In this document: in pieces, positions 1 through 64,000 of the stretch
How the letters are laid out: the number at the start of each line of letters is the position of its first letter
Position numbering within the stretch: the first letter of the stretch is position 1
Made by a program: the position numbers and the translations under genes
NCBI GenBank assembly: GCA_035548315.1
Contig: DASZTF010000044.1
Coordinates: 31,484 to 95,483 of the forward strand
DNA length: 64,000 nt
Origin: Minisyncoccota bacterium
GTDB lineage: Bacteria > Patescibacteriota > Minisyncoccia > Phycocordibacterales > Phycocordibacteraceae
Direction of reading: 5' to 3'
The notes under the pieces: model-generated
What the model was told of the DNA's origin: nothing
Database searches by the model: none
The model's input: the letters and a program-made list of their open reading frames with translations, nothing else

Positions 1-443
1 AAGCAGGAAATAACTTCGCGCAGCGCACTCGATTCGACGAACGAGTCGGCGTCGAGACAGCCCACGAGTTCAGCGCTCGTCGCTGCGATGCCTGCGTTGA
101 GCGCGGTATGCTTGCCGCCGTTTTCTTTACGGATGATCTTCACCTGCGGATTATCCGCGAACGCTGCCATCGCCGCGGGCGTGCCATCGGTCGAGCCATC
201 GTCCACGAGCACTACTTCGAGTTTGTCTGTGGGGTAGTCGAGCGCGAGCGCGGACTTCACTGTGCCGGCGACGGTGTGCATTTCGTTGTAGCAGGGGATG
301 ATGATGGCGACCGTCGGCGTCTTGGCGGACGCGCCGCGCGCGCGCGCGCGGCGCGCGGGGGTCGAGAGGAACGTGAGCAGCACGAACGTCTCGAAGAAGA
401 TCGCGATAAAGAGAAACGGATATGCCAGTATCTGCGGCCCCAT
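1..443 (-). CDS. Family-2 glycosyltransferase (PgaC/NodC-like processive GT), N-terminal part; gene continues beyond window start
   Basis: Absent from ORF track because its stop lies outside the window. Reverse-complement translation from ATG (complement of 441-443) gives MGPQILAYPFLFIAIFFETFVLLTFLS (TM helix) ... IIIPCYNE ... VVLVDDGSTDGT ... NGGKHTALNAGI ... GCLDADSF. These are the canonical GT-A/GT2 motifs. Confidence 0.8.
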   Translation of the reverse strand, partial: MGPQILAYPFLFIAIFFETFVLLTFLSTPARRARARGASAKTPTVAIIIPCYNEMHTVAGTVKSALALDYPTDKLEVVLVDDGSTDGTPAAMAAFADNPQVKIIRKENGGKHTALNAGIAATSAELVGCLDADSFVESSALREVISC

Positions 444-482
444 AGTAGGGGTCATTATACCACAAATGCGGTACTTTTGGGC

Positions 483-1637
483 CTAGCGGATGGTGGCGGC
501 GAATTCGCTCACCGTGCGTTCCTCGAGCTGCTTGTGGAGCGCGTTCACCTCGTCATTGGTGAGTGTGCGCTCGAGCGAGCGGTAGGTGATGCGGTAGGCG
601 TAGCTCACGTTGCCCTCACCGAGCTTCGCTGCATTTTCATACTTGTCGAGGAGTGTCACATCTTCTGCCATATCGCCGAGCACGTCGCGCACGAGGTCGA
701 AGTAGTTGTTTGGGATGAAGTCGTTCTTCACGATGAATGAGATATCGCGTACCACGGGCGGATACTTGCTGACTTCTTTGTATTCTTGGCCGAGCACGAG
801 CTGCTTCTTGATGCGCTGGTCATCGCTCCAGAGGAGGCGGATGTCCGGGAGCGCCATCGAGATGATCGCGAGGCGCTCGATACCGAATCCGAATGCCCAT
901 CCGTGATATCCTTCCAAACCCAATTTAGAAAGCGTGGACTTTTTCGGCATACCGCTCCCGAGGATCTCGAGCCACTCGCCCTTTGCCGGGCCTTCTGCGG
1001 CCGTGCCCTTCACATTTACCTCCACCTCAAACGACGGGTCGGTGTACGGGAAAGTGTCGGCGTTTACACGGAACTGCGTAGCCGGGCCGAACACCGAGTG
1101 CACAATATCGCCGAACACTTTCTTCAAGTCGTCCTCCGTAATCTCGACCGAATCAGGCGCGATATACCACGCACCCATCTGGTGGAAGATGTTCATATGG
1201 CGACTGTCTATTTCGTCCTTGCGGTAGACCTTGCCGTAGCAGAGCGCACCCATCGACTTTCCGCGTGCGATGCGTTCCTTGATCTCGGGCTGGCTCAGGT
1301 AGTAGTACCAGAACACCGTGTCGTGGGTGCGCAGCGCGTTTTCCTCGTCCACGAAGTAGGTGTCCGACGTACTGCGTGCTGGGTGGTCGGGTGGGAAGTC
1401 GAAGAGGTCGAAGAGGATAGACGAGGGGACGATTTCCGGGATCTCGATGTCGTCGAATCCGACGAATGACGGGGCAGCTTTGACCCGCTGGACTATTTCA
1501 TACAGCGGCGAGCCCGGGGTGCGGGAGAGGTCCGGCATAGCGAGGTACCGCTTCATGCGGGCAGCATCAAAGTCCGTGCGGGCTTCAAGCTCCTTCCGGA
1601 GACGCATTTCGTCGGTCCTATCGATTTTGATGTCCAT
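483..1637 (-). CDS. pheS: Phenylalanine--tRNA ligase, monomeric type (PheS-like class II catalytic core fused to C-terminal FDX-ACB anticodon-binding domain)
   Basis: Class II motif 3 GWAFGFGIERLAII. The ~110 aa C-terminal tail SKYPPVVRDISFIVKND...ERTLTNDEVNALHKQLEE matches the FDX-ACB fold of PheT C-termini and mitochondrial PheRS. Start moved to MDIKI (ATG at 1637) to avoid overlap with the downstream + gene. No pheT in window. Confidence 0.8.
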   Translation of the reverse strand: MDIKIDRTDEMRLRKELEARTDFDAARMKRYLAMPDLSRTPGSPLYEIVQRVKAAPSFVGFDDIEIPEIVPSSILFDLFDFPPDHPARSTSDTYFVDEENALRTHDTVFWYYYLSQPEIKERIARGKSMGALCYGKVYRKDEIDSRHMNIFHQMGAWYIAPDSVEITEDDLKKVFGDIVHSVFGPATQFRVNADTFPYTDPSFEVEVNVKGTAAEGPAKGEWLEILGSGMPKKSTLSKLGLEGYHGWAFGFGIERLAIISMALPDIRLLWSDDQRIKKQLVLGQEYKEVSKYPPVVRDISFIVKNDFIPNNYFDLVRDVLGDMAEDVTLLDKYENAAKLGEGNVSYAYRITYRSLERTLTNDEVNALHKQLEERTVSEFAATIR

Positions 1638-1667
1638 GGTGCCGAGTGTAGCAGAAATGGGTATAGT

Positions 1668-2330
1668 GTGGCTATGGAGAAGCATGTCTATTTCGTCCGA
1701 CACGGGGAGAGCAATAGCAACAAGGACGGTCTTTTGCGTGGCTCCGAATCCGGACTAACGGACGAAGGGAAGAAGCAAGCAGAAATCGTTGCCGCACGGG
1801 TCGGCCGTATTGGTGTGGATGCACTCATATCCAGTAAGTACGCTCGTACCTTAGATACAGCAGAAGCTATCGCGCGGGTAACGCGGCTTCAGGTCCAGAA
1901 GAGCGACCTTCTCGTCGAGTGGAGGCAGCCGAGCGCAATTATGGGCAAGCATAAGGATGACCCAATGGTCCGACAGATACACGCCGAAATACATGCTGGT
2001 CGCATGACTCCTGGGTACCGACATTCTGACGAAGAGTCCTTCAGCGACATGAAGGCTCGTGCCGTGGGTACACTTGAGCTGCTGCGCAATCATCCGAAAG
2101 ATCGTCTGTGCGTCGTTACGCACGGAATCTTCCTGCGTGTGCTTCTCGGCACTACGCTTCTTGGTGACCGATTTTCGGAACCTGACTTTCGCAACTTTAT
2201 GACACACCTACTTACTAGCAACACGGGGATCACATACGCTCGCTATCGTGATGATATTGGTTTCCGCGGGTATCCGACTGAATCAGGCTGGGAATTTATA
2301 TCCTGGAACGATGCAGCGCATCTTGGATGA
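1668..2330 (+). CDS. Histidine phosphatase family protein (phosphoglycerate mutase-like)
   Basis: N-terminal VYFVRHGESNSN catalytic RHG motif, and a C-terminal VVTHG region. Confidence 0.75.
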   Translation: MAMEKHVYFVRHGESNSNKDGLLRGSESGLTDEGKKQAEIVAARVGRIGVDALISSKYARTLDTAEAIARVTRLQVQKSDLLVEWRQPSAIMGKHKDDPMVRQIHAEIHAGRMTPGYRHSDEESFSDMKARAVGTLELLRNHPKDRLCVVTHGIFLRVLLGTTLLGDRFSEPDFRNFMTHLLTSNTGITYARYRDDIGFRGYPTESGWEFISWNDAAHLG

Positions 2331-2331
2331 T

Positions 2332-2679
2332 ATGGATTACGTCACGCTCGAGCAGTTCAAGATAAGCGGCATACACGGGCACCATGCGCACGAGCGCGTG
2401 GTGGAGCAGGAGTTCCTGGTCTCGGTAAAAGTGGGATGCGATATCGTGGCAGCGGGGAAGTCAGACAAACTTCCCGACACAATTGATTTTGATTTTCTTC
2501 GATCTTCTATTGAAGAAGTGTTTAAGAATAGAAGCTATTACCTAGTAGAAGCGCTAGCAGAAGACATTGCTACTGCCATATTCACAGACGCCCGCGCAAA
2601 AGAAATTACTGTTGCTATTAAAAAGTTGGCCGTCTGGCCCGACGCGGTCCCGGGCGTGGTCATCACGCGCACAAGATAA
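2332..2679 (+). CDS. folB: Dihydroneopterin aldolase
   Basis: MDYVTLEQFKISGIHGHHAHERVVEQEFLVSVKV resembles the FolB N-terminus. Start taken at the internal ATG that abuts the upstream stop. Size ~115 aa. Confidence 0.7.
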   Translation: MDYVTLEQFKISGIHGHHAHERVVEQEFLVSVKVGCDIVAAGKSDKLPDTIDFDFLRSSIEEVFKNRSYYLVEALAEDIATAIFTDARAKEITVAIKKLAVWPDAVPGVVITRTR

Positions 2680-2685
2680 ATAATA

Positions 2686-2735
2686 AAACCCCACTTACGT
2701 AGTGAGGTCGTGGAAGGTCTGCCGGTTCGGGTTTT
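2686..2735 (+). terminator. GC-rich hairpin after folB (CCGGTTCGGG / CCCAAACCGG stem) without clear U-tract
   Basis: 10-bp stem with one mismatch, loop TTTTTG, seen in sequence downstream of the folB stop. Confidence 0.3.
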
Positions 2736-2952
2736 TGCCCAAACCGGCATCCTTGGATGAGCCTGGCATCCTGGGGCTGTGCGGCTAGTTATCGGTGCGC
2801 TGCACCGTATCGGTCATCTCAATAGTCCCTCCCAAAAATCGTTCCATCTCCATGTCGAGACGGGGTATACAATTATATAGCATATACCTATAATATTGTC
2901 AATGCCTGGAAGCCAAGTTGTAGGGAAATGCACCCAGCGGGAGGCCCTCATT

Positions 2953-2963
2953 TGTGATAGAAT
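2953..2963 (+). promoter_or_regulatory. Extended -10 promoter element (TGaTAGAAT) upstream of gyrB
   Basis: tgtgaTAGAATataggtaagaaaccATG; there is also a perfect TATAAT at ~2893. Confidence 0.4.
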
Positions 2964-2977
2964 ATAGGTAAGAAACC

Positions 2978-5065
2978 ATGGCAAAAGGAGCTGAAAAAGA
3001 GCCTAAAAAGAAGGCTTCTAAAGACTACGATGCATCGAGCATTACCGTGCTCGAGGGCCTCGAGCCGGTCCGCAAGCGACCGGGCATGTACATCGGTACT
3101 ACGGGTCCCGATGGTCTCCACCACCTGATCTGGGAAATCTTTGATAACTCGCGCGACGAAGCGATGGGTGGTCACGCAGACGACATTGAAGTCGCGCTCC
3201 TGCCGGGCGGCTATGTGCGCGTCGCGGACAACGGCCGCGGTATCCCAGTCGGCATTCACCCCAAGACCAAGGTGAGCGCACTCGAGACCATCATGACCAC
3301 GCTCCACGCCGGCGGTAAGTTCGGCGGGGAAGATTCGGGCTACAAAGTCTCCGGTGGTCTCCACGGCGTGGGTGCCTCGGTAGTGAACGCACTTTCCACG
3401 CATGCGAAAGCAGTCGTCTACAAAGACGGCGGCATCCACAAGCAGGAATATAAAATTGGTAAGCCGATGGGCAAGGTGAAGCAGGTTGGGAAGTCGAAGC
3501 TCCACGGCTCGATCATCACGTTCCGTCCCGACGACACTATCTTTACCGATGGCGTGAAGTGGAACTGGGACAAGATCATCTCGCACCTGCGCCAGCAAGC
3601 GTACCTCGTGAAGGGTGTGCGCATTACGGTGATCGATGCACGCGAGAATACGCTCGCCGCAAATGAGGAGGATGTGTTCTACCTCCGCGAGCTCGCGCTT
3701 GAGGTGCCGTCGATGACGTTCTACTTCGAGGGTGGGCTCAAATCGCTTGTCGCATTCAACAACAAGCACCAGGAAGCGGTGCACAAGAATATTTTCTATG
3801 TCGACAAGGAAGCGGACGGTGTGATGGTGGAAGTCGCGCTCCAGTATGTGGACGACATCACGCCGCGCATTCTCGCGTTCGCGAACAATACGTACAACAG
3901 CGAGGGCGGTACGCACATCACCGGATTCAAGACGGCGCTCACGCGCTCGCTCAACACGTATGGCCGCAATGCCAACATCCTGAAAGAAAAAGATGAGAAC
4001 TTCACGGGAGACGACGTGCTTGAGGGCATCACGGCGGTGGTGTCGGTAAAACTCCCAGAGATTCAGTTTGAAGGTCAGACCAAAGCAAAGCTTGGTTCTG
4101 TGGAGGCACAGGGCGCGACTGCAACGGTGTTCGGCGAAGCATTCGCCGCATTCCTCGAAGAGAACCCGGATGATGCAAAGGCTATTGTGAACAAAGTGCT
4201 CCTCGCGCTCAAGGCGCGCAAGGCAGCAAAGGCCGCAAAGGATTCCGTGCTCCGTAAGGGTGCCCTCGAGGGCATGACGCTCCCGGGCAAGCTCGCGGAC
4301 TGCCAGGTGAAGGCGCCAAGCGAAGCAGAACTCTTCATCGTGGAGGGAGACTCCGCAGGTGGCACGGCCAAGACCGGCCGCGATCGCCGCACGCAGGCGA
4401 TCCTCCCGCTGCGCGGTAAGATCCTCAATATCGAGCGCGCGCGTCTCGACCGCATGCTTGCATCGGAGCAGATTCGTAACCTCGTGGTCGCACTCGGCAC
4501 CGCGATCGGCGACGTGTTCGACCTCGAGAAGCTTCGCTATCACAAGATCATCATCGCGACCGACGCCGACGTGGACGGCGCACACATCCGCACGCTCCTC
4601 CTCACGCTCTTCTATCGCCACTTCCGCCCGATCCTCGATGGCGGATACATCTACATCGCGCAACCGCCGCTCTTCAAGATCATGAAGGGCAAGGATATCC
4701 GCTACGCGTACTCGGACGCTGAGCGCGATAAGGAGCTCAAGGACATGGGCGTCGCGGTGAATGAGGTCGCGATTGCAGAAGGAGGCGACGATCAGAGTGG
4801 CGAAGAAGGCGAGGCAGAAGCAGAGGAGACCACCGTTAAAAAAGCATCCAAAGTCCGCGTGCAGCGCTACAAAGGTCTCGGAGAAATGAACGCGTCGGAA
4901 CTTTGGGAGACCACGATGGACCCAGCGCGTCGCGTGCTGAAGCAGGTCACTATTGAAGACGCGCAGGACGCCGACCGCATGTTCGATGTGCTCATGGGGA
5001 ACGACGTCGCGAGCCGTAAGTCGTTCATCCAATCGAACGCGAAGCTCGCGAATCTTGATATTTAA
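2978..5065 (+). CDS. gyrB: DNA gyrase subunit B
   Basis: GHKL ATPase N-terminus (GLHHLIWEIFDNSRDEAMGG, GLHGVGASVVNALS), TOPRIM (LFIVEGDSAGG) and C-terminal tail typical of GyrB. 695 aa. Confidence 0.95.
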   Translation: MAKGAEKEPKKKASKDYDASSITVLEGLEPVRKRPGMYIGTTGPDGLHHLIWEIFDNSRDEAMGGHADDIEVALLPGGYVRVADNGRGIPVGIHPKTKVSALETIMTTLHAGGKFGGEDSGYKVSGGLHGVGASVVNALSTHAKAVVYKDGGIHKQEYKIGKPMGKVKQVGKSKLHGSIITFRPDDTIFTDGVKWNWDKIISHLRQQAYLVKGVRITVIDARENTLAANEEDVFYLRELALEVPSMTFYFEGGLKSLVAFNNKHQEAVHKNIFYVDKEADGVMVEVALQYVDDITPRILAFANNTYNSEGGTHITGFKTALTRSLNTYGRNANILKEKDENFTGDDVLEGITAVVSVKLPEIQFEGQTKAKLGSVEAQGATATVFGEAFAAFLEENPDDAKAIVNKVLLALKARKAAKAAKDSVLRKGALEGMTLPGKLADCQVKAPSEAELFIVEGDSAGGTAKTGRDRRTQAILPLRGKILNIERARLDRMLASEQIRNLVVALGTAIGDVFDLEKLRYHKIIIATDADVDGAHIRTLLLTLFYRHFRPILDGGYIYIAQPPLFKIMKGKDIRYAYSDAERDKELKDMGVAVNEVAIAEGGDDQSGEEGEAEAEETTVKKASKVRVQRYKGLGEMNASELWETTMDPARRVLKQVTIEDAQDADRMFDVLMGNDVASRKSFIQSNAKLANLDI

Positions 5066-5067
5066 AT

Positions 5068-5153
5068 AAAACAAAACACCGCATTCACTCGGGACAGTAC
5101 GTCTTGGCCGAGCGGCCGTGAGCGCTGGCTCGAGGGGATGCGGTGTTTTGTTT
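5068..5153. terminator. Long-range inverted repeat (16-nt arms AAACAAAACACCGCAT / ATGCGGTGTTTTGTTT) between convergent gyrB and the downstream minus-strand gene; probable bidirectional terminator
   Basis: Perfect 16-bp complementary arms, A-run 5' and T-run 3', GC-rich ~54-nt interior that can fold further. Confidence 0.5.
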
Positions 5154-5937
5154 AGCGGCGAACGTCGAAGCTCTTGGTGTCGGTGTTGTCGTTCTCGTTC
5201 GACTCGTTCACGTCGTGGTTAGCATCCACCGTGACCTTGAGGTCTTGGTTGTTGCCCACGTCGAGCTTACCGCGTGTGAAGTCGAGTGTAAGCGGGAGGG
5301 TGGCACCCGCTGCAAGCGACGGCTCGTCCTGGTCAAAGTCAAACGAGCGGTCGTTCTGCGTCGGGAAGACGACGCGGATGTTCCAGCTGCCAGTGGCATT
5401 CGTGCCGTTATTGGTCACAAGGATTTTTGCCACGAGCTCGTCGTCGGAGTTCATGGAATCATCGGAGACGAAGCGGCCGCTGCGATCGAGGTAGCCGATG
5501 TCGGTAATCTTTACGGTGAGATTCGCGAGTCCGTAATTGGAGACGGGGATCTGTACCGGGGTCGAGCCCGGCACGTAGTACGGGTACGCGATGGTCTGGT
5601 AGTACGTCTGCTGATACTGCGCGCTACCAGCGTTTGCGGTCTGCGTCGTTACGGGCGCTGCAGGCTCAGCGGGCGGGACCGTGTAGGAAGTCGTCGTCGC
5701 CGTGGTGGTAGCAGTGACGGTCTGCGTCGTGTCGAACGAAAGAGAGGTCGACGGCACGGTGGTGAGGGAGTTGTCGGTCGGGGTGCTGTTCGTAAAGGCA
5801 AGCGGAATGTAGCGCGCTGCCCAGATGGCGAGCACGATACCGATAAGAATGAGGGCGATGAACCCGACAACGGCAAGCGTGCCCACCGCGGTGCTGCGGC
5901 CGTGGGTCTTTTCCGTCGTAATCGTGGTTTGCTGCAT
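5152..5937 (-). CDS. Membrane-anchored surface protein with Thr-rich linker and CARDB-like beta-sandwich domain
   Basis: N-terminal TM (AVGTLAVVGFIALILIGIVLAIW), a T/A/P-rich low-complexity segment, and a C-terminal WNIRVVFPTQND...DVNESNENDN motif resembling CARDB. Start taken at MQQTT. Confidence 0.55.
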   Translation of the reverse strand: MQQTTITTEKTHGRSTAVGTLAVVGFIALILIGIVLAIWAARYIPLAFTNSTPTDNSLTTVPSTSLSFDTTQTVTATTTATTTSYTVPPAEPAAPVTTQTANAGSAQYQQTYYQTIAYPYYVPGSTPVQIPVSNYGLANLTVKITDIGYLDRSGRFVSDDSMNSDDELVAKILVTNNGTNATGSWNIRVVFPTQNDRSFDFDQDEPSLAAGATLPLTLDFTRGKLDVGNNQDLKVTVDANHDVNESNENDNTDTKSFDVRR

Positions 5938-6048
5938 ATAGAGGGTATTTACCACACGCTGTATTATTTGTCAAATTGGCCGCTTTGTGCCCGAATGTGG
6001 GGCCTATTGACAAAGTCAGTTTAGTAGTGTATTTATATCTAAGATTAT

Positions 6049-6723
6049 ATGAGCGCAGTAAATGCAGCCGTACGACTCGTACGTGCCGCCCAGCATGCCT
6101 GGGCGGCCCGTTTCCAGTTCCTCGTGACGTTCACGGGGGTGCTGTTCGTGACGCTCTCGGTGCTCATCTGGCTCGATTGGGTACCAGACGCTCCGGCTGC
6201 AACCACGCCCGTACCGACGACCCTCTCTGAGCTCCAGTCGCCGGACGCGGTGCAGGCCTTTGTATCACTCTCGGGCGAAGATCCGGTGAAGATCACCGCG
6301 CCGGCAATCGGGCTCTCGGCCACGATCAGCAACCCCACGACGACCAATGTCGAGGCACTCGACCAGTACCTGCTTACGGGCGCGGTGCGATACCCGACGT
6401 CGGCGCTGCTTGGGCAGAATGGGAACATGATCCTGTTTGGCCACTCGAGCTACCTGCCTATAGTGCACAACCAGGCGTACAAGACGTTCGATGGCATCCA
6501 GAATTTGAAGCAGGGTGATCTCATCACGGTCTCTTCATCCGGTCGCGCTTATACCTACAGTGTGGACACCGTGGCGCAGGAGAATGTATCGACTGGGGCC
6601 ATCCCGCTCACGAACGACGGCAAGCAGCACCTGACGCTCGCGACGTGTGACTCGTTCGGCACGAAGTCAGACCGGTTCGTCGTCATGGCGACCCTTGTAG
6701 AAAGCCACGCGCTCTCGAACTAA
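6049..6723 (+). CDS. Sortase family transpeptidase
   Basis: N-terminal TM anchor, catalytic His in NMILFGHSSY, the TLATC active-site cysteine motif, and a downstream Arg. Confidence 0.8.
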   Translation: MSAVNAAVRLVRAAQHAWAARFQFLVTFTGVLFVTLSVLIWLDWVPDAPAATTPVPTTLSELQSPDAVQAFVSLSGEDPVKITAPAIGLSATISNPTTTNVEALDQYLLTGAVRYPTSALLGQNGNMILFGHSSYLPIVHNQAYKTFDGIQNLKQGDLITVSSSGRAYTYSVDTVAQENVSTGAIPLTNDGKQHLTLATCDSFGTKSDRFVVMATLVESHALSN

Positions 6724-6832
6724 CGTTCGAGGTCGTGTGGGTTTCTGCAAACAATAGTGTTTGTAGGGACAACGGTGATGCTTCTGTGCAAACAGGAGGG
6801 CATCATGGTCTTCAAATGGAAGGGAACACGTC

Positions 6833-8098
6833 ATGTCTGAAGACAATCATGGGCCTCCGTCACAAGAGGCACACGAACAAGTGATCAATGAGCGTAACGA
6901 TGCTCGCACAAAACTCGAGCAGACGAAACGCGAGCTCAACGATAGCCGCCAGAAAACTCGCGACGAGGAGATCGCGCATAACGCCACCAGAACGGAGCGC
7001 GATGCGCAAAAGACTCGCGCAGCAAACTGGCGCGTCGTCGCGTTCATCGCCGCGATCGCCGCGTTGCTGTTCGCCATCGGCCTCGCGCTGTGCATGTTCC
7101 GTTCGTGCCAGTATTCGACGCCCGTTGCGGCGCCGGAGACCATCACGTTCCCGAACAGCTCATCCGATCCATCGGCGGACGCCGGCAAGCAGTGCATCAA
7201 GCAGCAACTGAAGCTGCTCGGCTCAGCGCGTGTCGACGCAGTGAAGGAAGCGAGGGATTTGTACGGCGGCACTTCCGCCGGGCGCGAATTCGTCGACTAC
7301 GTCACCAAGAACCCGGATGGCGACCCCAAGAAGGGGATGCTCAAGGGTCTCGCGACCCTCGGACAGCGCATCGCATGGAACTTCACCGCCAGCAACGGCG
7401 AAGGGTTCCATCTCGACGACAAGCGGAAGGTCTGCATCTGCCACGATTGGCATCATGCGCACACCAAACCGCCGGCGCCTCCGGTCACACACACCATCTG
7501 GCAGCACACCGAGATTCAAAACCTCGGCAACGGCTGCGCCACGATCGACATCACCAACCTGTTCTTCGCCGGTGAGTACGTCCGAGTGCCGGACGGGCAG
7601 GGTGGTGTGGAAACCGCGCAGGTGAAGCACGGCGAGTTGCACTTCGGCTACGACACTGCCGATGGACCGCTCCCGCCTCATTTGTGCGGCACGATCCAGC
7701 AGGGTCACGGCTCGATCGAGAACTGGTATAACAGCCTGTGCTCGGCGAACTGCAAACCGCTCGCTGACTACATCTTCAACATGCTGGATGCCATGCCGGA
7801 GGAACCGCGCCGTATTTTCACCGTCGAAATTGTTGACGGTCATATACGGCTCACGGCGCCGATGGCGATCATCCGCAAAGTGATGTACTTCTGCTACTCG
7901 TTCACGTTGACCGATGGCAGACGCTTCGAGACGCGGTTCTTCTACCTGACTCCTCCGGGCAGACGCCCAGGCGAGTCAGGCGCAGGGAACTTCGTCTCCT
8001 GGGGCCGGTCCATGCACGTGACGCTCAACGCAGCGCGCTGGCCTATGGACTGGCGTCACGACGCGCCGGATGACGATCACTACCTTCACGTCCAGTAA
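6833..8098 (+). CDS. Hypothetical single-pass membrane protein: N-terminal charged coiled-coil, TM helix, Cys-rich (12 Cys) ectodomain
   Basis: Residues ~10-65 are K/E/R/Q-rich heptad-like. The TM helix is AFIAAIAALLFAIGLALCMF. The remainder contains CICHDWHH, LCGTIQ, CSANC and similar. No family recognised. Confidence 0.5.
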   Translation: MSEDNHGPPSQEAHEQVINERNDARTKLEQTKRELNDSRQKTRDEEIAHNATRTERDAQKTRAANWRVVAFIAAIAALLFAIGLALCMFRSCQYSTPVAAPETITFPNSSSDPSADAGKQCIKQQLKLLGSARVDAVKEARDLYGGTSAGREFVDYVTKNPDGDPKKGMLKGLATLGQRIAWNFTASNGEGFHLDDKRKVCICHDWHHAHTKPPAPPVTHTIWQHTEIQNLGNGCATIDITNLFFAGEYVRVPDGQGGVETAQVKHGELHFGYDTADGPLPPHLCGTIQQGHGSIENWYNSLCSANCKPLADYIFNMLDAMPEEPRRIFTVEIVDGHIRLTAPMAIIRKVMYFCYSFTLTDGRRFETRFFYLTPPGRRPGESGAGNFVSWGRSMHVTLNAARWPMDWRHDAPDDDHYLHVQ

Positions 8099-8112
8099 CA
8101 CGGACACCTTGA

Positions 8113-8152
8113 TGGGGGGTGGCGGGCAGCGATTGCTCGCCGCCCACCCTTT
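8113..8152 (+). terminator. Rho-independent terminator (GC hairpin + TTTTT)
   Basis: gggtggcgggcagcgattgctcgccgcccaccc followed by tttttgt. Confidence 0.55.
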
Positions 8153-8225
8153 TTGTACGCTGTGCCTTAGAGGCATGGCAGGGGCATTTATTTAACCAGT
8201 GCGTTACCAGCATTACTCAACATCT

Positions 8226-10316
8226 ATGGATTTCACTAAAATCAGTGCCGTCATGGCCGCACAGAAACGCTCGATCGCGATCGGCGCTTTTGTCATTGTG
8301 TCGGTTGTGGGCATCGGGTTCGGCATCGGCCTTGCGACCGGTGTCGTGAACGTCCCGTCAGCACACGCGTGCTGCGGTATGCCACCCCCGCCCCCTCCTC
8401 CGCCACCCCCGCCCCCTCCTCCGCCACCCCCGCCCCCGCCCCCTCCTCCGCCCCCGCCGCCGGAGAAGCCGAGCTGTACACTTTCGGCTAATCCGTCGAG
8501 CCTCACGGGTGAGGGCGATTCAAAGCTTTCCTGGACCACTAAGAATGCGACGTCCGCTTCCATCAATCAGGGCATCGGTTCGGTGAGTCTCAATGGCAGC
8601 AAGAGCGTCCATGTGACGCAGACCATCACCTACACGCTTACCGCAAAGAGCAAGGACGGCACGAGCGTTAGCTGCCACACGACTGTCACGGTGAAGACCA
8701 AGCAGAATGCACCGACCTGTACGCTCACGGCGAGCCCGACCAAGATCAATCAGGGCGGCAAATCGACGCTTTCCTGGACGACCGACAATGCGACGTCGTT
8801 CTCGATCAACCAGGGCATCGGCAATGTAAAGCCGGTATCGGGTGGTTCGCTGAGTGTCTCTCCGATCCAGACGATTACCTACACTGGTACGGCTAAGGGC
8901 GACGGCGGCACCGTCACCTGCTCGACGACTATTACGGTCGTGACGAAGCAGAACGGCCCGACCTGTACGCTCTCGGCGTCTCCGCAGAACATCAAGCCGG
9001 GCAAGAGCTCCACGCTCACCTGGACGACCGATAACGCGACCTCCGTGTCAATCGATCACGGCATCGGCGACGTGAAGCTTTCCGGCAGCAAGGACGTCTC
9101 GCCGAACAAGGACACCACCTACACCCTCACGGCGCAGGGCAAGGGAGGTACGGTAACGTGTCAGACGACGATCACCGTGTCGGAGAATCCGGGCCCGGAG
9201 TGCACGCTCGACATCAGCCCAGACAACATCGACAAGGGCGATAACGCTACCATCAAGTGGACGACCGATAACGCTGAGTCGTTCAAGATCGACCACGGTA
9301 TCGGGAATGTGAAGCCGGTCGACAAGGGTTCGGAGAAAATCTCGCCGAACGACGACACCACCTACACGGGCACCGCGACGTCGAAGGACGGCCGCACCGC
9401 GACGTGTAAGGCATCGATCGACGTGGGTACTAACCACGGCGGTGGCGGTGGCCACAATAATAATGACGTCACCCTCACCGGCGCACCGACCCAGTCCCAG
9501 TCGTACGTGTATCTCTCGCAGATCCCGTACACCGGTCTTGACCTTGGTCCGGTGGGTACGGTCGTGTACTGGCTCGCGCTCGTGCTCTGGAGCCTCGGCC
9601 TCTCGTACCTCTTCCTCTTCAAATTCCTTCCGTTCGTGAAGGGTGGGGCGGTGGCGTTCGGTCACCAGGTGGGTGTCGCTCTCAACAGCGATGTACACAC
9701 TACGGCAAACGACCTCGTTCACGCGCACTACTCGCAGAATGTTGAGGACGTGCATATGCCGAATACGGAACCGATTGCTGAATCTACACTCGCGATGCCG
9801 AGCCGCGGCTACTCGACCTACGACGGCTTCCGCTCGTTCGCGACGGGTGGCGCGCTCTCGGTGGATGACATCGTGAAGGGCCTCTCGCGCCAGCCGGCTG
9901 CACCCGAACCGGTGCACGAAGCTCCGGCACCGATCGCGCCCGCACCGATGACTTTCGCTGACGAAGCACCGGCCATCCACCGCGAGGCTGACACGAACGT
10001 TCGCGGATTTATCGCCGCGGTCCTCGATGGCGATCGCAACGCGGTCTTCGGTATGCTCCGCACGATTGCGAAGGGCGGCGGAAGCTCGCAGGCGTTCCTC
10101 ACGGACGCAGTCTCCGCGCTCGATGACGCGTATCGCGCTCGCATCGACGGCACGCCCGTCGATCCGGAAGTGGCACGCATCCTTGCCGCGACGATGACGC
10201 CGACGCTCGAGCGCCTCATCGGCGCGCTCGCGACGGCAGTCGACTCGAGCTACTCGCAGGACTCGACCGCAGCGAAGCTCGCGCTCACCCGCGCGTTCGC
10301 CGTGATCGGGAAGTAA
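8226..10316 (+). CDS. Two-TM surface protein: signal-anchor, ~27-residue polyproline linker, five tandem Ig-like repeats, Gly-rich segment, second TM, ~220-aa cytoplasmic tail
   Basis: ATG at 8226 preferred over the track's GTG at 8199. The repeats follow the pattern CTL(T/S)ASP..I..G..STLSWTTDNATS.SI(N/D)(Q/H)GIG.VK...S.SP...TTYT.TA.G.GGTVTC.TTITV, five times. The internal IPYTG motif is followed by a hydrophobic helix and KF..K. Confidence 0.7.
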   Translation: MDFTKISAVMAAQKRSIAIGAFVIVSVVGIGFGIGLATGVVNVPSAHACCGMPPPPPPPPPPPPPPPPPPPPPPPPPPPEKPSCTLSANPSSLTGEGDSKLSWTTKNATSASINQGIGSVSLNGSKSVHVTQTITYTLTAKSKDGTSVSCHTTVTVKTKQNAPTCTLTASPTKINQGGKSTLSWTTDNATSFSINQGIGNVKPVSGGSLSVSPIQTITYTGTAKGDGGTVTCSTTITVVTKQNGPTCTLSASPQNIKPGKSSTLTWTTDNATSVSIDHGIGDVKLSGSKDVSPNKDTTYTLTAQGKGGTVTCQTTITVSENPGPECTLDISPDNIDKGDNATIKWTTDNAESFKIDHGIGNVKPVDKGSEKISPNDDTTYTGTATSKDGRTATCKASIDVGTNHGGGGGHNNNDVTLTGAPTQSQSYVYLSQIPYTGLDLGPVGTVVYWLALVLWSLGLSYLFLFKFLPFVKGGAVAFGHQVGVALNSDVHTTANDLVHAHYSQNVEDVHMPNTEPIAESTLAMPSRGYSTYDGFRSFATGGALSVDDIVKGLSRQPAAPEPVHEAPAPIAPAPMTFADEAPAIHREADTNVRGFIAAVLDGDRNAVFGMLRTIAKGGGSSQAFLTDAVSALDDAYRARIDGTPVDPEVARILAATMTPTLERLIGALATAVDSSYSQDSTAAKLALTRAFAVIGK
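8382..8462 (+). repeat. Imperfect 21-nt tandem repeat (CCACCCCCGCCCCCTCCTCCG-like) encoding a ~27-residue Pro run
   Basis: Direct reading of the sequence: two full 21-nt units plus a longer degenerate third. Confidence 0.85.
8472..9430 (+). repeat. Five tandem ~240-bp intragenic repeats (Ig-like domains)
   Basis: Repeated protein pattern with recurring codon blocks such as tggacgaccgataacgcgac. Confidence 0.8.
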
Positions 10317-10327
10317 CTCCACACAAG

Positions 10328-10364
10328 AAAACCGCCGCCTCCTTCGAGGCGGCGGGTTTCTTTT
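10328..10364. terminator. Bidirectional intrinsic terminator between convergent genes
   Basis: aaaccgccgcct-ccttcg-aggcggcgggttt flanked by an A-run and cttttg. Confidence 0.7.
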
Positions 10365-10367
10365 GCC

Positions 10368-12122
10368 TTAGATATTTGCGCGTTCTTTGATGCGCGCGAG
10401 GGTCGCATCGATAAATTCTTGGAGTGGCACCGTGGCCTTGTCGCCGTTGCGATTATTTTCTACCGTCATGGTGCCGGCACCTGCTTCTGCATCACCGAGC
10501 ACGATGAAGCACGGAACCTTCGCCGTCTTCACTGCGCGGATGCGCTTGCCGAGCGAGTCATCGGCATGCAGCTCTGCGCGGATGCCGGCTTCTTTGAGTT
10601 TGCTCATGACTTCGTTCGCATAGTCTGCGTGCTTCTCAGAGACAGGGAGCACCGCTGCCTGCACTGGCGCGAGCCAGAGCGGGAACACGCCCGCCGTGTG
10701 CTCGATGTAAACCGAGAGGAAACGCTCGAGCGAACCGGCGATCGCGAGGTGGATCATCACTGGCGTCTTCGGCGATCCATCGGTGTCGATGTATTCAAGT
10801 GCAAAGCGTGCCGGCTGCACGAAGTCGAGCTGGCCCGTAGCGAGCTGGTGTTCGCGGCCGATCGCATCCGTGGCCATGAAGTCGATCTTAGGTCCGTAGA
10901 AAGCTGCTTCCCCCCGCGCGATGAAGTAGTCGAACCCGCCGTTCTTCGCGATGGCTTCGAGCTGCGCTTCGGCGCTATCCCAGAGTGCGGATTCACCAAG
11001 GTACTTTTCGGGCGTAGCCGGATCACGGAAGGAAAGTCGTGCACGGAACTTCATGCCCATCGTGGCATAAAACTCCATCACCATCTGCATGATCGAACCA
11101 TATTCCTGCTCGATCTGGTCGGGGCGGCAGAACACATGGCTGTCGTCCTGCGTGATCGAGCGCACACGCGAGAGGCCCGCGAGCTCGCCCTTTTTCTCAT
11201 CGCGGTATACCGTCGTGGTCTCGAGGTAGCGGAGCGGGAGGTCGCGGTAGCTGCGGCCGCGCGACGCATAGATCTGCGTGTGGTGCGGGCAGTTCATCGG
11301 CTTCAGTACGAACTTGTCGCTCGTCTCCTGGCTCTTCACGAGGAAGAGTTCGTTGCCGAACTTGGCCCAGTGGCCAGACTTCTCGTAGAGCTCCTGCTTC
11401 GTGATGTGCGGGATCCATACGCGGTCGAACCCACGCTTGGTGCGCAGTTCTTGCGAGTACCGATGAATCTCTTCGCGCAGCACCGTGCCCTTGGGAGTGA
11501 AGAGTGGGAGGCCTGAACCGACAAGCTCGGAGAACGTAAATAGGTCGAGCTCCACCCCGAGTTTGCGGTGGTCACGCTTCTTCGCTTCCTCGAGCTGGAC
11601 CTTGTAGGCGTCGAGGTCGGCCTTGGTATCAAACGCCAGCCCATAAATACGCGTGAGCTGGGGCTTGTTCTCATCGCCGCGCCAGTAGGCGCCCGCGATG
11701 CGGTCGAGGAGGAATGCGTCGGCCTCAATGTCGTGCGCCGGGTGCTCGCTGTGACCACCGCGGCACAGGTCGGTAAAGCCCCCTGCGGTGTAGAGCGTGA
11801 TTTTCTCGCCCCTCTCTGTGATCTCGTCGATGAGTTCGAGCTTGAACGGGTTGTCCTTGAACCGGTCCTTTGCGTCGGCCTCGGACACTTCCACACCGGT
11901 CATGCTGGTCCAGGAGGGCAGGAGGTCGCGCATGTCCGCGGTGAGCTTCTCGAGTTCTTCTTCGCCAGGTTTTTCACCGGCTGAGAAATCAAAGTCGTAA
12001 TAAAAGCCATTGTCGACAGCAGGGCCGATGGTGGCCTTGGCGTGCGGGTAGCGCTCCGCCACGGCTGCAGCCAAGAGATGCGCGAGGGTGTGGCGCTTTT
12101 CAGGAAGTGAGGCCATGTACAT
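10368..12122 (-). CDS. thrS: Threonine--tRNA ligase lacking N-terminal TGS domain
   Basis: The N2 editing-domain region HTLAHLLAAAVAERYPHAKATIGPAVDNGFYYDFDF, class II catalytic core and anticodon-binding domain are all present. Begins at the editing domain. First ATG used; the track start is GTG at 12146. Confidence 0.85.
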   Translation of the reverse strand: MYMASLPEKRHTLAHLLAAAVAERYPHAKATIGPAVDNGFYYDFDFSAGEKPGEEELEKLTADMRDLLPSWTSMTGVEVSEADAKDRFKDNPFKLELIDEITERGEKITLYTAGGFTDLCRGGHSEHPAHDIEADAFLLDRIAGAYWRGDENKPQLTRIYGLAFDTKADLDAYKVQLEEAKKRDHRKLGVELDLFTFSELVGSGLPLFTPKGTVLREEIHRYSQELRTKRGFDRVWIPHITKQELYEKSGHWAKFGNELFLVKSQETSDKFVLKPMNCPHHTQIYASRGRSYRDLPLRYLETTTVYRDEKKGELAGLSRVRSITQDDSHVFCRPDQIEQEYGSIMQMVMEFYATMGMKFRARLSFRDPATPEKYLGESALWDSAEAQLEAIAKNGGFDYFIARGEAAFYGPKIDFMATDAIGREHQLATGQLDFVQPARFALEYIDTDGSPKTPVMIHLAIAGSLERFLSVYIEHTAGVFPLWLAPVQAAVLPVSEKHADYANEVMSKLKEAGIRAELHADDSLGKRIRAVKTAKVPCFIVLGDAEAGAGTMTVENNRNGDKATVPLQEFIDATLARIKERANI

Positions 12123-12151
12123 TCGAGAATACCACGATTTCCTCACGCGAC

Positions 12152-15100
12152 TTAGAGCGTTTTCAGGTTATCGATCGCGAGCGAGATCTCGCCGTTGCGG
12201 TCGGAGATGGTCGCTTTAAGCAGGAGGCAAGTGCCCGGAACGACTTTCGCGCCGACCTCTTTATAGAGTTTGGGGAAGACGACGCCCTCGATCGAGTCGG
12301 TCTTGTCTTCGAATTTCACGAACGCCATTTTCTCGCCCGACTTGGTGAGGATAGTGCGCACGTCAGAGACGAGCACGGGGATGATCACCGGCCGGCCTTT
12401 GTGCGGGTCGGCGTTGATTGCGCTTATCGTGAGCTTGGCGCGCGCGAGGGTATCTTCGTGTGCGTCGAGGGGGTGCCCTGATACGTAAATGCCGAGCAGT
12501 TCTTTTTCCGCGCGCAGTTTCTCACCGATCGGGAGTTCGGGCGCGGGGATAAGGGTGAGGGTGGGCGCCGCGAGCGCACCAAAGAGCGAGTCCTGCGGGG
12601 ATTCCTTGGCGGCATCGCGATGGAATTCGAGCATGCGGTCGATATTTTCCATGAGTGTGCCGCGTTCCGCGAAGGAATCGAGCGCTCCTGCCTTGATAAG
12701 CGATTCGAGCGATTTCTTATTCAAATTTTTTGATCCCACACGGATGAGAAAGTCAGAAATAGTTGCGAACGGTCCGTGCGCGGTACGCTCCGCAAGTATT
12801 GCTTCCGCGATGCCCTCGCCAAAGTTCTTGATCGAGGAGAGGCCGAATCGAATCGTGTCTTTCTTTTCTCCCACAATGGTGAACACCGCTCCGCTCTCGT
12901 TCACGTCGGGCGGCAGCACGGGTATGTGGAGGCGCTCTGCCTCAGCAATAAGGACCGCGATCGATTCAGTGTCGCCCGCGTCCGCCGTAAGGAGCGCCGT
13001 CATGTATTCCACCGGGTGGTTGGCCTTCATGTATGCGGTCTGGTACGCGACCTTCCCGTAGCTTGCGGCGTGCGCTTTGTTGAACCCGTACGCAGCGAAC
13101 GGTTCGATAAGCGCCCAGATCGCTTTCCCTTTTTCAGGCGGGAGCTTGCCGTACTCTACAAATCCTTTGAGCAACTTTTCTTTTTGTGCCTCCATTTCCG
13201 CAGGGATTTTCTTACCCATGGCCTTGCGGAGCGTGTCGGCTTCGAGCCAGGAATAGCCGCCGAGCGTAATGGCGGTGAGGAGCACGTCGTCCTGGTACAC
13301 GAGGAGTCCGTAGGACGCACCCAAGTATTCCTTCATGCGCGGATCCATGTACGTCACCAGTCCGGGATTACGCTTGCGCTCGATGTACTGCGGGATCGTT
13401 TCCATTGGGCCCGGGCGGTAGAGCGCCACCATGGCGTTGATATCGTGGATGGTGGTCGGTTTGAGCTCCTTCAAGTAGCGCGTCATGCCGGAGCCGTTCA
13501 GCTGGAACGTGCCTTCCGTCTCGCCCCGCGCGAGCATGGCAAACGTCTTCGCGTCGTCGAGCGGGATGTTCTCAATATCGATCACGATGCCGCGGGTTTC
13601 CTTCACGCGCTCCATGGCGTCGGCGAGGATGGAGAGGTTCTTGATCCCGAGGAAGTCGTACTTGAGGAGCCCCGCGTCTTCTACGGCGTGCATGTCGTAC
13701 TGCGTGATGAGCTTGCCCGTTTTCGGATCGGTCTGGAGTGGCGTCCATTCGGTAAGGGGAGTCGGTGATATCACCACGCCCGCGGCATGCACGCCGGTAT
13801 GGCGCGCAGAGCCCTCGATGCGCATCGCGAGGTCGAGTATTTCTTTCACGTCTTCGTCTTCGGTATAGAGCTGCTTGAGTTCGGGCTCTTCTTTAAACGC
13901 GCGTTCGATGGTCATCGGGAATCCTTGCTGGCCGATGGGGATGAGCTTAGCGATGCGGTCGCCCGTGCCGTAGCTGTGCCCGAGCGCGCGCGCCACATCG
14001 CGTACTGCTGCGCGCGCCATCATGGTGCCGAAGGTGCCGATCTGCGCGACGTGGTCTTCGCCATAACGCTGCTTGGCGTACGCGATCATTTCGTCGCGGC
14101 GAGTATCGGCGTAGTCCATATCGATATCGGGTGCTTTCGGACGCTCGGGGTTGAGGAATCGTTCGAAGGGGAGTTGGTATTCGAGCGGATCGACGTTCGT
14201 GATGCCGGTCACATAGGAGACGAGCGATCCGGCGGCCGATCCGCGCGTGGTCGTGAGAATACCCGCCTGCTTGGCGAACGTGAGCAGGTCGGACACCACG
14301 AGGAAGTACGGCGCGAACCCTTTTTCGATGATCACGCCGAGCTCGTACTCGAGTCGCTTAACGACCGCCGGATTTTCCTTGGAGAGTCCGCGTGCCGTGA
14401 GACCTTTGTAGGCTTTCTCGCGCAACATATCGGCGTGCGTTTTACCTGGCTCCTCGGGAAAATTGGGGAACACCCAGCTCCCGAGCGTGAGCGAGACATT
14501 ACAGCGCTCCGCAATTTCTCCCGAACGGTCGACTGCGTCTTCCATGCCCTTAAATCGTTTACGCATCTCCTTTTCGGTAACGAAGGAAAAGTCCTCCTCC
14601 TCATTGCGGTCTGCCTGCCCGTGCTGGATGCGCCGCATCACTGATGTCGCTTCGCGATCGTCGGGGTCGAGGTAGTACACGTCCTGCTGTGCGACCAGCG
14701 GCACGCCGCTTCGCTTCGAAAGCTCCATCACCTTGCGCATTTTTTCTTCGTGGCCCGCGGCTTTGGGGTGATGGGTGATTTCAAGAAACAGATTATCCTT
14801 CCCGAAAATGCTCGACCACTCGGCGAGCGCGGCGCCCGCCGCCTCGTCCTGCCCGCTCGCGAGGAGGCGGGGCACATCACCCGCAAACGACGGCATGAGC
14901 GCGATGAGACCATGCGCGTGTTCTCGGATAAGGTCCATGTCCATGAGCGGTCGGTCGAAGAATCCTTCCGTGAACGATCTCGTCACGAGCGCCATGAGGT
15001 TCTTGTAGCCGGTATTATTTTCTGCGAGCAGCACGAGACGCGTGCGCTTTTCAGCGGTAGCCTGGTCCCGATCGAACCGCGAGCGCGGCGCAATGTACGC

Positions 15101-15316
15101 GTCGACGCCGATAATCGGTTTGATGCCGGCCTTCGCACACTTCTGATAGAGCTCGATCGCGCCGTGGAGGTTACCGTTATCGGTGAGTCCGAGCGCGGGC
15201 ATACCGTACTTCTTCGCGCGCTCGACCAGTTCGTCGACTTTGGGCAGCGCCTGGAGGAAGCTGTAGTGGCTGTGTGTGTGGAGGTGGACGTACTTTCCAT
15301 TACTCGTGCCGGCCAT
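12152..15316 (-). CDS. dnaE: DNA polymerase III alpha subunit
   Basis: PHP domain start MAGTSNGKYVHLHTHSHYSFLQALPK, palm and fingers motifs, 1054 aa. Stop is 2 nt from the thrS start region, so co-oriented and operon-like. Confidence 0.95.
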   Translation of the reverse strand: MAGTSNGKYVHLHTHSHYSFLQALPKVDELVERAKKYGMPALGLTDNGNLHGAIELYQKCAKAGIKPIIGVDAYIAPRSRFDRDQATAEKRTRLVLLAENNTGYKNLMALVTRSFTEGFFDRPLMDMDLIREHAHGLIALMPSFAGDVPRLLASGQDEAAGAALAEWSSIFGKDNLFLEITHHPKAAGHEEKMRKVMELSKRSGVPLVAQQDVYYLDPDDREATSVMRRIQHGQADRNEEEDFSFVTEKEMRKRFKGMEDAVDRSGEIAERCNVSLTLGSWVFPNFPEEPGKTHADMLREKAYKGLTARGLSKENPAVVKRLEYELGVIIEKGFAPYFLVVSDLLTFAKQAGILTTTRGSAAGSLVSYVTGITNVDPLEYQLPFERFLNPERPKAPDIDMDYADTRRDEMIAYAKQRYGEDHVAQIGTFGTMMARAAVRDVARALGHSYGTGDRIAKLIPIGQQGFPMTIERAFKEEPELKQLYTEDEDVKEILDLAMRIEGSARHTGVHAAGVVISPTPLTEWTPLQTDPKTGKLITQYDMHAVEDAGLLKYDFLGIKNLSILADAMERVKETRGIVIDIENIPLDDAKTFAMLARGETEGTFQLNGSGMTRYLKELKPTTIHDINAMVALYRPGPMETIPQYIERKRNPGLVTYMDPRMKEYLGASYGLLVYQDDVLLTAITLGGYSWLEADTLRKAMGKKIPAEMEAQKEKLLKGFVEYGKLPPEKGKAIWALIEPFAAYGFNKAHAASYGKVAYQTAYMKANHPVEYMTALLTADAGDTESIAVLIAEAERLHIPVLPPDVNESGAVFTIVGEKKDTIRFGLSSIKNFGEGIAEAILAERTAHGPFATISDFLIRVGSKNLNKKSLESLIKAGALDSFAERGTLMENIDRMLEFHRDAAKESPQDSLFGALAAPTLTLIPAPELPIGEKLRAEKELLGIYVSGHPLDAHEDTLARAKLTISAINADPHKGRPVIIPVLVSDVRTILTKSGEKMAFVKFEDKTDSIEGVVFPKLYKEVGAKVVPGTCLLLKATISDRNGEISLAIDNLKTL

Positions 15317-15337
15317 ATACCCTAGTATACTTTCTTC

Positions 15338-15931
15338 ATGAAATTTGTGCCCAAAGCGGTGATCGGCGTCGATGAGGCAGGAAGGGGACCGCTCGCGGGG
15401 CCGGTGGCGGTGGGGTTCGTGCTGGTGCCGAAGGGGTTTGACGTGGCGAAGGAATTTCCCGGTGTCGATGATTCGAAAAAGCTCACGGAAGGGAAGCGGG
15501 AAGAACTATTTGAAATGCTCACCCGCCGCGCGGAGCGCGGCGATATTTCCTACTGCGTGCGGTACGGGAGCCACGCGATGATCGATGCGCGCGGCATGAC
15601 GCGCGTGGTGCGCGCCGCTATTGGGCGTGGTGTGCGGACGCTTGCGCCAGAATCACGCGGCGTGCACGTGTACCTCGATGGCTTGCTCCACGCGCCGCAA
15701 GAGTACTCGCAAGAGACGGTGATTCACGGAGACTCACTCATTCCCATTATTTCTCTTGCTTCGATTGCGGCAAAAGTCTCTCGAGACAGACTCATGCAGC
15801 GCTATGAGAAAAAGTTTCCGGGGTACGGCTTCGCGGTTCACAAGGGGTACGGCACCAAGCTCCACTACCAGATGCTTTCGGAACTTGGCCCTTCAGAAAT
15901 CCACCGCCGTTCCTACCTACCTTCACGATAG
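15338..15931 (+). CDS. rnhB: Ribonuclease HII
   Basis: VIGVDEAGRGPLAGPV catalytic DEAGRG motif, and a DDSKKL motif. Confidence 0.9.
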   Translation: MKFVPKAVIGVDEAGRGPLAGPVAVGFVLVPKGFDVAKEFPGVDDSKKLTEGKREELFEMLTRRAERGDISYCVRYGSHAMIDARGMTRVVRAAIGRGVRTLAPESRGVHVYLDGLLHAPQEYSQETVIHGDSLIPIISLASIAAKVSRDRLMQRYEKKFPGYGFAVHKGYGTKLHYQMLSELGPSEIHRRSYLPSR

Positions 15932-16031
15932 CTTCACCTGTGTGGTACAATCACACGATGTCTGCTGATTCGTCGCCTACGGGGACGGAGCAGCTGGCAC
16001 TGGGCCAACAACAAAATCTTTGGGAAAAGAC

Positions 16032-16217
16032 ATGCCACTGGAAAAGAGTAAGAGGGAACTACCTGAGGGCTCTGCCTGCATAGGGTGCCCCTTTTTTGAA
16101 GGCATTGCTTCGGGTAACCGCAGAAGTGCCGAATGCCTCTGTGGCCGGCTTCGCAGGCTGGTATCCGCGATCATGACGCTTGGCGTCTGTCCCGCGGTTG
16201 TACCGACACGCGATTGA
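16032..16217 (+). pseudogene. YceD/DUF177-like C-terminal zinc-ribbon remnant upstream of rpmF
   Basis: ELPEGSACIGCPFFEGIASGNRRSAECLCG follows the DUF177 C-terminal pattern LP-x4-C-x2-C ... C-x-C. The frame is closed by a stop at 15966-15968, so no full-length ~170-aa DUF177 is possible. The position immediately upstream of rpmF matches the conserved yceD-rpmF synteny. Confidence 0.3.
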
Positions 16218-16228
16218 ACGGTTGATGG

Positions 16229-16262
16229 CTAGGTGAAAAGGCGTCGCTTCCGAGCGGCGCCT
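16229..16262 (+). terminator. Hairpin + T-run between YceD remnant and rpmF
   Basis: aaggcgtcgc-ttccga-gcggcgcctt followed by cacattttta. Confidence 0.45.
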
Positions 16263-16297
16263 TCACATTTTTATGCCCGCGTGCTACAGTGGCCGCC

Positions 16298-16663
16298 ATG
16301 TCAATTCGAATGCGCCATACCCGCGGCCACACCAATAACCGCCGCTCCCATCATGCCTTGAAGCGCATGACCATCGTCACGGACAAAGAGTCCGGCAATC
16401 TCCGCCTCCCGCACCGTATCGACGAGGCGACCGGCATGTACCGCGGCAAGCAGATTTTCACCCCGAAGACGAAAGGGTCGAAGACCCTGAGGAGCGGAGC
16501 GACGAAGGGCGTCGAGCCGAAGCTTCCGAAGGAAGACCGCCACGCCGATCACGAGCATATAGAGCAGACGAGTGCCAAGAAGGGAGGCCTCATGCGTCGG
16601 TTCGTGGGCGGCGGACGTCCGCAGGCCCGCTCCGGCATGGGCGGCGGCTCCGGCGGCAAATAA
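16298..16663 (+). CDS. rpmF: 50S ribosomal protein L32 with ~60-aa Lys/Gly-rich C-terminal extension
   Basis: [21 protein letters not shown] ... [21 protein letters not shown] aligns to the bL32 signature (RRSHxAL, LxxxHxI, YRGxxI). Track start is GTG at 16289; the ATG at 16298 lies just after a TACAGT -10. Confidence 0.7.
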
Positions 16664-16685
16664 TTTCTCCACGTGTGATATCCAC

Positions 16686-16716
16686 GGCCCCGCTTCGCGG
16701 GGCCGTTGTGTTTGCT
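16686..16716 (+). terminator. Rho-independent terminator after rpmF
   Basis: ggccccgc-ttc-gcggggcc perfect 8-bp stem followed by gttgtgtttgct. Confidence 0.7.
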
Positions 16717-16736
16717 ATACTCGTACACAGAGTTCC

Positions 16737-17651
16737 ATGGCCAACAGACATCTCGCGCGATCGGTCGTACTCCAAACACTCTTCGAGTGGGATACGACGC
16801 TTGCCGCGCCGGAAGATGCCGGAGCCATGCTCGCACGTAACGTAGAAGAATTCGGTGGCGACTCCACCGACCGACCGTTCATGGATCAACTCCTCTCGGG
16901 CGTCCTTGCGAAAAAGGACGACGTCGACCTTATCATCACCAAAGCGGCTCCCGATTGGCCGCTCGATAAAATCGCGCCGGTTGATCGCAATATTCTACGC
17001 ATCGGCCTTTACGAACTCCTCTTCGCTGATCGCGCACAGGTGCCAGCGAAGGTCGCCATCAACGAAGCCATCGAACTCGCGAAGACCTTCGGCGGGGAAT
17101 CTTCAGGCCGTTTCGTGAACGGTGTCTTGGGTGCGGTCTATAAAGAGATCGGCGAGCCCGGGAAGGACGAGACCGGCAAGAAGAAGCAGCTGCGCCGCGA
17201 AGACCTCCCGGTCGAGCAGCTCGGCGGCGCGGTCGTGTACGCGTACCACGAGGGCCAGTACTACCTCGCACTCGTCCACGACGTGTTCGGTCACTGGACG
17301 CTCTCGAAGGGCGGGCTCGAGGAGGGTGAAGATGCGCCCACAGCGACCGTGCGCGAGATGAAGGACGAGCTCGGACTCGACGTCACTATCATCGAGAAGG
17401 TCGGCGAGAATGAATACGTGGCGAGCCACCCGGAGAAGGGTAAGTACCGCAAGCACGTGACGTACTTTCTCGCCGAATCCGCGTACACTGAAATCAAGCT
17501 TAAGCAGACCGGTGGGCTCGATGACGCGCGCTGGTTCAAGCTGCCCGACATCCTCGACCTCAATTTCTACGAAGACATGCTTCCGATCGTGACAGCCGCG
17601 GTGCAGACGCTCCTCGACCGCGCCCGCGCGAAGCAGCCGCAGCACGCGTGA
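16737..17651 (+). CDS. nusB: NusB antitermination factor fused to a C-terminal Nudix hydrolase domain
   Basis: N-terminal ~135 aa is NusB-like (RHLARSVVLQTLFEWD ... NGVLGAVYKE). A K-rich linker follows, then a Nudix fold with an intact Nudix box GGLEEGEDAPTATVREMKDELGL. Start at MANRH (16737), preceded by TATACT. Confidence 0.8.
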   Translation: MANRHLARSVVLQTLFEWDTTLAAPEDAGAMLARNVEEFGGDSTDRPFMDQLLSGVLAKKDDVDLIITKAAPDWPLDKIAPVDRNILRIGLYELLFADRAQVPAKVAINEAIELAKTFGGESSGRFVNGVLGAVYKEIGEPGKDETGKKKQLRREDLPVEQLGGAVVYAYHEGQYYLALVHDVFGHWTLSKGGLEEGEDAPTATVREMKDELGLDVTIIEKVGENEYVASHPEKGKYRKHVTYFLAESAYTEIKLKQTGGLDDARWFKLPDILDLNFYEDMLPIVTAAVQTLLDRARAKQPQHA

Positions 17652-17673
17652 TTTTTACCCAAATTCACGTATA

Positions 17674-18369
17674 GTGAGCGCGATGAATCCCGAAGACGCA
17701 GCACGCAAACTTGGACTCAATTTTCTCGACCTCGACCTGTTCGTCGAGGCGCTGACCCATCGCTCGTACCTCAATGAGCACCGCGACCACGCAGGGAAGC
17801 ACAACGAGCGCCTCGAGTTCCTTGGCGACGCAGTTCTCGAGCTTGCGGCCACGCGTTTCCTATATGACAAATTCCCGACCAAGCCCGAGGGCGATCTCAC
17901 GGCATACCGCGCGGCCCTGGTGAATACAGTATCGCTCGCGGGCGTGGCGAACACGCTTGGCATAAGCGAGATGCTGCTGCTGTCGAAGGGCGAAGCACGC
18001 GACACGGGTCGCGCGCGCGACGTAATCCTCGCGAATGCGTTTGAAGCTATCACCGGCGCGATTTATCTCGACCAGGGATACGACGCCGCGGCGCTGTTCC
18101 TCGCGCAGAACTTGTTCCCGAAGATCGACGAAGTGATTCAGAAGCGCGCGTGGCAAGACGCTAAGAGCCGCTTCCAGGAAGTCGCGCAAGAAAAGAAGGG
18201 TGTGACGCCCGCGTACAAAACGATTTCAGAAGTCGGGCCGGATCACGACAAGCAATTCACGGTCGCGGTGTACCTCGGCGCAGACGAGATAGCGCAGGGA
18301 GAAGGGAAGAGCAAGCAAGACGCCGAGCAGTCGGCGGCATCGGCTGCGCTCGACAAGACGGGTTGGTAG
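17674..18369 (+). CDS. rnc: Ribonuclease III
   Basis: RNase III signature ERLEFLGDAVLEL, and a C-terminal dsRBD (KSRFQEVAQEKKGVTPAYK...GKSKQDAEQSAASAAL). Confidence 0.9.
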   Translation: MSAMNPEDAARKLGLNFLDLDLFVEALTHRSYLNEHRDHAGKHNERLEFLGDAVLELAATRFLYDKFPTKPEGDLTAYRAALVNTVSLAGVANTLGISEMLLLSKGEARDTGRARDVILANAFEAITGAIYLDQGYDAAALFLAQNLFPKIDEVIQKRAWQDAKSRFQEVAQEKKGVTPAYKTISEVGPDHDKQFTVAVYLGADEIAQGEGKSKQDAEQSAASAALDKTGW

Positions 18370-18441
18370 GAGCGGCAAAGGGGGAGGCCAGCGGACCGCT
18401 CGTGTCCTCTGACCTCCCCAGGAGAGCGTTGATCTGCATAT

Positions 18442-18477
18442 CGCTATTCCTGGTTAACTGCTACGTAATGGTTAACT
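18442..18477 (+). repeat. Perfect tandem 18-bp direct repeat GGTTAACTGCTACGTAAT x2, each unit containing palindromes GTTAAC and TACGTA
   Basis: Direct reading; located in the rnc-smc intergenic region. Confidence 0.9.
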
Positions 18478-18624
18478 GCTACGTAATCTGATAACTCGTA
18501 CAGCGTGATCTACGTTTCAGGATCGCCAGGCTCCGCGATTAGCCTGGAGCGGTCACTCTACCAACTCCACGGTGAACGCTCCATGAATGCTTCACCTGCG
18601 CAGAATCGTATATACTAGAGGGGA

Positions 18625-20829
18625 ATGCTTAAACGGCTTGAAATAGCTGGCTTCAAATCCTTTGCGCGCAAGACCGTGCTCGATTTCTCGTCGTCGGTCA
18701 CGGCGATCGTGGGGCCAAACGGCTCGGGTAAAAGCAACGTCGCGGAAGCGTTCCGCTTCGCGCTCGGCGAGCAATCGATGAAGTCGATGCGCGGGAAGCG
18801 CAGCGAGGACCTTATATTCTCGGGCTCCCATTCGGCGAGCCGTGCTAATCGTGCATCAGTCGCGGTCACCTTTGATAATGCCAAGAAGCCCTTCAAGGTC
18901 GATTTCGATGAAGTCACGCTCGAGCGCGCGGTATTCCGCGACGGCGCGTCGGAGTACTCGGTAAATGGTTCCAAGGTCCGCTTGCGCGACACGCAGGAGA
19001 TTCTCGCGAGCGCGAACATCGGTGAGACCGGGCACCACATCATTTCCCAGGGCGAGGCGGATCGCATCCTGCTTGCGAATACCAAGGAGCGCCGCGCGAT
19101 GCTCGAAGACGCACTCGGACTGACCGCGTTTGAATTCAAGAAGGAGGAGAGTAAGCGCAAACTCGAGAAGACCGAGGAGAACATGAAACAGGTGGAGGCG
19201 CTGCGCCGCGAACTCACACCGCACCTTAAATTCCTCACCACGCAGGTGGAGAAACTGGAGCGTGCCGACGAACTGCGTCGGCAGCTTGCGGAGCAGTCAG
19301 CTATTTATTTCGCGACGGAGGAACATTATTTGAGTACGGAGAAAGAAAAAGCGGCGCACGCACGCGCCGTGGCGAGCGAGAAGCTGGCCGCCCTTACCGC
19401 GGAACTGAATCGCTTGGACGATACTACGGCCGACAGCGCGGGCATGAAGAAGGCGCAGGCGGTGCGCGACGCCGAGCGCGACCTCGACCGCTTGGTCGCG
19501 GAGAAGGCTGCGCTTGCGCGCGACATCGGTAAGGCCGAGGGTGCGCTCGAAGCAGCCAAGCAGCGCAGCGCCGCAGCCGCACGCGATCCCTATGTGAAGG
19601 TCTCGCGCGATGAATTCACCATGCTGCGGGATGAGATCGAGAAGCAGGTGGAGCACGCGGGAGAAGTGCCCGACTCGCTCAAGGCAGCACTCCAGGCCAT
19701 CCGGGGGGCCATCCGCGCGTTCTTCGAGCGGTTCGCACTGCCCAAGGACGCGTACCTCGCTGATGAGGAGCAGGCAGTATACAAGCTCGAAGAAGAGCAT
19801 CAAAAACTTGCGGCCAAGGATGCTGCGCTCGCCGAGATCGTCGAGCGCATGCGGCACGAACTCAGTCGCGCGCGCGAAGACGCGCGCGCTCATGAAGAAG
19901 CGGGCCGCGAAGGCAAGAAGGAATTAGTGAAGCTCGCGGACGAGCGCGCGCAAGCCACGGCAGAAGTCGCGCATCAGGGCGACCGCGAGCGAGAACTCGT
20001 CATCCTCACCGGCGAACTTGAGCAGGCACGAGCAGAGGTCGCGGCGCTCATCGGCTCGCTGATGCTCAGCACCGAAGGAAAGCCAGTCATGGGAGAAGAG
20101 CGTGCCGCGCAAGAGGGCAGGAAGCGCGCGATCGAGCGCCTCAAGATCCGTCTTGAAGAATCGGGCGGTACGGGAGAAGAAGTCCGCACGGAATATAAGG
20201 AGGCGACGGAACGTGAAGCATTCCTCGGACGCGAGCTTACCGACCTCGCGCAGTCAGCAGAGGGCCTGCGCACGCTCATCAAGGACCTCGACGACGAGCT
20301 CGCTAAGAACTTTGCAGAAGGGTTGAAGAAGGTGAACGACTCGTTCACAGAATTTTTCGCGCTTATGTTTGGCGGCGGTAGCGCCAAGCTGACCCTTGAA
20401 GAATTTGATGCTGATGAAGAGGAAGATGATCTCGCAGATGACTACGAGCCACGCAAGAAGGATAAAGATGCAAAGCCGGGTATTGAAATTTCAGTAAATC
20501 TTCCCAAGAAGAAAGTGCAGTCCCTCATGCAGCTCTCGGGCGGCGAACGCGCGCTCACCTCGATCGCGCTCATCTTTGCGATGAGCCAGGTAAATCCGCC
20601 CCCGTTCCTCATCCTCGACGAGACCGATGCCGCGCTCGACGAAGCCAACAGCCGCCGCTACGGCGACATGATCGAGAACCTCGCGAAGAAGTCGCAGCTC
20701 ATTGTGATCACCCACAATCGCGAGACCATGAGCCGCGCGGGCATCCTCTACGGCGTCACCATGGGCGCTGACGGCGTCAGTAAGCTCCTCTCGGTAAAGT
20801 TCGACGAAGCCGTCGCCGTCGCGAAATAG
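18625..20829 (+). CDS. smc: SMC-family chromosome-condensation ATPase, short hinge-less form (734 aa)
   Basis: N-terminal MLKRLEIAGFKSF...GPNGSGKSN (Walker A) and a long coiled-coil. C-terminal head carries LSGGERALTSIALIFAM (signature), LILDETDAALD (Walker B) and ITHN (D-loop/H-loop). rnc-smc synteny is conserved. No Gly-rich hinge segment recognisable. Confidence 0.8.
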   Translation: MLKRLEIAGFKSFARKTVLDFSSSVTAIVGPNGSGKSNVAEAFRFALGEQSMKSMRGKRSEDLIFSGSHSASRANRASVAVTFDNAKKPFKVDFDEVTLERAVFRDGASEYSVNGSKVRLRDTQEILASANIGETGHHIISQGEADRILLANTKERRAMLEDALGLTAFEFKKEESKRKLEKTEENMKQVEALRRELTPHLKFLTTQVEKLERADELRRQLAEQSAIYFATEEHYLSTEKEKAAHARAVASEKLAALTAELNRLDDTTADSAGMKKAQAVRDAERDLDRLVAEKAALARDIGKAEGALEAAKQRSAAAARDPYVKVSRDEFTMLRDEIEKQVEHAGEVPDSLKAALQAIRGAIRAFFERFALPKDAYLADEEQAVYKLEEEHQKLAAKDAALAEIVERMRHELSRAREDARAHEEAGREGKKELVKLADERAQATAEVAHQGDRERELVILTGELEQARAEVAALIGSLMLSTEGKPVMGEERAAQEGRKRAIERLKIRLEESGGTGEEVRTEYKEATEREAFLGRELTDLAQSAEGLRTLIKDLDDELAKNFAEGLKKVNDSFTEFFALMFGGGSAKLTLEEFDADEEEDDLADDYEPRKKDKDAKPGIEISVNLPKKKVQSLMQLSGGERALTSIALIFAMSQVNPPPFLILDETDAALDEANSRRYGDMIENLAKKSQLIVITHNRETMSRAGILYGVTMGADGVSKLLSVKFDEAVAVAK

Positions 20830-20833
20830 GGAA

Positions 20834-20861
20834 TTGACAAACAACATATAGGTGCTATTAT
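20834..20861 (+). promoter_or_regulatory. Sigma-70-like promoter TTGACA-16-TGcTATTAT
   Basis: Near-consensus -35 and extended -10 about 30 nt upstream of the ATG at 20892, with GGAGAAAAAC RBS. Confidence 0.55.
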
Positions 20862-20891
20862 TATTCCAGTAACCGCATCTGGAGAAAAACG

Positions 20892-21206
20892 ATGCACCGC
20901 ACCCTGATTGCATTTTCCGTCGCAGCTGCTCTGGCAAGCGCCAGCTCGGCACTGGCCAGTGAGAGAGTCTATGCTGCTCCTGGGCTGGCCATAATAGACG
21001 AATGGTATGTCCTCGCGTGTCACCCGAGAGAGAGACAACTGACTGTTGCCAAGCGCGAAGCGACGTCCGGCTTCCAAAAGAGTTGGAGCGCCGTACTGCC
21101 GATGCATATTGGCGACAAGTTGGCGCTCAACGCGGAGAACTCCCCGCTGCCGCAGGCAACGCTCGTCAACATCAATGGTTGCACTGGGCAGTTCGAAATC
21201 AACTGA
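20892..21206 (+). CDS. Small secreted protein (signal peptide), hypothetical
   Basis: MHRTLIAFSVAAALASASSALA signal peptide. Strong promoter and RBS upstream. Hairpin plus T-run downstream. Confidence 0.5.
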   Translation: MHRTLIAFSVAAALASASSALASERVYAAPGLAIIDEWYVLACHPRERQLTVAKREATSGFQKSWSAVLPMHIGDKLALNAENSPLPQATLVNINGCTGQFEIN

Positions 21207-21220
21207 GCTGTCGATTCTTC

Positions 21221-21256
21221 ACCCCGCCTGGTTCACCCCGGGCGGGCATTCTTTTA
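21221..21256 (+). terminator. Hairpin (cccgcc/ggcggg) + cattctttt after the small secreted protein gene
   Basis: Seen in sequence; the loop is long, so confidence is modest. Confidence 0.35.
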
Positions 21257-21514
21257 GTCAGTGGGTTGTGGATTGGGCACCGGTACCCTGTGTTAGCCTA
21301 CAGGTGTCTGCGACTGTTTTTGGGCGAGCAGACAGCCCTTTACACGTGACGGGAGACAGCAATGAGAATACTCATTTTCCGCCTTTCGGAAGCAGGTGAC
21401 GGAGGCACGACCTTCTAGAGATTCACCCCTCTACGTCGTGCAGATCCCCAACCTCTCTTCTGAAAGGCGGTGATCCAGAATCTCATGCGGTGGGGTCTCT
21501 CGCTGCATGTCTTC

Positions 21515-21552
21515 CGGAAAGGGTCTGACGCAAGTCGGACCCTTTCTTTATC
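21515..21552 (+). promoter_or_regulatory. GNRA-capped hairpin (gaaagggtctgac-GCAA-gtcggaccctttc) followed by tttcttta, 40 nt upstream of gdh; attenuator/terminator-like
   Basis: 12-13 bp stem with one G-U pair, GCAA tetraloop and T-rich 3' flank. Lies at the end of a ~300-nt non-coding stretch. Confidence 0.45.
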
Positions 21553-21592
21553 CCCATGGACGCGTGGCGGGTGAGGAGTATGCTGACTCCAC

Positions 21593-22807
21593 ATGGCCGC
21601 ATTTGAATATTTCAAGCACAACGTCGATAAAGCAGCGACACTTCTTGGACTCGGAGAAGAAGACAGGAAAAAGCTTGAAACTCCGGATCATATTTTGCGC
21701 GCGGATCTCACTATTAATTTGGCGAGCGGTGGAAGCGCGACCTTTCCGGCCTACCGCGTGCAGTTTAATAACGCACGTGGGCCCTACAAAGGCGGCATCC
21801 GATTCCATCCGAACGCCGATCAGGATGAAGTCGAGGCGCTCGCCGCGATGATGGCTATTAAATGTGCGGTGGTCGGGATTCCGCTTGGTGGTGGGAAGGG
21901 CGGTGTTGCAGTCGACCCCAAAAAACTCACGAAAGAAGATTTGCATGAACTCGCGCGCGCCTATGTGCGCGCGTTCGCCGATAACCTCGGTCCTGATGTC
22001 GATGTGCCCGCACCGGACGTGTACACCAACCCTGACATCATGGCGGTGATGCTTGATGAGTACGAGAAAATCGTGGGTCACCCGGCGCCGGCGATGATTA
22101 CTGGCAAACCAATTGAGAAGGGCGGGAGCCTTGGCCGCGACACGGCCACAGCAGACGGCGCCGTGATGGTGCTCGAAGCGCTGCTAGGGGATCAGCATCG
22201 CGATGTGTCAAAACTTTCGGCAGCAATTCAGGGCGCGGGGAACGCCGGCGCGCGTGCGGCAGAACTTCTTTTTGACCGCGGTGCAAAAGTCGTCGCACTC
22301 GCAGACTCTTCCGGAACACTTTTTGATGCGAATGGCCTCGATATTCCGGCGGCACTCAAAGCAAAAGCAGAAAAAGGTGAGTTAAGTGCATTCGGTACTG
22401 TAACGGCGCCCGATGCCGTGATCACCACGCAAACAGATATTTTGATTCCCGCTGCGCTCGAAGAGCAAGTGAATGCAAACAATGCGGCAGAGGTGAAAGC
22501 AGACATTATTTTGGAAGTTGCTAACGGCCCCGTGACTCCGGAAGCAGACGACGTGCTAAGTAAGCGCGGCGTCGCTATTGTGCCCGACGTACTCGCGAAT
22601 GCCGGCGGTGTGACGGTCTCCTATTTCGAATGGTTGCAGAACAAAGCAGGGGAGAAGTGGACGAAGGAACAAGTCGAAGACCGTCTCAAAGAAACGATGG
22701 TAGACGCCTACCGCGACGTCGCCGACTTCGCTATGACGCGCAACGTCACCATGCGCGAAGCCGCCTACGCGCTCGCGCTTTCGCGCATTCTCGAAGCTAA
22801 GCAGTAG
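21593..22807 (+). CDS. gdhA: Glutamate dehydrogenase (Glu/Leu/Phe/Val dehydrogenase family)
   Basis: GPYKGGIRFHP and GIPLGGGKGG (catalytic Lys region), plus a Rossmann GAGNAGARAA motif. RBS GAGGAG sits upstream. Confidence 0.9.
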   Translation: MAAFEYFKHNVDKAATLLGLGEEDRKKLETPDHILRADLTINLASGGSATFPAYRVQFNNARGPYKGGIRFHPNADQDEVEALAAMMAIKCAVVGIPLGGGKGGVAVDPKKLTKEDLHELARAYVRAFADNLGPDVDVPAPDVYTNPDIMAVMLDEYEKIVGHPAPAMITGKPIEKGGSLGRDTATADGAVMVLEALLGDQHRDVSKLSAAIQGAGNAGARAAELLFDRGAKVVALADSSGTLFDANGLDIPAALKAKAEKGELSAFGTVTAPDAVITTQTDILIPAALEEQVNANNAAEVKADIILEVANGPVTPEADDVLSKRGVAIVPDVLANAGGVTVSYFEWLQNKAGEKWTKEQVEDRLKETMVDAYRDVADFAMTRNVTMREAAYALALSRILEAKQ

Positions 22808-24767
22808 CAGCCGGAGCGAGTGCGAAGTCGAGTTCGCGCTCAAACGGGCGCGCCGCCATGAGTTTGACGCGGATCGGGTCGCCGAGGCGGTAGGCGGTGT
22901 GCGTGCGCTCGCCGACCACGCGATAGTGCGGCTCGTCGAATATGAAGTAGTCATCACCGAGGTCGCGGATGCGGATCATGCCTTCTGCATGGGTCTCGTT
23001 GAGCTCTACATAGATGCCGCGGTCAGATACGCCGCTGATCACAGCGTCGAATTCCTGGCCGATCTTGTCCGCCATGAATTCCACGACCTTGAGCTTCACC
23101 GAATCGCGCTCGGCCTCTGCGGCGGATACTTCACGCTCGCTCGAGTGCACGGCGAGATTCTTGAACTCCGCCATCTCCGCCGCGCTCACGACACGCTCGT
23201 GCTCAAAGTGCTTCAGCATACGATGGATCAAAAGGTCAGGGTAGCGGCGGATCGGGGAGGTGAAGTGCGTGTAGTACTCGAACGCGAGACCGAAGTGGCC
23301 AATGTTCTTGGTGTCGTACACAGCCTTCGCCATCGAGCGCAGCGTCGCGGTCTTGATGAGGTATTCCTCCGGCGTACCTTTTACCTTTTCCAAGAGGCGA
23401 TTCAACTCCGTACCTTTTACTTTTCCTGCATGGGTCTGGAGGTCGTATCCCATAACCTTCAAGAACTGCGTAAGGTTCTCGATGCGGTCGGCGTCCGGCG
23501 TGTCGTGCACGCGAAATATTACGCTGTCGTGAAGCTTCGATTGCTTCGCTGCTTTTGCAAGGTGTTCAGCGACCGCTTCATTCGCGAGCAGCATGAAGTC
23601 CTCGATGAGCATATTGGTCTCCTGGCGCTGTTTCAGGTGGATGGCGACTGGCTTACCCGTCGCATCGATCTCCACCTTTATTTCAGCGGTATCAAATTCG
23701 ATCGCGCCCTTTGCGATACGCTTTGCGCGGATCTTGCGCGCGAGCCCAGCGATAGTCTTGAGTTCTTCTACCATCGGCCCGCTACCGGTATCGAGCACGC
23801 CCTGTGCTTCTTCATAGGTAAACCGCTTGGCCGAGTGGATCACCGTTTCGCCGAACCACTTCTCATGCACGTTCGCGTTTTCATCGAGCACAAAGACTGC
23901 AGACATCGAGAGTCGATCGACATCGGGGTTGAGGGAACAGAGGTCATTGCTGAGCACGTGGGGGAGCATCGGGATCGTGCGATCCACCAGGTACACCGAT
24001 GTCGCGCGGTTACGCGCTTCCGTATCAATCGCGGTGCCCGGCGTCACAAAGTACGAGACGTCGGCGATGTGTACGCCGACCTCGATCATGCCGTTCTCAA
24101 GCTTGCGCACCGAGAGCGCATCGTCAAAGTCTTTTGCATCTGCTGGATCAATGGTGAAGGTCGGAATATTCCTGAAATCCTTGCGACCGGGCGTACCCGC
24201 TTCGATCATCGCCTTGCCCGATTCTTCAAGGCGCTTCGCTTCTGCCACGACCCCGGGAGGGAAGTCAGAACGGAATCCCTGTGCGAGCGCGAGCGCGCGC
24301 ATCTCTACTTCGTGCTCGCCAGCCGGGCCGATATCCTCGATAGCTTCGCCGCGCGGGATCTCTTCACCCTCGTTCCAGCCGATCATCTTCACGACGACTT
24401 TATGTTCGAGCGGGAAGGGCGCTTCCGTGCCCACCGGTGCCACCATAAGCGGCACGTACATCCGTTTGTTATCAGGGATGAGGATGGTATTACCGCGCTC
24501 GGTCTTCACGAGGGTGCCCACGAAGTGCTCGCTCGCGCGCTTCACGATCTCCACCACTTTCCCGGCTTTGCGGCGGTCCACGGTACCTGCGGTCTCCACC
24601 TTCACCACGTCGCGTGGGAGGGCCGTATTGAGCCATTCACGGGGGATATAGAGGTCGCTCTCCTTATCGGGCCGGGCCTTGGGGTTCTTGGGATCGGGGA
24701 TGCTGAAAAAGCCCTTACCGGTACGGGTAATGGTAATCGGGCCCTCATATACTTGATTTGCAGCCAT
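22797..24767 (-). CDS. rnr: Ribonuclease R / RNase II family 3'-5' exoribonuclease
   Basis: OB/cold-shock N-terminal region, RNB catalytic domain (FTIDPADAKDFDDALSV) and C-terminal S1 domain. 656 aa. Confidence 0.9.
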   Translation of the reverse strand: MAANQVYEGPITITRTGKGFFSIPDPKNPKARPDKESDLYIPREWLNTALPRDVVKVETAGTVDRRKAGKVVEIVKRASEHFVGTLVKTERGNTILIPDNKRMYVPLMVAPVGTEAPFPLEHKVVVKMIGWNEGEEIPRGEAIEDIGPAGEHEVEMRALALAQGFRSDFPPGVVAEAKRLEESGKAMIEAGTPGRKDFRNIPTFTIDPADAKDFDDALSVRKLENGMIEVGVHIADVSYFVTPGTAIDTEARNRATSVYLVDRTIPMLPHVLSNDLCSLNPDVDRLSMSAVFVLDENANVHEKWFGETVIHSAKRFTYEEAQGVLDTGSGPMVEELKTIAGLARKIRAKRIAKGAIEFDTAEIKVEIDATGKPVAIHLKQRQETNMLIEDFMLLANEAVAEHLAKAAKQSKLHDSVIFRVHDTPDADRIENLTQFLKVMGYDLQTHAGKVKGTELNRLLEKVKGTPEEYLIKTATLRSMAKAVYDTKNIGHFGLAFEYYTHFTSPIRRYPDLLIHRMLKHFEHERVVSAAEMAEFKNLAVHSSEREVSAAEAERDSVKLKVVEFMADKIGQEFDAVISGVSDRGIYVELNETHAEGMIRIRDLGDDYFIFDEPHYRVVGERTHTAYRLGDPIRVKLMAARPFERELDFALAPAATA

Positions 24768-24807
24768 TTACCTCACTCTAGCAGACGTTTCCTCATTTGG
24801 GGCCTAT

Positions 24808-24836
24808 TTGACCGCCTAGTACCTATTTGCTATAGT
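24808..24836 (+). promoter_or_regulatory. Promoter TTGACC-17-TATAGT ending 8 nt before the rpsP start codon (leaderless/near-leaderless)
   Basis: Direct reading of the rnr-rpsP divergent spacer. Confidence 0.5.
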
Positions 24837-24850
24837 CCCGAGACATGTTG

Positions 24851-25345
24851 ATGATCCGAATGCAGCGCATTGGCCGCACGAACGACCCGGCTTTTCGTAT
24901 TCTCGTCCTCGAAAAGACGAGCTCGCCTAAGGCCGGTACCTACACCGATCAGCTCGGTACCTATAACCCGAAGACCAAGGCCCTCACGATCGCGGAGGAC
25001 CGCCTCAAGGACTGGATGAGCAAGGGCGCGCAGCTCTCGCCGAGCCTCAAGAACCTCCTCATCGAGAAGAAGGTGCTCGAGGGTGCAAAGGTCCAGGTGA
25101 TCTCGAAGAAGAATCTCGAGAAGAACGTCGCGAAGCGCGCTGAAGAGGCTGCAGCTGCTAAGGCCAAAGAGGAAGAGGCAGTTGCTGCCGCGAAGGCCGC
25201 TGAAGAAGCAGCAAAGACAGAGGCTGAAGCAGCCGCAGCAGCTCCGGCAGAGGAGCCAGCCCCTGAAGCACCTGCTGAAGCGGCTCCCGCTCCTGAACCC
25301 GAGGCAGCGCCAGAAGCTGCACCGACTGAGGAAGTCGCAGCGTAA
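24851..25345 (+). CDS. rpsP: 30S ribosomal protein S16 with ~80-aa Ala/Glu/Lys/Pro-rich C-terminal extension
   Basis: MIRMQRIGRTNDPAFRILVLEKTSSPKAGTYTDQLGTYNP matches the bS16 core. The tail is AKAKEEEAVAAAKAAEEAAKTEAEAAAAAPAEEPAPEAP.... Start taken at the second ATG. Confidence 0.85.
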   Translation: MIRMQRIGRTNDPAFRILVLEKTSSPKAGTYTDQLGTYNPKTKALTIAEDRLKDWMSKGAQLSPSLKNLLIEKKVLEGAKVQVISKKNLEKNVAKRAEEAAAAKAKEEEAVAAAKAAEEAAKTEAEAAAAAPAEEPAPEAPAEAAPAPEPEAAPEAAPTEEVAA

Positions 25346-25426
25346 GCAAAGCAGAAAGGCCCTGAAAAGGGCCAATATGCTATACTGTACGTCGCTCGAA
25401 AGGTTACCCGCTAAGCATATCCCTCT

Positions 25427-25732
25427 ATGGAACAAGACTACGCATTCCTCGATTTTGTCGTCAAAGCCCTCGTGGATAATCCCGATGCTGTCGTCATTAC
25501 CCGTACCGTCGATGAGATGGGCGTGCTCCTCACGCTCACTGTGCACGCCGACGACATGGGCAAGATCATCGGTAAGGACGGCAATACGGCGAAGTCGTTG
25601 CGCACCCTCCTGCGCGTGGTCGGTATGAAGCACAACGCGCGCGTGAACCTCAAGATCAACGAGCCGCAGGGCGGCAAGCGCGACGTTTCTGGTAAAACCG
25701 TCGACCAAGTGGTTGACGAGGTGGGGATATAG
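25427..25732 (+). CDS. KH-domain RNA-binding protein (YlqC/UPF0109 family)
   Basis: The GKIIGKDGNTAKSLRTLL motif is the KH GxxG loop. Sits in the position of ylqC in the rpsP-ylqC-rimM-trmD cluster. Confidence 0.85.
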   Translation: MEQDYAFLDFVVKALVDNPDAVVITRTVDEMGVLLTLTVHADDMGKIIGKDGNTAKSLRTLLRVVGMKHNARVNLKINEPQGGKRDVSGKTVDQVVDEVGI

Positions 25733-25762
25733 CCCCTTGGCGTACGGTGCTACACTATCCCC

Positions 25763-28700
25763 ATGAAGAAATGGGGGCTGGCGTTTGCCGTGCTCAGTAT
25801 TGTGCTTACCCCACACGTGGCGTCAGCTACCTCCATTGCTGACCTCCAGGCAGAAGTACTCCGCCTCGTCCAACTCGTTCAGTCATTAGAAGCTGAACTC
25901 GCAGCCCGTGGCACTACCACCACATCAAGCTGTCCAGCACTCACGAGAGACCTCACTCTTAATGCCACTGGCCCCGACGTAACAGCGCTCCAATCTTGGC
26001 TCATGAGCCAGGGCTACACCATATCAGCGGGTGCAACGGGATACTTCGGTCCCCAAACCCAGACCGCCCTCAGTGCCTACCAATCAGTACATCTCATCTT
26101 TCCGGCAGTCGGTTATCTTGGTCCCCTGACTCGTTCTTCCATTGGTACGGTCTGCACTCAAACTACTACCACTACCTCCACAACAACCACTATCTCAGCA
26201 GGCGGTGGCGGGGGCAGCCGCAATAATGGCGGAGGCGGAGGCGGCGGAGGAGGAGGAGGCGGCGGAGGTGGGGGAGGTGGTGACACCACCGCGCCAACGG
26301 TTTCAATGACCGCGCCTTCGGACGGGAGTACGGTTACCGGCGCTTCAGTTGCGGTTTCTGCTACTGCGTCTGACGATACTGCCGTTATAGGGGTTCAGTT
26401 CAAGCTCGATGGCTCTTCACTCGGTTCGGAAGACACGTCCGATCCCTATGTTCTCAGTTGGGATAGCACCGGCGTTTCTGACGGTTCTCACACGCTTACA
26501 GCGGTAGCTCGCGACGCTGCCGGCAACACCACTACTGCAACTTCAGTAACCGTGACCGTGGACAATGCAGGACCTGTACTTTCGGCTATAGCATCTACGA
26601 CGGACACCACGGTTGCTACGACTACATGGACGACCGACGAATCTTCGGATTCAAAGGTCGTATACGGTACAACCAGTTCGTACGGCACGACAGTTTTCAA
26701 TGCGTCACGAGTAACTAGTCATGAGCTAGTGCTATCAGGCCTTGCATCGAATACCACTTATCATTTTGCGGTGGTGTCGGCGGATGCGAGCGGTAATACG
26801 TCAACGTCAAGCGACAAGACATTCACCACCCAGGCAGGATCGCAAACAGTCGTTTATATCACTTCTGGCTCTACGTGGACAGTTCCCGCCGACTGGAACA
26901 GCTCAAACAACACCATAGAAGTAATAGGCGGCGGAGCAGGCGCTGCGGGCTACGCGAGTGGTAATGCGCCGGTTGGCGGTGGCGGTGGCGCGTACTCAAA
27001 AATTGTGAACACGAACCTTACACCAAGCGCGACGATTGGCATCCACATCGGCGTCGGCGGCGTTGCAAGCACGTCTGGCGGAGATACCTATCTGTGCAAT
27101 GCGACGAGCAACTGCGGTTCGCTGCTTGGTTCCGCGGTCATTGTAGGAGCGCAGGGCGGCCAGCGCGGAGTCGCAACGGGCACACCTTCGGGAGGGCAGG
27201 GCGGAGCCGCGTCGGCTGGAATCGGCACCACAAAATATTCTGGCGGGAACGGCGGCATCCCGCAGAGCGGCACCGTTATTTCTGGCGTCGGCGGCGGAGG
27301 TGCCGCAGGGCCAAACGGAAATGGTGCTGCGGGAGGCGCAACTACCGGGTCGAGCAATTTCACGTGGGGTGGTTCTGGTGGAGGCGGTTCTGGTGGAGGC
27401 ACTGCAGGAGCAAACGCCACAAGTACGGCGGGCGTGGGCGCAAACGGGGGCGATAATTCAAACGGTGTGGGCCATGGTGTTGGTGCGGTTAATGCAAGCG
27501 CGGGTGGGAATGGCACGGGAGGAACCGCAGGCGGTGGTGGTGGGGCGGGAGGGAATCCCGGGTTCAGCACGGACAATGCAGGTTCGGGTGGCGCAGGCGG
27601 CGCAGGCACGGAATGGGATGCAACGCACGGCGCAGGCGGCGGTGGCGGCGGTTCAGGCGCCTGCCAAGTCGGCGCGACTGTGGGTACGGGAGGAAATGGT
27701 GGACTGTATGGCGGTGGCGGTGGCGGTGGTTGCGGAACCGCAGGCGTTGGAGCACAAGGTGTCATCGTGGTCACGTATGGCGGGTCGTCTGATACCACGG
27801 CTCCAGTCATTTCATCTATCTCGTCCGGCACGCCCAGCTCCTCCGGCGCTACCATAACCTGGACGACCAATGAGAACGCGACTTCGCAAGTCGAATACGG
27901 TCTTACTTCTTCCTACACCGCTACGACCACCCTCGATTCAACGCTCACCACCAGCCATTCGGTGACGTTGTCTGGGCTTTCCTCGGGGACGACGTATCAC
28001 TATCGCGTGCGGTCAAGCGATGCGTCGGGAAATCTCGCCACCTCGTCCGATCAAACGTTCACGACGGCGTCTGGACTCGATGACGGGCTTTCCGGTGCGC
28101 CGAGCGCAACCATCCAGCACCCAACCCTCCTCGATAGCTATACGAAGAAACCAGATTGGAACGTTGCCGGCGTAGATTATGCGGTCGGTATCCCAAGCGC
28201 CGTTACGCTTGCCGACTGGACCACGTATTCGCATAGCGGCTGCACGGTCGATAGCGTCACTAACCATTGGATTCGTTGCGACAATCAAACCGGACTTGTC
28301 TTCGACGGTCTCGACTTTACGTTGCACGGCGGGGCAACGCTCTATCTCGTCAATGATACAAACACCACGGTGCAGAATTCAAAATTTGGCGTACCACACT
28401 CGCCGAACTCCTATTCGATTCAGATGACCGGCACTTCCGAGGACATGACTATGAAATACAACTACTTTGACACTGGCGGAACCGCGTCGGCGATCCGAGC
28501 TCACTGCGGCACCATCGTGTTTGAATACAATTACGTCATCCATCAGCAGCAGCAAGTAATCCAGGTTGGCGCTAACACCGGAGAATCGTGCAACGCGGCC
28601 CTCACGTATAAATACAATTTCATCGACGATGCGAATATCGCATCTGGTTCGCACATGAATTACCAGCAGCTTCAGCTGAATACGCTCACGCTAGACGATG

Positions 28701-29032
28701 AGTTCAATACTACCTATCAGACGTCGCTCGGCGGAGCGGAAGGATTCCAGTATTACTGCGTAGGCACGTGCACGCTGCCGTCGCCTATCTTTGCGTATAA
28801 CACTATGATCGCACTCACAAACGGCGGCACGCGCACTATGTCGTACCTTGCTCATGGCAGTAGCGTTGACTCAAATGGGCACACGACAGCTACGGGTTCG
28901 CCTACAGGCCACGACAACTACTTTGACATCACGGGAGCCGTCGGAGCGCTCTACCCAGCAAGTTTCAACGGGTGGACGCTTTCAAACAACTACAACATGG
29001 TAACGGGAGCCGCGTTCTCAAACAATCCATGA
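25763..29032 (+). CDS. Large secreted multidomain protein: signal peptide, PG_binding_1-like domain, poly-Gly linker, Ig-like domain, Fn3-like domain, ~300-aa glycine-rich (GGxGG) domain, second Fn3-like domain, C-terminal parallel beta-helix-like domain
   Basis: Signal peptide MKKWGLAFAVLSIVLTPHVASA. The PG-binding-like segment is ATGPDVTALQSWLMSQGYTISAGATGYFGPQTQTALSAYQ. The Ig-like segment TTAPTVSMTAPSDGSTVTG...VQFKLDGSSLG...HTLTAVARDAAGN follows. Two Fn3-like stretches are present (TWTTDE..SKVVYG...YHFAVVSADASGN and TWTTNENATSQVEYG...YHYRVRSSDASGN). The Gly-rich block begins TWTVPADWNSSNNTIEVIGGGAGAAG. The C-terminus carries repeated NYFD/NYV/YKYNF beta-helix-like rungs. Confidence 0.8.
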   Translation: MKKWGLAFAVLSIVLTPHVASATSIADLQAEVLRLVQLVQSLEAELAARGTTTTSSCPALTRDLTLNATGPDVTALQSWLMSQGYTISAGATGYFGPQTQTALSAYQSVHLIFPAVGYLGPLTRSSIGTVCTQTTTTTSTTTTISAGGGGGSRNNGGGGGGGGGGGGGGGGGGDTTAPTVSMTAPSDGSTVTGASVAVSATASDDTAVIGVQFKLDGSSLGSEDTSDPYVLSWDSTGVSDGSHTLTAVARDAAGNTTTATSVTVTVDNAGPVLSAIASTTDTTVATTTWTTDESSDSKVVYGTTSSYGTTVFNASRVTSHELVLSGLASNTTYHFAVVSADASGNTSTSSDKTFTTQAGSQTVVYITSGSTWTVPADWNSSNNTIEVIGGGAGAAGYASGNAPVGGGGGAYSKIVNTNLTPSATIGIHIGVGGVASTSGGDTYLCNATSNCGSLLGSAVIVGAQGGQRGVATGTPSGGQGGAASAGIGTTKYSGGNGGIPQSGTVISGVGGGGAAGPNGNGAAGGATTGSSNFTWGGSGGGGSGGGTAGANATSTAGVGANGGDNSNGVGHGVGAVNASAGGNGTGGTAGGGGGAGGNPGFSTDNAGSGGAGGAGTEWDATHGAGGGGGGSGACQVGATVGTGGNGGLYGGGGGGGCGTAGVGAQGVIVVTYGGSSDTTAPVISSISSGTPSSSGATITWTTNENATSQVEYGLTSSYTATTTLDSTLTTSHSVTLSGLSSGTTYHYRVRSSDASGNLATSSDQTFTTASGLDDGLSGAPSATIQHPTLLDSYTKKPDWNVAGVDYAVGIPSAVTLADWTTYSHSGCTVDSVTNHWIRCDNQTGLVFDGLDFTLHGGATLYLVNDTNTTVQNSKFGVPHSPNSYSIQMTGTSEDMTMKYNYFDTGGTASAIRAHCGTIVFEYNYVIHQQQQVIQVGANTGESCNAALTYKYNFIDDANIASGSHMNYQQLQLNTLTLDDEFNTTYQTSLGGAEGFQYYCVGTCTLPSPIFAYNTMIALTNGGTRTMSYLAHGSSVDSNGHTTATGSPTGHDNYFDITGAVGALYPASFNGWTLSNNYNMVTGAAFSNNP

Positions 29033-29054
29033 GAAGCGCTACGCGGATGGTAGT

Positions 29055-32000
29055 ATGAAAAGCATGATGCGCCGACGAAGTGTCATAGTTGCCATAACGA
29101 CGTTGGTCGGTCTTTTTTCACTGCAGCCCTTTCTGGCATCGGCGGCGACGTATACCCGAACGCTTGCAGTTGGCTCAAGTGGTTCCGACGTCGCTGCACT
29201 CCAGACATTCCTTGAGTCCAAGGGGTTTTACACATACCCTTCAATCACTGGCTATTTTGGAGCGGTGACTGAATCGGCACTCAAGGCATTCCAATCCTCG
29301 GTCGGGCTTGAGCCGGTGGGAGAGGTGGGGCCAAAAACGCAAGCAATTCTGAACGGCTCAACCTATACAGAGTCGACCGGAGCCCCATCAAACCTCCCCG
29401 CCTCTTTCACCCGCGACCTAGATGCAGGCACGTCAGGCAGCGACGTCACGGCGCTCCAGAGATGGCTCATTGCTCAGGGGTACACCATTCCTGCAGGAGC
29501 AACCGGATACTACGGTTCTCAAACCAAGGCGGCCGTGGCAGCATACCAGGCAGCGCACGGAATCACGCCTCCGGCGGGACGCTTCGGTCCTGCAACCCGC
29601 GCAAGCATATCGCTTGGCATGGCTGCGGGCACGACCGCGCCGCCCGACCAGATCGCTGTTGGACCAGACACCTACCTTGTTCCCGGAGTGCACCTGTCTG
29701 GAGGCACTCCCCGGCATCCTGAAACCCATACCGGAGGCACGAGCGACACCACGCCGCCAGTTCGCTCAGGCGGCGCTCCCTCAGGCACCCTTGCACTCAA
29801 CACCACAAGCACCACCATCTCACTTGATACCGACGAGTCTGCAACCTGCGCACATGCGACATCCCCGGGCACAGCGTACGGCTCCATGACCTCGTTCGAC
29901 ACCACCGGCGGCACCACGCACTCCTCCACGGTCTCGGGACTCACTAACGGCGGCAGTTATGTGTACTACGTCAAATGCGAAGATGCCGCCGGCAATATCA
30001 ACGCCGACGACTACACCATTTCATTCACCGTTGCCGCGGACACTACGTCGCCGTCGGTGACTCTCGATGCTCCCGCAAACAACGCAACTGTCTCAGGATC
30101 CGTCGCGCTGTCGGCTACTGCAAGCGATGACGTCTCTGTATCAGGCGTCCAGTTCAAACTCGACACCAACACCCTCATTGGGGCAGAGGACACGTCCTCT
30201 CCGTACACGGGCACGTGGGACTCGACGGGGGTCGCTGACGGGTCGCACACACTCGTGGCTGTGGCGCGCGACGGAAGCGGGAACTACGCTACGTCGAGCG
30301 TCGCTACCGTGACCGTCGACAACACCGCTCCTGTGCTCTCCTCCATCTCTTCTGGAACACCGGGCGCTTCAAGCGCGACGATCACGTGGAGTACGGATGA
30401 GGGTGCGTCGTCAACCGTGAACTACGGCCTCACGAGCAGCTATGGCACTGCCTCAACTAGCGACGCGCTTACAACCTCGCACTCGATCACTGTGACGGGA
30501 TTATCAGAAGGTACCACCTATCATTTCCAAGTGGCGTCTGCTGATTCGCAGGGTAATGTCGCAACCTCAAGCGACCAGACGTTCACTACCGGGTCAAGCT
30601 ACGCTCCTCTCGGTCTCACCTTTCTTCCATATAACGGTCTTGGTACGAACAGCGCCCTTGGCGTCACCAACAGCACTGCGCTCACGTACTCATTCTGGCT
30701 CATGGGAACATATAACAACGCGAACCCGACAACGATGGTGGGAACAGAAACATGGGGAGACCCCGGTACTTTCTGTGAGGTCACGGGCGGGACGGCTCCT
30801 GGCATCTGCAACTCTGTTGACACCACAAGTGGCCGGTTCCAGCTCAACTTCAATGACAGTACAGGTACCGTAAACGCAAGCAATGCCGTTAAGTTCATAG
30901 GGCAAGCGGGATCGAATGGTACGTGGCACCACTATCTCGTTAGCTTTGACACACATACGCAGAATTCAGCGCTTTACATAGATGGCGTCGACTCAGGAGT
31001 CCATGCGAACCCCATTCCGGCGGATTTGCTTCCGGATCTGAACAATTCTCACGGATTCCATTTAGGGGGTAAAACAACGGCCCAGCCTGCAGTTTCCCTC
31101 CAATACCAGGCTGAAATAGTTGCGGCTGAAACCAGCATTGTATGTACGGGCGCAGGCACGCCTACTACGATGAATGGTATTAGCGTAACCTGTAGCGCAG
31201 CCAACACCATACCGCCGGAAATACTCAGCAAGTTCATAGCCGATGGAAAGCCACTCGACCTCGGATCGTCATGTCAAAATCCGTTTGGCGGCCGTTCTTC
31301 CGAGGTTTGTGTGCGGGGCAGCAATACTTCTAATTCTGGTACGGGTGGCGCTCTCAGTCCACAGGTGTTCTCCACGGCTTCTTATGGTGGAGTGTATGCG
31401 GCTCCGTATGGGCCTGCAGGCATCCCCGCACATCAAGCAACTATGAAGTGGCTTCAGGCAAAAAACGGCGCCACGGTTACAAGCAATAGCATGACGACCA
31501 ACGCTGCATCGAACCCCATTTCAGTCGGCGATCTAATCGTGATTGTGGCGGGTATAAGCAATAGCTCCGGTAATACAAATTACGCTATGACCTGTCCGTC
31601 TGGGTTTAGCCAGATCGGTCCGGTGAACGACACCTTTGAGAGTGTTAACAGCGAGGCCTGCTACAAAATCCTTACCGGTGGTGATACGAGCGGTGCCTAT
31701 ACAATTACTTGGAATAGCGGCGGCGCTGCACGAACTCATGATTGGGTTATGGCCGATTACGGCAACGTCGCATCTGTGGATCAGACAGGATCTCTCTATA
31801 ACGGTGCTACCGTCACCACCTCGCATAAAACTGCTTCCGGTCTCACGACAACTTCGGCCAACGAGACAGTTGTTTCGGCCTGGGTGGATTGGAATGCAGC
31901 GGTCAATACGCCGTTCACTCCTCCTGGCACAGGGACGCTCCGCTACCGGCTGTCTGACGTCGGGTCTCCGTTGCAGATGATGCTCGTGGATGAATACTCA

Positions 32001-32090
32001 GTTGCAAACGGTAGCAATCCGCAGCGCACCATGACGACCGGGTCCGCAGTTACCTCAGCGGGCTTTACCCTCACGCTCGTCCCAAACTAA
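29055..32090 (+). CDS. Large secreted multidomain protein: signal peptide, two PG_binding_1-like domains, Ig-like, Fn3-like, LamG/ConA-like lectin domain, Cys-rich linker, unassigned ~250-aa C-terminal domain
   Basis: Signal peptide MKSMMRRRSVIVAITTLVGLFSLQPFLASA. Two PG-binding-like blocks are present (SGSDVAALQTFLESKGFY... and SGSDVTALQRWLIAQGYTIPAGATGYYGSQTKAAVAAYQ). Ig-like and Fn3-like segments parallel those of the upstream paralogue. The LamG-like signature is WHHYLVSFDTHTQNSALYIDGV. The protein ends ...GFTLTLVPN. Confidence 0.8.
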   Translation: MKSMMRRRSVIVAITTLVGLFSLQPFLASAATYTRTLAVGSSGSDVAALQTFLESKGFYTYPSITGYFGAVTESALKAFQSSVGLEPVGEVGPKTQAILNGSTYTESTGAPSNLPASFTRDLDAGTSGSDVTALQRWLIAQGYTIPAGATGYYGSQTKAAVAAYQAAHGITPPAGRFGPATRASISLGMAAGTTAPPDQIAVGPDTYLVPGVHLSGGTPRHPETHTGGTSDTTPPVRSGGAPSGTLALNTTSTTISLDTDESATCAHATSPGTAYGSMTSFDTTGGTTHSSTVSGLTNGGSYVYYVKCEDAAGNINADDYTISFTVAADTTSPSVTLDAPANNATVSGSVALSATASDDVSVSGVQFKLDTNTLIGAEDTSSPYTGTWDSTGVADGSHTLVAVARDGSGNYATSSVATVTVDNTAPVLSSISSGTPGASSATITWSTDEGASSTVNYGLTSSYGTASTSDALTTSHSITVTGLSEGTTYHFQVASADSQGNVATSSDQTFTTGSSYAPLGLTFLPYNGLGTNSALGVTNSTALTYSFWLMGTYNNANPTTMVGTETWGDPGTFCEVTGGTAPGICNSVDTTSGRFQLNFNDSTGTVNASNAVKFIGQAGSNGTWHHYLVSFDTHTQNSALYIDGVDSGVHANPIPADLLPDLNNSHGFHLGGKTTAQPAVSLQYQAEIVAAETSIVCTGAGTPTTMNGISVTCSAANTIPPEILSKFIADGKPLDLGSSCQNPFGGRSSEVCVRGSNTSNSGTGGALSPQVFSTASYGGVYAAPYGPAGIPAHQATMKWLQAKNGATVTSNSMTTNAASNPISVGDLIVIVAGISNSSGNTNYAMTCPSGFSQIGPVNDTFESVNSEACYKILTGGDTSGAYTITWNSGGAARTHDWVMADYGNVASVDQTGSLYNGATVTTSHKTASGLTTTSANETVVSAWVDWNAAVNTPFTPPGTGTLRYRLSDVGSPLQMMLVDEYSVANGSNPQRTMTTGSAVTSAGFTLTLVPN

Positions 32091-32162
32091 CTTGATCGCC
32101 TCGGGTTATCCCCACCCGGTAACTCGTCTTTTGAGAGACCCGGCAGGGTAGACTGTGGGCAT

Positions 32163-33800
32163 ATGCATATAAGACGCTTCGCATTCGGCATTCCCGTGCT
32201 TGTGCTCGGGCTTTTCTTTACTCTAAGTCCTGCAGCGCACGCGACGTATAAGCCAGCGGGTATTGAGTTCTTGCCGTTCATGGGCTTCGGTACTGGCAGC
32301 GCTACACCGCTTGGCGTCACCAACACCAAAACGCTCACGTATTCGTTCTGGCTCATGGGTACTGCTGACGAGGATGCTCATTACTCGCTTCAAGGCAACC
32401 AGTTCTTGAGCGATCCGAGTAGTGATTGCGAGGTTACGTCGGGACACCCATCCCCGGGGCTGTGTGGATCAGTTGATGATCCATATGGCCGTTTCCAAAT
32501 GAGCTTTAATGACTCGACCGGAACGGTGTCGGGAACAGACGACATCAAATTCCAAGCACAAGCAGGCAGCAATGCCGTGTGGCATCACTATCTCGTGAGC
32601 ATGGACAGTGCGAACCAGGTTGGTGCGCTCTATATCGACGGTTCGCTCTACACCGCGCGCGGGAATCCGCTCATATCTGCGAATGCCATTCCAGACCTCA
32701 ACAACGCCAATGGATTCCATATCCCGGGTTCTGGTCGGTTGATACAATACGAAGCAGACATTGTCGCAGCTGAAACAAGTGTGGTGTGTACGGGCACCGG
32801 TACGCCAGCATCGATGAACGGCATCGCCGTGACGTGTGCGGCACCGAACACCATCCCGCCCGAAATCGTTTCCAAATTCATCAATGGTTCTGGTAAACCG
32901 GTTGACCTCGGCACCGGCTGCGCCAATCCCTTTGGGGGACGGCAGTCAGAGGTATGTGTCGCTGGCAGCACGATCGGGAATACAGGGAGCGGACACTCGA
33001 TGGCAAGCGAGTTGTGGGGTCTAAGCGGTCTTGGTGGCGCGGGCACTCCGGATTACGGCGGGGTATTCACCGCGCCTTTTGGCCCGTGGGGCATTCCCGA
33101 TCATCAGGCCACGATGCGGTGGGTTCAAGAACAGAATCCTGCGGATGTAGTAACTTCAAATGGTTTCCCGGGAGCGTTAAACAAGGACTACATGACGACG
33201 TACGCCGCTTCTAATCCCATCGCGGTCGGAGATCTTATCGTGATTCTGGGGGGTATAAGTTCGAACTATACTATTAACGACGCACACATGATCTGCCCAA
33301 GTGGCTTCACGACCGTCGGACCGGTTGTGGATTCGGGCTATCCGGCGGGAGAAACAAACAGCATACTCTGCTATAAGTTTGCGACTTCCGCGGACGCGAG
33401 CGGCACGGGCGCATACAACATTTACTGGGATATCGGCAAGGCTGACCGCATGCACGACTGGCTCATGGCTGATTACACAAACGTAGCATCGGTCGATAAG
33501 AGTGGCAGCAACTACAATAGAAATGTTACCTCCCACCAGACTGCTTCTGGTCTCACCACTACATCAGGGAACGAGACGGTGGTGTCGGCGTGGGCGAACT
33601 GGAATGCGGCGGTCAATCAGTTCATCGAGCCGAGCACCGGTACACTCCGATTCCGTCTTCCTGACAATATTGCTTCCCCGATGCAGCTCATGCTGGTGGA
33701 TGAATATGGGGTCAGCAAAGGCAGCAATCCGCAGCGCACGATGACCACGGCATCTGCCGACTCGTCCGCAGGGTACACACTCACGCTCGTCCCGAACTAG
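32163..33800 (+). CDS. Secreted protein paralogous to the C-terminal half of the preceding gene (LamG-like + Cys-rich linker + same unassigned C-terminal domain)
   Basis: Signal peptide MHIRRFAFGIPVLVLGLFFTLSPAAHA. Collinear similarity to residues ~515-1011 of the upstream protein (TYSFWLMGT, WHHYLVS.D, ALYIDG, ADY.NVASVD, NETVVSAW, SNPQRTMTT, TLTLVPN). Confidence 0.8.
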   Translation: MHIRRFAFGIPVLVLGLFFTLSPAAHATYKPAGIEFLPFMGFGTGSATPLGVTNTKTLTYSFWLMGTADEDAHYSLQGNQFLSDPSSDCEVTSGHPSPGLCGSVDDPYGRFQMSFNDSTGTVSGTDDIKFQAQAGSNAVWHHYLVSMDSANQVGALYIDGSLYTARGNPLISANAIPDLNNANGFHIPGSGRLIQYEADIVAAETSVVCTGTGTPASMNGIAVTCAAPNTIPPEIVSKFINGSGKPVDLGTGCANPFGGRQSEVCVAGSTIGNTGSGHSMASELWGLSGLGGAGTPDYGGVFTAPFGPWGIPDHQATMRWVQEQNPADVVTSNGFPGALNKDYMTTYAASNPIAVGDLIVILGGISSNYTINDAHMICPSGFTTVGPVVDSGYPAGETNSILCYKFATSADASGTGAYNIYWDIGKADRMHDWLMADYTNVASVDKSGSNYNRNVTSHQTASGLTTTSGNETVVSAWANWNAAVNQFIEPSTGTLRFRLPDNIASPMQLMLVDEYGVSKGSNPQRTMTTASADSSAGYTLTLVPN

Positions 33801-33821
33801 CATCAGGGTAGCGTGTGCGCT

Positions 33822-33858
33822 AGAGTGACGAGATGGTGAAATTCCATCTCGTCACTCT
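33822..33858 (+). promoter_or_regulatory. Perfect 15-bp hairpin (agagtgacgagATGg / ccatctcgtcactct, 7-nt loop) enclosing the trmD start codon
   Basis: Direct reading; the ATG at 33833-33835 lies inside the 5' arm. Confidence 0.6.
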
Positions 33859-34486
33859 CTTTAAAGAAGCCTGCGAGCCGTATCTCTCGGCGTCTATTTT
33901 GGGTCGCGCACGCGAGAAGAAGCTCATCTCGGTAGACTACTCGAATCCGCGCGACTTTGTCGATAACAAATGGGGCAAAGTCGACGAACGCCCCTACGGC
34001 GGCGGTCCTGGTATGGTGATGCAAGCAATGCCGGTGGTGAAAGCGACTAAGAAAGCGCTTGGCAAGAAGAAGGGCAAGAAGGTAATTGTATGGTTTACGC
34101 CCGGCGCAAGGCAGTTTGATAATAAAGAAGCCGACAAGCTCGCGAAGTATGACGACATCGTGCTTGTCTGTGGCCGCTATGAGGGCATCGACGAGCGCGC
34201 ACTCACTATTTTGAAGAAAGTCGCGCCGGTGAAAGTCTACGCAGTGGGTGACGCCGTCTACACCGGCGGGGAAGTGCCCGCGATGGCGATGATCGACGCG
34301 ATCGCCCGCCGCATCCCGGGCGTGCTCGGCAAGTTCGACTCCGTAGAAGAAAATCGCGTGGCAAGCCGCGCGGTCTACACGCGCCCCGAGACTATTACGT
34401 ACAAAAAGAAGAACTACCGCGTCCCCAAAGTCCTGCAGACCGGCCATCACGCCAATATCGACGCCTGGAAGAGTAAGAAACAGTAG
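33833..34486 (+). CDS. trmD: tRNA (guanine37-N1)-methyltransferase
   Basis: SPOUT-fold motifs: ERPYGGGPGMVM, LVCGRYEGIDER and a C-terminal GGEVPAMAMIDAIARRIPGVLG. Confidence 0.9.
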   Translation: MVKFHLVTLFKEACEPYLSASILGRAREKKLISVDYSNPRDFVDNKWGKVDERPYGGGPGMVMQAMPVVKATKKALGKKKGKKVIVWFTPGARQFDNKEADKLAKYDDIVLVCGRYEGIDERALTILKKVAPVKVYAVGDAVYTGGEVPAMAMIDAIARRIPGVLGKFDSVEENRVASRAVYTRPETITYKKKNYRVPKVLQTGHHANIDAWKSKKQ

Positions 34487-34548
34487 ATACTTGCATAAAG
34501 TAGCGAATTGTTGTATTGTTTTATCCTGTTCATTTGATGGAGGTGGCT

Positions 34549-34902
34549 ATGCCACAGAACTGGGTCGCTCGTGACCCGAAGATGATTCCTGACGACCTGT
34601 TGGTCAGGCTGCTTGATGCGCTTCAGGAGGTGGAGTCCCAAGCGCTCGGAACTCGGAATTATTCGATCAGGAAGGATGACGTGCTGGTCGACGTCCATAA
34701 TTTCGGTAGATTCGACCGGCATAAGCGTGATTTGCAGATCACGATTCTGGCTCACCCTGATTCGGCTCGAAAGGAAAATCTGGACGAACGCAATGACAAA
34801 ATTGTCCGGGCGCTTCAGCCTTTGATGCCACACGGCACCACCGGCTTCATCTGGATCCATATCGGCACGGACTCATCTCTCAAGGTCTTTGCGGGTAAGT
34901 AA
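34549..34902 (+). CDS. Hypothetical protein
   Basis: GGAGGTG RBS 5 nt upstream of the ATG at 34549. GC content and codon usage lower than neighbours. Hairpin plus ttttgtt follows. Sits where rplS would be expected. Confidence 0.4.
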   Translation: MPQNWVARDPKMIPDDLLVRLLDALQEVESQALGTRNYSIRKDDVLVDVHNFGRFDRHKRDLQITILAHPDSARKENLDERNDKIVRALQPLMPHGTTGFIWIHIGTDSSLKVFAGK

Positions 34903-34924
34903 GTTGCGTCACATGAATGCGAAC

Positions 34925-34965
34925 GGGCGGTCCTTCACAGGGCCGCCTTTTGTTATGTCCCCACA
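34925..34965 (+). terminator. GC hairpin + ttttgtt after hypothetical gene
   Basis: gggcggtccttcacagggccgcc followed by ttttgtt. Confidence 0.45.
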
Positions 34966-35156
34966 GCCCCATTGCGCCCGGGGCAGGGAACTGGTATCTT
35001 ATAGATAACCAGAAAAGATTGAGTCCTGGGGAGACTCTGGCGGGCGGGGCGACCTAAGAAGTGGGCGACTTTTAAAAGCGAAGCGGAAAACGCGGGAAGC
35101 GCGCATTTTGCGTGCATGTATCCGTAGCTAATTTCCGCTCTTCATAGCAAAATCAC

Positions 35157-38100
35157 ATGCAGAAAAAGGCCATGCCGGTGAAGACGTTCGGTGCATTTCG
35201 AGCCCCGCTCGTCGAATTCCCGGACTTCATCGCCCACCAGCGTGAATCGTTCGAGTGGCTCCTCAAAGAGGGATTCGCCGAACTCTTTAAGGAATTTTCT
35301 CCGATCCCGGACTATTCGGGTAAGAAGTTCGAACTTCGCATCGAAGACTTCGAAGTCGGTGAGCCTAAGTATGACGAGGAATACGCGCGCGAGAATATGC
35401 GCACGTACGAGGCACCGGTGAAGGTCTCGGTGAAACTCATTAATAAGACCCTCGGTACGGAAAAGACCCAGGACATCTTCCTCGCGGATCTCCCGATCAT
35501 GACGCCGCACGGCAGCTTCATCGTCTCAGGCGTGGAGCGCGCTATCGTGCCGCAGCTCGCGCGCTCGTTCGGTGCGTTCTTCACTTCCGAACTTCTGCGC
35601 GGCAAGCTCTATTATGGTGCGAAGATCATCCCGGCGCGCGGCGTGTGGATCGAGATCGACTCTGAAGCAGACGGCGCAATTTATGTGAAGATCGACCGCA
35701 AGCGCAAGTTCCCGGTCACCGACCTCCTCACGGTCTTCGGCGCTGGCGTCCGCGAAGAGGTCCTCAAGAAATTCATCGGTAACGACGCGGCAGTCGCTGC
35801 ACTCCAGACGACGCTTGCGCACGACACGGCGAAGTCCGTGGATGACGCCTACGTGGAGATCCACCGCCGCATGCGCGACGGCGACCTCGCAACTTCTGAC
35901 AACGCCCGCGATTACGTGAAGTCACTCTTCACGCCTGATCGCTATGACCTCTCGAAGGTCGGTCGCTACCGCTTGAACCAGCGCTTCGGCGAAGCCCTCA
36001 CCCCGAAGGCGCTCGAAGCACGCTCGCTCACGCTCGACGACCTCGTCCGCATTGTCGGTGAGATCGCGAAGCTCAACGTCGACCCGAATGCGAAGCTCGA
36101 CGACATCGACCACCTCGGTTTCCGCCGCGTCCGCTTTGTGGGTGAACTCCTCCAGGCACGCATGCGCGTGGGTATGAGCCGTATGAAGCGCAACATCCAG
36201 GACCGCATGTCCACGATCGAATCGGAGACTTCGCTCCCGATGGCATTCGTGAACCCGCGCCCGTTCCAGGCGTCGGTCCGCGAGTTCTTCACGGCCAACC
36301 AGCTCTCCCAGTTCATGGACCAGCAGAATATCCTCGCCGAACTCGAGCACCAACGTACATTCTCCGCGCTCGGTCCGGGAGGTCTCACACGCGAACGCGC
36401 TGGCTTTGAAGTGCGCGACGTGCACCCGAGCCACTACGGTCGCCTCTGTCCTATTCACACACCGGAAGGACAGAACATCGGCCTCATTCTGCGCATGGCC
36501 GTCCACGCTCGCACCAACGACTTTGGTGTGATCGAGACCCCGTACGCAAAGGTGAAGAAGGGTCAGGTCACCGATGAAATCATTTACCTCAACGCACTCG
36601 AAGAAGAAGAGCAGGTAATAGCGCACGCGGCGACCAAGCTCGACGAGAAGGGCCGCATCGCACTCGAGACCATCGAGGCACGCAAGGGCGGCGAGCCAGT
36701 CCTCGTCTCACGCGACGACGTGACCCTCGTCGACGTCTCGACCTACCAGATGTTCTCGATTGCGACCAACATGATTCCGTTCGTGGATCACGACGACAGT
36801 AACCGCGCGCTCATGGGTAGCAACATGCAGAAACAGGCGACGCCGGTCCTCATCCCAGAGGCGCCGCTCGTGGCGACCGGTATCGAAGAGCACGCAGCGC
36901 GCAACACGGGCCGCCTCATCATCGCTCACGAAGCGGGTGATGTGACCTATGCGGACGCGCGCAAGATCGTCGTCACAAACAAGGACGGCAAGAAGAAGGA
37001 GTACAAGCTGCAAGGCCTTACGCAGACCAACCAGAACTCGGCCTTCTACCAGCGTCCGATCGTGCGCCCCGGGGACAAGGTCAAGAAGGGAGAAGTGCTC
37101 GCCGATGCATCGTCCTCTGATCGCGGTCAGCTCGCGCTCGGCCAGAACGTGCGCGTAGCATTCATGAGCTGGAGCGGCGCGAACTACGAAGACGCTATCA
37201 TCGTCTCCGAGCGCCTCGTGGAGGACAGCAAGTTCACCACCCTCCATATCGAAGACTTCGAGTGCCTCGTGCGCGACACGAAGCTCGGTGCAGAAGTCAC
37301 GACACACGACATCCCGAACGTGGGTGAGATGCGCCTCAAGAACCTCGACGAGGAAGGCGTCGTGCGCATTGGTGCAGAGGTGCGACCGGGCGACATCCTC
37401 GTGGGTAAGGTCACGCCGAAGGGTGAGACTCAGCTCACACCAGAAGAGCGCCTCCTCCGCAGTATCTTCGGCGACAAGGCCAAGGACGTGAAGGACACCT
37501 CGCTCCGCATGGAAGGCGGTAAGCGCGGTCGTGTCATTGGCGTGCGCGTGTTCAGCCGCGAGAAGGGCGACCAGCTCGAGAGCGGTATCATCAAGAAGAT
37601 CGTCGTGACGGTGGCGCAGGTGCGTAACGTATCGGTGGGTGACAAGCTTGCCGGTCGCCACGGTAACAAGGGCGTGATCTCGCGCGTGCTTCCGGTGGAA
37701 GACATGCCGTACGACAAGGACGGTAACCCAGTCGACCTCATCCTCACGCCGCTTGGCGTGCCGAGCCGCATGAACCTCGGTCAGATTCTTGAGATGCACC
37801 TCGGTCTTGCTGCCAATACGCTCGGCTACCAGGCAGTTGTCCCGCCGTTCGTGGGTGCAACGGCTGATGAAATCGCCGACGAGCTCGAAGCTGCAGGCTT
37901 CTCGCGCTCGGGCAAGATGAAACTCTACGACGGTCGCACCGGAGAAACGTTTGGTCAGGACATCGCCGTGGGCTACATGTACGTCTTGAAGCTCCACCAC
38001 ATGGTGGAAGACAAGATCCACATGCGCTCCATTGGTCCCTACAGCCTGATCACCCAGCAGCCGCTCGGTGGTAAAGCACAGAACGGTGGTCAGCGCTTCG

Positions 38101-38336
38101 GAGAAATGGAAGTGTGGGCGCTCCTCGGCTACGGTTCTGCATACACGCTGCGCGAGATGCTCACTATTAAGTCAGACGACATCCAGGGCCGTTCTGCGGC
38201 ATTCGATGCCATCGTGAAATCGGAGCCGATAAGCCACGCGGGTACGCCGGCGTCGTTCTCCGTACTTACTAATCAGATCAGCGGTCTCGCGCTCGACGTC
38301 GACGTCGTCGAAGTGCCGCCGACCGATCTCGCCTAA
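35157..38336 (+). CDS. rpoB: DNA-directed RNA polymerase subunit beta (compact, 1059 aa)
   Basis: Conserved beta blocks: GSFIVSGVERAIVPQL, rifampicin-cluster region FMDQQN...LSALGPGGL, RLCPIHTPEGQNIGL, KLAGRHGNKGVIS, and the QRFGEMEVWAL C-terminal block. Confidence 0.95.
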   Translation: MQKKAMPVKTFGAFRAPLVEFPDFIAHQRESFEWLLKEGFAELFKEFSPIPDYSGKKFELRIEDFEVGEPKYDEEYARENMRTYEAPVKVSVKLINKTLGTEKTQDIFLADLPIMTPHGSFIVSGVERAIVPQLARSFGAFFTSELLRGKLYYGAKIIPARGVWIEIDSEADGAIYVKIDRKRKFPVTDLLTVFGAGVREEVLKKFIGNDAAVAALQTTLAHDTAKSVDDAYVEIHRRMRDGDLATSDNARDYVKSLFTPDRYDLSKVGRYRLNQRFGEALTPKALEARSLTLDDLVRIVGEIAKLNVDPNAKLDDIDHLGFRRVRFVGELLQARMRVGMSRMKRNIQDRMSTIESETSLPMAFVNPRPFQASVREFFTANQLSQFMDQQNILAELEHQRTFSALGPGGLTRERAGFEVRDVHPSHYGRLCPIHTPEGQNIGLILRMAVHARTNDFGVIETPYAKVKKGQVTDEIIYLNALEEEEQVIAHAATKLDEKGRIALETIEARKGGEPVLVSRDDVTLVDVSTYQMFSIATNMIPFVDHDDSNRALMGSNMQKQATPVLIPEAPLVATGIEEHAARNTGRLIIAHEAGDVTYADARKIVVTNKDGKKKEYKLQGLTQTNQNSAFYQRPIVRPGDKVKKGEVLADASSSDRGQLALGQNVRVAFMSWSGANYEDAIIVSERLVEDSKFTTLHIEDFECLVRDTKLGAEVTTHDIPNVGEMRLKNLDEEGVVRIGAEVRPGDILVGKVTPKGETQLTPEERLLRSIFGDKAKDVKDTSLRMEGGKRGRVIGVRVFSREKGDQLESGIIKKIVVTVAQVRNVSVGDKLAGRHGNKGVISRVLPVEDMPYDKDGNPVDLILTPLGVPSRMNLGQILEMHLGLAANTLGYQAVVPPFVGATADEIADELEAAGFSRSGKMKLYDGRTGETFGQDIAVGYMYVLKLHHMVEDKIHMRSIGPYSLITQQPLGGKAQNGGQRFGEMEVWALLGYGSAYTLREMLTIKSDDIQGRSAAFDAIVKSEPISHAGTPASFSVLTNQISGLALDVDVVEVPPTDLA

Positions 38337-38348
38337 CGCTTCACTTCT

Positions 38349-41300
38349 ATGGCACACACACCACGCAATCAGGGCAGGAAAGAAGACTGGGGCGCGATCC
38401 GTCTGTCGGTCGCATCGCCAGAACGCATCCTCCAGTGGAGTCACGGCGAAGTGACGAAGCCGGAGACGATCAACTACCGCACCCAGCGCTCGGAGAAGCA
38501 CGGTCTCTTCGATGAAAAGATCTTTGGCCCTGAAAAGGACTACGAGTGTTACTGCGGTAAGTACAAGGGCATCCGCTACAAGGGCATTGTTTGTGATAAG
38601 TGTGGCGTGGAAATCACACGCTCAATTGTGCGCCGCGAGCGCATGGGCCACATCGAGCTCGTGACGCCGGTCGCGCACATCTGGTACCTCCGCTCGGTCC
38701 CGAGCCGCATGGCGCTCCTCCTCGGTCTCTCGGCATCCGACCTCGAGAAAGTCGTCTACTTCGCGGGCTACATCGTCACCAAGGTGAACGAGGAGACCAA
38801 GAAGAAGCTCCTTTCTGAACTCGAGAGCGAGTACAAGAGCAAGTACAAGTCGACCGAAAAGGACGCAGACAAGGAAGCGCTCAAGGAACGCATGACGCTC
38901 GCGAAGGCCGAGATCGAATCGGTCGTCGTGGGCCGCGTATTCGATGAAATGGAGTACCACCACTTCTCCGTGAAGTACGGTACGCTCTTTGAAGCGCGCA
39001 TCGGCGCAGAAGCGATCTACGACATCTTCCGCGGTATCAACCTCAAGGAGCTCAAGGAGACGCTCGAGGCCCGCTACCAGAAGGCAGGTGCTGCAGAACG
39101 CGAGAAGCTCGCGAAGCGCATCAGCCTCGCGGCAGGCATGATCGCAGCGAACACCCGCCCCGAGTGGATGTTCCTCACGCGCATCCCGGTGATCCCGCCG
39201 GCGCTCCGTCCGATGGTGGCGCTCGAGGGTGGCCGCCACGCGACGAGCGACGTGAACGACCTCTACCGCCGCGTGATCAACCGCAACAACCGTCTCAAGA
39301 AGCTCCTCGACATCCACGCACCGGAAGTGATTCTCCGTAACGAAAAGCGCATCCTCCAGGAAGCAGTGGACGCACTCCTCGACAACTCCATCCGTAAGGG
39401 TGGTGCATCGGGTGGCGCGCTCACGCCGAGCCAGCGCCGTCCATTGAAGTCACTCGCCGACTACCTCAAGGGTAAGCAAGGGTACTTCCGCCAGAACCTC
39501 TTGGGTAAGCGCGTGGACTACTCGGGCCGCTCCGTGATCGTCGTGGGTCCTGATCTCGAGCTCGACCAGTGCGGTCTGCCGAAGCACATGGCGCTCGAGC
39601 TCTTCCGCCCATTCGTGATCGGCGGGCTCTTGAAGCGCGAGCTCGCGTTCAACATCCGCGGCGCAGGGCGCCTCATCGAAGACGGCGTGCCGGAAGTCTG
39701 GGAAATCCTCGAAGAAGTGATCCAGGGCAAGTACGTGCTCCTCAACCGCGCACCGACGCTCCACCGCCAGGGTATCCAGGCATTCCGCCCGCGCCTCATC
39801 GAAGGTGATGCGATCCAGCTGCACCCGCTCGTCTGTCACGCATTCAACGCTGACTTCGACGGTGACCAGATGGCCGTCCACGTGCCGCTTTCTGAAGAAG
39901 CACAGTGGGAAGCACGCGAAGTGATGAGCGCGAACAAGAACATCCTCAAGCCGGGTAACGGCGAAATGACGGTGCTTGCAGCTAAGCCGCAGGACATCAT
40001 TCTCGGTGTGTACTGGCTCACGAAGCTCGCACCGGGCGCAAAGGGCGAGGGCATGTACTTCCAGTCGCCGAATGCCGCGATCCTCGCGTACGAGTACGGC
40101 GCAGTCGACCTGCGTGCGAAAGTGCACGTGGCGCCGACGCCGGAGAAGGCGAAATACGCCGACTTTACGGAAGGTACCTTTGAGACCTCGGTCGGGCGTC
40201 TCCTCTTCAACACCGTGCTCCCGAGCGAGTATCCGTTCGTGAACGACGCAATCACCAAGAAGGTGCTTGCCCGCATCGTGAACGACTGCATCGCGCGCTA
40301 CGGTCTCGACCGCATCCCGGATATCGTGAACAAGGTGAAGCGTTTCGGGTTCGAGTATGCGACCAAGTCGGGCGTGACCTTCGCGATGAGCGAAGTGCTC
40401 GTGCCGGAAGCCAAGCAGGACATCATCAAAGCGACCGAGAAAAAGGTGGAAGGCATCGAGGATAACTTCCGCGATGGCCTCCTCTCGGAAGACGAAAAGC
40501 GTCGCATGGTGATCGAGGCATGGCAGGGCGCGAAGGGTGAGATCGAAAAGATCGTGGCCGAGACGATGAACCCGATGGGTTCCATGTCGGACATGGTGGT
40601 CTCCGGCGCCCGCGGTTCTATGGGCCAGGTGACGCAGATGGTGGGTATCAAGGGCCTCATCCAGAACACCGCTGGCGAGACGATCGAGGTGCCTATTACC
40701 TCGAGCATGGCAGAAGGGCTCAACCCGATTGAGTACTTCATGTCCACGCACGGTGCGCGTAAGGGTCTCACCGACACCGCGCTTGGTACGGCACGCGCAG
40801 GATACCTGACGCGCCGCCTCTTCGACGTCGCGCAGGACTCGATCATTACCGAGAAGGATTGCGGCACTAAGCGCGGTGTGCAGATCAGCCGCGTATCCGC
40901 ATCCGGTATTCAGGTAGACTTCGCCGACGCGGTCCGTGGTCGCGTGCTTGCGGAAGACGCCGGTAGCTTCAAGAAGAATCACTACCTCACCGCAGAGGAC
41001 GCCCGCGTACTCGCAAACGACAACTCGATCCCGTCCGTACTCATGCGCTCCCCGATGAGCTGTGAGACGCGCTTCGGCATCTGCGCAGCTTGCTACGGCA
41101 TGGACCTCACCACACAGGAACTCGTAGACTTGGGCGAGGCAGTCGGTACCGTGGCCGCACAGGCTATCGGTGAACCGGGCACGCAGCTCACGATGCGCAC
41201 CTTCCACTCGGGCGGCGTGGCATCGGTCGGCGGCGACATCACGCAGGGTCTCCCGCGCGTGGAAGAAGTGTTCGAGAAGCGCACGCCGAAGAATCCTGCG

Positions 41301-42047
41301 ATCGTGAGTAAGACCGATGGTATGGTCGTCGAGATCCGCGAAGCGGGTCGCGAGAAGGTCATCGTCGTCGTACCGGAAGTGGGGCAGGGCAAGAAGGACG
41401 GCTCGGCAAGCGAGTACGTCGCTATCTATCCTCGCCAGGCACTCGTGAAGGCGGGCGATAAGGTCACGAAGGGCCAGCTGCTTACCGATGGATCGGTGGA
41501 CCTCGACGAGCTCTTCGAGTACGCTGGGCGCGCGGTCGTGCAGGAGTACATCATCACGGAAACGGCGAAGATCTACGAGCTCCAGGGCGCATCGGTGTCG
41601 CGCAAGCACATCGAGGTGATCGTGAAGCAGATGTTCAACCGCGTGAAGATCACCGAGATCGGTGAGACCGAGTATTCGGTCGGCGACGTGATCGAAGACT
41701 GGGAGTACGCAGCAGCACTTGCGGAAGCGAAGAAGGAAGGCAAGGAAGCGCCGAAGGCAAAGGAAATCGTCCTTGGTATCAAGGAGTCCGCACTCAGTCG
41801 CCGCTCGTTCCTCTCGGCAGCGTCGTTCGAACAGACCACGAAGATCCTCATCAACGCAGCCCTCAAGGGTTCCGTGGATACGCTCCGTGGTCTGAAAGAA
41901 AATGTGATCCTCGGTCGCCTCATCCCGGCGGGTACTGGATTCGCTCAGTCGAAGAAGCACGCTTCAATCAAGAAGCTGCAGGCTGAGCGCCCAGCGCCAG
42001 TCATGGAAGAGCGCAGTTTCACCGCCAAGTTCCCGGCAAAGTCCTAA
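38349..42047 (+). CDS. rpoC: DNA-directed RNA polymerase subunit beta'
   Basis: Zn-binding [20 protein letters not shown], catalytic [12 protein letters not shown], trigger loop and bridge helix regions. 1232 aa. Confidence 0.95.
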
Positions 42048-42066
42048 TTAATTACAAAATAGGGAA

Positions 42067-42107
42067 CACAGCGCCGCCCCGTGAGGGGCGGCGCTGTTGT
42101 ATACTTT
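42067..42107 (+). terminator. Rho-independent terminator after rpoC
   Basis: cagcgccgcccc-gtga-ggggcggcgctg perfect 12-bp stem followed by ttgtatacttt. Confidence 0.8.
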
Positions 42108-42111
42108 CCGG

Positions 42112-42414
42112 ATGAACCACGAACCCCGCTCGCAAGCGTCGCTCGAAAACCTCACCGAAATGGTGGTGGATTTAACAGGTGCAGTGCAGGAAGGATTTAC
42201 TCGAGTCGAGAAAAGTATTGAAGTACTTCACGAAGGCCAGGAGAATCTGAAAGAACGTGTGGGTGTCCTCGAGGGCACCGTAGGGAAATTGGTAGTCAAA
42301 GTTGATGAAATGTCCGATGCGCTGGATGGCTTGGCCCGCGCAGTGGATAAAGACGCCGTTACACTCGTAAATCACGAAGGCCGCATCGCCCGCCTCGAGA
42401 AAGCCGCAGCATAA
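42112..42414 (+). CDS. Hypothetical coiled-coil protein
   Basis: ATG at 42112; the track's TTG at 42097 lies inside the terminator stem. Heptad-like LENLTEMVVDL...LKERVGVLEGTVGKLVVKVDEMSDALDGLARAV. Confidence 0.4.
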   Translation: MNHEPRSQASLENLTEMVVDLTGAVQEGFTRVEKSIEVLHEGQENLKERVGVLEGTVGKLVVKVDEMSDALDGLARAVDKDAVTLVNHEGRIARLEKAAA

Positions 42415-42463
42415 ACAAAAACGGCGCAGAGAGTTCCCTCTCCGCACCGCTCGTAGTGCCAAC

Positions 42464-42646
42464 TTACCATCGGCACAGTTTCGTACCGGGGATATGTTCA
42501 TAGCCGCCGGGGCACATTGCTGGACGGTAGCCGGTCGCTGGGACTTGAGCAACCAACTTCGGACCAGTTGTGGATCCAATAGCGGCTGGGATCGCAATCG
42601 CCCCAATGAGAGCGAGAGCTATTCCAAAACGAGACAAAGGACTCAT
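42464..42646 (-). CDS. Small secreted peptide (60 aa; signal peptide + ~35-aa Cys-containing mature part)
   Basis: GGAGG RBS 7 nt upstream of ATG (MSPLSRFGIALALIGAIAIPAAIG...). Mature region CPGGYEHIPGTKLC has two Cys. Confidence 0.45.
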   Translation of the reverse strand: MSPLSRFGIALALIGAIAIPAAIGSTTGPKLVAQVPATGYRPAMCPGGYEHIPGTKLCRW

Positions 42647-42731
42647 ATGAACGCCTCCTGCTTGGTCAAAGTACTTTATAAACATAATGATTCTTTGTCA
42701 AGTATCAGAAACAAGCGTAAAATTGGGAGAA

Positions 42732-44411
42732 ATGGCGGGGGATACGGTACAGCAGGTGAAGGAGAAACTGTCGATTGTCGACGTGATTTCGCCGTATGTG
42801 AAGCTCGCTCGGGCGGGGAAGTACTGGAAGGGGCTCTCGCCCTTTAATAAGGAAAAGACGCCGAGTTTCTATGTGAACATTGAGCGCCAGAGCTACTACT
42901 GCTTCTCAAGTAATCAGGGCGGCGATATGTTCACATTCATCCAGGCGATGGAGGGTGTCGACTTCAAAGGCGCACTGAAAATTCTCGCGGAGAAAGCGGG
43001 TGTGGAAATTGAATATTCTGGCCCGGGGAAAGGGAAGGAGCATAAAGAAAAAGAAGAGCGCGAGCGCGAAGCGCTCGCGCGGGCTGAGCAATTCTTCGTC
43101 CGTAATCTCACGGAAAATTCACCGGCGTACGCCTACGCTCTTAAACGCGGGCTTTCACCTGCTACTATCGCGAGCTGGAATTTGGGTGTCGCACCTGACA
43201 CCTGGCGCGGACTGCTCGATGAGCTTACCGCTGCAGGATTTACCAATCCCGAACTCATCGCAGCCGGCCTTATCAAAGAAGCCGACGGGAAACCCGGCAC
43301 CTACTATGATCGATTCCGTAATCGCTTGATGTTCCCGATCAAGGACGCGGCGGGCCGCACGGTGGCATTTACCGGCCGTGCGCTCGACCCGGATGATCAG
43401 GCAAAGTACCTCAACTCACCAGAAACGGACCTCTACAAGAAATCCAAGATTCTCTTTGCGATGGATCGGGCAAAGGACGCCATCCGCCAGCGGCAGTTTG
43501 CGCTCCTCATGGAAGGGCAGATGGATGTGATTCACGCGCATCAGGCAGGATTCACGAACACTGTGGCGCTTTCGGGCACTGCGCTCACCGATGAGCACCT
43601 TTCGCTTATCAAACGCTACTCCGAGAACTTGATGCTGTGTCTTGATGCCGATCGTGCCGGGCTCGCCGCGACACAGAAGCACGCGCTCGCGGCGCTCCGC
43701 CACGGTTTGCGAGTAAAGGCAGTGCGGCTTCCAAAAGGCAAAGACCCGGCAGATCTCATCTCGGAAGACCCAAAGGAATTCACCAAACGTGTCGCAGACG
43801 CGGAACCGGTCATCGAGTTTTTCCTCGCAGTGCTCGCGGAAGCGGAGCCGGACCCGCACCGGCTCGTGCTCCATAGCGAGAAAATCGTGCTGCCGCTGCT
43901 TGCCGCTGTTAAGAGTCCGATGGAGCGGGATCACTTTGTGGGGGTGATCGCCCGTGCGACGGGGCTTACGCCGGAGTCGATCCGCGCTGGGCTTGCTGCG
44001 GTACCCAAAGACGCCATGGGGGCAGAATCACCGAGCAGGGCGCCTGTGCCGGCTGCTAAAGACGAGCCCGTCACCGACCTCATGCGCCTCACCGCAATTG
44101 TAGAGGTGTACCCGGCGAGCCACCTTGCCGAACGAGTAAAAAGTGAGTATACTCGCATCACGGGTGCGACGATGCCAGAGGAGGCAAGTCCCGAACGTGT
44201 CTCATTTGAGACCGGGATACTCTACGGAGAAGCTCCTCTTGAGCGCGCCGCCGATGATGTACTCAAACGATTTGAACGGGCGACTCTGACCCGGAGGTAC
44301 GAAGAGGCACTGACCGAGCTCCGCCGCGCAGAACGCGCAGGAGACCAGGACGCCATTTCTGCCGCAGAGGCTTCGTGCGACAAACTTATGAAGACGATCG
44401 CGACTCTCTGA
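42732..44411 (+). CDS. dnaG: DNA primase with degenerate zinc-binding domain
   Basis: ZBD-like N-terminus in which the canonical CPFHxEKTPSF...YHCFGCG reads SPFNKEKTPSF...YYCFSSN (3 of 4 Zn ligands replaced). Intact TOPRIM (LMEGQMDVI, LCLDADRAG). dnaG-rpoD synteny. Confidence 0.9.
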   Translation: MAGDTVQQVKEKLSIVDVISPYVKLARAGKYWKGLSPFNKEKTPSFYVNIERQSYYCFSSNQGGDMFTFIQAMEGVDFKGALKILAEKAGVEIEYSGPGKGKEHKEKEEREREALARAEQFFVRNLTENSPAYAYALKRGLSPATIASWNLGVAPDTWRGLLDELTAAGFTNPELIAAGLIKEADGKPGTYYDRFRNRLMFPIKDAAGRTVAFTGRALDPDDQAKYLNSPETDLYKKSKILFAMDRAKDAIRQRQFALLMEGQMDVIHAHQAGFTNTVALSGTALTDEHLSLIKRYSENLMLCLDADRAGLAATQKHALAALRHGLRVKAVRLPKGKDPADLISEDPKEFTKRVADAEPVIEFFLAVLAEAEPDPHRLVLHSEKIVLPLLAAVKSPMERDHFVGVIARATGLTPESIRAGLAAVPKDAMGAESPSRAPVPAAKDEPVTDLMRLTAIVEVYPASHLAERVKSEYTRITGATMPEEASPERVSFETGILYGEAPLERAADDVLKRFERATLTRRYEEALTELRRAERAGDQDAISAAEASCDKLMKTIATL

Positions 44412-44441
44412 CGCGCTGGTCGTATAGTTTCCATTCCATAC

Positions 44442-45674
<1,233 letters not shown>

Positions 45675-45688
45675 AGACTCAAATACGT

Positions 45689-45727
45689 AAACGGCGCCTA
45701 CCTCCTGGGGCGCCGTTTTGTGTTAAT
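45689..45727. terminator. Intrinsic terminator after rpoD
   Basis: aacggcgcc-tacctcctg-gggcgccgtt followed by ttgtgtt. The 3' end of the convergent minus-strand ORF overlaps it. Confidence 0.7.
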
Positions 45728-46039
45728 GTGTGCAGTTGTCTTCTTGTCGCGAAGTGCGCGGAGCTCGTCCCACGGGATATCCACGCCGCTATTGTCTGTC
45801 CTACAGAGCAATGCCCGGGGACGAATGGTTTGCAGATGTCCGTTCTTGAGCACTTTGTACTTGCGATCGACGAACGCCACCACGCAGGCTTTTGCAGCTC
45901 TGTGGTCCTTCGCATAGAACGTAAGGGTACGCATCACCGACCCTAAGTTGTGTTCGACCAGGTCCCCGGCACTTGAACGGCGATGGACGGTCTTACCCAA
46001 CGGTTGGTCGTACTCCAAGTAATACTCGATTTCAGCCAC
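45698..46039 (-). CDS. Hypothetical protein with atypical codon usage
   Basis: GTG start preceded by GGGAGGG RBS (6-nt spacer). Uses TTG/TTA/AGA/AGG codons rare elsewhere in the window. Confidence 0.5.
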   Translation of the reverse strand: MAEIEYYLEYDQPLGKTVHRRSSAGDLVEHNLGSVMRTLTFYAKDHRAAKACVVAFVDRKYKVLKNGHLQTIRPRALLCRTDNSGVDIPWDELRALRDKKTTAHINTKRRPRR

Positions 46040-46138
46040 GTTTTACCCTCCCAAACTCGGCTACTTCCCACCTTACGCCTCTATACACGAGAGCGCAATG
46101 GTCAGTACAAAAGTCAAACAGCGTATACTACAAGGGCA

Positions 46139-47017
46139 ATGGCACGGGAAAGCGCCCGCAAGAAACCTCGAGTGTCGAGAATGAAGAAGCTCCCGATCAA
46201 GCACTGGAGCCACTCGAGCCTCATGGCGTACCTGCGGAACCCACTGGCCTGGTACAAGCGGTACGTGGAGGAGGTCTACGACACGCCCTCGACCCCGTCG
46301 TCGGTGATCGGCCGGGCGGCCCACTACGCGATGGAGCTCTACTACACCGGCCGTCCTAAGGAAGAGGCAGTCGCACGCGGGAAGGAATATATGCGCGGCG
46401 TGTCGGACTTCGAGATCAACTTCGGCCGCGCGAAGAGCAAGAAAGCGAAGAAAGAAAAGCGCGCCGCGATGGAGCGTGAGTACGAACAGGCGGTGCGATT
46501 CTATCTCGAGAAACCGCCGCGGCACCGCGTGGTGGGCGTGGAAGTGCGCGGGCTCGTGCAAGTAGAAGGCCTCCCGCTCCCGATCAAAGCAATATCGGAC
46601 CTCGTGGTGGAGTCGAGGGCGGAGAAGGGAGCGCTCGACATCGTGGACCATAAATTCGTCGACTCGTTCAGCGTCAAGAAAGAGGCGAAGGCGCTGTTCA
46701 TCATTCAAGCGATTTTCAACTACTACACCATACGCGAGCTGTATGGGAAGCCGGTGCGCCGGTTCATCGTGTACGAGTGCAAGAAGTCGCGGAACGCGGG
46801 CGGGCAGCCCCAGCTGCGCCGCTATGTGATCGATTACCGGGACGCCGGAGAATACTTCGCGCTTTTCCACCGGCTCGTGAACGACGCGACCGAGGAGTTG
46901 CGCTATCGGCGTGTATTCTTGCCGAACCCCTCTGACATGTTCGAGGGCGATCATTCGTTCGACCTCTACCGGCTCGATCTCGCTGGTGATGAGACAGAGG
47001 ACGATGTCCGTGATTAG
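46139..47017 (+). CDS. PD-(D/E)XK nuclease superfamily protein (RecB/Cas4-like fold)
   Basis: N-terminal HWSHSSLMAYLRNPLAWYKRYV resembles the SxSxLxxYxxCPxxY opening of Cas4/RecB-like nucleases. The core has ISDLVV ... LDIVDHKF (D...D-x-K). Basic N-terminus. Confidence 0.6.
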   Translation: MARESARKKPRVSRMKKLPIKHWSHSSLMAYLRNPLAWYKRYVEEVYDTPSTPSSVIGRAAHYAMELYYTGRPKEEAVARGKEYMRGVSDFEINFGRAKSKKAKKEKRAAMEREYEQAVRFYLEKPPRHRVVGVEVRGLVQVEGLPLPIKAISDLVVESRAEKGALDIVDHKFVDSFSVKKEAKALFIIQAIFNYYTIRELYGKPVRRFIVYECKKSRNAGGQPQLRRYVIDYRDAGEYFALFHRLVNDATEELRYRRVFLPNPSDMFEGDHSFDLYRLDLAGDETEDDVRD

Positions 47018-47688
47018 GAGGCGGGTACCTTCGCGAGCAGGGTATCGATGAGCTGCTGCATTTGGCTATAGGAGAATGCGCCCTGTATGGGGATCGTCGC
47101 GTGGCCCTCGATGAATACGACCGTGTAGGGTGCGCCTGACGCGCCTGCACTGAGGGCGTCTTTCGTTTGTGCAGCCACGAGTGGCGCATAGGTCTGGCTG
47201 GCAAGACAGGAAGCAAATGAGGTGGAGTCTATCCCGAGCGGCGTGATGAATGGTGCATACGACGCTGCGCCGCTGAGCCCATCAGCACTACCGCTCGCCG
47301 CTACCGTGTCAATAAATTTGAAGAACGTATTGGTCCCCCCGAGCGCACCCACGCATTCTGACGCTTCGGCTAGCTCCTCGGCGTTCGCGTATTGATCAGT
47401 AAGCGGCAGGTGGCGGTAGACCCACGCGACACTGCCGTTCTTGCCGTACGCGGCGATCACATTCTCCATGACCGTTTGGAAGCTTCTGCAGTACGGCGAC
47501 TCGATATCGCAGTATTCAACAAACACGATGGGTGCTGCCGGATCGCCGAGGATATGGTCGGTCGTGGTGACGGGCGAGAGGCTCGCCGGTGAACTCGAGG
47601 GTTTCTGATCTACGAAAAAGTACCACCCGATCCCAAGGAGTATCAGGGCGATGACGACAATGACTATCCAGATCGCGGTCCGACGCAT
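47014..47688 (-). CDS. Membrane-anchored DsbA-like thioredoxin-fold protein with atypical active site
   Basis: N-terminal TM. FVEYCDIESPYCRSF aligns with the DsbA/BdbD F.D..CPYC..F motif, but the motif reads C-x6-C (SPYC). Confidence 0.6.
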   Translation of the reverse strand: MRRTAIWIVIVVIALILLGIGWYFFVDQKPSSSPASLSPVTTTDHILGDPAAPIVFVEYCDIESPYCRSFQTVMENVIAAYGKNGSVAWVYRHLPLTDQYANAEELAEASECVGALGGTNTFFKFIDTVAASGSADGLSGAASYAPFITPLGIDSTSFASCLASQTYAPLVAAQTKDALSAGASGAPYTVVFIEGHATIPIQGAFSYSQMQQLIDTLLAKVPAS

Positions 47689-47703
47689 GCAAGTACGATA
47701 CCA

Positions 47704-48282
47704 CTAAAAAGGGAGCGTATGCGTCATCGATGCGGCCTCGCTTTCCTTGCGCCACGCAGAGGTGTCGAGCTTGATATCGCGGAGCTGGTTCAAATCCTTG
47801 TACTTTACGGCGCTGTGTTTGAGAGCGTAGTCGTAGAGCTCGCGGGTGAGGCGCACATCCATAAGGCAGTACTCTTTTACTTTGTCTCGGAGGCCCTGAT
47901 CCCACCAGGTACCGGCGAGCGCGCCTTCGCCGATCTTGCCTTTCCCAAGTGTCGCTTGTGCGAGCGAGTCGAGGCGCAGCCGCCGGCCGAGCGCTCGGTA
48001 CACCTCTGCCATAAGGTCGAGCGAGCGGATTTTGGTAAGATCGCCGGGGTAGTAGCGGTTGAGGAGCGGAATATCAAAGTAGTCGGAGTTGTAGCCGATC
48101 AGCATATCGGCGCGCTCGAGCACGGGCCAGAGCTTGGGTAGTTCCTCGCGCTCGTACGCGACGTATTCTCCGGTCTCAGAGTCGTGGACGCCCACCACGA
48201 TGAGCTCCATTTCGTTGATATCGAGACGCCCGCGCACGGGGGACGTCGAACGGGTCTCGATATCGAACGTAATTTCCCGCAT
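47704..48282 (-). CDS. DEDD-family 3'-5' exonuclease (DnaQ/RNase T-like fold)
   Basis: Exo I FDIETRS, Exo II YNSDYFDIPLL and Exo III-like EYCLMDVRLTRELY. 192 aa. Confidence 0.65.
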   Translation of the reverse strand: MREITFDIETRSTSPVRGRLDINEMELIVVGVHDSETGEYVAYEREELPKLWPVLERADMLIGYNSDYFDIPLLNRYYPGDLTKIRSLDLMAEVYRALGRRLRLDSLAQATLGKGKIGEGALAGTWWDQGLRDKVKEYCLMDVRLTRELYDYALKHSAVKYKDLNQLRDIKLDTSAWRKESEAASMTHTLPF

Positions 48283-48283
48283 G

Positions 48284-49546
48284 CTAGTGCATTACCCGCG
48301 CCGCCACTTCTCCACGCGGGATTTCTTCCTCCGAACTCGTTGCGAGCGTTTTGAGTCGCACCGTGCCGGTTTCCGCTTCGTTCTTACCAAATGCGGCAAA
48401 GTAGGGAATGCCGCGCTTCACGGCTTCCTTAACTTGGTCGCCGAGCGACTTTTCGGCCAGGTTCATGAATACGCGGACGCCGCTTTTACGCAGTTCGTCG
48501 GCAAACGACCGCGCTGCCGGAAGGTCTTCAGGGCTCGGTGTGCCGACGTAGATGTCAGCGCTTGCGGCGATATGTACCGCATAGCCGTGCGTGGTGAGGA
48601 AGTCCATGAGCGTGACATCCCCGAAGGCGAATCCGACCGCAGGGATGGGATCACCACCAAAGAGTGTGACGAGACCATCATAGCGACCACCGCCAAAGAG
48701 CGAGCGTGCGTTCTCGGGATTGGTGTCGAATATTTCAAACACGGTGCCGGTGTAGTAGTCGAAGCCGCGCACGACATCGAGATCGAGGACGGCGTTACCG
48801 ACACTGCGCGCCTTGAGCGTTTCGATGAATGATTCGAGGCGCGCTTTTTCCGCCGCGACGCCCGCATCCGTACCCGCCTCAATGACGGCGAGAGGATCTG
48901 CCGTGAATTCTTTGCGTGCCGATTCAAATTCTTCCTTGCTCATCTTTGATTTGCGGTCGATGAGCTGCCAGTAATGGCGGGCGTGTTCACCTTCAGCAAG
49001 ACCGGCAACTTCCGATGCGAGGCGCAGCAGCTTGCGCGAGTTTACGTGGATAGAAAAGTCTGCTTCCGATGCGCCAAATGCGATGAGAAGGTCGTGCGCG
49101 AGCGTGACCATTTCAAGATCGGCTTCGCCCTCTGGAAGACCCACGAGGTCGATGTCGGTCTGGTAGAACTCGCGGAGGCGGCCCTTTTGCATGCGTTCGT
49201 AGCGGAAACGGTTACCAATTGAGAACCAACGGAGGGGATAGGTGAGCTCGCGGCGCTTAGCGGCCACCATGCGCGCAAGCGATGGTGTCATCTCGGGACG
49301 CAGCGTGACGCGGCGATCGCCGCGGTCGGTGAAGGTATAGGTCTGCTCGTTCACAATTTCCTCGTTCCCCTTGCTCTCGTAGAGTTCCGCGCGCTCGAGT
49401 GGGGAAGCGTTGTACTCCTCATAGCCGTAGGAGGCGAGGAGTTCACGGGTGCGGTTAAAGAGGGCCTGCATCTTCCCCCAATCGGCGGGGTAGAAATCGC
49501 GCACGCCCTTATAAGGCTCGGTGGAAAGCGGCTGCCGGTCGGTCAT
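48284..49546 (-). CDS. hisS: Histidine--tRNA ligase
   Basis: Class IIa motifs (RDFYPADW, YERMQKGRLREFYQ, GGGRYDGL) and a C-terminal anticodon-binding domain. Confidence 0.9.
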   Translation of the reverse strand: MTDRQPLSTEPYKGVRDFYPADWGKMQALFNRTRELLASYGYEEYNASPLERAELYESKGNEEIVNEQTYTFTDRGDRRVTLRPEMTPSLARMVAAKRRELTYPLRWFSIGNRFRYERMQKGRLREFYQTDIDLVGLPEGEADLEMVTLAHDLLIAFGASEADFSIHVNSRKLLRLASEVAGLAEGEHARHYWQLIDRKSKMSKEEFESARKEFTADPLAVIEAGTDAGVAAEKARLESFIETLKARSVGNAVLDLDVVRGFDYYTGTVFEIFDTNPENARSLFGGGRYDGLVTLFGGDPIPAVGFAFGDVTLMDFLTTHGYAVHIAASADIYVGTPSPEDLPAARSFADELRKSGVRVFMNLAEKSLGDQVKEAVKRGIPYFAAFGKNEAETGTVRLKTLATSSEEEIPRGEVAARVMH

Positions 49547-49569
49547 TTAGGCAGTTTACCACGCCTTAT

Positions 49570-50124
49570 TTACGGCTGGGCAGTCGGATGGAGCGCCGAG
49601 ATTTCGCGGAGGATGAGGTCGCGGATGCCCTCGGGATTCGGGATGCCACCCATCAAAAAGTGCTGCGAGGCGTCGCCTGCGGTCTCGACCCGGAGCGTGC
49701 CGTAGCCAAAAAGCGTGGGGAAGAGTCCGTTCACATCGGTCGTGACGTCTTGCACATGACCCAAGAGGAAGCTCGAGACGTGTCGGTCGAAGAACCCATA
49801 CTGATGGATATCCACGATGCGGGTGGTGGTAATGACCCATTGGTCGAGATAGTAGCGCGTGAATGTGTTAAAGGTGCCGGTCCACAGCACGAGCCAGTAG
49901 AGCCCGAGGGCGAGCCGCATGAGGGGATTACTGAGACTGAGATCACCGGTCACACCGCTTGCAAATGATGGGTTTGCGGCGATCAGTCCAGATGCAAATG
50001 AAAGAACAAAAAGCGGCACGAGCGCCAGGATGAAGTAGGGGAGGAGCTCAAGGGTAAAGACGAACCAGTGCTTGCGCACCGCAAGCGTGATGGATTCTCC
50101 GGGTTCGAGGGTGAATTCTTCCAT
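49570..50124 (-). CDS. Bacterial PH-domain membrane protein (YdbS/DUF304-like)
   Basis: Two N-terminal TM helices, then a bPH_2-like fold (YYLDQWVITTTRIVDIHQ...GYGTLRVETAGD). Confidence 0.65.
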   Translation of the reverse strand: MEEFTLEPGESITLAVRKHWFVFTLELLPYFILALVPLFVLSFASGLIAANPSFASGVTGDLSLSNPLMRLALGLYWLVLWTGTFNTFTRYYLDQWVITTTRIVDIHQYGFFDRHVSSFLLGHVQDVTTDVNGLFPTLFGYGTLRVETAGDASQHFLMGGIPNPEGIRDLILREISALHPTAQP

Positions 50125-50127
50125 ATA

Positions 50128-50382
50128 TTAGAGGCCGGTCGCGGCAAAGCCGATAAGTGCGAGCGATACGAATATGTGCACACAAATCGCAGGTATCGCG
50201 ATCGGTGAGCGGTGTCCGTAGCGCATCCAGTGGTACACGGCGATGGCGCTATATATAAGCACAAGCGCGATCGCGAACCAGAACAACGCGAACGCTACCG
50301 TGCTCACATTTGCCACGCCGAAGGTGGATGAAAAGAGCGACGGGAACTGCGGTGCGAGGACGAGCGTCGTCGTGCTGTGCAT
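50128..50382 (-). CDS. Small two-TM membrane protein, hypothetical
   Basis: Two hydrophobic helices. ATG 3 nt after the prmC stop; ends 3 nt before the bPH gene. Confidence 0.45.
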   Translation of the reverse strand: MHSTTTLVLAPQFPSLFSSTFGVANVSTVAFALFWFAIALVLIYSAIAVYHWMRYGHRSPIAIPAICVHIFVSLALIGFAATGL

Positions 50383-50385
50383 GCG

Positions 50386-51126
50386 CTAATAGTATCCCAC
50401 GACGAGGCGTGGTCTCCCATAGGGGTCCGTGCGTAACTCCGCGCGCAAAGCGCGCGCGGCGATGAGCGCTTCGGCGACAGAGGCATGCTCGCTGTCGCAC
50501 TCGAGCCATAGTTCGCCGCCCACAGTGAGGTGCCTCGGTGCTTCTGCGGCAATGCGGCGGATAAGTCCGAGCCCGTCTGCACCCGCTCGCAGCGCTTCGC
50601 GGGGTTCGAAGTCCGTTACGCTCGCATCGAGCGCGCGCTCATCGGGAATATAGGGCGGGTTCGCGGCGATAATGTCGAAGCGCTCGCCTGCAAGCGGGGC
50701 AAAAAGATCGCCGGTGTGCACCTGCGCCCGCGATTCGTCGAGACCATTCTCGCGGATATTTTTCCGAATAGTCTGTTCGTGTTCTGGTATGAGTTCTGCA
50801 AATGTCACCTGTACGTTGGGGACGTGTTTCAGCACTGCGCAGCCGACGGCGCCCGAGCCCGCACAGAGGTCAAGTACGCGCATCGGGCGGTCCCCGATGT
50901 AGTTGAGCAGCTCCTCGGTCCACCACTCAGTCTCGGGTCGGGGGATAAGCGGCTTAGAGTCGAGGTGGATGCGAAGCCCCAAAAATGGCTGCCACCCGAT
51001 GACGTACGCCAGCGGCTCGCCTGCGGCGAGCCGGCCCTTGTCCGTCTCAAGTTCGCTGCTGTCGGCGTGACCTTCGTATTTCTCGCGGATGAGCCACGCG
51101 GTGTCGGTATCCATGGAGTTGAGCAT
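50386..51126 (-). CDS. prmC: Release-factor glutamine N5-methyltransferase (HemK family)
   Basis: SAM motif VLDLCAGSGAVG and catalytic NPPY. Start taken at the internal Met (MLNSMDTDTAW) so as not to overlap the upstream RRM gene. Confidence 0.75.
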   Translation of the reverse strand: MLNSMDTDTAWLIREKYEGHADSSELETDKGRLAAGEPLAYVIGWQPFLGLRIHLDSKPLIPRPETEWWTEELLNYIGDRPMRVLDLCAGSGAVGCAVLKHVPNVQVTFAELIPEHEQTIRKNIRENGLDESRAQVHTGDLFAPLAGERFDIIAANPPYIPDERALDASVTDFEPREALRAGADGLGLIRRIAAEAPRHLTVGGELWLECDSEHASVAEALIAARALRAELRTDPYGRPRLVVGYY

Positions 51127-51184
51127 ACTCGATACGATAAAGAAAAACACCCGCCGGAGCGGGTGCTTTTCTATACATCGGGAT

Positions 51185-51553
51185 TTAGTAGCTGCTGCCG
51201 CCGAATCCGCCGCGATCGCCTCCGCGACCACCGCCGAATCCGCCGCCGTAACCGCCTCCGCGATTACCACCGAAACCGCCGCGATCACCTGCCGGGCGTT
51301 CACCCTGCGGGCGCGCGAACGATACGGAGAGGGTGCGTCCACCGAACTCCTTACCGTCCCAGCGATCGATAGCAGCCTGGGCCATAGCCTCGTCTGCCAT
51401 TTCCACGAAACCGAATCCGCGGGAGCGGCCGGTCATGCGGTCAGTGATAATGCTTACCGACGAGACCGTGCCTGCCTCTTCAAAGGCTGCGCGGAGCTCA
51501 TCTTCAGTCGAGCGGTAAGGAATACCGCCGATGTACAACTTATTGGTTGCCAT
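51185..51553 (-). CDS. RRM-domain RNA-binding protein with Gly/Arg-rich C-terminal tail
   Basis: RNP2 KLYIGGI, RNP1 RGFGFVEM, and the tail GGFGGNRGGGYGGGFGGGRGGDRGGFGG. Confidence 0.8.
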   Translation of the reverse strand: MATNKLYIGGIPYRSTEDELRAAFEEAGTVSSVSIITDRMTGRSRGFGFVEMADEAMAQAAIDRWDGKEFGGRTLSVSFARPQGERPAGDRGGFGGNRGGGYGGGFGGGRGGDRGGFGGSSY

Positions 51554-51699
51554 GTGGCTTGAATGATTTTTTAACCTCGCTCTCACAAGACACTTTTGGG
51601 CATCTCGGCCGAGAAGCTCACGTTGCTGCGAGTTAGGCTGATTATGCTACAGAGTAGGAAAATATGCAACTTGGCAAGTACCGAGTGTGGATAAGGCAC

Positions 51700-52926
51700 T
51701 TATTCGTAGCGTAACGCATCGATAGGGTTCATGCGGGCGGCGCGGCGGGCGGGGTACCAGCCGAAGCCCACGCCGATTGCTGCCGATACGCCGAACGCGA
51801 GCAGGATCGAGGAGATAGAGACCTGGGGGGAGAGCAGTCCGGTAAGCGATATGCCGAACGACACCAACCACCCGAGTATGACGCCCGTAACGCCGCCGAT
51901 CATGGTGAGGGCAAGCGCCTCAAGCAGGAACTGGCGGTTGATATCGCTACTTGAGGCGCCGACGGCCTTGCGCAAACCGATTTCGCGCGTGCGCTCCGTC
52001 ACCGTAGTGAGCATCATGTTCATGATGCCGATACCGCCCACGACGAGACTGATGCCAGCGACCGCTGCGAGGAGCAATGTGAACGTGCCGGTGACCGATG
52101 ACGCCGTCGAAATAATGTCCGCTTGATTCAGGATGCTAAAGTCGGCATTTGCCGCATCGGCGAGGTGGTGCTGCGCAAGGAGCAAATCGGTGACATCGCT
52201 CTGTACCTGCGTCATGTCGGCGCTATCCGCAGCCTGGATATCAATAGAGGTAAGGTAGGCATCACCGGCGAAATATCGTCCGGCTGTGGTGTAGGGGATG
52301 TAGATCATATCGTCCTGGTTCGTGAATCCCGATCCACCTTTCGCGACCGTGACGCCGATCACGGTGAAGAGCTGCCCCTTGATGCGGATACTCTGGCCGA
52401 TAGCATCCGCCGCCGTAGCGGTATCGCCAAAAAGGTCGGTCACCGTCGTGGGACCAAGTACGGCAACCTTCGAGAGCGCTGCAGCGTGGCTCGCCGTAAT
52501 GAACGATCCCTGATCGATTGATACATTGCGTATCGTCGCATATGTGGGGGAGACGCCGTCCACGGTGGTGTTGGTGTTCGTGCCCTTGGCGGTCACTTGG
52601 TAGCGGCCCGACACCTCTTCCGCGACTTCTGAAATACCGGCCACCTGCGCGGTAATTGCTTGTGCGTCCTCGATGGTAAGCGTCTTGCTACTGCCACGGC
52701 CGGCCGAGACACCAGCCGTGCGGGTCGCGCCAGGATACACAATGAGCAGGTTACTACCGAGCGATTCTATCGATGACTGAATCGTCGCTTGGGCACCATT
52801 CCCGATCGAGACCATCGCGATCACCGACGCGATGCCGATCACGATGCCGAGTATGGTGAGACCCGAGCGGACTTTATTGGCCGAGAGTGCGGTCGCTGTT
52901 TCTTCAAAAGTGTCGCGGAGTTTCAT
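51700..52926 (-). CDS. ABC transporter permease, MacB/FtsX family
   Basis: N-terminal TM plus large periplasmic domain (MacB_PCD-like), and a C-terminal FtsX 3-TM bundle. Start MKLRD 2 nt after the ATPase stop. Confidence 0.8.
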   Translation of the reverse strand: MKLRDTFEETATALSANKVRSGLTILGIVIGIASVIAMVSIGNGAQATIQSSIESLGSNLLIVYPGATRTAGVSAGRGSSKTLTIEDAQAITAQVAGISEVAEEVSGRYQVTAKGTNTNTTVDGVSPTYATIRNVSIDQGSFITASHAAALSKVAVLGPTTVTDLFGDTATAADAIGQSIRIKGQLFTVIGVTVAKGGSGFTNQDDMIYIPYTTAGRYFAGDAYLTSIDIQAADSADMTQVQSDVTDLLLAQHHLADAANADFSILNQADIISTASSVTGTFTLLLAAVAGISLVVGGIGIMNMMLTTVTERTREIGLRKAVGASSSDINRQFLLEALALTMIGGVTGVILGWLVSFGISLTGLLSPQVSISSILLAFGVSAAIGVGFGWYPARRAARMNPIDALRYE

Positions 52927-52927
52927 A

Positions 52928-53629
52928 TTATTTTTTGCCGTCGGCCCGCGCGGTCGGTGTGTCACTCACGATGCGTCCGTCTTTCACGCGGATTATGCGC
53001 TTGGCATGCTCTGCCACGTCCTCTTCGTGGGTAATGATGACCACGGTGCGGCCGTGTTCCTCGTTCAATTTTTGAAACGTTTCGAGTACTACCTCAGTAG
53101 TTTTGCTGTCGAGGTTCCCCGTTGGCTCGTCAGCAAGTACGAGTGACGGTTCATTCACAAGCGCGCGTGCGATAGCCACGCGCTGGATCTGACCGCCCGA
53201 GAGCTGGTTCGATTTATGGGTGAACAGCGACTCATCGAGTCCCGCAGCGCGCAGCGAAGCACGTGCACGCAGATCGCGTTCGGCCTCGGGTACGTCGGCG
53301 TACACCAAGGGCAGCATCACATTACGCAGCACGGTGGTGCGCGGAAGAAGATTGAACGCCTGGAACACGAACCCTATGCGGCGCTTCCTGATGTCAGCGA
53401 GCTCGTCGGCGGTGAGCGTGGAAACGTCTTCGCCATCGAGTACATAGGTGCCAGACGTAGGCGTGTCGAGTGCGCCCAGAATATGCATGAGCGTCGACTT
53501 ACCAGATCCCGAGGGGCCCATGATCGCCACAAATTCGCCATCCGTGATGGTGAAGGACACCCCAGAAAGCGCATGGGTCTCGATGTCTCCCGTGTGGTAC
53601 GTCTTCCTAATGTCGCGGACCTCGATCAT
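52928..53629 (-). CDS. ABC transporter ATP-binding protein (MacB/LolD-like)
   Basis: Walker A GPSGSGKST, signature LSGGQIQR, Walker B LVLADEPTGNLD, and an H-loop. Confidence 0.9.
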   Translation of the reverse strand: MIEVRDIRKTYHTGDIETHALSGVSFTITDGEFVAIMGPSGSGKSTLMHILGALDTPTSGTYVLDGEDVSTLTADELADIRKRRIGFVFQAFNLLPRTTVLRNVMLPLVYADVPEAERDLRARASLRAAGLDESLFTHKSNQLSGGQIQRVAIARALVNEPSLVLADEPTGNLDSKTTEVVLETFQKLNEEHGRTVVIITHEEDVAEHAKRIIRVKDGRIVSDTPTARADGKK

Positions 53630-53631
53630 GG

Positions 53632-55500
53632 CTATCCGCCAGCGCGGAATACGGCCGCGCCACCGCCGAACCCTCCGGCGGGGCGTGCGGTGCCAGCACC
53701 GAATCCGCCAGTAGTACGCGTGGTGCCCGAGGTCGTGGCGCTCGCGGTCGTCCCGGTCTTAGTCGCCGTGACCACCAGCTGTCCTCCTACAAGCCCCTGC
53801 ACGATCTGGGTTTCGGTGTCGTTACTGATGCCGACTTCAACGGGCACACGGGTCACGGTCACGCTCGAGGCGTCGACGGTTTCCGTGGAGGCTGCGCCGC
53901 CGCGCACTGAGCCTCCGGCGAATGCGCGTGTCGAGGAACTTGTGGAATCCGTCTCCATACGCGGGCTCGTGGTCGCAGTATCGCTCGTGGTAGAAGCGTA
54001 GCGACCGAATGCGCGCGTGGTGGTCGCGAGTGCCGGTGCCCCCGTGGTTACGACTTGCACGTAACTTTTGCCACCGACGGTCGTCACCGCAGAGCTCGGG
54101 ACGATGATCGCGTCATCGACCGATGAGGTCGTGATCACCGCATCTACGGTCATGCCGGGTTTCACTCGGGCGTCTTGGGTATCAAAGGCGATCTTCGCGT
54201 CGTAGGTCACCACTCCGTTGCTGACCGTACCCACGCTGTCGATTTCTGCTACCGTACCCGCGATCGTGAGACCGTCGACTGCGTCAAAGGTGAGCGTCGC
54301 CTTCTGACCGTTCTGCACTTTAGCCGCATCGACTTCGTTTAGCGAGAGGTCCGCGTACTCTTCATTCGTAATAAGCGTGGCGACGGCGCCCGAGGCCTGG
54401 TCGTGGACTTGGACATCGACTTTTGCAATTGTCCCGTCAAACGGTGCCACCACGACGTAATTAGCGAGGGTGGTCTTTGCGTCCGCGACGGCGTTCTCGG
54501 CTTTGGTGAGTGCGAGTTGCGCCGACTGGATATCAAGCGGCGTCGAACCGGCATTACCAAGCGTCGCGGTCGATGATTCGAAGCTCGTCTTCGCCGTATA
54601 GACATTCGAGACCGCGTTCGTCATCGTTGTATCGTCGTTCGCGATAGTAGAAAGTTTGCCGGTAAAAGATGCGGGAATGGTGACGTCGTTGCGGGTGAGT
54701 TTGTCGTTTACTGCCGTCATCGTCGTGTGGGTGAGGCTAGTCGCGCTCGCGGCGTCGGTTGCGGCCTGATACGCGGCCGTCGCCAGGTGTTCGATATCGC
54801 TGTCGGAGGAGGTGGGGGAGATGCCGATGGCGGCGGTGAGTGCTGCCTGGTAGGAAGCTTCGGCTGCTTGGTACGCACTCTTAATCTGGCTGCGTGCCGC
54901 ATCCCCCTCGCTCCCGCCGATCACGCTCGCGAACGCATCAATGCCGAGCTGGTTCTGATGTTCTGGAATAGAGGAGATTTGATAGAGCGTGCTGTTGAGG
55001 TCCTTGAGGACGCTCGATGCGTCCGTGATAGCACTCGACGCTGCTGAGAATGCGTCACCTGAGGCTTTGGTTTTACTCGTGCCTGCGCTCGTCACGGCTT
55101 GCTGGTACGTGATCTGCGCACTCACGAGCGAGGCTTCAGCGTCGCGCAGGGATTCTGCCGCGGTTGTATCATCGACGCGTGCAATGACGGTGCCCGCAGA
55201 TACGGTGTCGCCGGCTTTCACTCCTACATAGGTCACCTCGCCGGATGACTTTGGCGTAAGTTCGAGGGTCTGGTTGGCCGCCACCTGGCCACTCCCAGTC
55301 ACGCTCGCGGTGAGCGTACCGTGGCGAGCCGCTGTGACTACATACTGCGTGCCGGCTGCCGCATTCTGGTAGTGCGCGTACACCGCATAGCCGCCGAGCA
55401 GCACGATCACAAGCATGACCGCGCTCCATACTTTATGCGCGCGCACCCAACTCAGGAGATGGCTAATGCGATTCTTGAGGGTGGTAAAAAATGAAGTCAT
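53632..55500 (-). CDS. Periplasmic adaptor (HlyD/MacA-like membrane fusion protein) with ~130-aa Gly/Thr/Ala-rich low-complexity C-terminal tail
   Basis: N-terminal TM, alpha-hairpin coiled-coil, then lipoyl and beta-barrel segments. Tail ...TGTTASATTSGTTRTTGGFGAGTARPAGGFGGG. Forms an adaptor-ATPase-permease operon. Confidence 0.7.
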   Translation of the reverse strand: MTSFFTTLKNRISHLLSWVRAHKVWSAVMLVIVLLGGYAVYAHYQNAAAGTQYVVTAARHGTLTASVTGSGQVAANQTLELTPKSSGEVTYVGVKAGDTVSAGTVIARVDDTTAAESLRDAEASLVSAQITYQQAVTSAGTSKTKASGDAFSAASSAITDASSVLKDLNSTLYQISSIPEHQNQLGIDAFASVIGGSEGDAARSQIKSAYQAAEASYQAALTAAIGISPTSSDSDIEHLATAAYQAATDAASATSLTHTTMTAVNDKLTRNDVTIPASFTGKLSTIANDDTTMTNAVSNVYTAKTSFESSTATLGNAGSTPLDIQSAQLALTKAENAVADAKTTLANYVVVAPFDGTIAKVDVQVHDQASGAVATLITNEEYADLSLNEVDAAKVQNGQKATLTFDAVDGLTIAGTVAEIDSVGTVSNGVVTYDAKIAFDTQDARVKPGMTVDAVITTSSVDDAIIVPSSAVTTVGGKSYVQVVTTGAPALATTTRAFGRYASTTSDTATTSPRMETDSTSSSTRAFAGGSVRGGAASTETVDASSVTVTRVPVEVGISNDTETQIVQGLVGGQLVVTATKTGTTASATTSGTTRTTGGFGAGTARPAGGFGGGAAVFRAGG

Positions 55501-55533
55501 ATGCAGCATGAATACGCGTGAATAATGAGCCTT

Positions 55534-56019
55534 CTACTTCTGGCTCGTGCTCGAGCTGTTCGGTGCTGCACCCGGCGGGGGCAGGACACGGATCAGAGTC
55601 GCGTCCACAGTGCCGTCGTCGGTCGGGCTGCCGAGCACCACGACGTATTGCCCGATCGAGAGATCGCTCGGCGCAAGTGATTTGTTGCCGTCGCGGACGA
55701 TAGTGTCGTCGTTGGTGACGATGATGCGTTCGGGCCCGCTGCCGCCCGCGATGACGAACGTGGGGAGCGTGAGGTCGATGATGCGGCCGTTCGCCCCGTG
55801 TGGATTCGGCACCCCGGTGCCAGGCATCCCGAGCATCATGCTGGGGCCGAAGTTCCGATCGTAATTTTCTTCCCAATGGCCCGCGTACTCGGCTTTATGG
55901 AAACCGACCGCGACGCCTGCTTCAAAGATAAAGACGGCGATCACCAAGCACCCGATACCGACGAGGATCGGTACGAAGCGGGGCGAGTTCATAAATGCGG
56001 AGATGCTTTTGGGATCCAT
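55534..56019 (-). CDS. Hypothetical membrane-anchored protein
   Basis: TM (FVPILVGIGCLVIAVFIF) plus ~110-aa extracytoplasmic domain. Last gene of the ECF sigma operon. Confidence 0.4.
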   Translation of the reverse strand: MDPKSISAFMNSPRFVPILVGIGCLVIAVFIFEAGVAVGFHKAEYAGHWEENYDRNFGPSMMLGMPGTGVPNPHGANGRIIDLTLPTFVIAGGSGPERIIVTNDDTIVRDGNKSLAPSDLSIGQYVVVLGSPTDDGTVDATLIRVLPPPGAAPNSSSTSQK

Positions 56020-56024
56020 AGTGA

Positions 56025-56456
56025 TTAGGCGAACCGCTCGGTGCGCCACGCCCATGCGATGCCCGATACCACGAGTACTCGCAGCGATTGGATGAACACG
56101 GCGAGGAGTGCAAGCGAGAAGACCACTTCAGGACCAGGAAGCGATTCGAGAAGGGAGAGGAGGAACGAATGGCTGCTCCCGAGTACGGCACTGCTGTCGG
56201 TAAGTGCAAGCGAGGCGTACGTCAGGAATCCAGATGCACTCATCGCCGCCACGAGTGCTTTTCCGGCTACGATAAAGCCACCAAGGGAGAGGACTCCCGT
56301 ACAGGAAGAGAATACGAGCCGCATCCGCAATATACGGATGCGCTCCCGCGTCATTGCGCCAAACACCCGCTCGCAAAGGTATGCCGGCGCGGAATTCTGC
56401 GGAAGGGCCCCGAAGAGCCACTCGTATTCTCGTCCCATACTGCTACTACGCGCCAT
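56025..56456 (-). CDS. Multi-TM membrane protein; candidate anti-sigma factor
   Basis: Immediately downstream of, and overlapping, the ECF sigma stop. Several hydrophobic helices. No recognised domain. Confidence 0.4.
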   Translation of the reverse strand: MARSSSMGREYEWLFGALPQNSAPAYLCERVFGAMTRERIRILRMRLVFSSCTGVLSLGGFIVAGKALVAAMSASGFLTYASLALTDSSAVLGSSHSFLLSLLESLPGPEVVFSLALLAVFIQSLRVLVVSGIAWAWRTERFA

Positions 56457-57027
56457 GGTCGTGATTCGGTGCAAAGGGAAGGAGGGATGCTCTGAGCTTC
56501 CCGAGCGCCCGCCGGTGCCAGCTCTTGACCGTGTTCACGGGTGCCTCCATCGCGATAGCGATATCGTCCCAGGCGAGGTCTTCAGTATACCGCAGCACCA
56601 GGATCGCTCGGTCCCGTGGGGGCAGGTCGGTGAGTGCGTGGGCGACATGCTCAGCGAGCTCGCGGTCGGCAAAGAGCTCCGGCGGTAGTGGCGCGGGATC
56701 GGCCAGGGTGTCCTCAAATGCGGTGTCGGTACCGGGTGTTGAGAGGTCGGTAAAAAGAGTCGCGCGTTTTTTCCGCATCAGGTCACGCGCGGCGTTACGG
56801 GCAATCTCAAACAGCCAGGGTTTGAGGGCGCGAGATTCGTCAAAGCGCTTGAGGTTACGCCATGCCTTCACGAAGGTCTCTTGCGTAGCGTCTTCAGCGA
56901 GCGCGGCGTTCCCGAGGTAGCGGACGAGGAAGTTGTACACCGCGTCGATGTGCCGCTTCACGAGGAGTTCGACCGCCGCGTCGTCTCCGGCTTTGGCGCG
57001 CGCTATGAGCGGTGCATCCGGGTCCAT
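56446..57027 (-). CDS. ECF-type RNA polymerase sigma factor
   Basis: Region 2 (AEDATQETFVKAWRNLKRFD) and region 4 (RDRAILVLRYTEDLAWDDIAIAMEAPVNTVKSWHRRALGKLR). Confidence 0.8.
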   Translation of the reverse strand: MDPDAPLIARAKAGDDAAVELLVKRHIDAVYNFLVRYLGNAALAEDATQETFVKAWRNLKRFDESRALKPWLFEIARNAARDLMRKKRATLFTDLSTPGTDTAFEDTLADPAPLPPELFADRELAEHVAHALTDLPPRDRAILVLRYTEDLAWDDIAIAMEAPVNTVKSWHRRALGKLRASLLPFAPNHDHGA

Positions 57028-57100
57028 CTACGGCATTCTACCTGTGATGCTGGCGGCGCGCTAACGCAACTCGGGGCAGTATGGAGTAGTATTAATACCC

Positions 57101-57649
57101 ATGCGCCCCGTGATACGACTATTCCTCCCGGTCGCGTTCGGTCTCACCGCACTTCTCGGGGTTACCTATATAAATGAGCAGCAGCTTTTGCGTGGGGGAG
57201 CGAACGAGCCGCAGTTCGGCATGGCCCACGATATGGCCGATGCGCTTGCGGCGTCACCCGCGGCGACCACGACCGGTGCTACGGTCGCGATAGAGTCTGA
57301 CCTTTCGCCCTACACGGTCGTGTACGACTCGTATGGGAATCCCATCGGCGGCACGGGGCTTCTCCACGGCGCCCTCCCCGATATTCCCTCCGGTATTTTC
57401 GACGTGATTCGCAGCAAGGGGCAGCCGGACATGCTCACCTGGCAGCCGGAAGCAGGGGTGCGCCAAGCGATCGTGGTCGTCCCGGTGAACGGGGGATCAG
57501 GCGGTTTCGTGATGGCGGGCCGCTCGCTCGCGTATGTCGAGCAGGAAGAAAGCCGTCTTACACTGCGCACAGCGATCGGGTGGGTAGTCACCCTGCTTGT
57601 CGCGCTCCTCGGCGCAGCTATCGCGGCGCGCATAGAGCCGAAGCGCTAA
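57101..57649 (+). CDS. Hypothetical exported protein with C-terminal TM
   Basis: Signal peptide MRPVIRLFLPVAFGLTALLGV and a C-terminal hydrophobic helix. Confidence 0.45.
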   Translation: MRPVIRLFLPVAFGLTALLGVTYINEQQLLRGGANEPQFGMAHDMADALAASPAATTTGATVAIESDLSPYTVVYDSYGNPIGGTGLLHGALPDIPSGIFDVIRSKGQPDMLTWQPEAGVRQAIVVVPVNGGSGGFVMAGRSLAYVEQEESRLTLRTAIGWVVTLLVALLGAAIAARIEPKR

Positions 57650-57654
57650 TACAT

Positions 57655-57677
57655 GAAGGCCGCGACGTGCGGCCTTC
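57655..57677. terminator. Bidirectional terminator hairpin between convergent genes
   Basis: gaaggccgc-gacgt-gcggccttc perfect 9-bp stem flanked by A/T-rich sequence. Confidence 0.6.
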
Positions 57678-57693
57678 AGTCATTTCGTATTAC

Positions 57694-58338
57694 CTAGGTG
57701 GTGATGCTGCCCCAGACCGATTCCGGATAGTCATCCGGGTCGCGTCCGTCCCAGCCCATCTCACCCGAAAAGATCATCTCGATTACATGCGGCAGCCACC
57801 GGTGCTCGATCTGCTGTGTGCGCGTGCGCAGCAGTTCCGGCGTATCGTCCGCATCGATGGTGATCCGTTTGCTAAACAGCGTAGGACCCTTGTCGATCTC
57901 CGCCGTAGCGTAGTGGATGTTGAGCGATGACTGCAGGTAGCGCGCCGTGATCAGCCACTCATAGATCGCTCGATCGTAGAGCCCGTTGGTCGCAGGACGC
58001 GGCCCCGGGTGCGGGTTGATCGTGCGGTACGGCACGTGCCCGCGGATGATCTTGTTCCACCCGCAGAGCACGACGAGGTCGCGCTCGGGGTCGAAGGCGG
58101 CGAAGCGCTCGAACGTCGCATGGTAGTCGGCTGCCGTGTATCCACCGGTATGGTGGAAAAACGGAATGTCGTACTCTTCCGCGAGTTTTTCTGCGCCACC
58201 GCCGGCGATGTTGCTCACAATGCCGCAGACGGCGATGCCCTTTCCAGGCTGTAGGTGCAGCGCCTCGACGACACTGCGTGCTCCCGTTGCGCCCCCGGCG
58301 GGCGTACCGGTTGCAAACAGAAGTACTTGGTTTTGCAT
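57694..58338 (-). CDS. Formyltransferase family protein (PurN-like)
   Basis: Start at MQNQVLLF (ATG 58338). Formyl_trans_N-like motifs LVVLCGWNKIIRG, RTINPHPGP (cf. NIHPSLLP) and NIHYATAEIDKGPT. The long track ORF is an upstream extension. Confidence 0.65.
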   Translation of the reverse strand: MQNQVLLFATGTPAGGATGARSVVEALHLQPGKGIAVCGIVSNIAGGGAEKLAEEYDIPFFHHTGGYTAADYHATFERFAAFDPERDLVVLCGWNKIIRGHVPYRTINPHPGPRPATNGLYDRAIYEWLITARYLQSSLNIHYATAEIDKGPTLFSKRITIDADDTPELLRTRTQQIEHRWLPHVIEMIFSGEMGWDGRDPDDYPESVWGSITT

Positions 58339-58419
58339 GGCTGGTATCCCGGTTGTTGGTCCGTTCCCATCGTGCGCGCTTTGGCGGATAGTGTCAATTC
58401 TCCGTGCTAGCATGCGAGT

Positions 58420-59787
58420 ATGGACGTGCTCACGTTCTCGCGTATTCAGTTTGGCGACACTGCCGCCTTCCACATCCTCTGGCCCCTTATGTCGATCGGG
58501 CTCGCGCTCTACCTCGCCATCATGGAAGGGATGTGGCTCTACACTAAGGACGAGTCCTACTATCGTCAGCTGCGCTTCTGGATAAAGATTTTCGTCCTCA
58601 CGTTCGCCATTGGAGTGGCGAGCGGGTTCCCGCTTTCGTTCCAGTTCGGTACCAATTGGGCAGCATTCTCCAATGCGGCGGGGAGCTTCTTCGGTAACAT
58701 TCTTGGCTTCGAGACCACGATCGCATTCACGCTTGAGACCGCGTCGCTCGGCATACTCCTTTTCGGCTGGAAGCGCGTACCCCGCGCGGTGCACTTTATT
58801 GCGAATCTCTTCGTCCTCATCGGCGCGTCGCTCTCAGGGTTCTGGATCGTCGCAGCTAATTCTTGGATGCAGGTACCGCACGGCGTCGCGTTCGTGGAAG
58901 GGAAGTTTGTCGTCACCGATTATCTGGCTGCGATCTTTAACCCCGATACGCTCGTGTCGTTCGCCCATATGTGGCTCGCGTGCATCGTGGCGACGATGTT
59001 TCTGGTCGCGGGTATCTCCGCCGCAGTGTTGCTTACGAAAAACGCCGCAGATGCCACGCGCGCGTTCTTTCTCCATTCGCTCCGGTACGCGCTTATGCTC
59101 ATTATCATCACGACGCCGGTCCAAATGGTCGTGGGCGATATGTTTGGCGGTATCCTCGAGGCGAATCAGCCTGCAAAACTCGCCGCATACGAACTGCACT
59201 GGAATACGAATCCGCCTGGTACGGGCGCGTCGCTCAATCTGTTCGCGTGGCCGCGAGCGGATGGGGGAGGGAACGTATTCCAGATCTCCGTCCCGAATCT
59301 CCTTTCGTATATTGTCGTGCACACGCCGGATGGCGAGGTCAAGGGACTCAATGATTTCCCCCCGCTTGATCGCCCGAGCGTCGTGGATGCGATTATCACG
59401 TTCCTGTCCTTCCGCGTCATGGTGGGACTCGGCGTGGTGATGTTCTTCATCGCGGTGTGGGGAATCGTCTTGTGGCGGCGCGGCGTACTTACCCTCCCGG
59501 CAATCCTTTCGCGCCGCTGGTTCTTGCGCGTGCTCGTGGCCGCTATCCCCGCAGGATTTATCGCCACCGAAGCAGGGTGGATGGTGCGCGAGATCGGCCG
59601 GCAGCCCTGGGTGGTCTACGGCATGATGCGCACGACCGACGCACTCTCCTCGAACCTCGCACTGCCGCAGGTGGGCACGAGTCTCATTGGACTTTCGGTG
59701 ATTTACGCTGCGCTCGCGGTCGCCTTTGTCGTCTTTGTGGTGCGTATCGTGCGACGAGGTCCTGATCTCACCACTCCCATACCATGA
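58420..59787 (+). CDS. cydA: Cytochrome bd ubiquinol oxidase subunit I
   Basis: Typical CydA N-terminus (FHILWPLMSIGLALYLAIMEG), Q-loop region, 455 aa. Confidence 0.9.
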   Translation: MDVLTFSRIQFGDTAAFHILWPLMSIGLALYLAIMEGMWLYTKDESYYRQLRFWIKIFVLTFAIGVASGFPLSFQFGTNWAAFSNAAGSFFGNILGFETTIAFTLETASLGILLFGWKRVPRAVHFIANLFVLIGASLSGFWIVAANSWMQVPHGVAFVEGKFVVTDYLAAIFNPDTLVSFAHMWLACIVATMFLVAGISAAVLLTKNAADATRAFFLHSLRYALMLIIITTPVQMVVGDMFGGILEANQPAKLAAYELHWNTNPPGTGASLNLFAWPRADGGGNVFQISVPNLLSYIVVHTPDGEVKGLNDFPPLDRPSVVDAIITFLSFRVMVGLGVVMFFIAVWGIVLWRRGVLTLPAILSRRWFLRVLVAAIPAGFIATEAGWMVREIGRQPWVVYGMMRTTDALSSNLALPQVGTSLIGLSVIYAALAVAFVVFVVRIVRRGPDLTTPIP

Positions 59788-60794
59788 TTACGCTCCCGAT
59801 CATCTGGTACCTCATCATCTGTCTCGAGCTCGCACTCTACGTGCTCCTCGATGGCGCTAACCTCGGTGTGGGTATCGTCTCGCTTTTCCCGCAGCAAGAA
59901 TCAAAGCGCGCGAGCATGCTCACTATCCTCGGGCCGATCTGGAATGCGAACGAGACCTGGCTCCTCGTCGCTGCGGGCACCCTCTTCGGGGCGTTCCCGG
60001 CGGTGTACAGTATCGGCCTCAACGCACTCTACCTGCCGGGTGTGATCATCCTCATCGGCCTCATCCTGCGTGCGGTGTCGTTTGAATTCCATGCCTTCTC
60101 CGTCCACAAGCGTCCCTGGAGCTTTGCGTTTGGACTCGGGAGCCTTATCACCGCGATAGGGCACGGCGCGGCGCTCGGCGGGCTCCTCTCCGGCATCGCC
60201 GTCGTCGATGGTCACTTTGCGGGTGGGCCGCTGTCGTGGGCCACGCCGCTCACCGGCATTATCATCGTGGGCGTGGTCGCGAGCTATCTCGTACTCGGGT
60301 ATGCGTACCTCATCCGTCGCATGGCATACGAGAATCAGCACGAGACATTCTCGCGACTCCTCACCACGGTGGGCATCACGTTCGTCGCGCTCGCCATCGC
60401 GACGCTATTTCTACCGGTACAGAATTTCCTCTTCTTCACGCGGTGGGTAGAGCCGCCATCGATGTATTACCTCACCGCAATTGCGGTCGGCATAGTAATC
60501 GCGAGCGCATTCCTTTTGCACGCGGTAATCCGTCACCGCCATGCCGAGCGCCTGTATCCGCTCGCGCTCATCATATTTGGGCTCGGGTTCGTCGGGATGC
60601 TCGTCGGCACCTATCCCTACCTCATGCCGCCCTCGATCACGCTTTTTGATGCAGCGTCTCCCCATAACACGCTCGTGTTCATGCTCTGGGGCATCGGGCC
60701 CATTCTCCCGATCGTGCTCCTCTACAATATCTACCTCTCGCGCGTATTCCGCTCGGATGCGCACGAAGTCCGCGCGAACGCGTACGATATCTAG
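59784..60794 (+). CDS. cydB: Cytochrome bd ubiquinol oxidase subunit II
   Basis: Overlaps the cydA stop by 4 nt. Polytopic membrane protein with a CydB-like start (LPIIWYLIICLELALYVLLDGANLGVG). Confidence 0.9.
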   Translation: MITLPIIWYLIICLELALYVLLDGANLGVGIVSLFPQQESKRASMLTILGPIWNANETWLLVAAGTLFGAFPAVYSIGLNALYLPGVIILIGLILRAVSFEFHAFSVHKRPWSFAFGLGSLITAIGHGAALGGLLSGIAVVDGHFAGGPLSWATPLTGIIIVGVVASYLVLGYAYLIRRMAYENQHETFSRLLTTVGITFVALAIATLFLPVQNFLFFTRWVEPPSMYYLTAIAVGIVIASAFLLHAVIRHRHAERLYPLALIIFGLGFVGMLVGTYPYLMPPSITLFDAASPHNTLVFMLWGIGPILPIVLLYNIYLSRVFRSDAHEVRANAYDI

Positions 60795-62476
60795 GACTTC
60801 GTGAGGAGCGAGCGCTCGATGTCTTCCATCGTGCCGCCAACTTTCTTGCCGGGGTTGAAAATATTCGCAGGGTCGAATATCTTCTTGGTTTCTTTAAATA
60901 GCTTCTCCATCTCGGGACCAAAGAGTTTGCCAATGTACGGCGTGCGGATAATGCCGTCGTTGTGCTCGCCGGTGGTGGTGCCGCCGTATTTGATGACGAG
61001 GTCGTACACTTTGGGGGCGAGTTCCATGATCACCTGACGCGTCTCGGGCTTCTTGAGGTCCATAAGCGGGATGATGTGGAAGTTGCCGTTCCCGATGTGG
61101 CCCGCGACCGTGTAGATCATGCGGTCTTTATACTGGTCGAGGAGCGCGTTGAGCTCGGGGAGAAACTGCGGATACGTTTCGGGCGGCACGACGAAGTCAT
61201 CGATGAAGGGTGACGCATAGAATCCGTGGAGATTCTTTCGGAGGAGCGCGAATGATTCGCGGCGGACGATCCAATACTTCTCGGATTCTTTCTCGTTCTT
61301 TTCGATCTTGGTCTGCACCGGCAGTCCTTCGAGCGCGGCCTTGGCTGCGACCGCCTTGCGGTCCGCCTCCTCGATCGTGTCTTCGGCGAATTCCGCCATG
61401 AGGACCAGTTTTGGCACGCCGCCCGTGAGCACCATTTCTGCTTCGGGGATGAAGTCGATCCCGAGTCGCGCGGCCTTCGCGAACCCCATTTGGGACAACA
61501 TCTCAGGCAAGAACTTCACCGCGAGCGTGAAGGTGTTGTCGTCGTAGCTCTCGAATGATTCGGGGTTCTGCGGAAGCACGCGCTTCACGATTTCTGGTAG
61601 GATCGCGAGGTCGGAGAGAAACACCACAAGCATCGCGCGGTGCTCTTTGGGCCGCACGAGGCGGAGCTTCGCCTCCGTCCAGAGTGCGAGCGTGCCCTGG
61701 CTTCCGCACACGAGCTTTGCGAGGTTGAAGGTCTTCTTTTCTTCGTCGATTACATTCCAGAGTGCGTAGCCGGCGGAATTTTTGGATACCTTTGGTTTGT
61801 GTGCACGGATAACCGCGGCATTCTCCGTGAGAAGGGCGTGCATCTTGCGGTAGATATCGCCTTCAAAATCCTGTTTCGCCATTTTCATCGCGAGCTCGGT
61901 GGGGGAGAGCGGTTTGAATCGGGCCTCCGAGCCATCGGAGAGGACCACCTCCAGTTCCTCGACGTACTTTTCCGTCTTGCCGTATTCGAGCGTGCGTTCA
62001 CCGCCGGAATTGTTCGCCACGATGCCGCCCATCGCGCAGAGCTCGCGCGAAGCGGGGTAGGAGGGGAGGATCAAGCGCTTCTCGAGCGTCTGCTTTTCAA
62101 AATCGCGGTAGTACACGCCGGGCTCGGTGACGGCGAACCCTTGCGTGTCGCTGTCGATCGGGATCTCGTCGGCCGCCACTTCCGCCACGTGGTTCATGTG
62201 CTTGGTGAACACGGCGACGACCGAGCTCGTGAGTGGTCCGCCCGACATGTCGGTGCCGGCCGAGCGCCCCGTGACACTCACGTCCGCGCCCGCTTCGCGG
62301 GCGCGCCGCACTTCTTTCACCAAATTACTCACGTCTTCCGCATCCTTCGGGTACACCACGATGCTCGGCGTACGGGTGAAGAGCGACGTGTCGCGGGAGT
62401 ACATCTGGCGCTCCGCGGCGTCATCGGTGACCTCTCCCTTCATCGCGCCTTTGAGCGCCCCCAAAAGATCTGCCAT
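60791..62476 (-). CDS. FAD-linked oxidase (GlcD / D-lactate dehydrogenase family)
   Basis: FAD_binding_4 N-terminal domain (VVYPKDAEDVSNLVKEVRRAREAGADVSVTGRSAGTDMSGGP) and FAD-oxidase_C C-terminal domain (GGTTTGEHNDGIIRTPY). Start at MADLLG (62476). Confidence 0.85.
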   Translation of the reverse strand: MADLLGALKGAMKGEVTDDAAERQMYSRDTSLFTRTPSIVVYPKDAEDVSNLVKEVRRAREAGADVSVTGRSAGTDMSGGPLTSSVVAVFTKHMNHVAEVAADEIPIDSDTQGFAVTEPGVYYRDFEKQTLEKRLILPSYPASRELCAMGGIVANNSGGERTLEYGKTEKYVEELEVVLSDGSEARFKPLSPTELAMKMAKQDFEGDIYRKMHALLTENAAVIRAHKPKVSKNSAGYALWNVIDEEKKTFNLAKLVCGSQGTLALWTEAKLRLVRPKEHRAMLVVFLSDLAILPEIVKRVLPQNPESFESYDDNTFTLAVKFLPEMLSQMGFAKAARLGIDFIPEAEMVLTGGVPKLVLMAEFAEDTIEEADRKAVAAKAALEGLPVQTKIEKNEKESEKYWIVRRESFALLRKNLHGFYASPFIDDFVVPPETYPQFLPELNALLDQYKDRMIYTVAGHIGNGNFHIIPLMDLKKPETRQVIMELAPKVYDLVIKYGGTTTGEHNDGIIRTPYIGKLFGPEMEKLFKETKKIFDPANIFNPGKKVGGTMEDIERSLLTKS

Positions 62477-62639
62477 GTGAGCAGTATAGCGTAGCTGTGG
62501 AGAGTGGTTTGCGTTTATGTGTTGGCGTGCTATACCGTAAGGGTATGACGAATCGTGTGTATCGCATGCATAAGCGTTGGAACTTCCGCACCGCGGCGGG
62601 TTCTTCGTGCATGTGGAATTAGGCCTATCTATCCACACG

Positions 62640-62675
62640 AAACGAAAACCCGCCCCCTCAGGCGGGTTTTCGTTT
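62640..62675. promoter_or_regulatory. Perfect 15-bp hairpin (aaacgaaaacccgcc-ccctca-ggcgggttttcgttt) in a divergent intergenic region
   Basis: Direct reading. Both flanks are A/T-containing, so it could terminate a transcript from either strand. Confidence 0.5.
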
Positions 62676-62691
62676 ATCACACACCATACCT

Positions 62692-63117
62692 ATGACCATC
62701 ATCTTCGATTTCAATAGAACCCTCTACGATCCCGACACCGGGAGCCTCGTTCATGGTGCGCTCGAACTCCTTGCCGATCTTGCTGGCCAAGGCGCGGTGC
62801 TTCATTTGGTGTCTCGCATTGAGCCCGGCCGTACCGACATACTCGATGCACTGGATGTCAGAAATTATTTCACGACGATTGCATTCGTGTCTGATAAAAC
62901 CGCTCCGATCCGGACCATACTCGCCTCTGCGACGGACGATGCGTATGTGGTCGGAGACCACCTCCACGACGAGGTCCGCGCAGGTAATCGCTATGGAGCC
63001 AAGACCATCTGGCTCAAGCGCGGCAAGTTTAAGCACCTCATGCCGCTCACCGAGCACGATCGTCCCTGGCGTACCGCCACGGATATGCAGGAGGTACGTC
63101 GCGCGCTCTTCTCCTGA
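62692..63117 (+). CDS. Small HAD-superfamily hydrolase-like protein
   Basis: Motif I-like IIFDFNRTLYD (D-x-N variant) and a distal VVGDHLHDE (motif IV-like). 141 aa. Confidence 0.55.
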   Translation: MTIIFDFNRTLYDPDTGSLVHGALELLADLAGQGAVLHLVSRIEPGRTDILDALDVRNYFTTIAFVSDKTAPIRTILASATDDAYVVGDHLHDEVRAGNRYGAKTIWLKRGKFKHLMPLTEHDRPWRTATDMQEVRRALFS

Positions 63118-63123
63118 CATCGG

Positions 63124-63172
63124 TGCGCGCCCTGCTGGCGGGGTCTAGAAACCGCCAGCAGGGCGTCCATCC
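63124..63172 (+). terminator. Two tandem GC hairpins after the HAD-like gene (no clear U-tract)
   Basis: gccctgctggcgg-ggtctagaaa-ccgccagcagggc perfect 13-bp stem, then ggcgtcc-atccg-gacgcc. Confidence 0.4.
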
Positions 63173-63218
63173 GGACGCCCTGGCGAAGTCGCCAGTGCAC
63201 ATTCACAGGAGTTCTGTC

Positions 63219-64000
63219 ATGCATACACAGACATTCGATTCTGGTGTCGCGCGCACGCGCATCGCGGACTATCTCGTGGCAAGTGGATACTGGGGGGATG
63301 AGAGTCTGCGCCGTCGGCACGCCTACGTGCTCTCGCCGGCGGTCTATATGCTCTCACCCGAACAAGAACAGTCGCTGAGTCGCCTCGCACGCTATGCCTA
63401 CAACGCGGTGAAGACGCTCAACGGTCGGCTCGTGCACCTTGCCACGAGCGGCACGCATCTCTCGCACGATGAAGCGCGATTCGTGGGCCTTGCTAACGCC
63501 GGCTCGCGCTCGCTCTACACACCGGCAGATGGCGTCACGGATATCCCGCCCGTGCTCAAGGTGGATCTGGTCCAGGACGCGCAGGGTCGGTTCTTCATCG
63601 CGGAAGTGGACAGCTACAACCCGCGTGGGTTTGGGTTCGCGGCATTGCTTGAAGAAAGCATGCCGGAACTCTCGCTCATGCGGTATCCCGGGATGAAGGG
63701 ATTTGCCGAGCACATGAGTAGCACGCAAGAGTGGTGCGTCGTGGTCTCGGAATTCGAGCGTTATTACGAAGCACCGTTCCGGGTGCTCTGCAATTCCCTC
63801 GAACGGCACGGCAAGAAGATGACGATCCTGCGAGAGCACGAGCTTGGCACGGGCGGGCAGATACCGGAAGGAGCTGGCGTGCTCGCCATACCGGAAAGCC
63901 TCAACCGCTATCCGGTGGTACGCGAGAAGCTGCTCGCACATCACCGGCAGGGCACATGCGCGTTCCTCTATCCGCCGGTCGCGTACCTCGGGTCCAAAGC
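63219..64000 (+). CDS. Hypothetical protein, possibly ATP-grasp-like; truncated by window end
   Basis: AGGAG RBS 8 nt upstream of the ATG at 63219. Frame open to the window end; not in the track because no stop. FFIAEVDSYNPRGFGF resembles the ATP-grasp E-x-N loop. Confidence 0.45.
   Translation, partial: MHTQTFDSGVARTRIADYLVASGYWGDESLRRRHAYVLSPAVYMLSPEQEQSLSRLARYAYNAVKTLNGRLVHLATSGTHLSHDEARFVGLANAGSRSLYTPADGVTDIPPVLKVDLVQDAQGRFFIAEVDSYNPRGFGFAALLEESMPELSLMRYPGMKGFAEHMSSTQEWCVVVSEFERYYEAPFRVLCNSLERHGKKMTILREHELGTGGQIPEGAGVLAIPESLNRYPVVREKLLAHHRQGTCAFLYPPVAYLGSK

Follow-up and report, generated by a model that had tools for sequence, protein, structure and literature searches.

Is a bacterial replicative primase still a working enzyme when its zinc-binding domain has lost most of the residues that hold the zinc? 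The Cys3His ligand set of bacterial primase is described as highly conserved in the review literature (PMC6163395). The dnaG gene found in the 64-kb stretch of DNA from an ultra-small bacterium analysed here (the window) departs from this set. The answer depends on what the gene encodes, on whether the departure is genuine and inherited, and on what else in these genomes could account for it.

The window dnaG encodes a complete DnaG-type primase. Its product reaches 397.2 bits against the NCBIfam dnaG equivalog TIGR01391 (cut-off 283.6) over residues 4-407, and Pfam recognizes Zn_ribbon_DnaG (PF01807, E 2.2e-28, residues 4-95) together with DNAG_N and Toprim_2. [quoted passage not shown] Homologues are 550-570 aa long and 60-98 % identical to the window protein. 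The motifs DRFRNRLMFPI, KYLNSPET, EGQMDV, LDADRAG and KDPAD align to the solved polymerase domains 5GUJ, 4E2K, 1EQN and 1DD9, and the TOPRIM acidic residues match those of solved primases. By these alignments, the catalytic core is intact. The DnaB_bind profile PF10410 matches residues 386-415 (E 9.8e-4) with 19.8 bits, below its cut-off of 20.6, and this sub-threshold match falls upstream of the divergent C-terminal region. The sequence GGGAG is found at 42725-42729, shortly 5' of the dnaG ATG. An alternative ATG at 42687 is possible and would add 15 residues while leaving the ZBD unaffected; homologues begin at the position corresponding to 42732.

Table 1. Features of the dnaG locus, in window coordinates
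Feature	Position	Strand	Remarks
rpoB	35157-38336	+	block upstream of dnaG (35157..42047)
rpoC	38349-42047	+	directly 5' of dnaG
dnaG CDS	42732..44411	+	559 aa + stop; chromosomal DnaG-type primase (TIGR01391, Pfam domains, homologues)
N-terminal ZBD, residues 1-95	42732..43016	+	zinc-ribbon fold, metal site incomplete
First knuckle S36-P-F-N39	42837..42848	+	in place of C-P-F-H (ligands 1, 2); codons TCG, AAT
Ligand position 1, S36	42837-42839	+	TCG; Cys in canonical ZBD
Ligand position 2, N39	42846-42848	+	AAT; His in canonical ZBD
Second knuckle C57-F-S59-S60	42900..42911	+	in place of C-F-G-C (ligands 3, 4); codons TGC TTC TCA AGT
Ligand position 3, C57	42900-42902	+	TGC; Cys kept
Ligand position 4, S60	42909-42911	+	AGT; Cys in canonical ZBD
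RPD N-terminal subdomain, residues 122-248	43095..43475	+	PF08275 E 4.4e-37; DRFRNRLMFPI, KYLNSPET
TOPRIM catalytic subdomain, residues 257-345	43500..43766	+	PF13155 E 9.6e-22; EGQMDV, LDADRAG, KDPAD
Divergent C-terminal region, residues 431-559	44022..44408	+	presumed helicase-binding domain, by position in DnaG
rpoD, primary sigma factor	44442..45674	+	directly 3' of dnaG; Sigma70 r1.1, r1.2, r2, r3, r4

The ZBD can be compared with the canonical domain residue by residue. Using phmmer, residues 4-94 of the window DnaG align ungapped on the B. stearothermophilus ZBD 1D0Q (91 residues, 46 % identity), with GLCPFHGEKTPSF...FHCFGCGAGG of 1D0Q placed over GLSPFNKEKTPSF...YYCFSSNQGG of the window protein; the alignment to 2AU3 is likewise ungapped. 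The flanks PF.xEKTPSF and GGDxF.F are shared by both domains. Of the CHC2 set Cys-x2-His...Cys-x2-Cys, one ligand in four is left in the window DnaG, Ser, Asn and Ser standing in for the other three. A fifth, coupled change, listed but not stressed in the preliminary description, puts S59 where the canonical knuckle has a Gly, between ligands 3 and 4. The preliminary description of this locus had read the same pattern (C to S, H to N, C kept, C to S) within an otherwise conserved ZBD and TOPRIM core, and that reading stands, the ligand positions being unambiguous. Because C57 is the single Cys of the window ZBD, no other Cys or His can be re-aligned into the ligand positions, and no further conserved Cys or His was found in the ZBD of the window DnaG and 120 clade members.

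One explanation for such a pattern is a sequencing, assembly or frameshift artefact in the window dnaG. The frame is open throughout, and the pattern S-[N/T]-C-[S/T] is present in 119 of the 120 best homologues, which come from independent assemblies of several sources, span the whole range of identity given above and encode the identical residues with varied codons. Among them are P0001 (98 % identical) and P0002 (87 %), both from other assemblies. The substitutions are thus common to relatives assembled independently, which refutes an artefact and leaves it a negligible probability. Within the 120 clade members S36, C57 and S59 are invariant, position 39 is Asn in 95 % and Thr in the rest, and position 60 is Ser or Thr. 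Column entropy in this set is lowest in the ZBD (0.51), followed by TOPRIM (0.65), the RPD N-terminal subdomain (0.80) and the C-terminal region (1.88). No stretches of the whole protein are better conserved than the knuckles and the central ZBD strands. The low entropy of the ZBD indicates that the domain is under strong purifying selection and is not decaying.

Structure prediction yields a normal fold. From an input alignment of nearly all ligand-free sequences, AlphaFold2 returned five concordant models of the window ZBD with the topology of 1D0Q (pLDDT 71.6-80.6, the best model having 80.6). Foldseek superposes the predicted domain on 1d0q_A with a TM score of 0.82 and an rmsd of 1.2 A, a match that is no proof of stability without zinc given that AlphaFold2 models no metals and was trained on 1D0Q. 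The nearest structural neighbours are 1D0Q and 2AU3, and then the N-terminal domain of Twinkle. The window ZBD is accordingly similar, in its predicted fold, to the usual zinc ribbon of canonical DnaG.

The preliminary description took this gene for the chromosomal primase on the grounds of dnaG-rpoD synteny, and the wider comparison bears this out. Using tblastn, we found the order rpoB-rpoC-dnaG-rpoD common to about 45 related loci or genomes, and among 80 related loci, 73 have rpoD following dnaG. A tblastn search of the 64-kb window with seven DnaGs and ZBDs revealed no second DnaG and no stand-alone ZBD (best E 0.046), and neither the window nor the 10-kb flanks showed a dnaG paralogue. 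We also looked at other zinc sites in the same genomes. The Zn1 and Zn2 sites of RpoC are CCCC in 42 out of 42 genomes tested, so the ligand loss is specific to the primase and a general avoidance of zinc is ruled out.

To estimate how widespread the ligand-free ZBD is, we counted it in two samples. About 30 of 147 cluster representatives (50 %-identity clusters) and 20 of 80 GTDB species-representative loci lack the ligands, and the zinc-ligand-free share of the sampled Paceibacteria-like DnaGs is about 20-25 %. Complete genomes with the ligand-free form exist as well, among them OY969928.1 (locus L034). In Saccharibacteria, compared with the canonical ZBD, all four ligands are replaced: the homologues read S-x-D-S in 120 of 120 and again 120 of 120 sequences (240 examined), with Ser, Ser/Thr, Asp and Ser at the four positions and the Asp invariant. 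This group was set by the DnaG tree (bootstrap 100) and by records named Saccharimonadales because record names are unreliable as taxonomy; many entries labelled 'uncultured Candidatus Saccharibacteria' (TPA) cluster with Kaiserbacteria-like genomes. The four loci labelled as non-Patescibacteria in which the motif could be read (L040, L042, L060 and L073) are all canonical. Judged from sequence, ligand loss recurs in Patescibacteria as a lineage-wide trait and is no peculiarity of one genome.

The ligand-free state extends beyond the ligands themselves. The knuckle Gly59 is replaced by Ser in 98 % of 51 ligand-free sequences compared to 1 % of 172 canonical ones, and columns 59, 62, 73 and 34 of the ZBD distinguish the two states. 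Columns 34, 54, 62 and 73 are candidate sites of compensating change. In non-ligand ZBD columns, pairs of mixed state are 4-10 points less similar than pairs of the same state when RPD divergence is matched. We also considered a link between the ZBD state and the odd 'DPAD' motif in TOPRIM and rejected it, DPAD being general in Paceibacteria of both states.

We think it likely that the window dnaG encodes a working replicative primase whose ZBD keeps the zinc-ribbon fold, the handling of the template and the regulation of the polymerase domain, and binds no structural zinc. The N-terminal domain would keep its five-stranded zinc ribbon without the bound metal, and small polar side chains (Ser36, Asn39, Cys57, Ser60 and Ser59 in the window; Ser, Ser/Thr, Asp and Ser in Saccharibacteria) may take over from zinc and hydrogen-bond the two knuckles together, possibly along with water or a hard cation. 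The selective cause may be a lower demand for zinc. Alternatively it may be the shedding of an oxidation-sensitive thiolate site in an organism that is Cys-poor and encodes cytochrome bd. We infer the absence of zinc, the stability of the fold and the priming activity of the ligand-free DnaG, and likewise any shift in its initiation-site preference. The altered template recognition and initiation specificity proposed in the preliminary description are a hypothesis. In the zinc motif of the T7 primase, Cys-to-Ser changes reportedly abolish both zinc binding and template-directed synthesis, so a ligand-free ZBD is not trivially functional. A purely hydrogen-bonded model does not account for the invariance of Cys57 in Paceibacteria.

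It is conceivable that the ZBD still binds a metal through Cys57 and oxygen ligands (Ser, Asn, Asp or water), forming either an unusual zinc site or a site for a harder cation (Mg2+, Ca2+ or Na+, for instance). Cys57 is indeed found in 120 out of 120 Paceibacteria-type sequences, the invariant Asp that Saccharibacteria have at position 57 amid Ser/Thr would make a plausible hard-cation site, and the replacement residues are themselves strongly conserved. However, Ser, Thr and Asn are weak zinc ligands and a single thiolate cannot hold a structural zinc. Position 39 holds N, T, S, A, K, V or G across lineages, a variability intolerable for a ligand, and the domain has no added conserved Cys or His; we therefore regard a retained metal site as unlikely. 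Another explanation is that the ZBD is still folded and still acts at the protein level (it would dock onto the polymerase domain, regulate in trans and couple to the helicase) but no longer recognizes the template by sequence, priming being relaxed or steered by other factors. In other primases, the residues that immediately precede ligand 3 have been linked to the choice of trinucleotide (PMC8928506; PMC5737085). These residues are SYY in the window compared to IFH in 1D0Q, and the change of state brings extra substitutions in the ZBD. Yet the specificity positions vary in canonical Paceibacteria too (YY or YH), so the difference between SYY and IFH is not tied to the loss of zinc, and the top conservation of the knuckles and central strands fits a continued contact with nucleic acid. 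A loss of recognition seems improbable to us.

Metazoan Twinkle, a homologue of the T7 gp4-type helicase-primase, offers a precedent for a third reading in which the ZBD is a decaying relic and another enzyme primes. As in the window DnaG, the zinc-coordinating residues of its ZBD-like domain are gone and the folded domain is kept, and the Twinkle literature (PMC4417153; PMC5737085) describes the ligands as lost along with primase activity. The rank of Twinkle as the next structural match after the two DnaG domains agrees with such a relic, and with only 64 kb of the genome in view a second primase could be encoded elsewhere. Twinkle, however, has also lost the residues that bind the catalytic metal in its polymerase domain, hence its lack of primase activity, whereas every catalytic motif of that domain is retained in the window DnaG; the joint loss of ZBD ligands and catalytic residues that marks a degenerate module of the Twinkle type is not what we find here. 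Moreover the ZBD is the best-conserved and not the least-conserved domain, and dnaG is syntenic and occurs once in the window. A relic is very improbable, and we retain the zinc-free working primase as our reading.

Loss of zinc ligands has been seen in other zinc ribbons. In the C-terminal zinc ribbons of type IA topoisomerases, the Cys residues are lost in some lineages and the DNA-binding module persists; the protein and the role of the domain are different, and the likeness is at the level of fold class only. The 'C-minus' ribosomal proteins L31, L33, L36, S14 and S18 show recurrent, lineage-specific ligand loss with function kept (Makarova, Ponomarev and Koonin 2001, 'Two C or not two C', cited in PMC10450194). 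The window ZBD has the same character: ligand Cys residues have been substituted, and both the conservation and the residues that define the fold persist. C-minus ribosomal proteins usually occur as pairs of paralogues in which zinc limitation induces the zinc-free copy (PMC5912738 is an example), whereas the primase is a single-copy essential enzyme that has been switched outright, with no paralogue in the regions searched.

A full-text literature search retrieved nothing linking DnaG to Patescibacteria and nothing on a ligand-free DnaG ZBD. Large and abundant lineages including Saccharibacteria have a sole visible replicative primase without the zinc site and with the domain tightly conserved, which would imply that the DnaG ZBD can work without zinc. 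An essential replication enzyme would thereby join the zinc ribbons that have given up their metal. With the RpoC sites kept, the loss concerns the primase specifically, which speaks for a selective reason peculiar to this enzyme in these Cys-poor organisms of reduced genome. Sister enzymes with and without the zinc site share 65-70 % identity in the catalytic domain and allow clean tests of the share of the metal in stability, redox sensitivity and trinucleotide choice. The finding also bears on annotation and on drug-target reasoning that presume a universal zinc site in DnaG.

The history of the metal site was addressed with neighbour-joining trees of RpoB+RpoC and of DnaG minus the ZBD, both derived from genome loci, and the two trees concur on key groups. 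They replace a neighbour-joining tree of the polymerase domain only (173 sequences), which was star-like and had no power on monophyly; in that set the nearest-neighbour enrichment (0.45 compared to a background of 0.21) is suggestive only. Near relatives in the RpoB+RpoC tree alternate between the ligand-free and the canonical form. The window and L002 together form the sister group of a canonical clade (bootstrap 100), and the canonical L024 is nested within L017/L009/L005, a ligand-free group (bootstrap 100). On the two trees, at least four and at least six state changes are required by Fitch parsimony, the lower bound of four belonging to RpoB+RpoC. On the evidence of these trees, dnaG is vertically inherited while the ligand state of its ZBD switches repeatedly.

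We also considered the Ser codon families as markers of independent Cys-to-Ser events and rejected them, the signals at ligand 1 and Ser59 being opposed. The ligand-1 Ser is encoded by TCN in Paceibacteria-type sequences and by AGY in 8 out of 8 Saccharibacteria-type ones, a split that suggests separate origins in the two groups. Around the canonical L024 (TGC), L009 has AGT and L005 has TCG, a difference that favours parallel loss there. The Ser59 codon is TCN nearly everywhere, two steps from Gly, which argues against parallel loss.

We tentatively hypothesize, while leaning against it, that the metal site of the ZBD is an evolutionary toggle in Patescibacteria, with several independent losses and either a possible regain of the full Cys-His-Cys-Cys set in at least one lineage (L024/P0136) or an exchange of ligand-free modules. 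If this were true, the fold would be pre-formed in the absence of metal and zinc would be dispensable to primase function. The window clade compared to the L014/L015 clade, and L005/L009 compared to L024, would then be natural experiments, and such sister pairs would set zinc's structural role apart from the DNA-sensing role proposed for it. The candidate for module exchange is L004, with a ZBD 80 % identical to that of the window DnaG and a polymerase domain just 42 % identical.

The DnaG encoded in the window aligns without gaps over residues 4-94 to the solved zinc-binding domains (ZBDs) of B. stearothermophilus DnaG (1D0Q; phmmer, E 5e-23) and A. aeolicus DnaG (2AU3), and S36, N39, C57 and S60 occupy the four metal-ligand positions (codons TCG 42837, AAT 42846, TGC 42900 and AGT 42909). 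The alignment bears out the preliminary description, in which three of the four zinc ligands had been reported lost. S59 takes the place of the knuckle glycine that lies between ligands 3 and 4, and re-alignment reveals no other Cys or His in the ZBD able to replace the lost ligands.

Apart from the ligand set that defines the CHC2 zinc ribbon, every sequence test places the protein in the DnaG family. Pfam reports Zn_ribbon_DnaG (PF01807, residues 4-95, E 2.2e-28), DNAG_N (E 4.4e-37) and Toprim_2 (E 9.6e-22), and the hit to NCBIfam's equivalog model for dnaG, at 397 bits, passes the cut-off of 284. Five solved DnaG catalytic domains give good alignments to the polymerase domain, in which the motifs EGQMDV, LDADRAG, KDPAD, KYLNSPET and DRFRNRLMFPI are retained. 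The conserved TOPRIM core and, with rpoD following dnaG, the intact synteny described earlier both hold. Where model primases have DPD(D/E/T) as the third acidic TOPRIM motif, this protein has DPAD, a variant found in most Paceibacteria DnaGs (170 of 223 sequences) whichever the state of the ZBD. An alternative ATG at 42687 gives a longer dnaG ORF; homologues begin at the position listed in the table. The nearest homologues carry the names Paceibacterota, Parcubacteria, Minisyncoccia or Kaiserbacteria, which marks the genome as one of the Patescibacteria (CPR); the GC content of the window is 56-61 %.

Features of the window discussed in the text
Feature	Position	Strand	Remark
dnaE	12152-15316		3 cysteines in 1054 residues
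Three consecutive large ORFs	25763-33800	+	1089, 1011 and 545 aa
rpoB-rpoC	35157-42047		upstream of dnaG
rpoB	35157-38336		2 cysteines in 1059 residues
Small ORF	42097-42414	+	105 aa, coiled-coil-like
dnaG	42732-44411	+	559-aa protein
ZBD of DnaG	42741-43016		
KDPAD motif	43737-43748		third acidic TOPRIM motif
rpoD	44442-45674		downstream of dnaG; 0 cysteines in 410 residues
RpoD N-terminal tail	44442-44650	+	Lys/Ala-rich
hisS	48284-49546		HisRS, 0 cysteines in 420 residues
Cytochrome bd oxidase subunit I	58420-60794	+	Pfam E 1e-145
Cytochrome bd oxidase subunit II	60791-62680	-	Pfam E 3e-69

Between rpoC and dnaG lie 680 bp, filled by the small ORF, for which no Pfam match was found. In a sister locus with canonical (CHCC) DnaG, L007, the distance from the end of rpoC to dnaG is about 40 bp, and the ORF is therefore a lineage-specific insertion or small gene. 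Downstream, RpoD begins with a long, histone-H1-like tail before region 1.1.

The 120 best homologues of the window DnaG (60-98 % identity; NCBI, ENA, JGI and Logan assemblies) share the pattern S-[N/T]-C-[S/T] in 119 cases, the sole canonical sequence being P0012, so the substitutions are not a sequencing error. Among them S36, C57 and S59 show no variation, N occurs at position 39 in 95 % and position 60 is S or T. The ligand-free ZBD is not a decaying domain: with a mean column entropy of 0.51 it is the most conserved domain of these proteins (TOPRIM 0.65, N-terminal polymerase subdomain 0.80, C-terminal region 1.88), in line with the conserved surroundings of the lost ligands noted earlier.

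AlphaFold2 gave one good ZBD model from a shallow alignment (pLDDT 77.5) and five concordant models out of five (pLDDT 71.6-80.6) from 119 sequences, nearly all ligand-free, with a two-helix, five-strand, two-helix topology. The predicted structure superposes on 1d0q_A (Foldseek TM 0.82, rmsd 1.2 A) and on 2au3 (TM 0.75); human Twinkle follows, with its zinc-less N-terminal domain. Whereas 1D0Q has its metal ligands, the window DnaG is predicted to adopt the same fold with three of four replaced. These models show that the ligand-free sequence is compatible with the zinc-ribbon fold; they are no proof of metal-free stability.

The ligand-free state extends far beyond this genome. Of the 147 full-length cluster representatives (50 % identity) that lie nearest to the query among 1.84 billion proteins, about 30 are ligand-free (S; N/T/S/A/K; C or D; S/T at the four positions) and about 115 are canonical, frequencies that apply to Patescibacteria relatives because the survey is centred on query-like sequences. 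Likewise, 20 of 80 loci retrieved from GTDB species-representative genomes are ligand-free. One DnaG clade (bootstrap 100) takes in records named Saccharimonadales or Saccharibacteria and carries S-x-D-S, with zero ligands left and Asp at the third position, a pattern found in 120/120 nearest homologues of each of two Saccharibacteria-type DnaGs. Canonical sites occur in loci named Nomura-, Yanofsky-, Zambryski-, Taylor-, Terry-, Vogel- and Peregrinibacteria and some Kaiserbacteria; such labels are record names, unreliable for many assemblies. Two very long proteins, P0132 (1358 aa) and P0211 (1240 aa), are matched over three stretches, one of them a canonical DnaG module (CHCC, 'FKCFGC'), which suggests primase fusions with other domains.

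Since the order rpoB-rpoC-dnaG-rpoD is kept in about 45 loci, we could use RpoB+RpoC as a species-tree proxy (2231 columns, 100 bootstraps); this tree and that of DnaG minus the ZBD are neighbour-joining only. In the RpoB+RpoC tree the ligand-free window and locus L002 are sister to canonical L014, L021, L008, L007, L012 and L015 (union bootstrap 100), canonical L024 is nested in ligand-free L017, L009 and L005 (bootstrap 100 for all four and for L009, L005 and L024), and ligand-free L027 sits amid canonical genomes. DnaG minus the ZBD returns the same local groupings, and both the ZBD and the polymerase domain of L024 are closest to those of its ligand-free relatives. We therefore infer that dnaG was inherited vertically and that the ligand state switched in place, the minimum number of changes under Fitch parsimony being 4 for 42 taxa and 6 for 56. 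L024 is Kaiserbacteria RIFCSPLOWO2_01_FULL_45_25 (ZBD 10001-10285), and cluster representative P0136 is likewise canonical amid ligand-free relatives; their position reflects either parallel losses or regain of the whole site.

The ligand 1 serine is encoded by TCN in Paceibacteria versus AGY in Saccharibacteria, and the two loci that flank L024 (TGC) differ as well, L009 having AGT and L005 TCG; these codon families favour independent losses. The Ser59 codon, TCN, is shared by nearly all ligand-free sequences and would fit a common origin or module exchange. The ZBD of locus L004 (1130-1405) is 80 % identical to that of the window outside the ligand columns, the polymerase domains are 42 % identical, and pairs at this divergence typically share about 65 % in the ZBD. 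This similarity may likewise reflect common origin or exchange of ZBD segments between lineages.

At matched polymerase-domain divergence, pairs of mixed ligand state are 4-10 points less similar in the non-ligand ZBD columns than same-state pairs. The columns that track ligand state all lie inside the ZBD (59, 62, 73, 54, 34 and 63), with no comparable column outside it bar gap-rich, sparsely populated linker and C-terminal ones, a pattern suggesting that the domain has been re-optimised locally. Ligand loss is primase-specific: both Cys4 zinc sites of RpoC are kept in 42/42 genomes of either DnaG state.

We consider it likely that the window DnaG is a working replicative primase and that its ZBD folds and functions in the absence of zinc; polar side chains would then replace the metal in cross-linking the two knuckles. 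A residual metal site, or one of another kind, built on Cys57 or Asp57 is improbable, as position 39 varies too much for a ligand. Equally improbable, in our view, is a ZBD that keeps a structural or regulatory role and has lost sequence-specific recognition. Trinucleotide choice has been linked to the residues before ligand 3 (PMC8928506, PMC5737085). These residues in the window DnaG are unlike those of model primases and vary among canonical Paceibacteria too; the altered initiation specificity proposed in the preliminary description is a reasonable, putative consequence.

That the domain is a Twinkle-like relic is very unlikely despite the Foldseek likeness, as the catalytic core is intact and the ZBD highly conserved, and a sequencing or assembly artefact, contradicted by independent assemblies, has a negligible chance of being the explanation. 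In our full-text literature search, no paper described a bacterial DnaG with a ligand-free ZBD or connected DnaG with Patescibacteria. Reviews, where they treat the DnaG Cys3His site, call it highly conserved with an unresolved role (PMC6163395). Shedding of zinc ligands by zinc ribbons is itself a known phenomenon, in ribosomal proteins ('Two C or not two C', as cited in PMC10450194) and, according to passages in PMC4417153 and PMC5737085, in metazoan Twinkle.

It is speculation that the ligand loss is tied to zinc economy or to avoidance of an oxidation-sensitive thiolate. The proteins of the window are in general very poor in cysteine (examples in the table), and RpoC still has both of its Cys4 zinc sites. 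Paceibacteria are usually described as lacking respiration; the window encodes both subunits of a cytochrome bd oxidase, adjoined by an FAD-linked oxidase, and this may be relevant to oxygen exposure and to the disappearance of a thiolate site prone to oxidation. The three consecutive large ORFs have signal-peptide-like N-termini and probably encode surface or secreted proteins.
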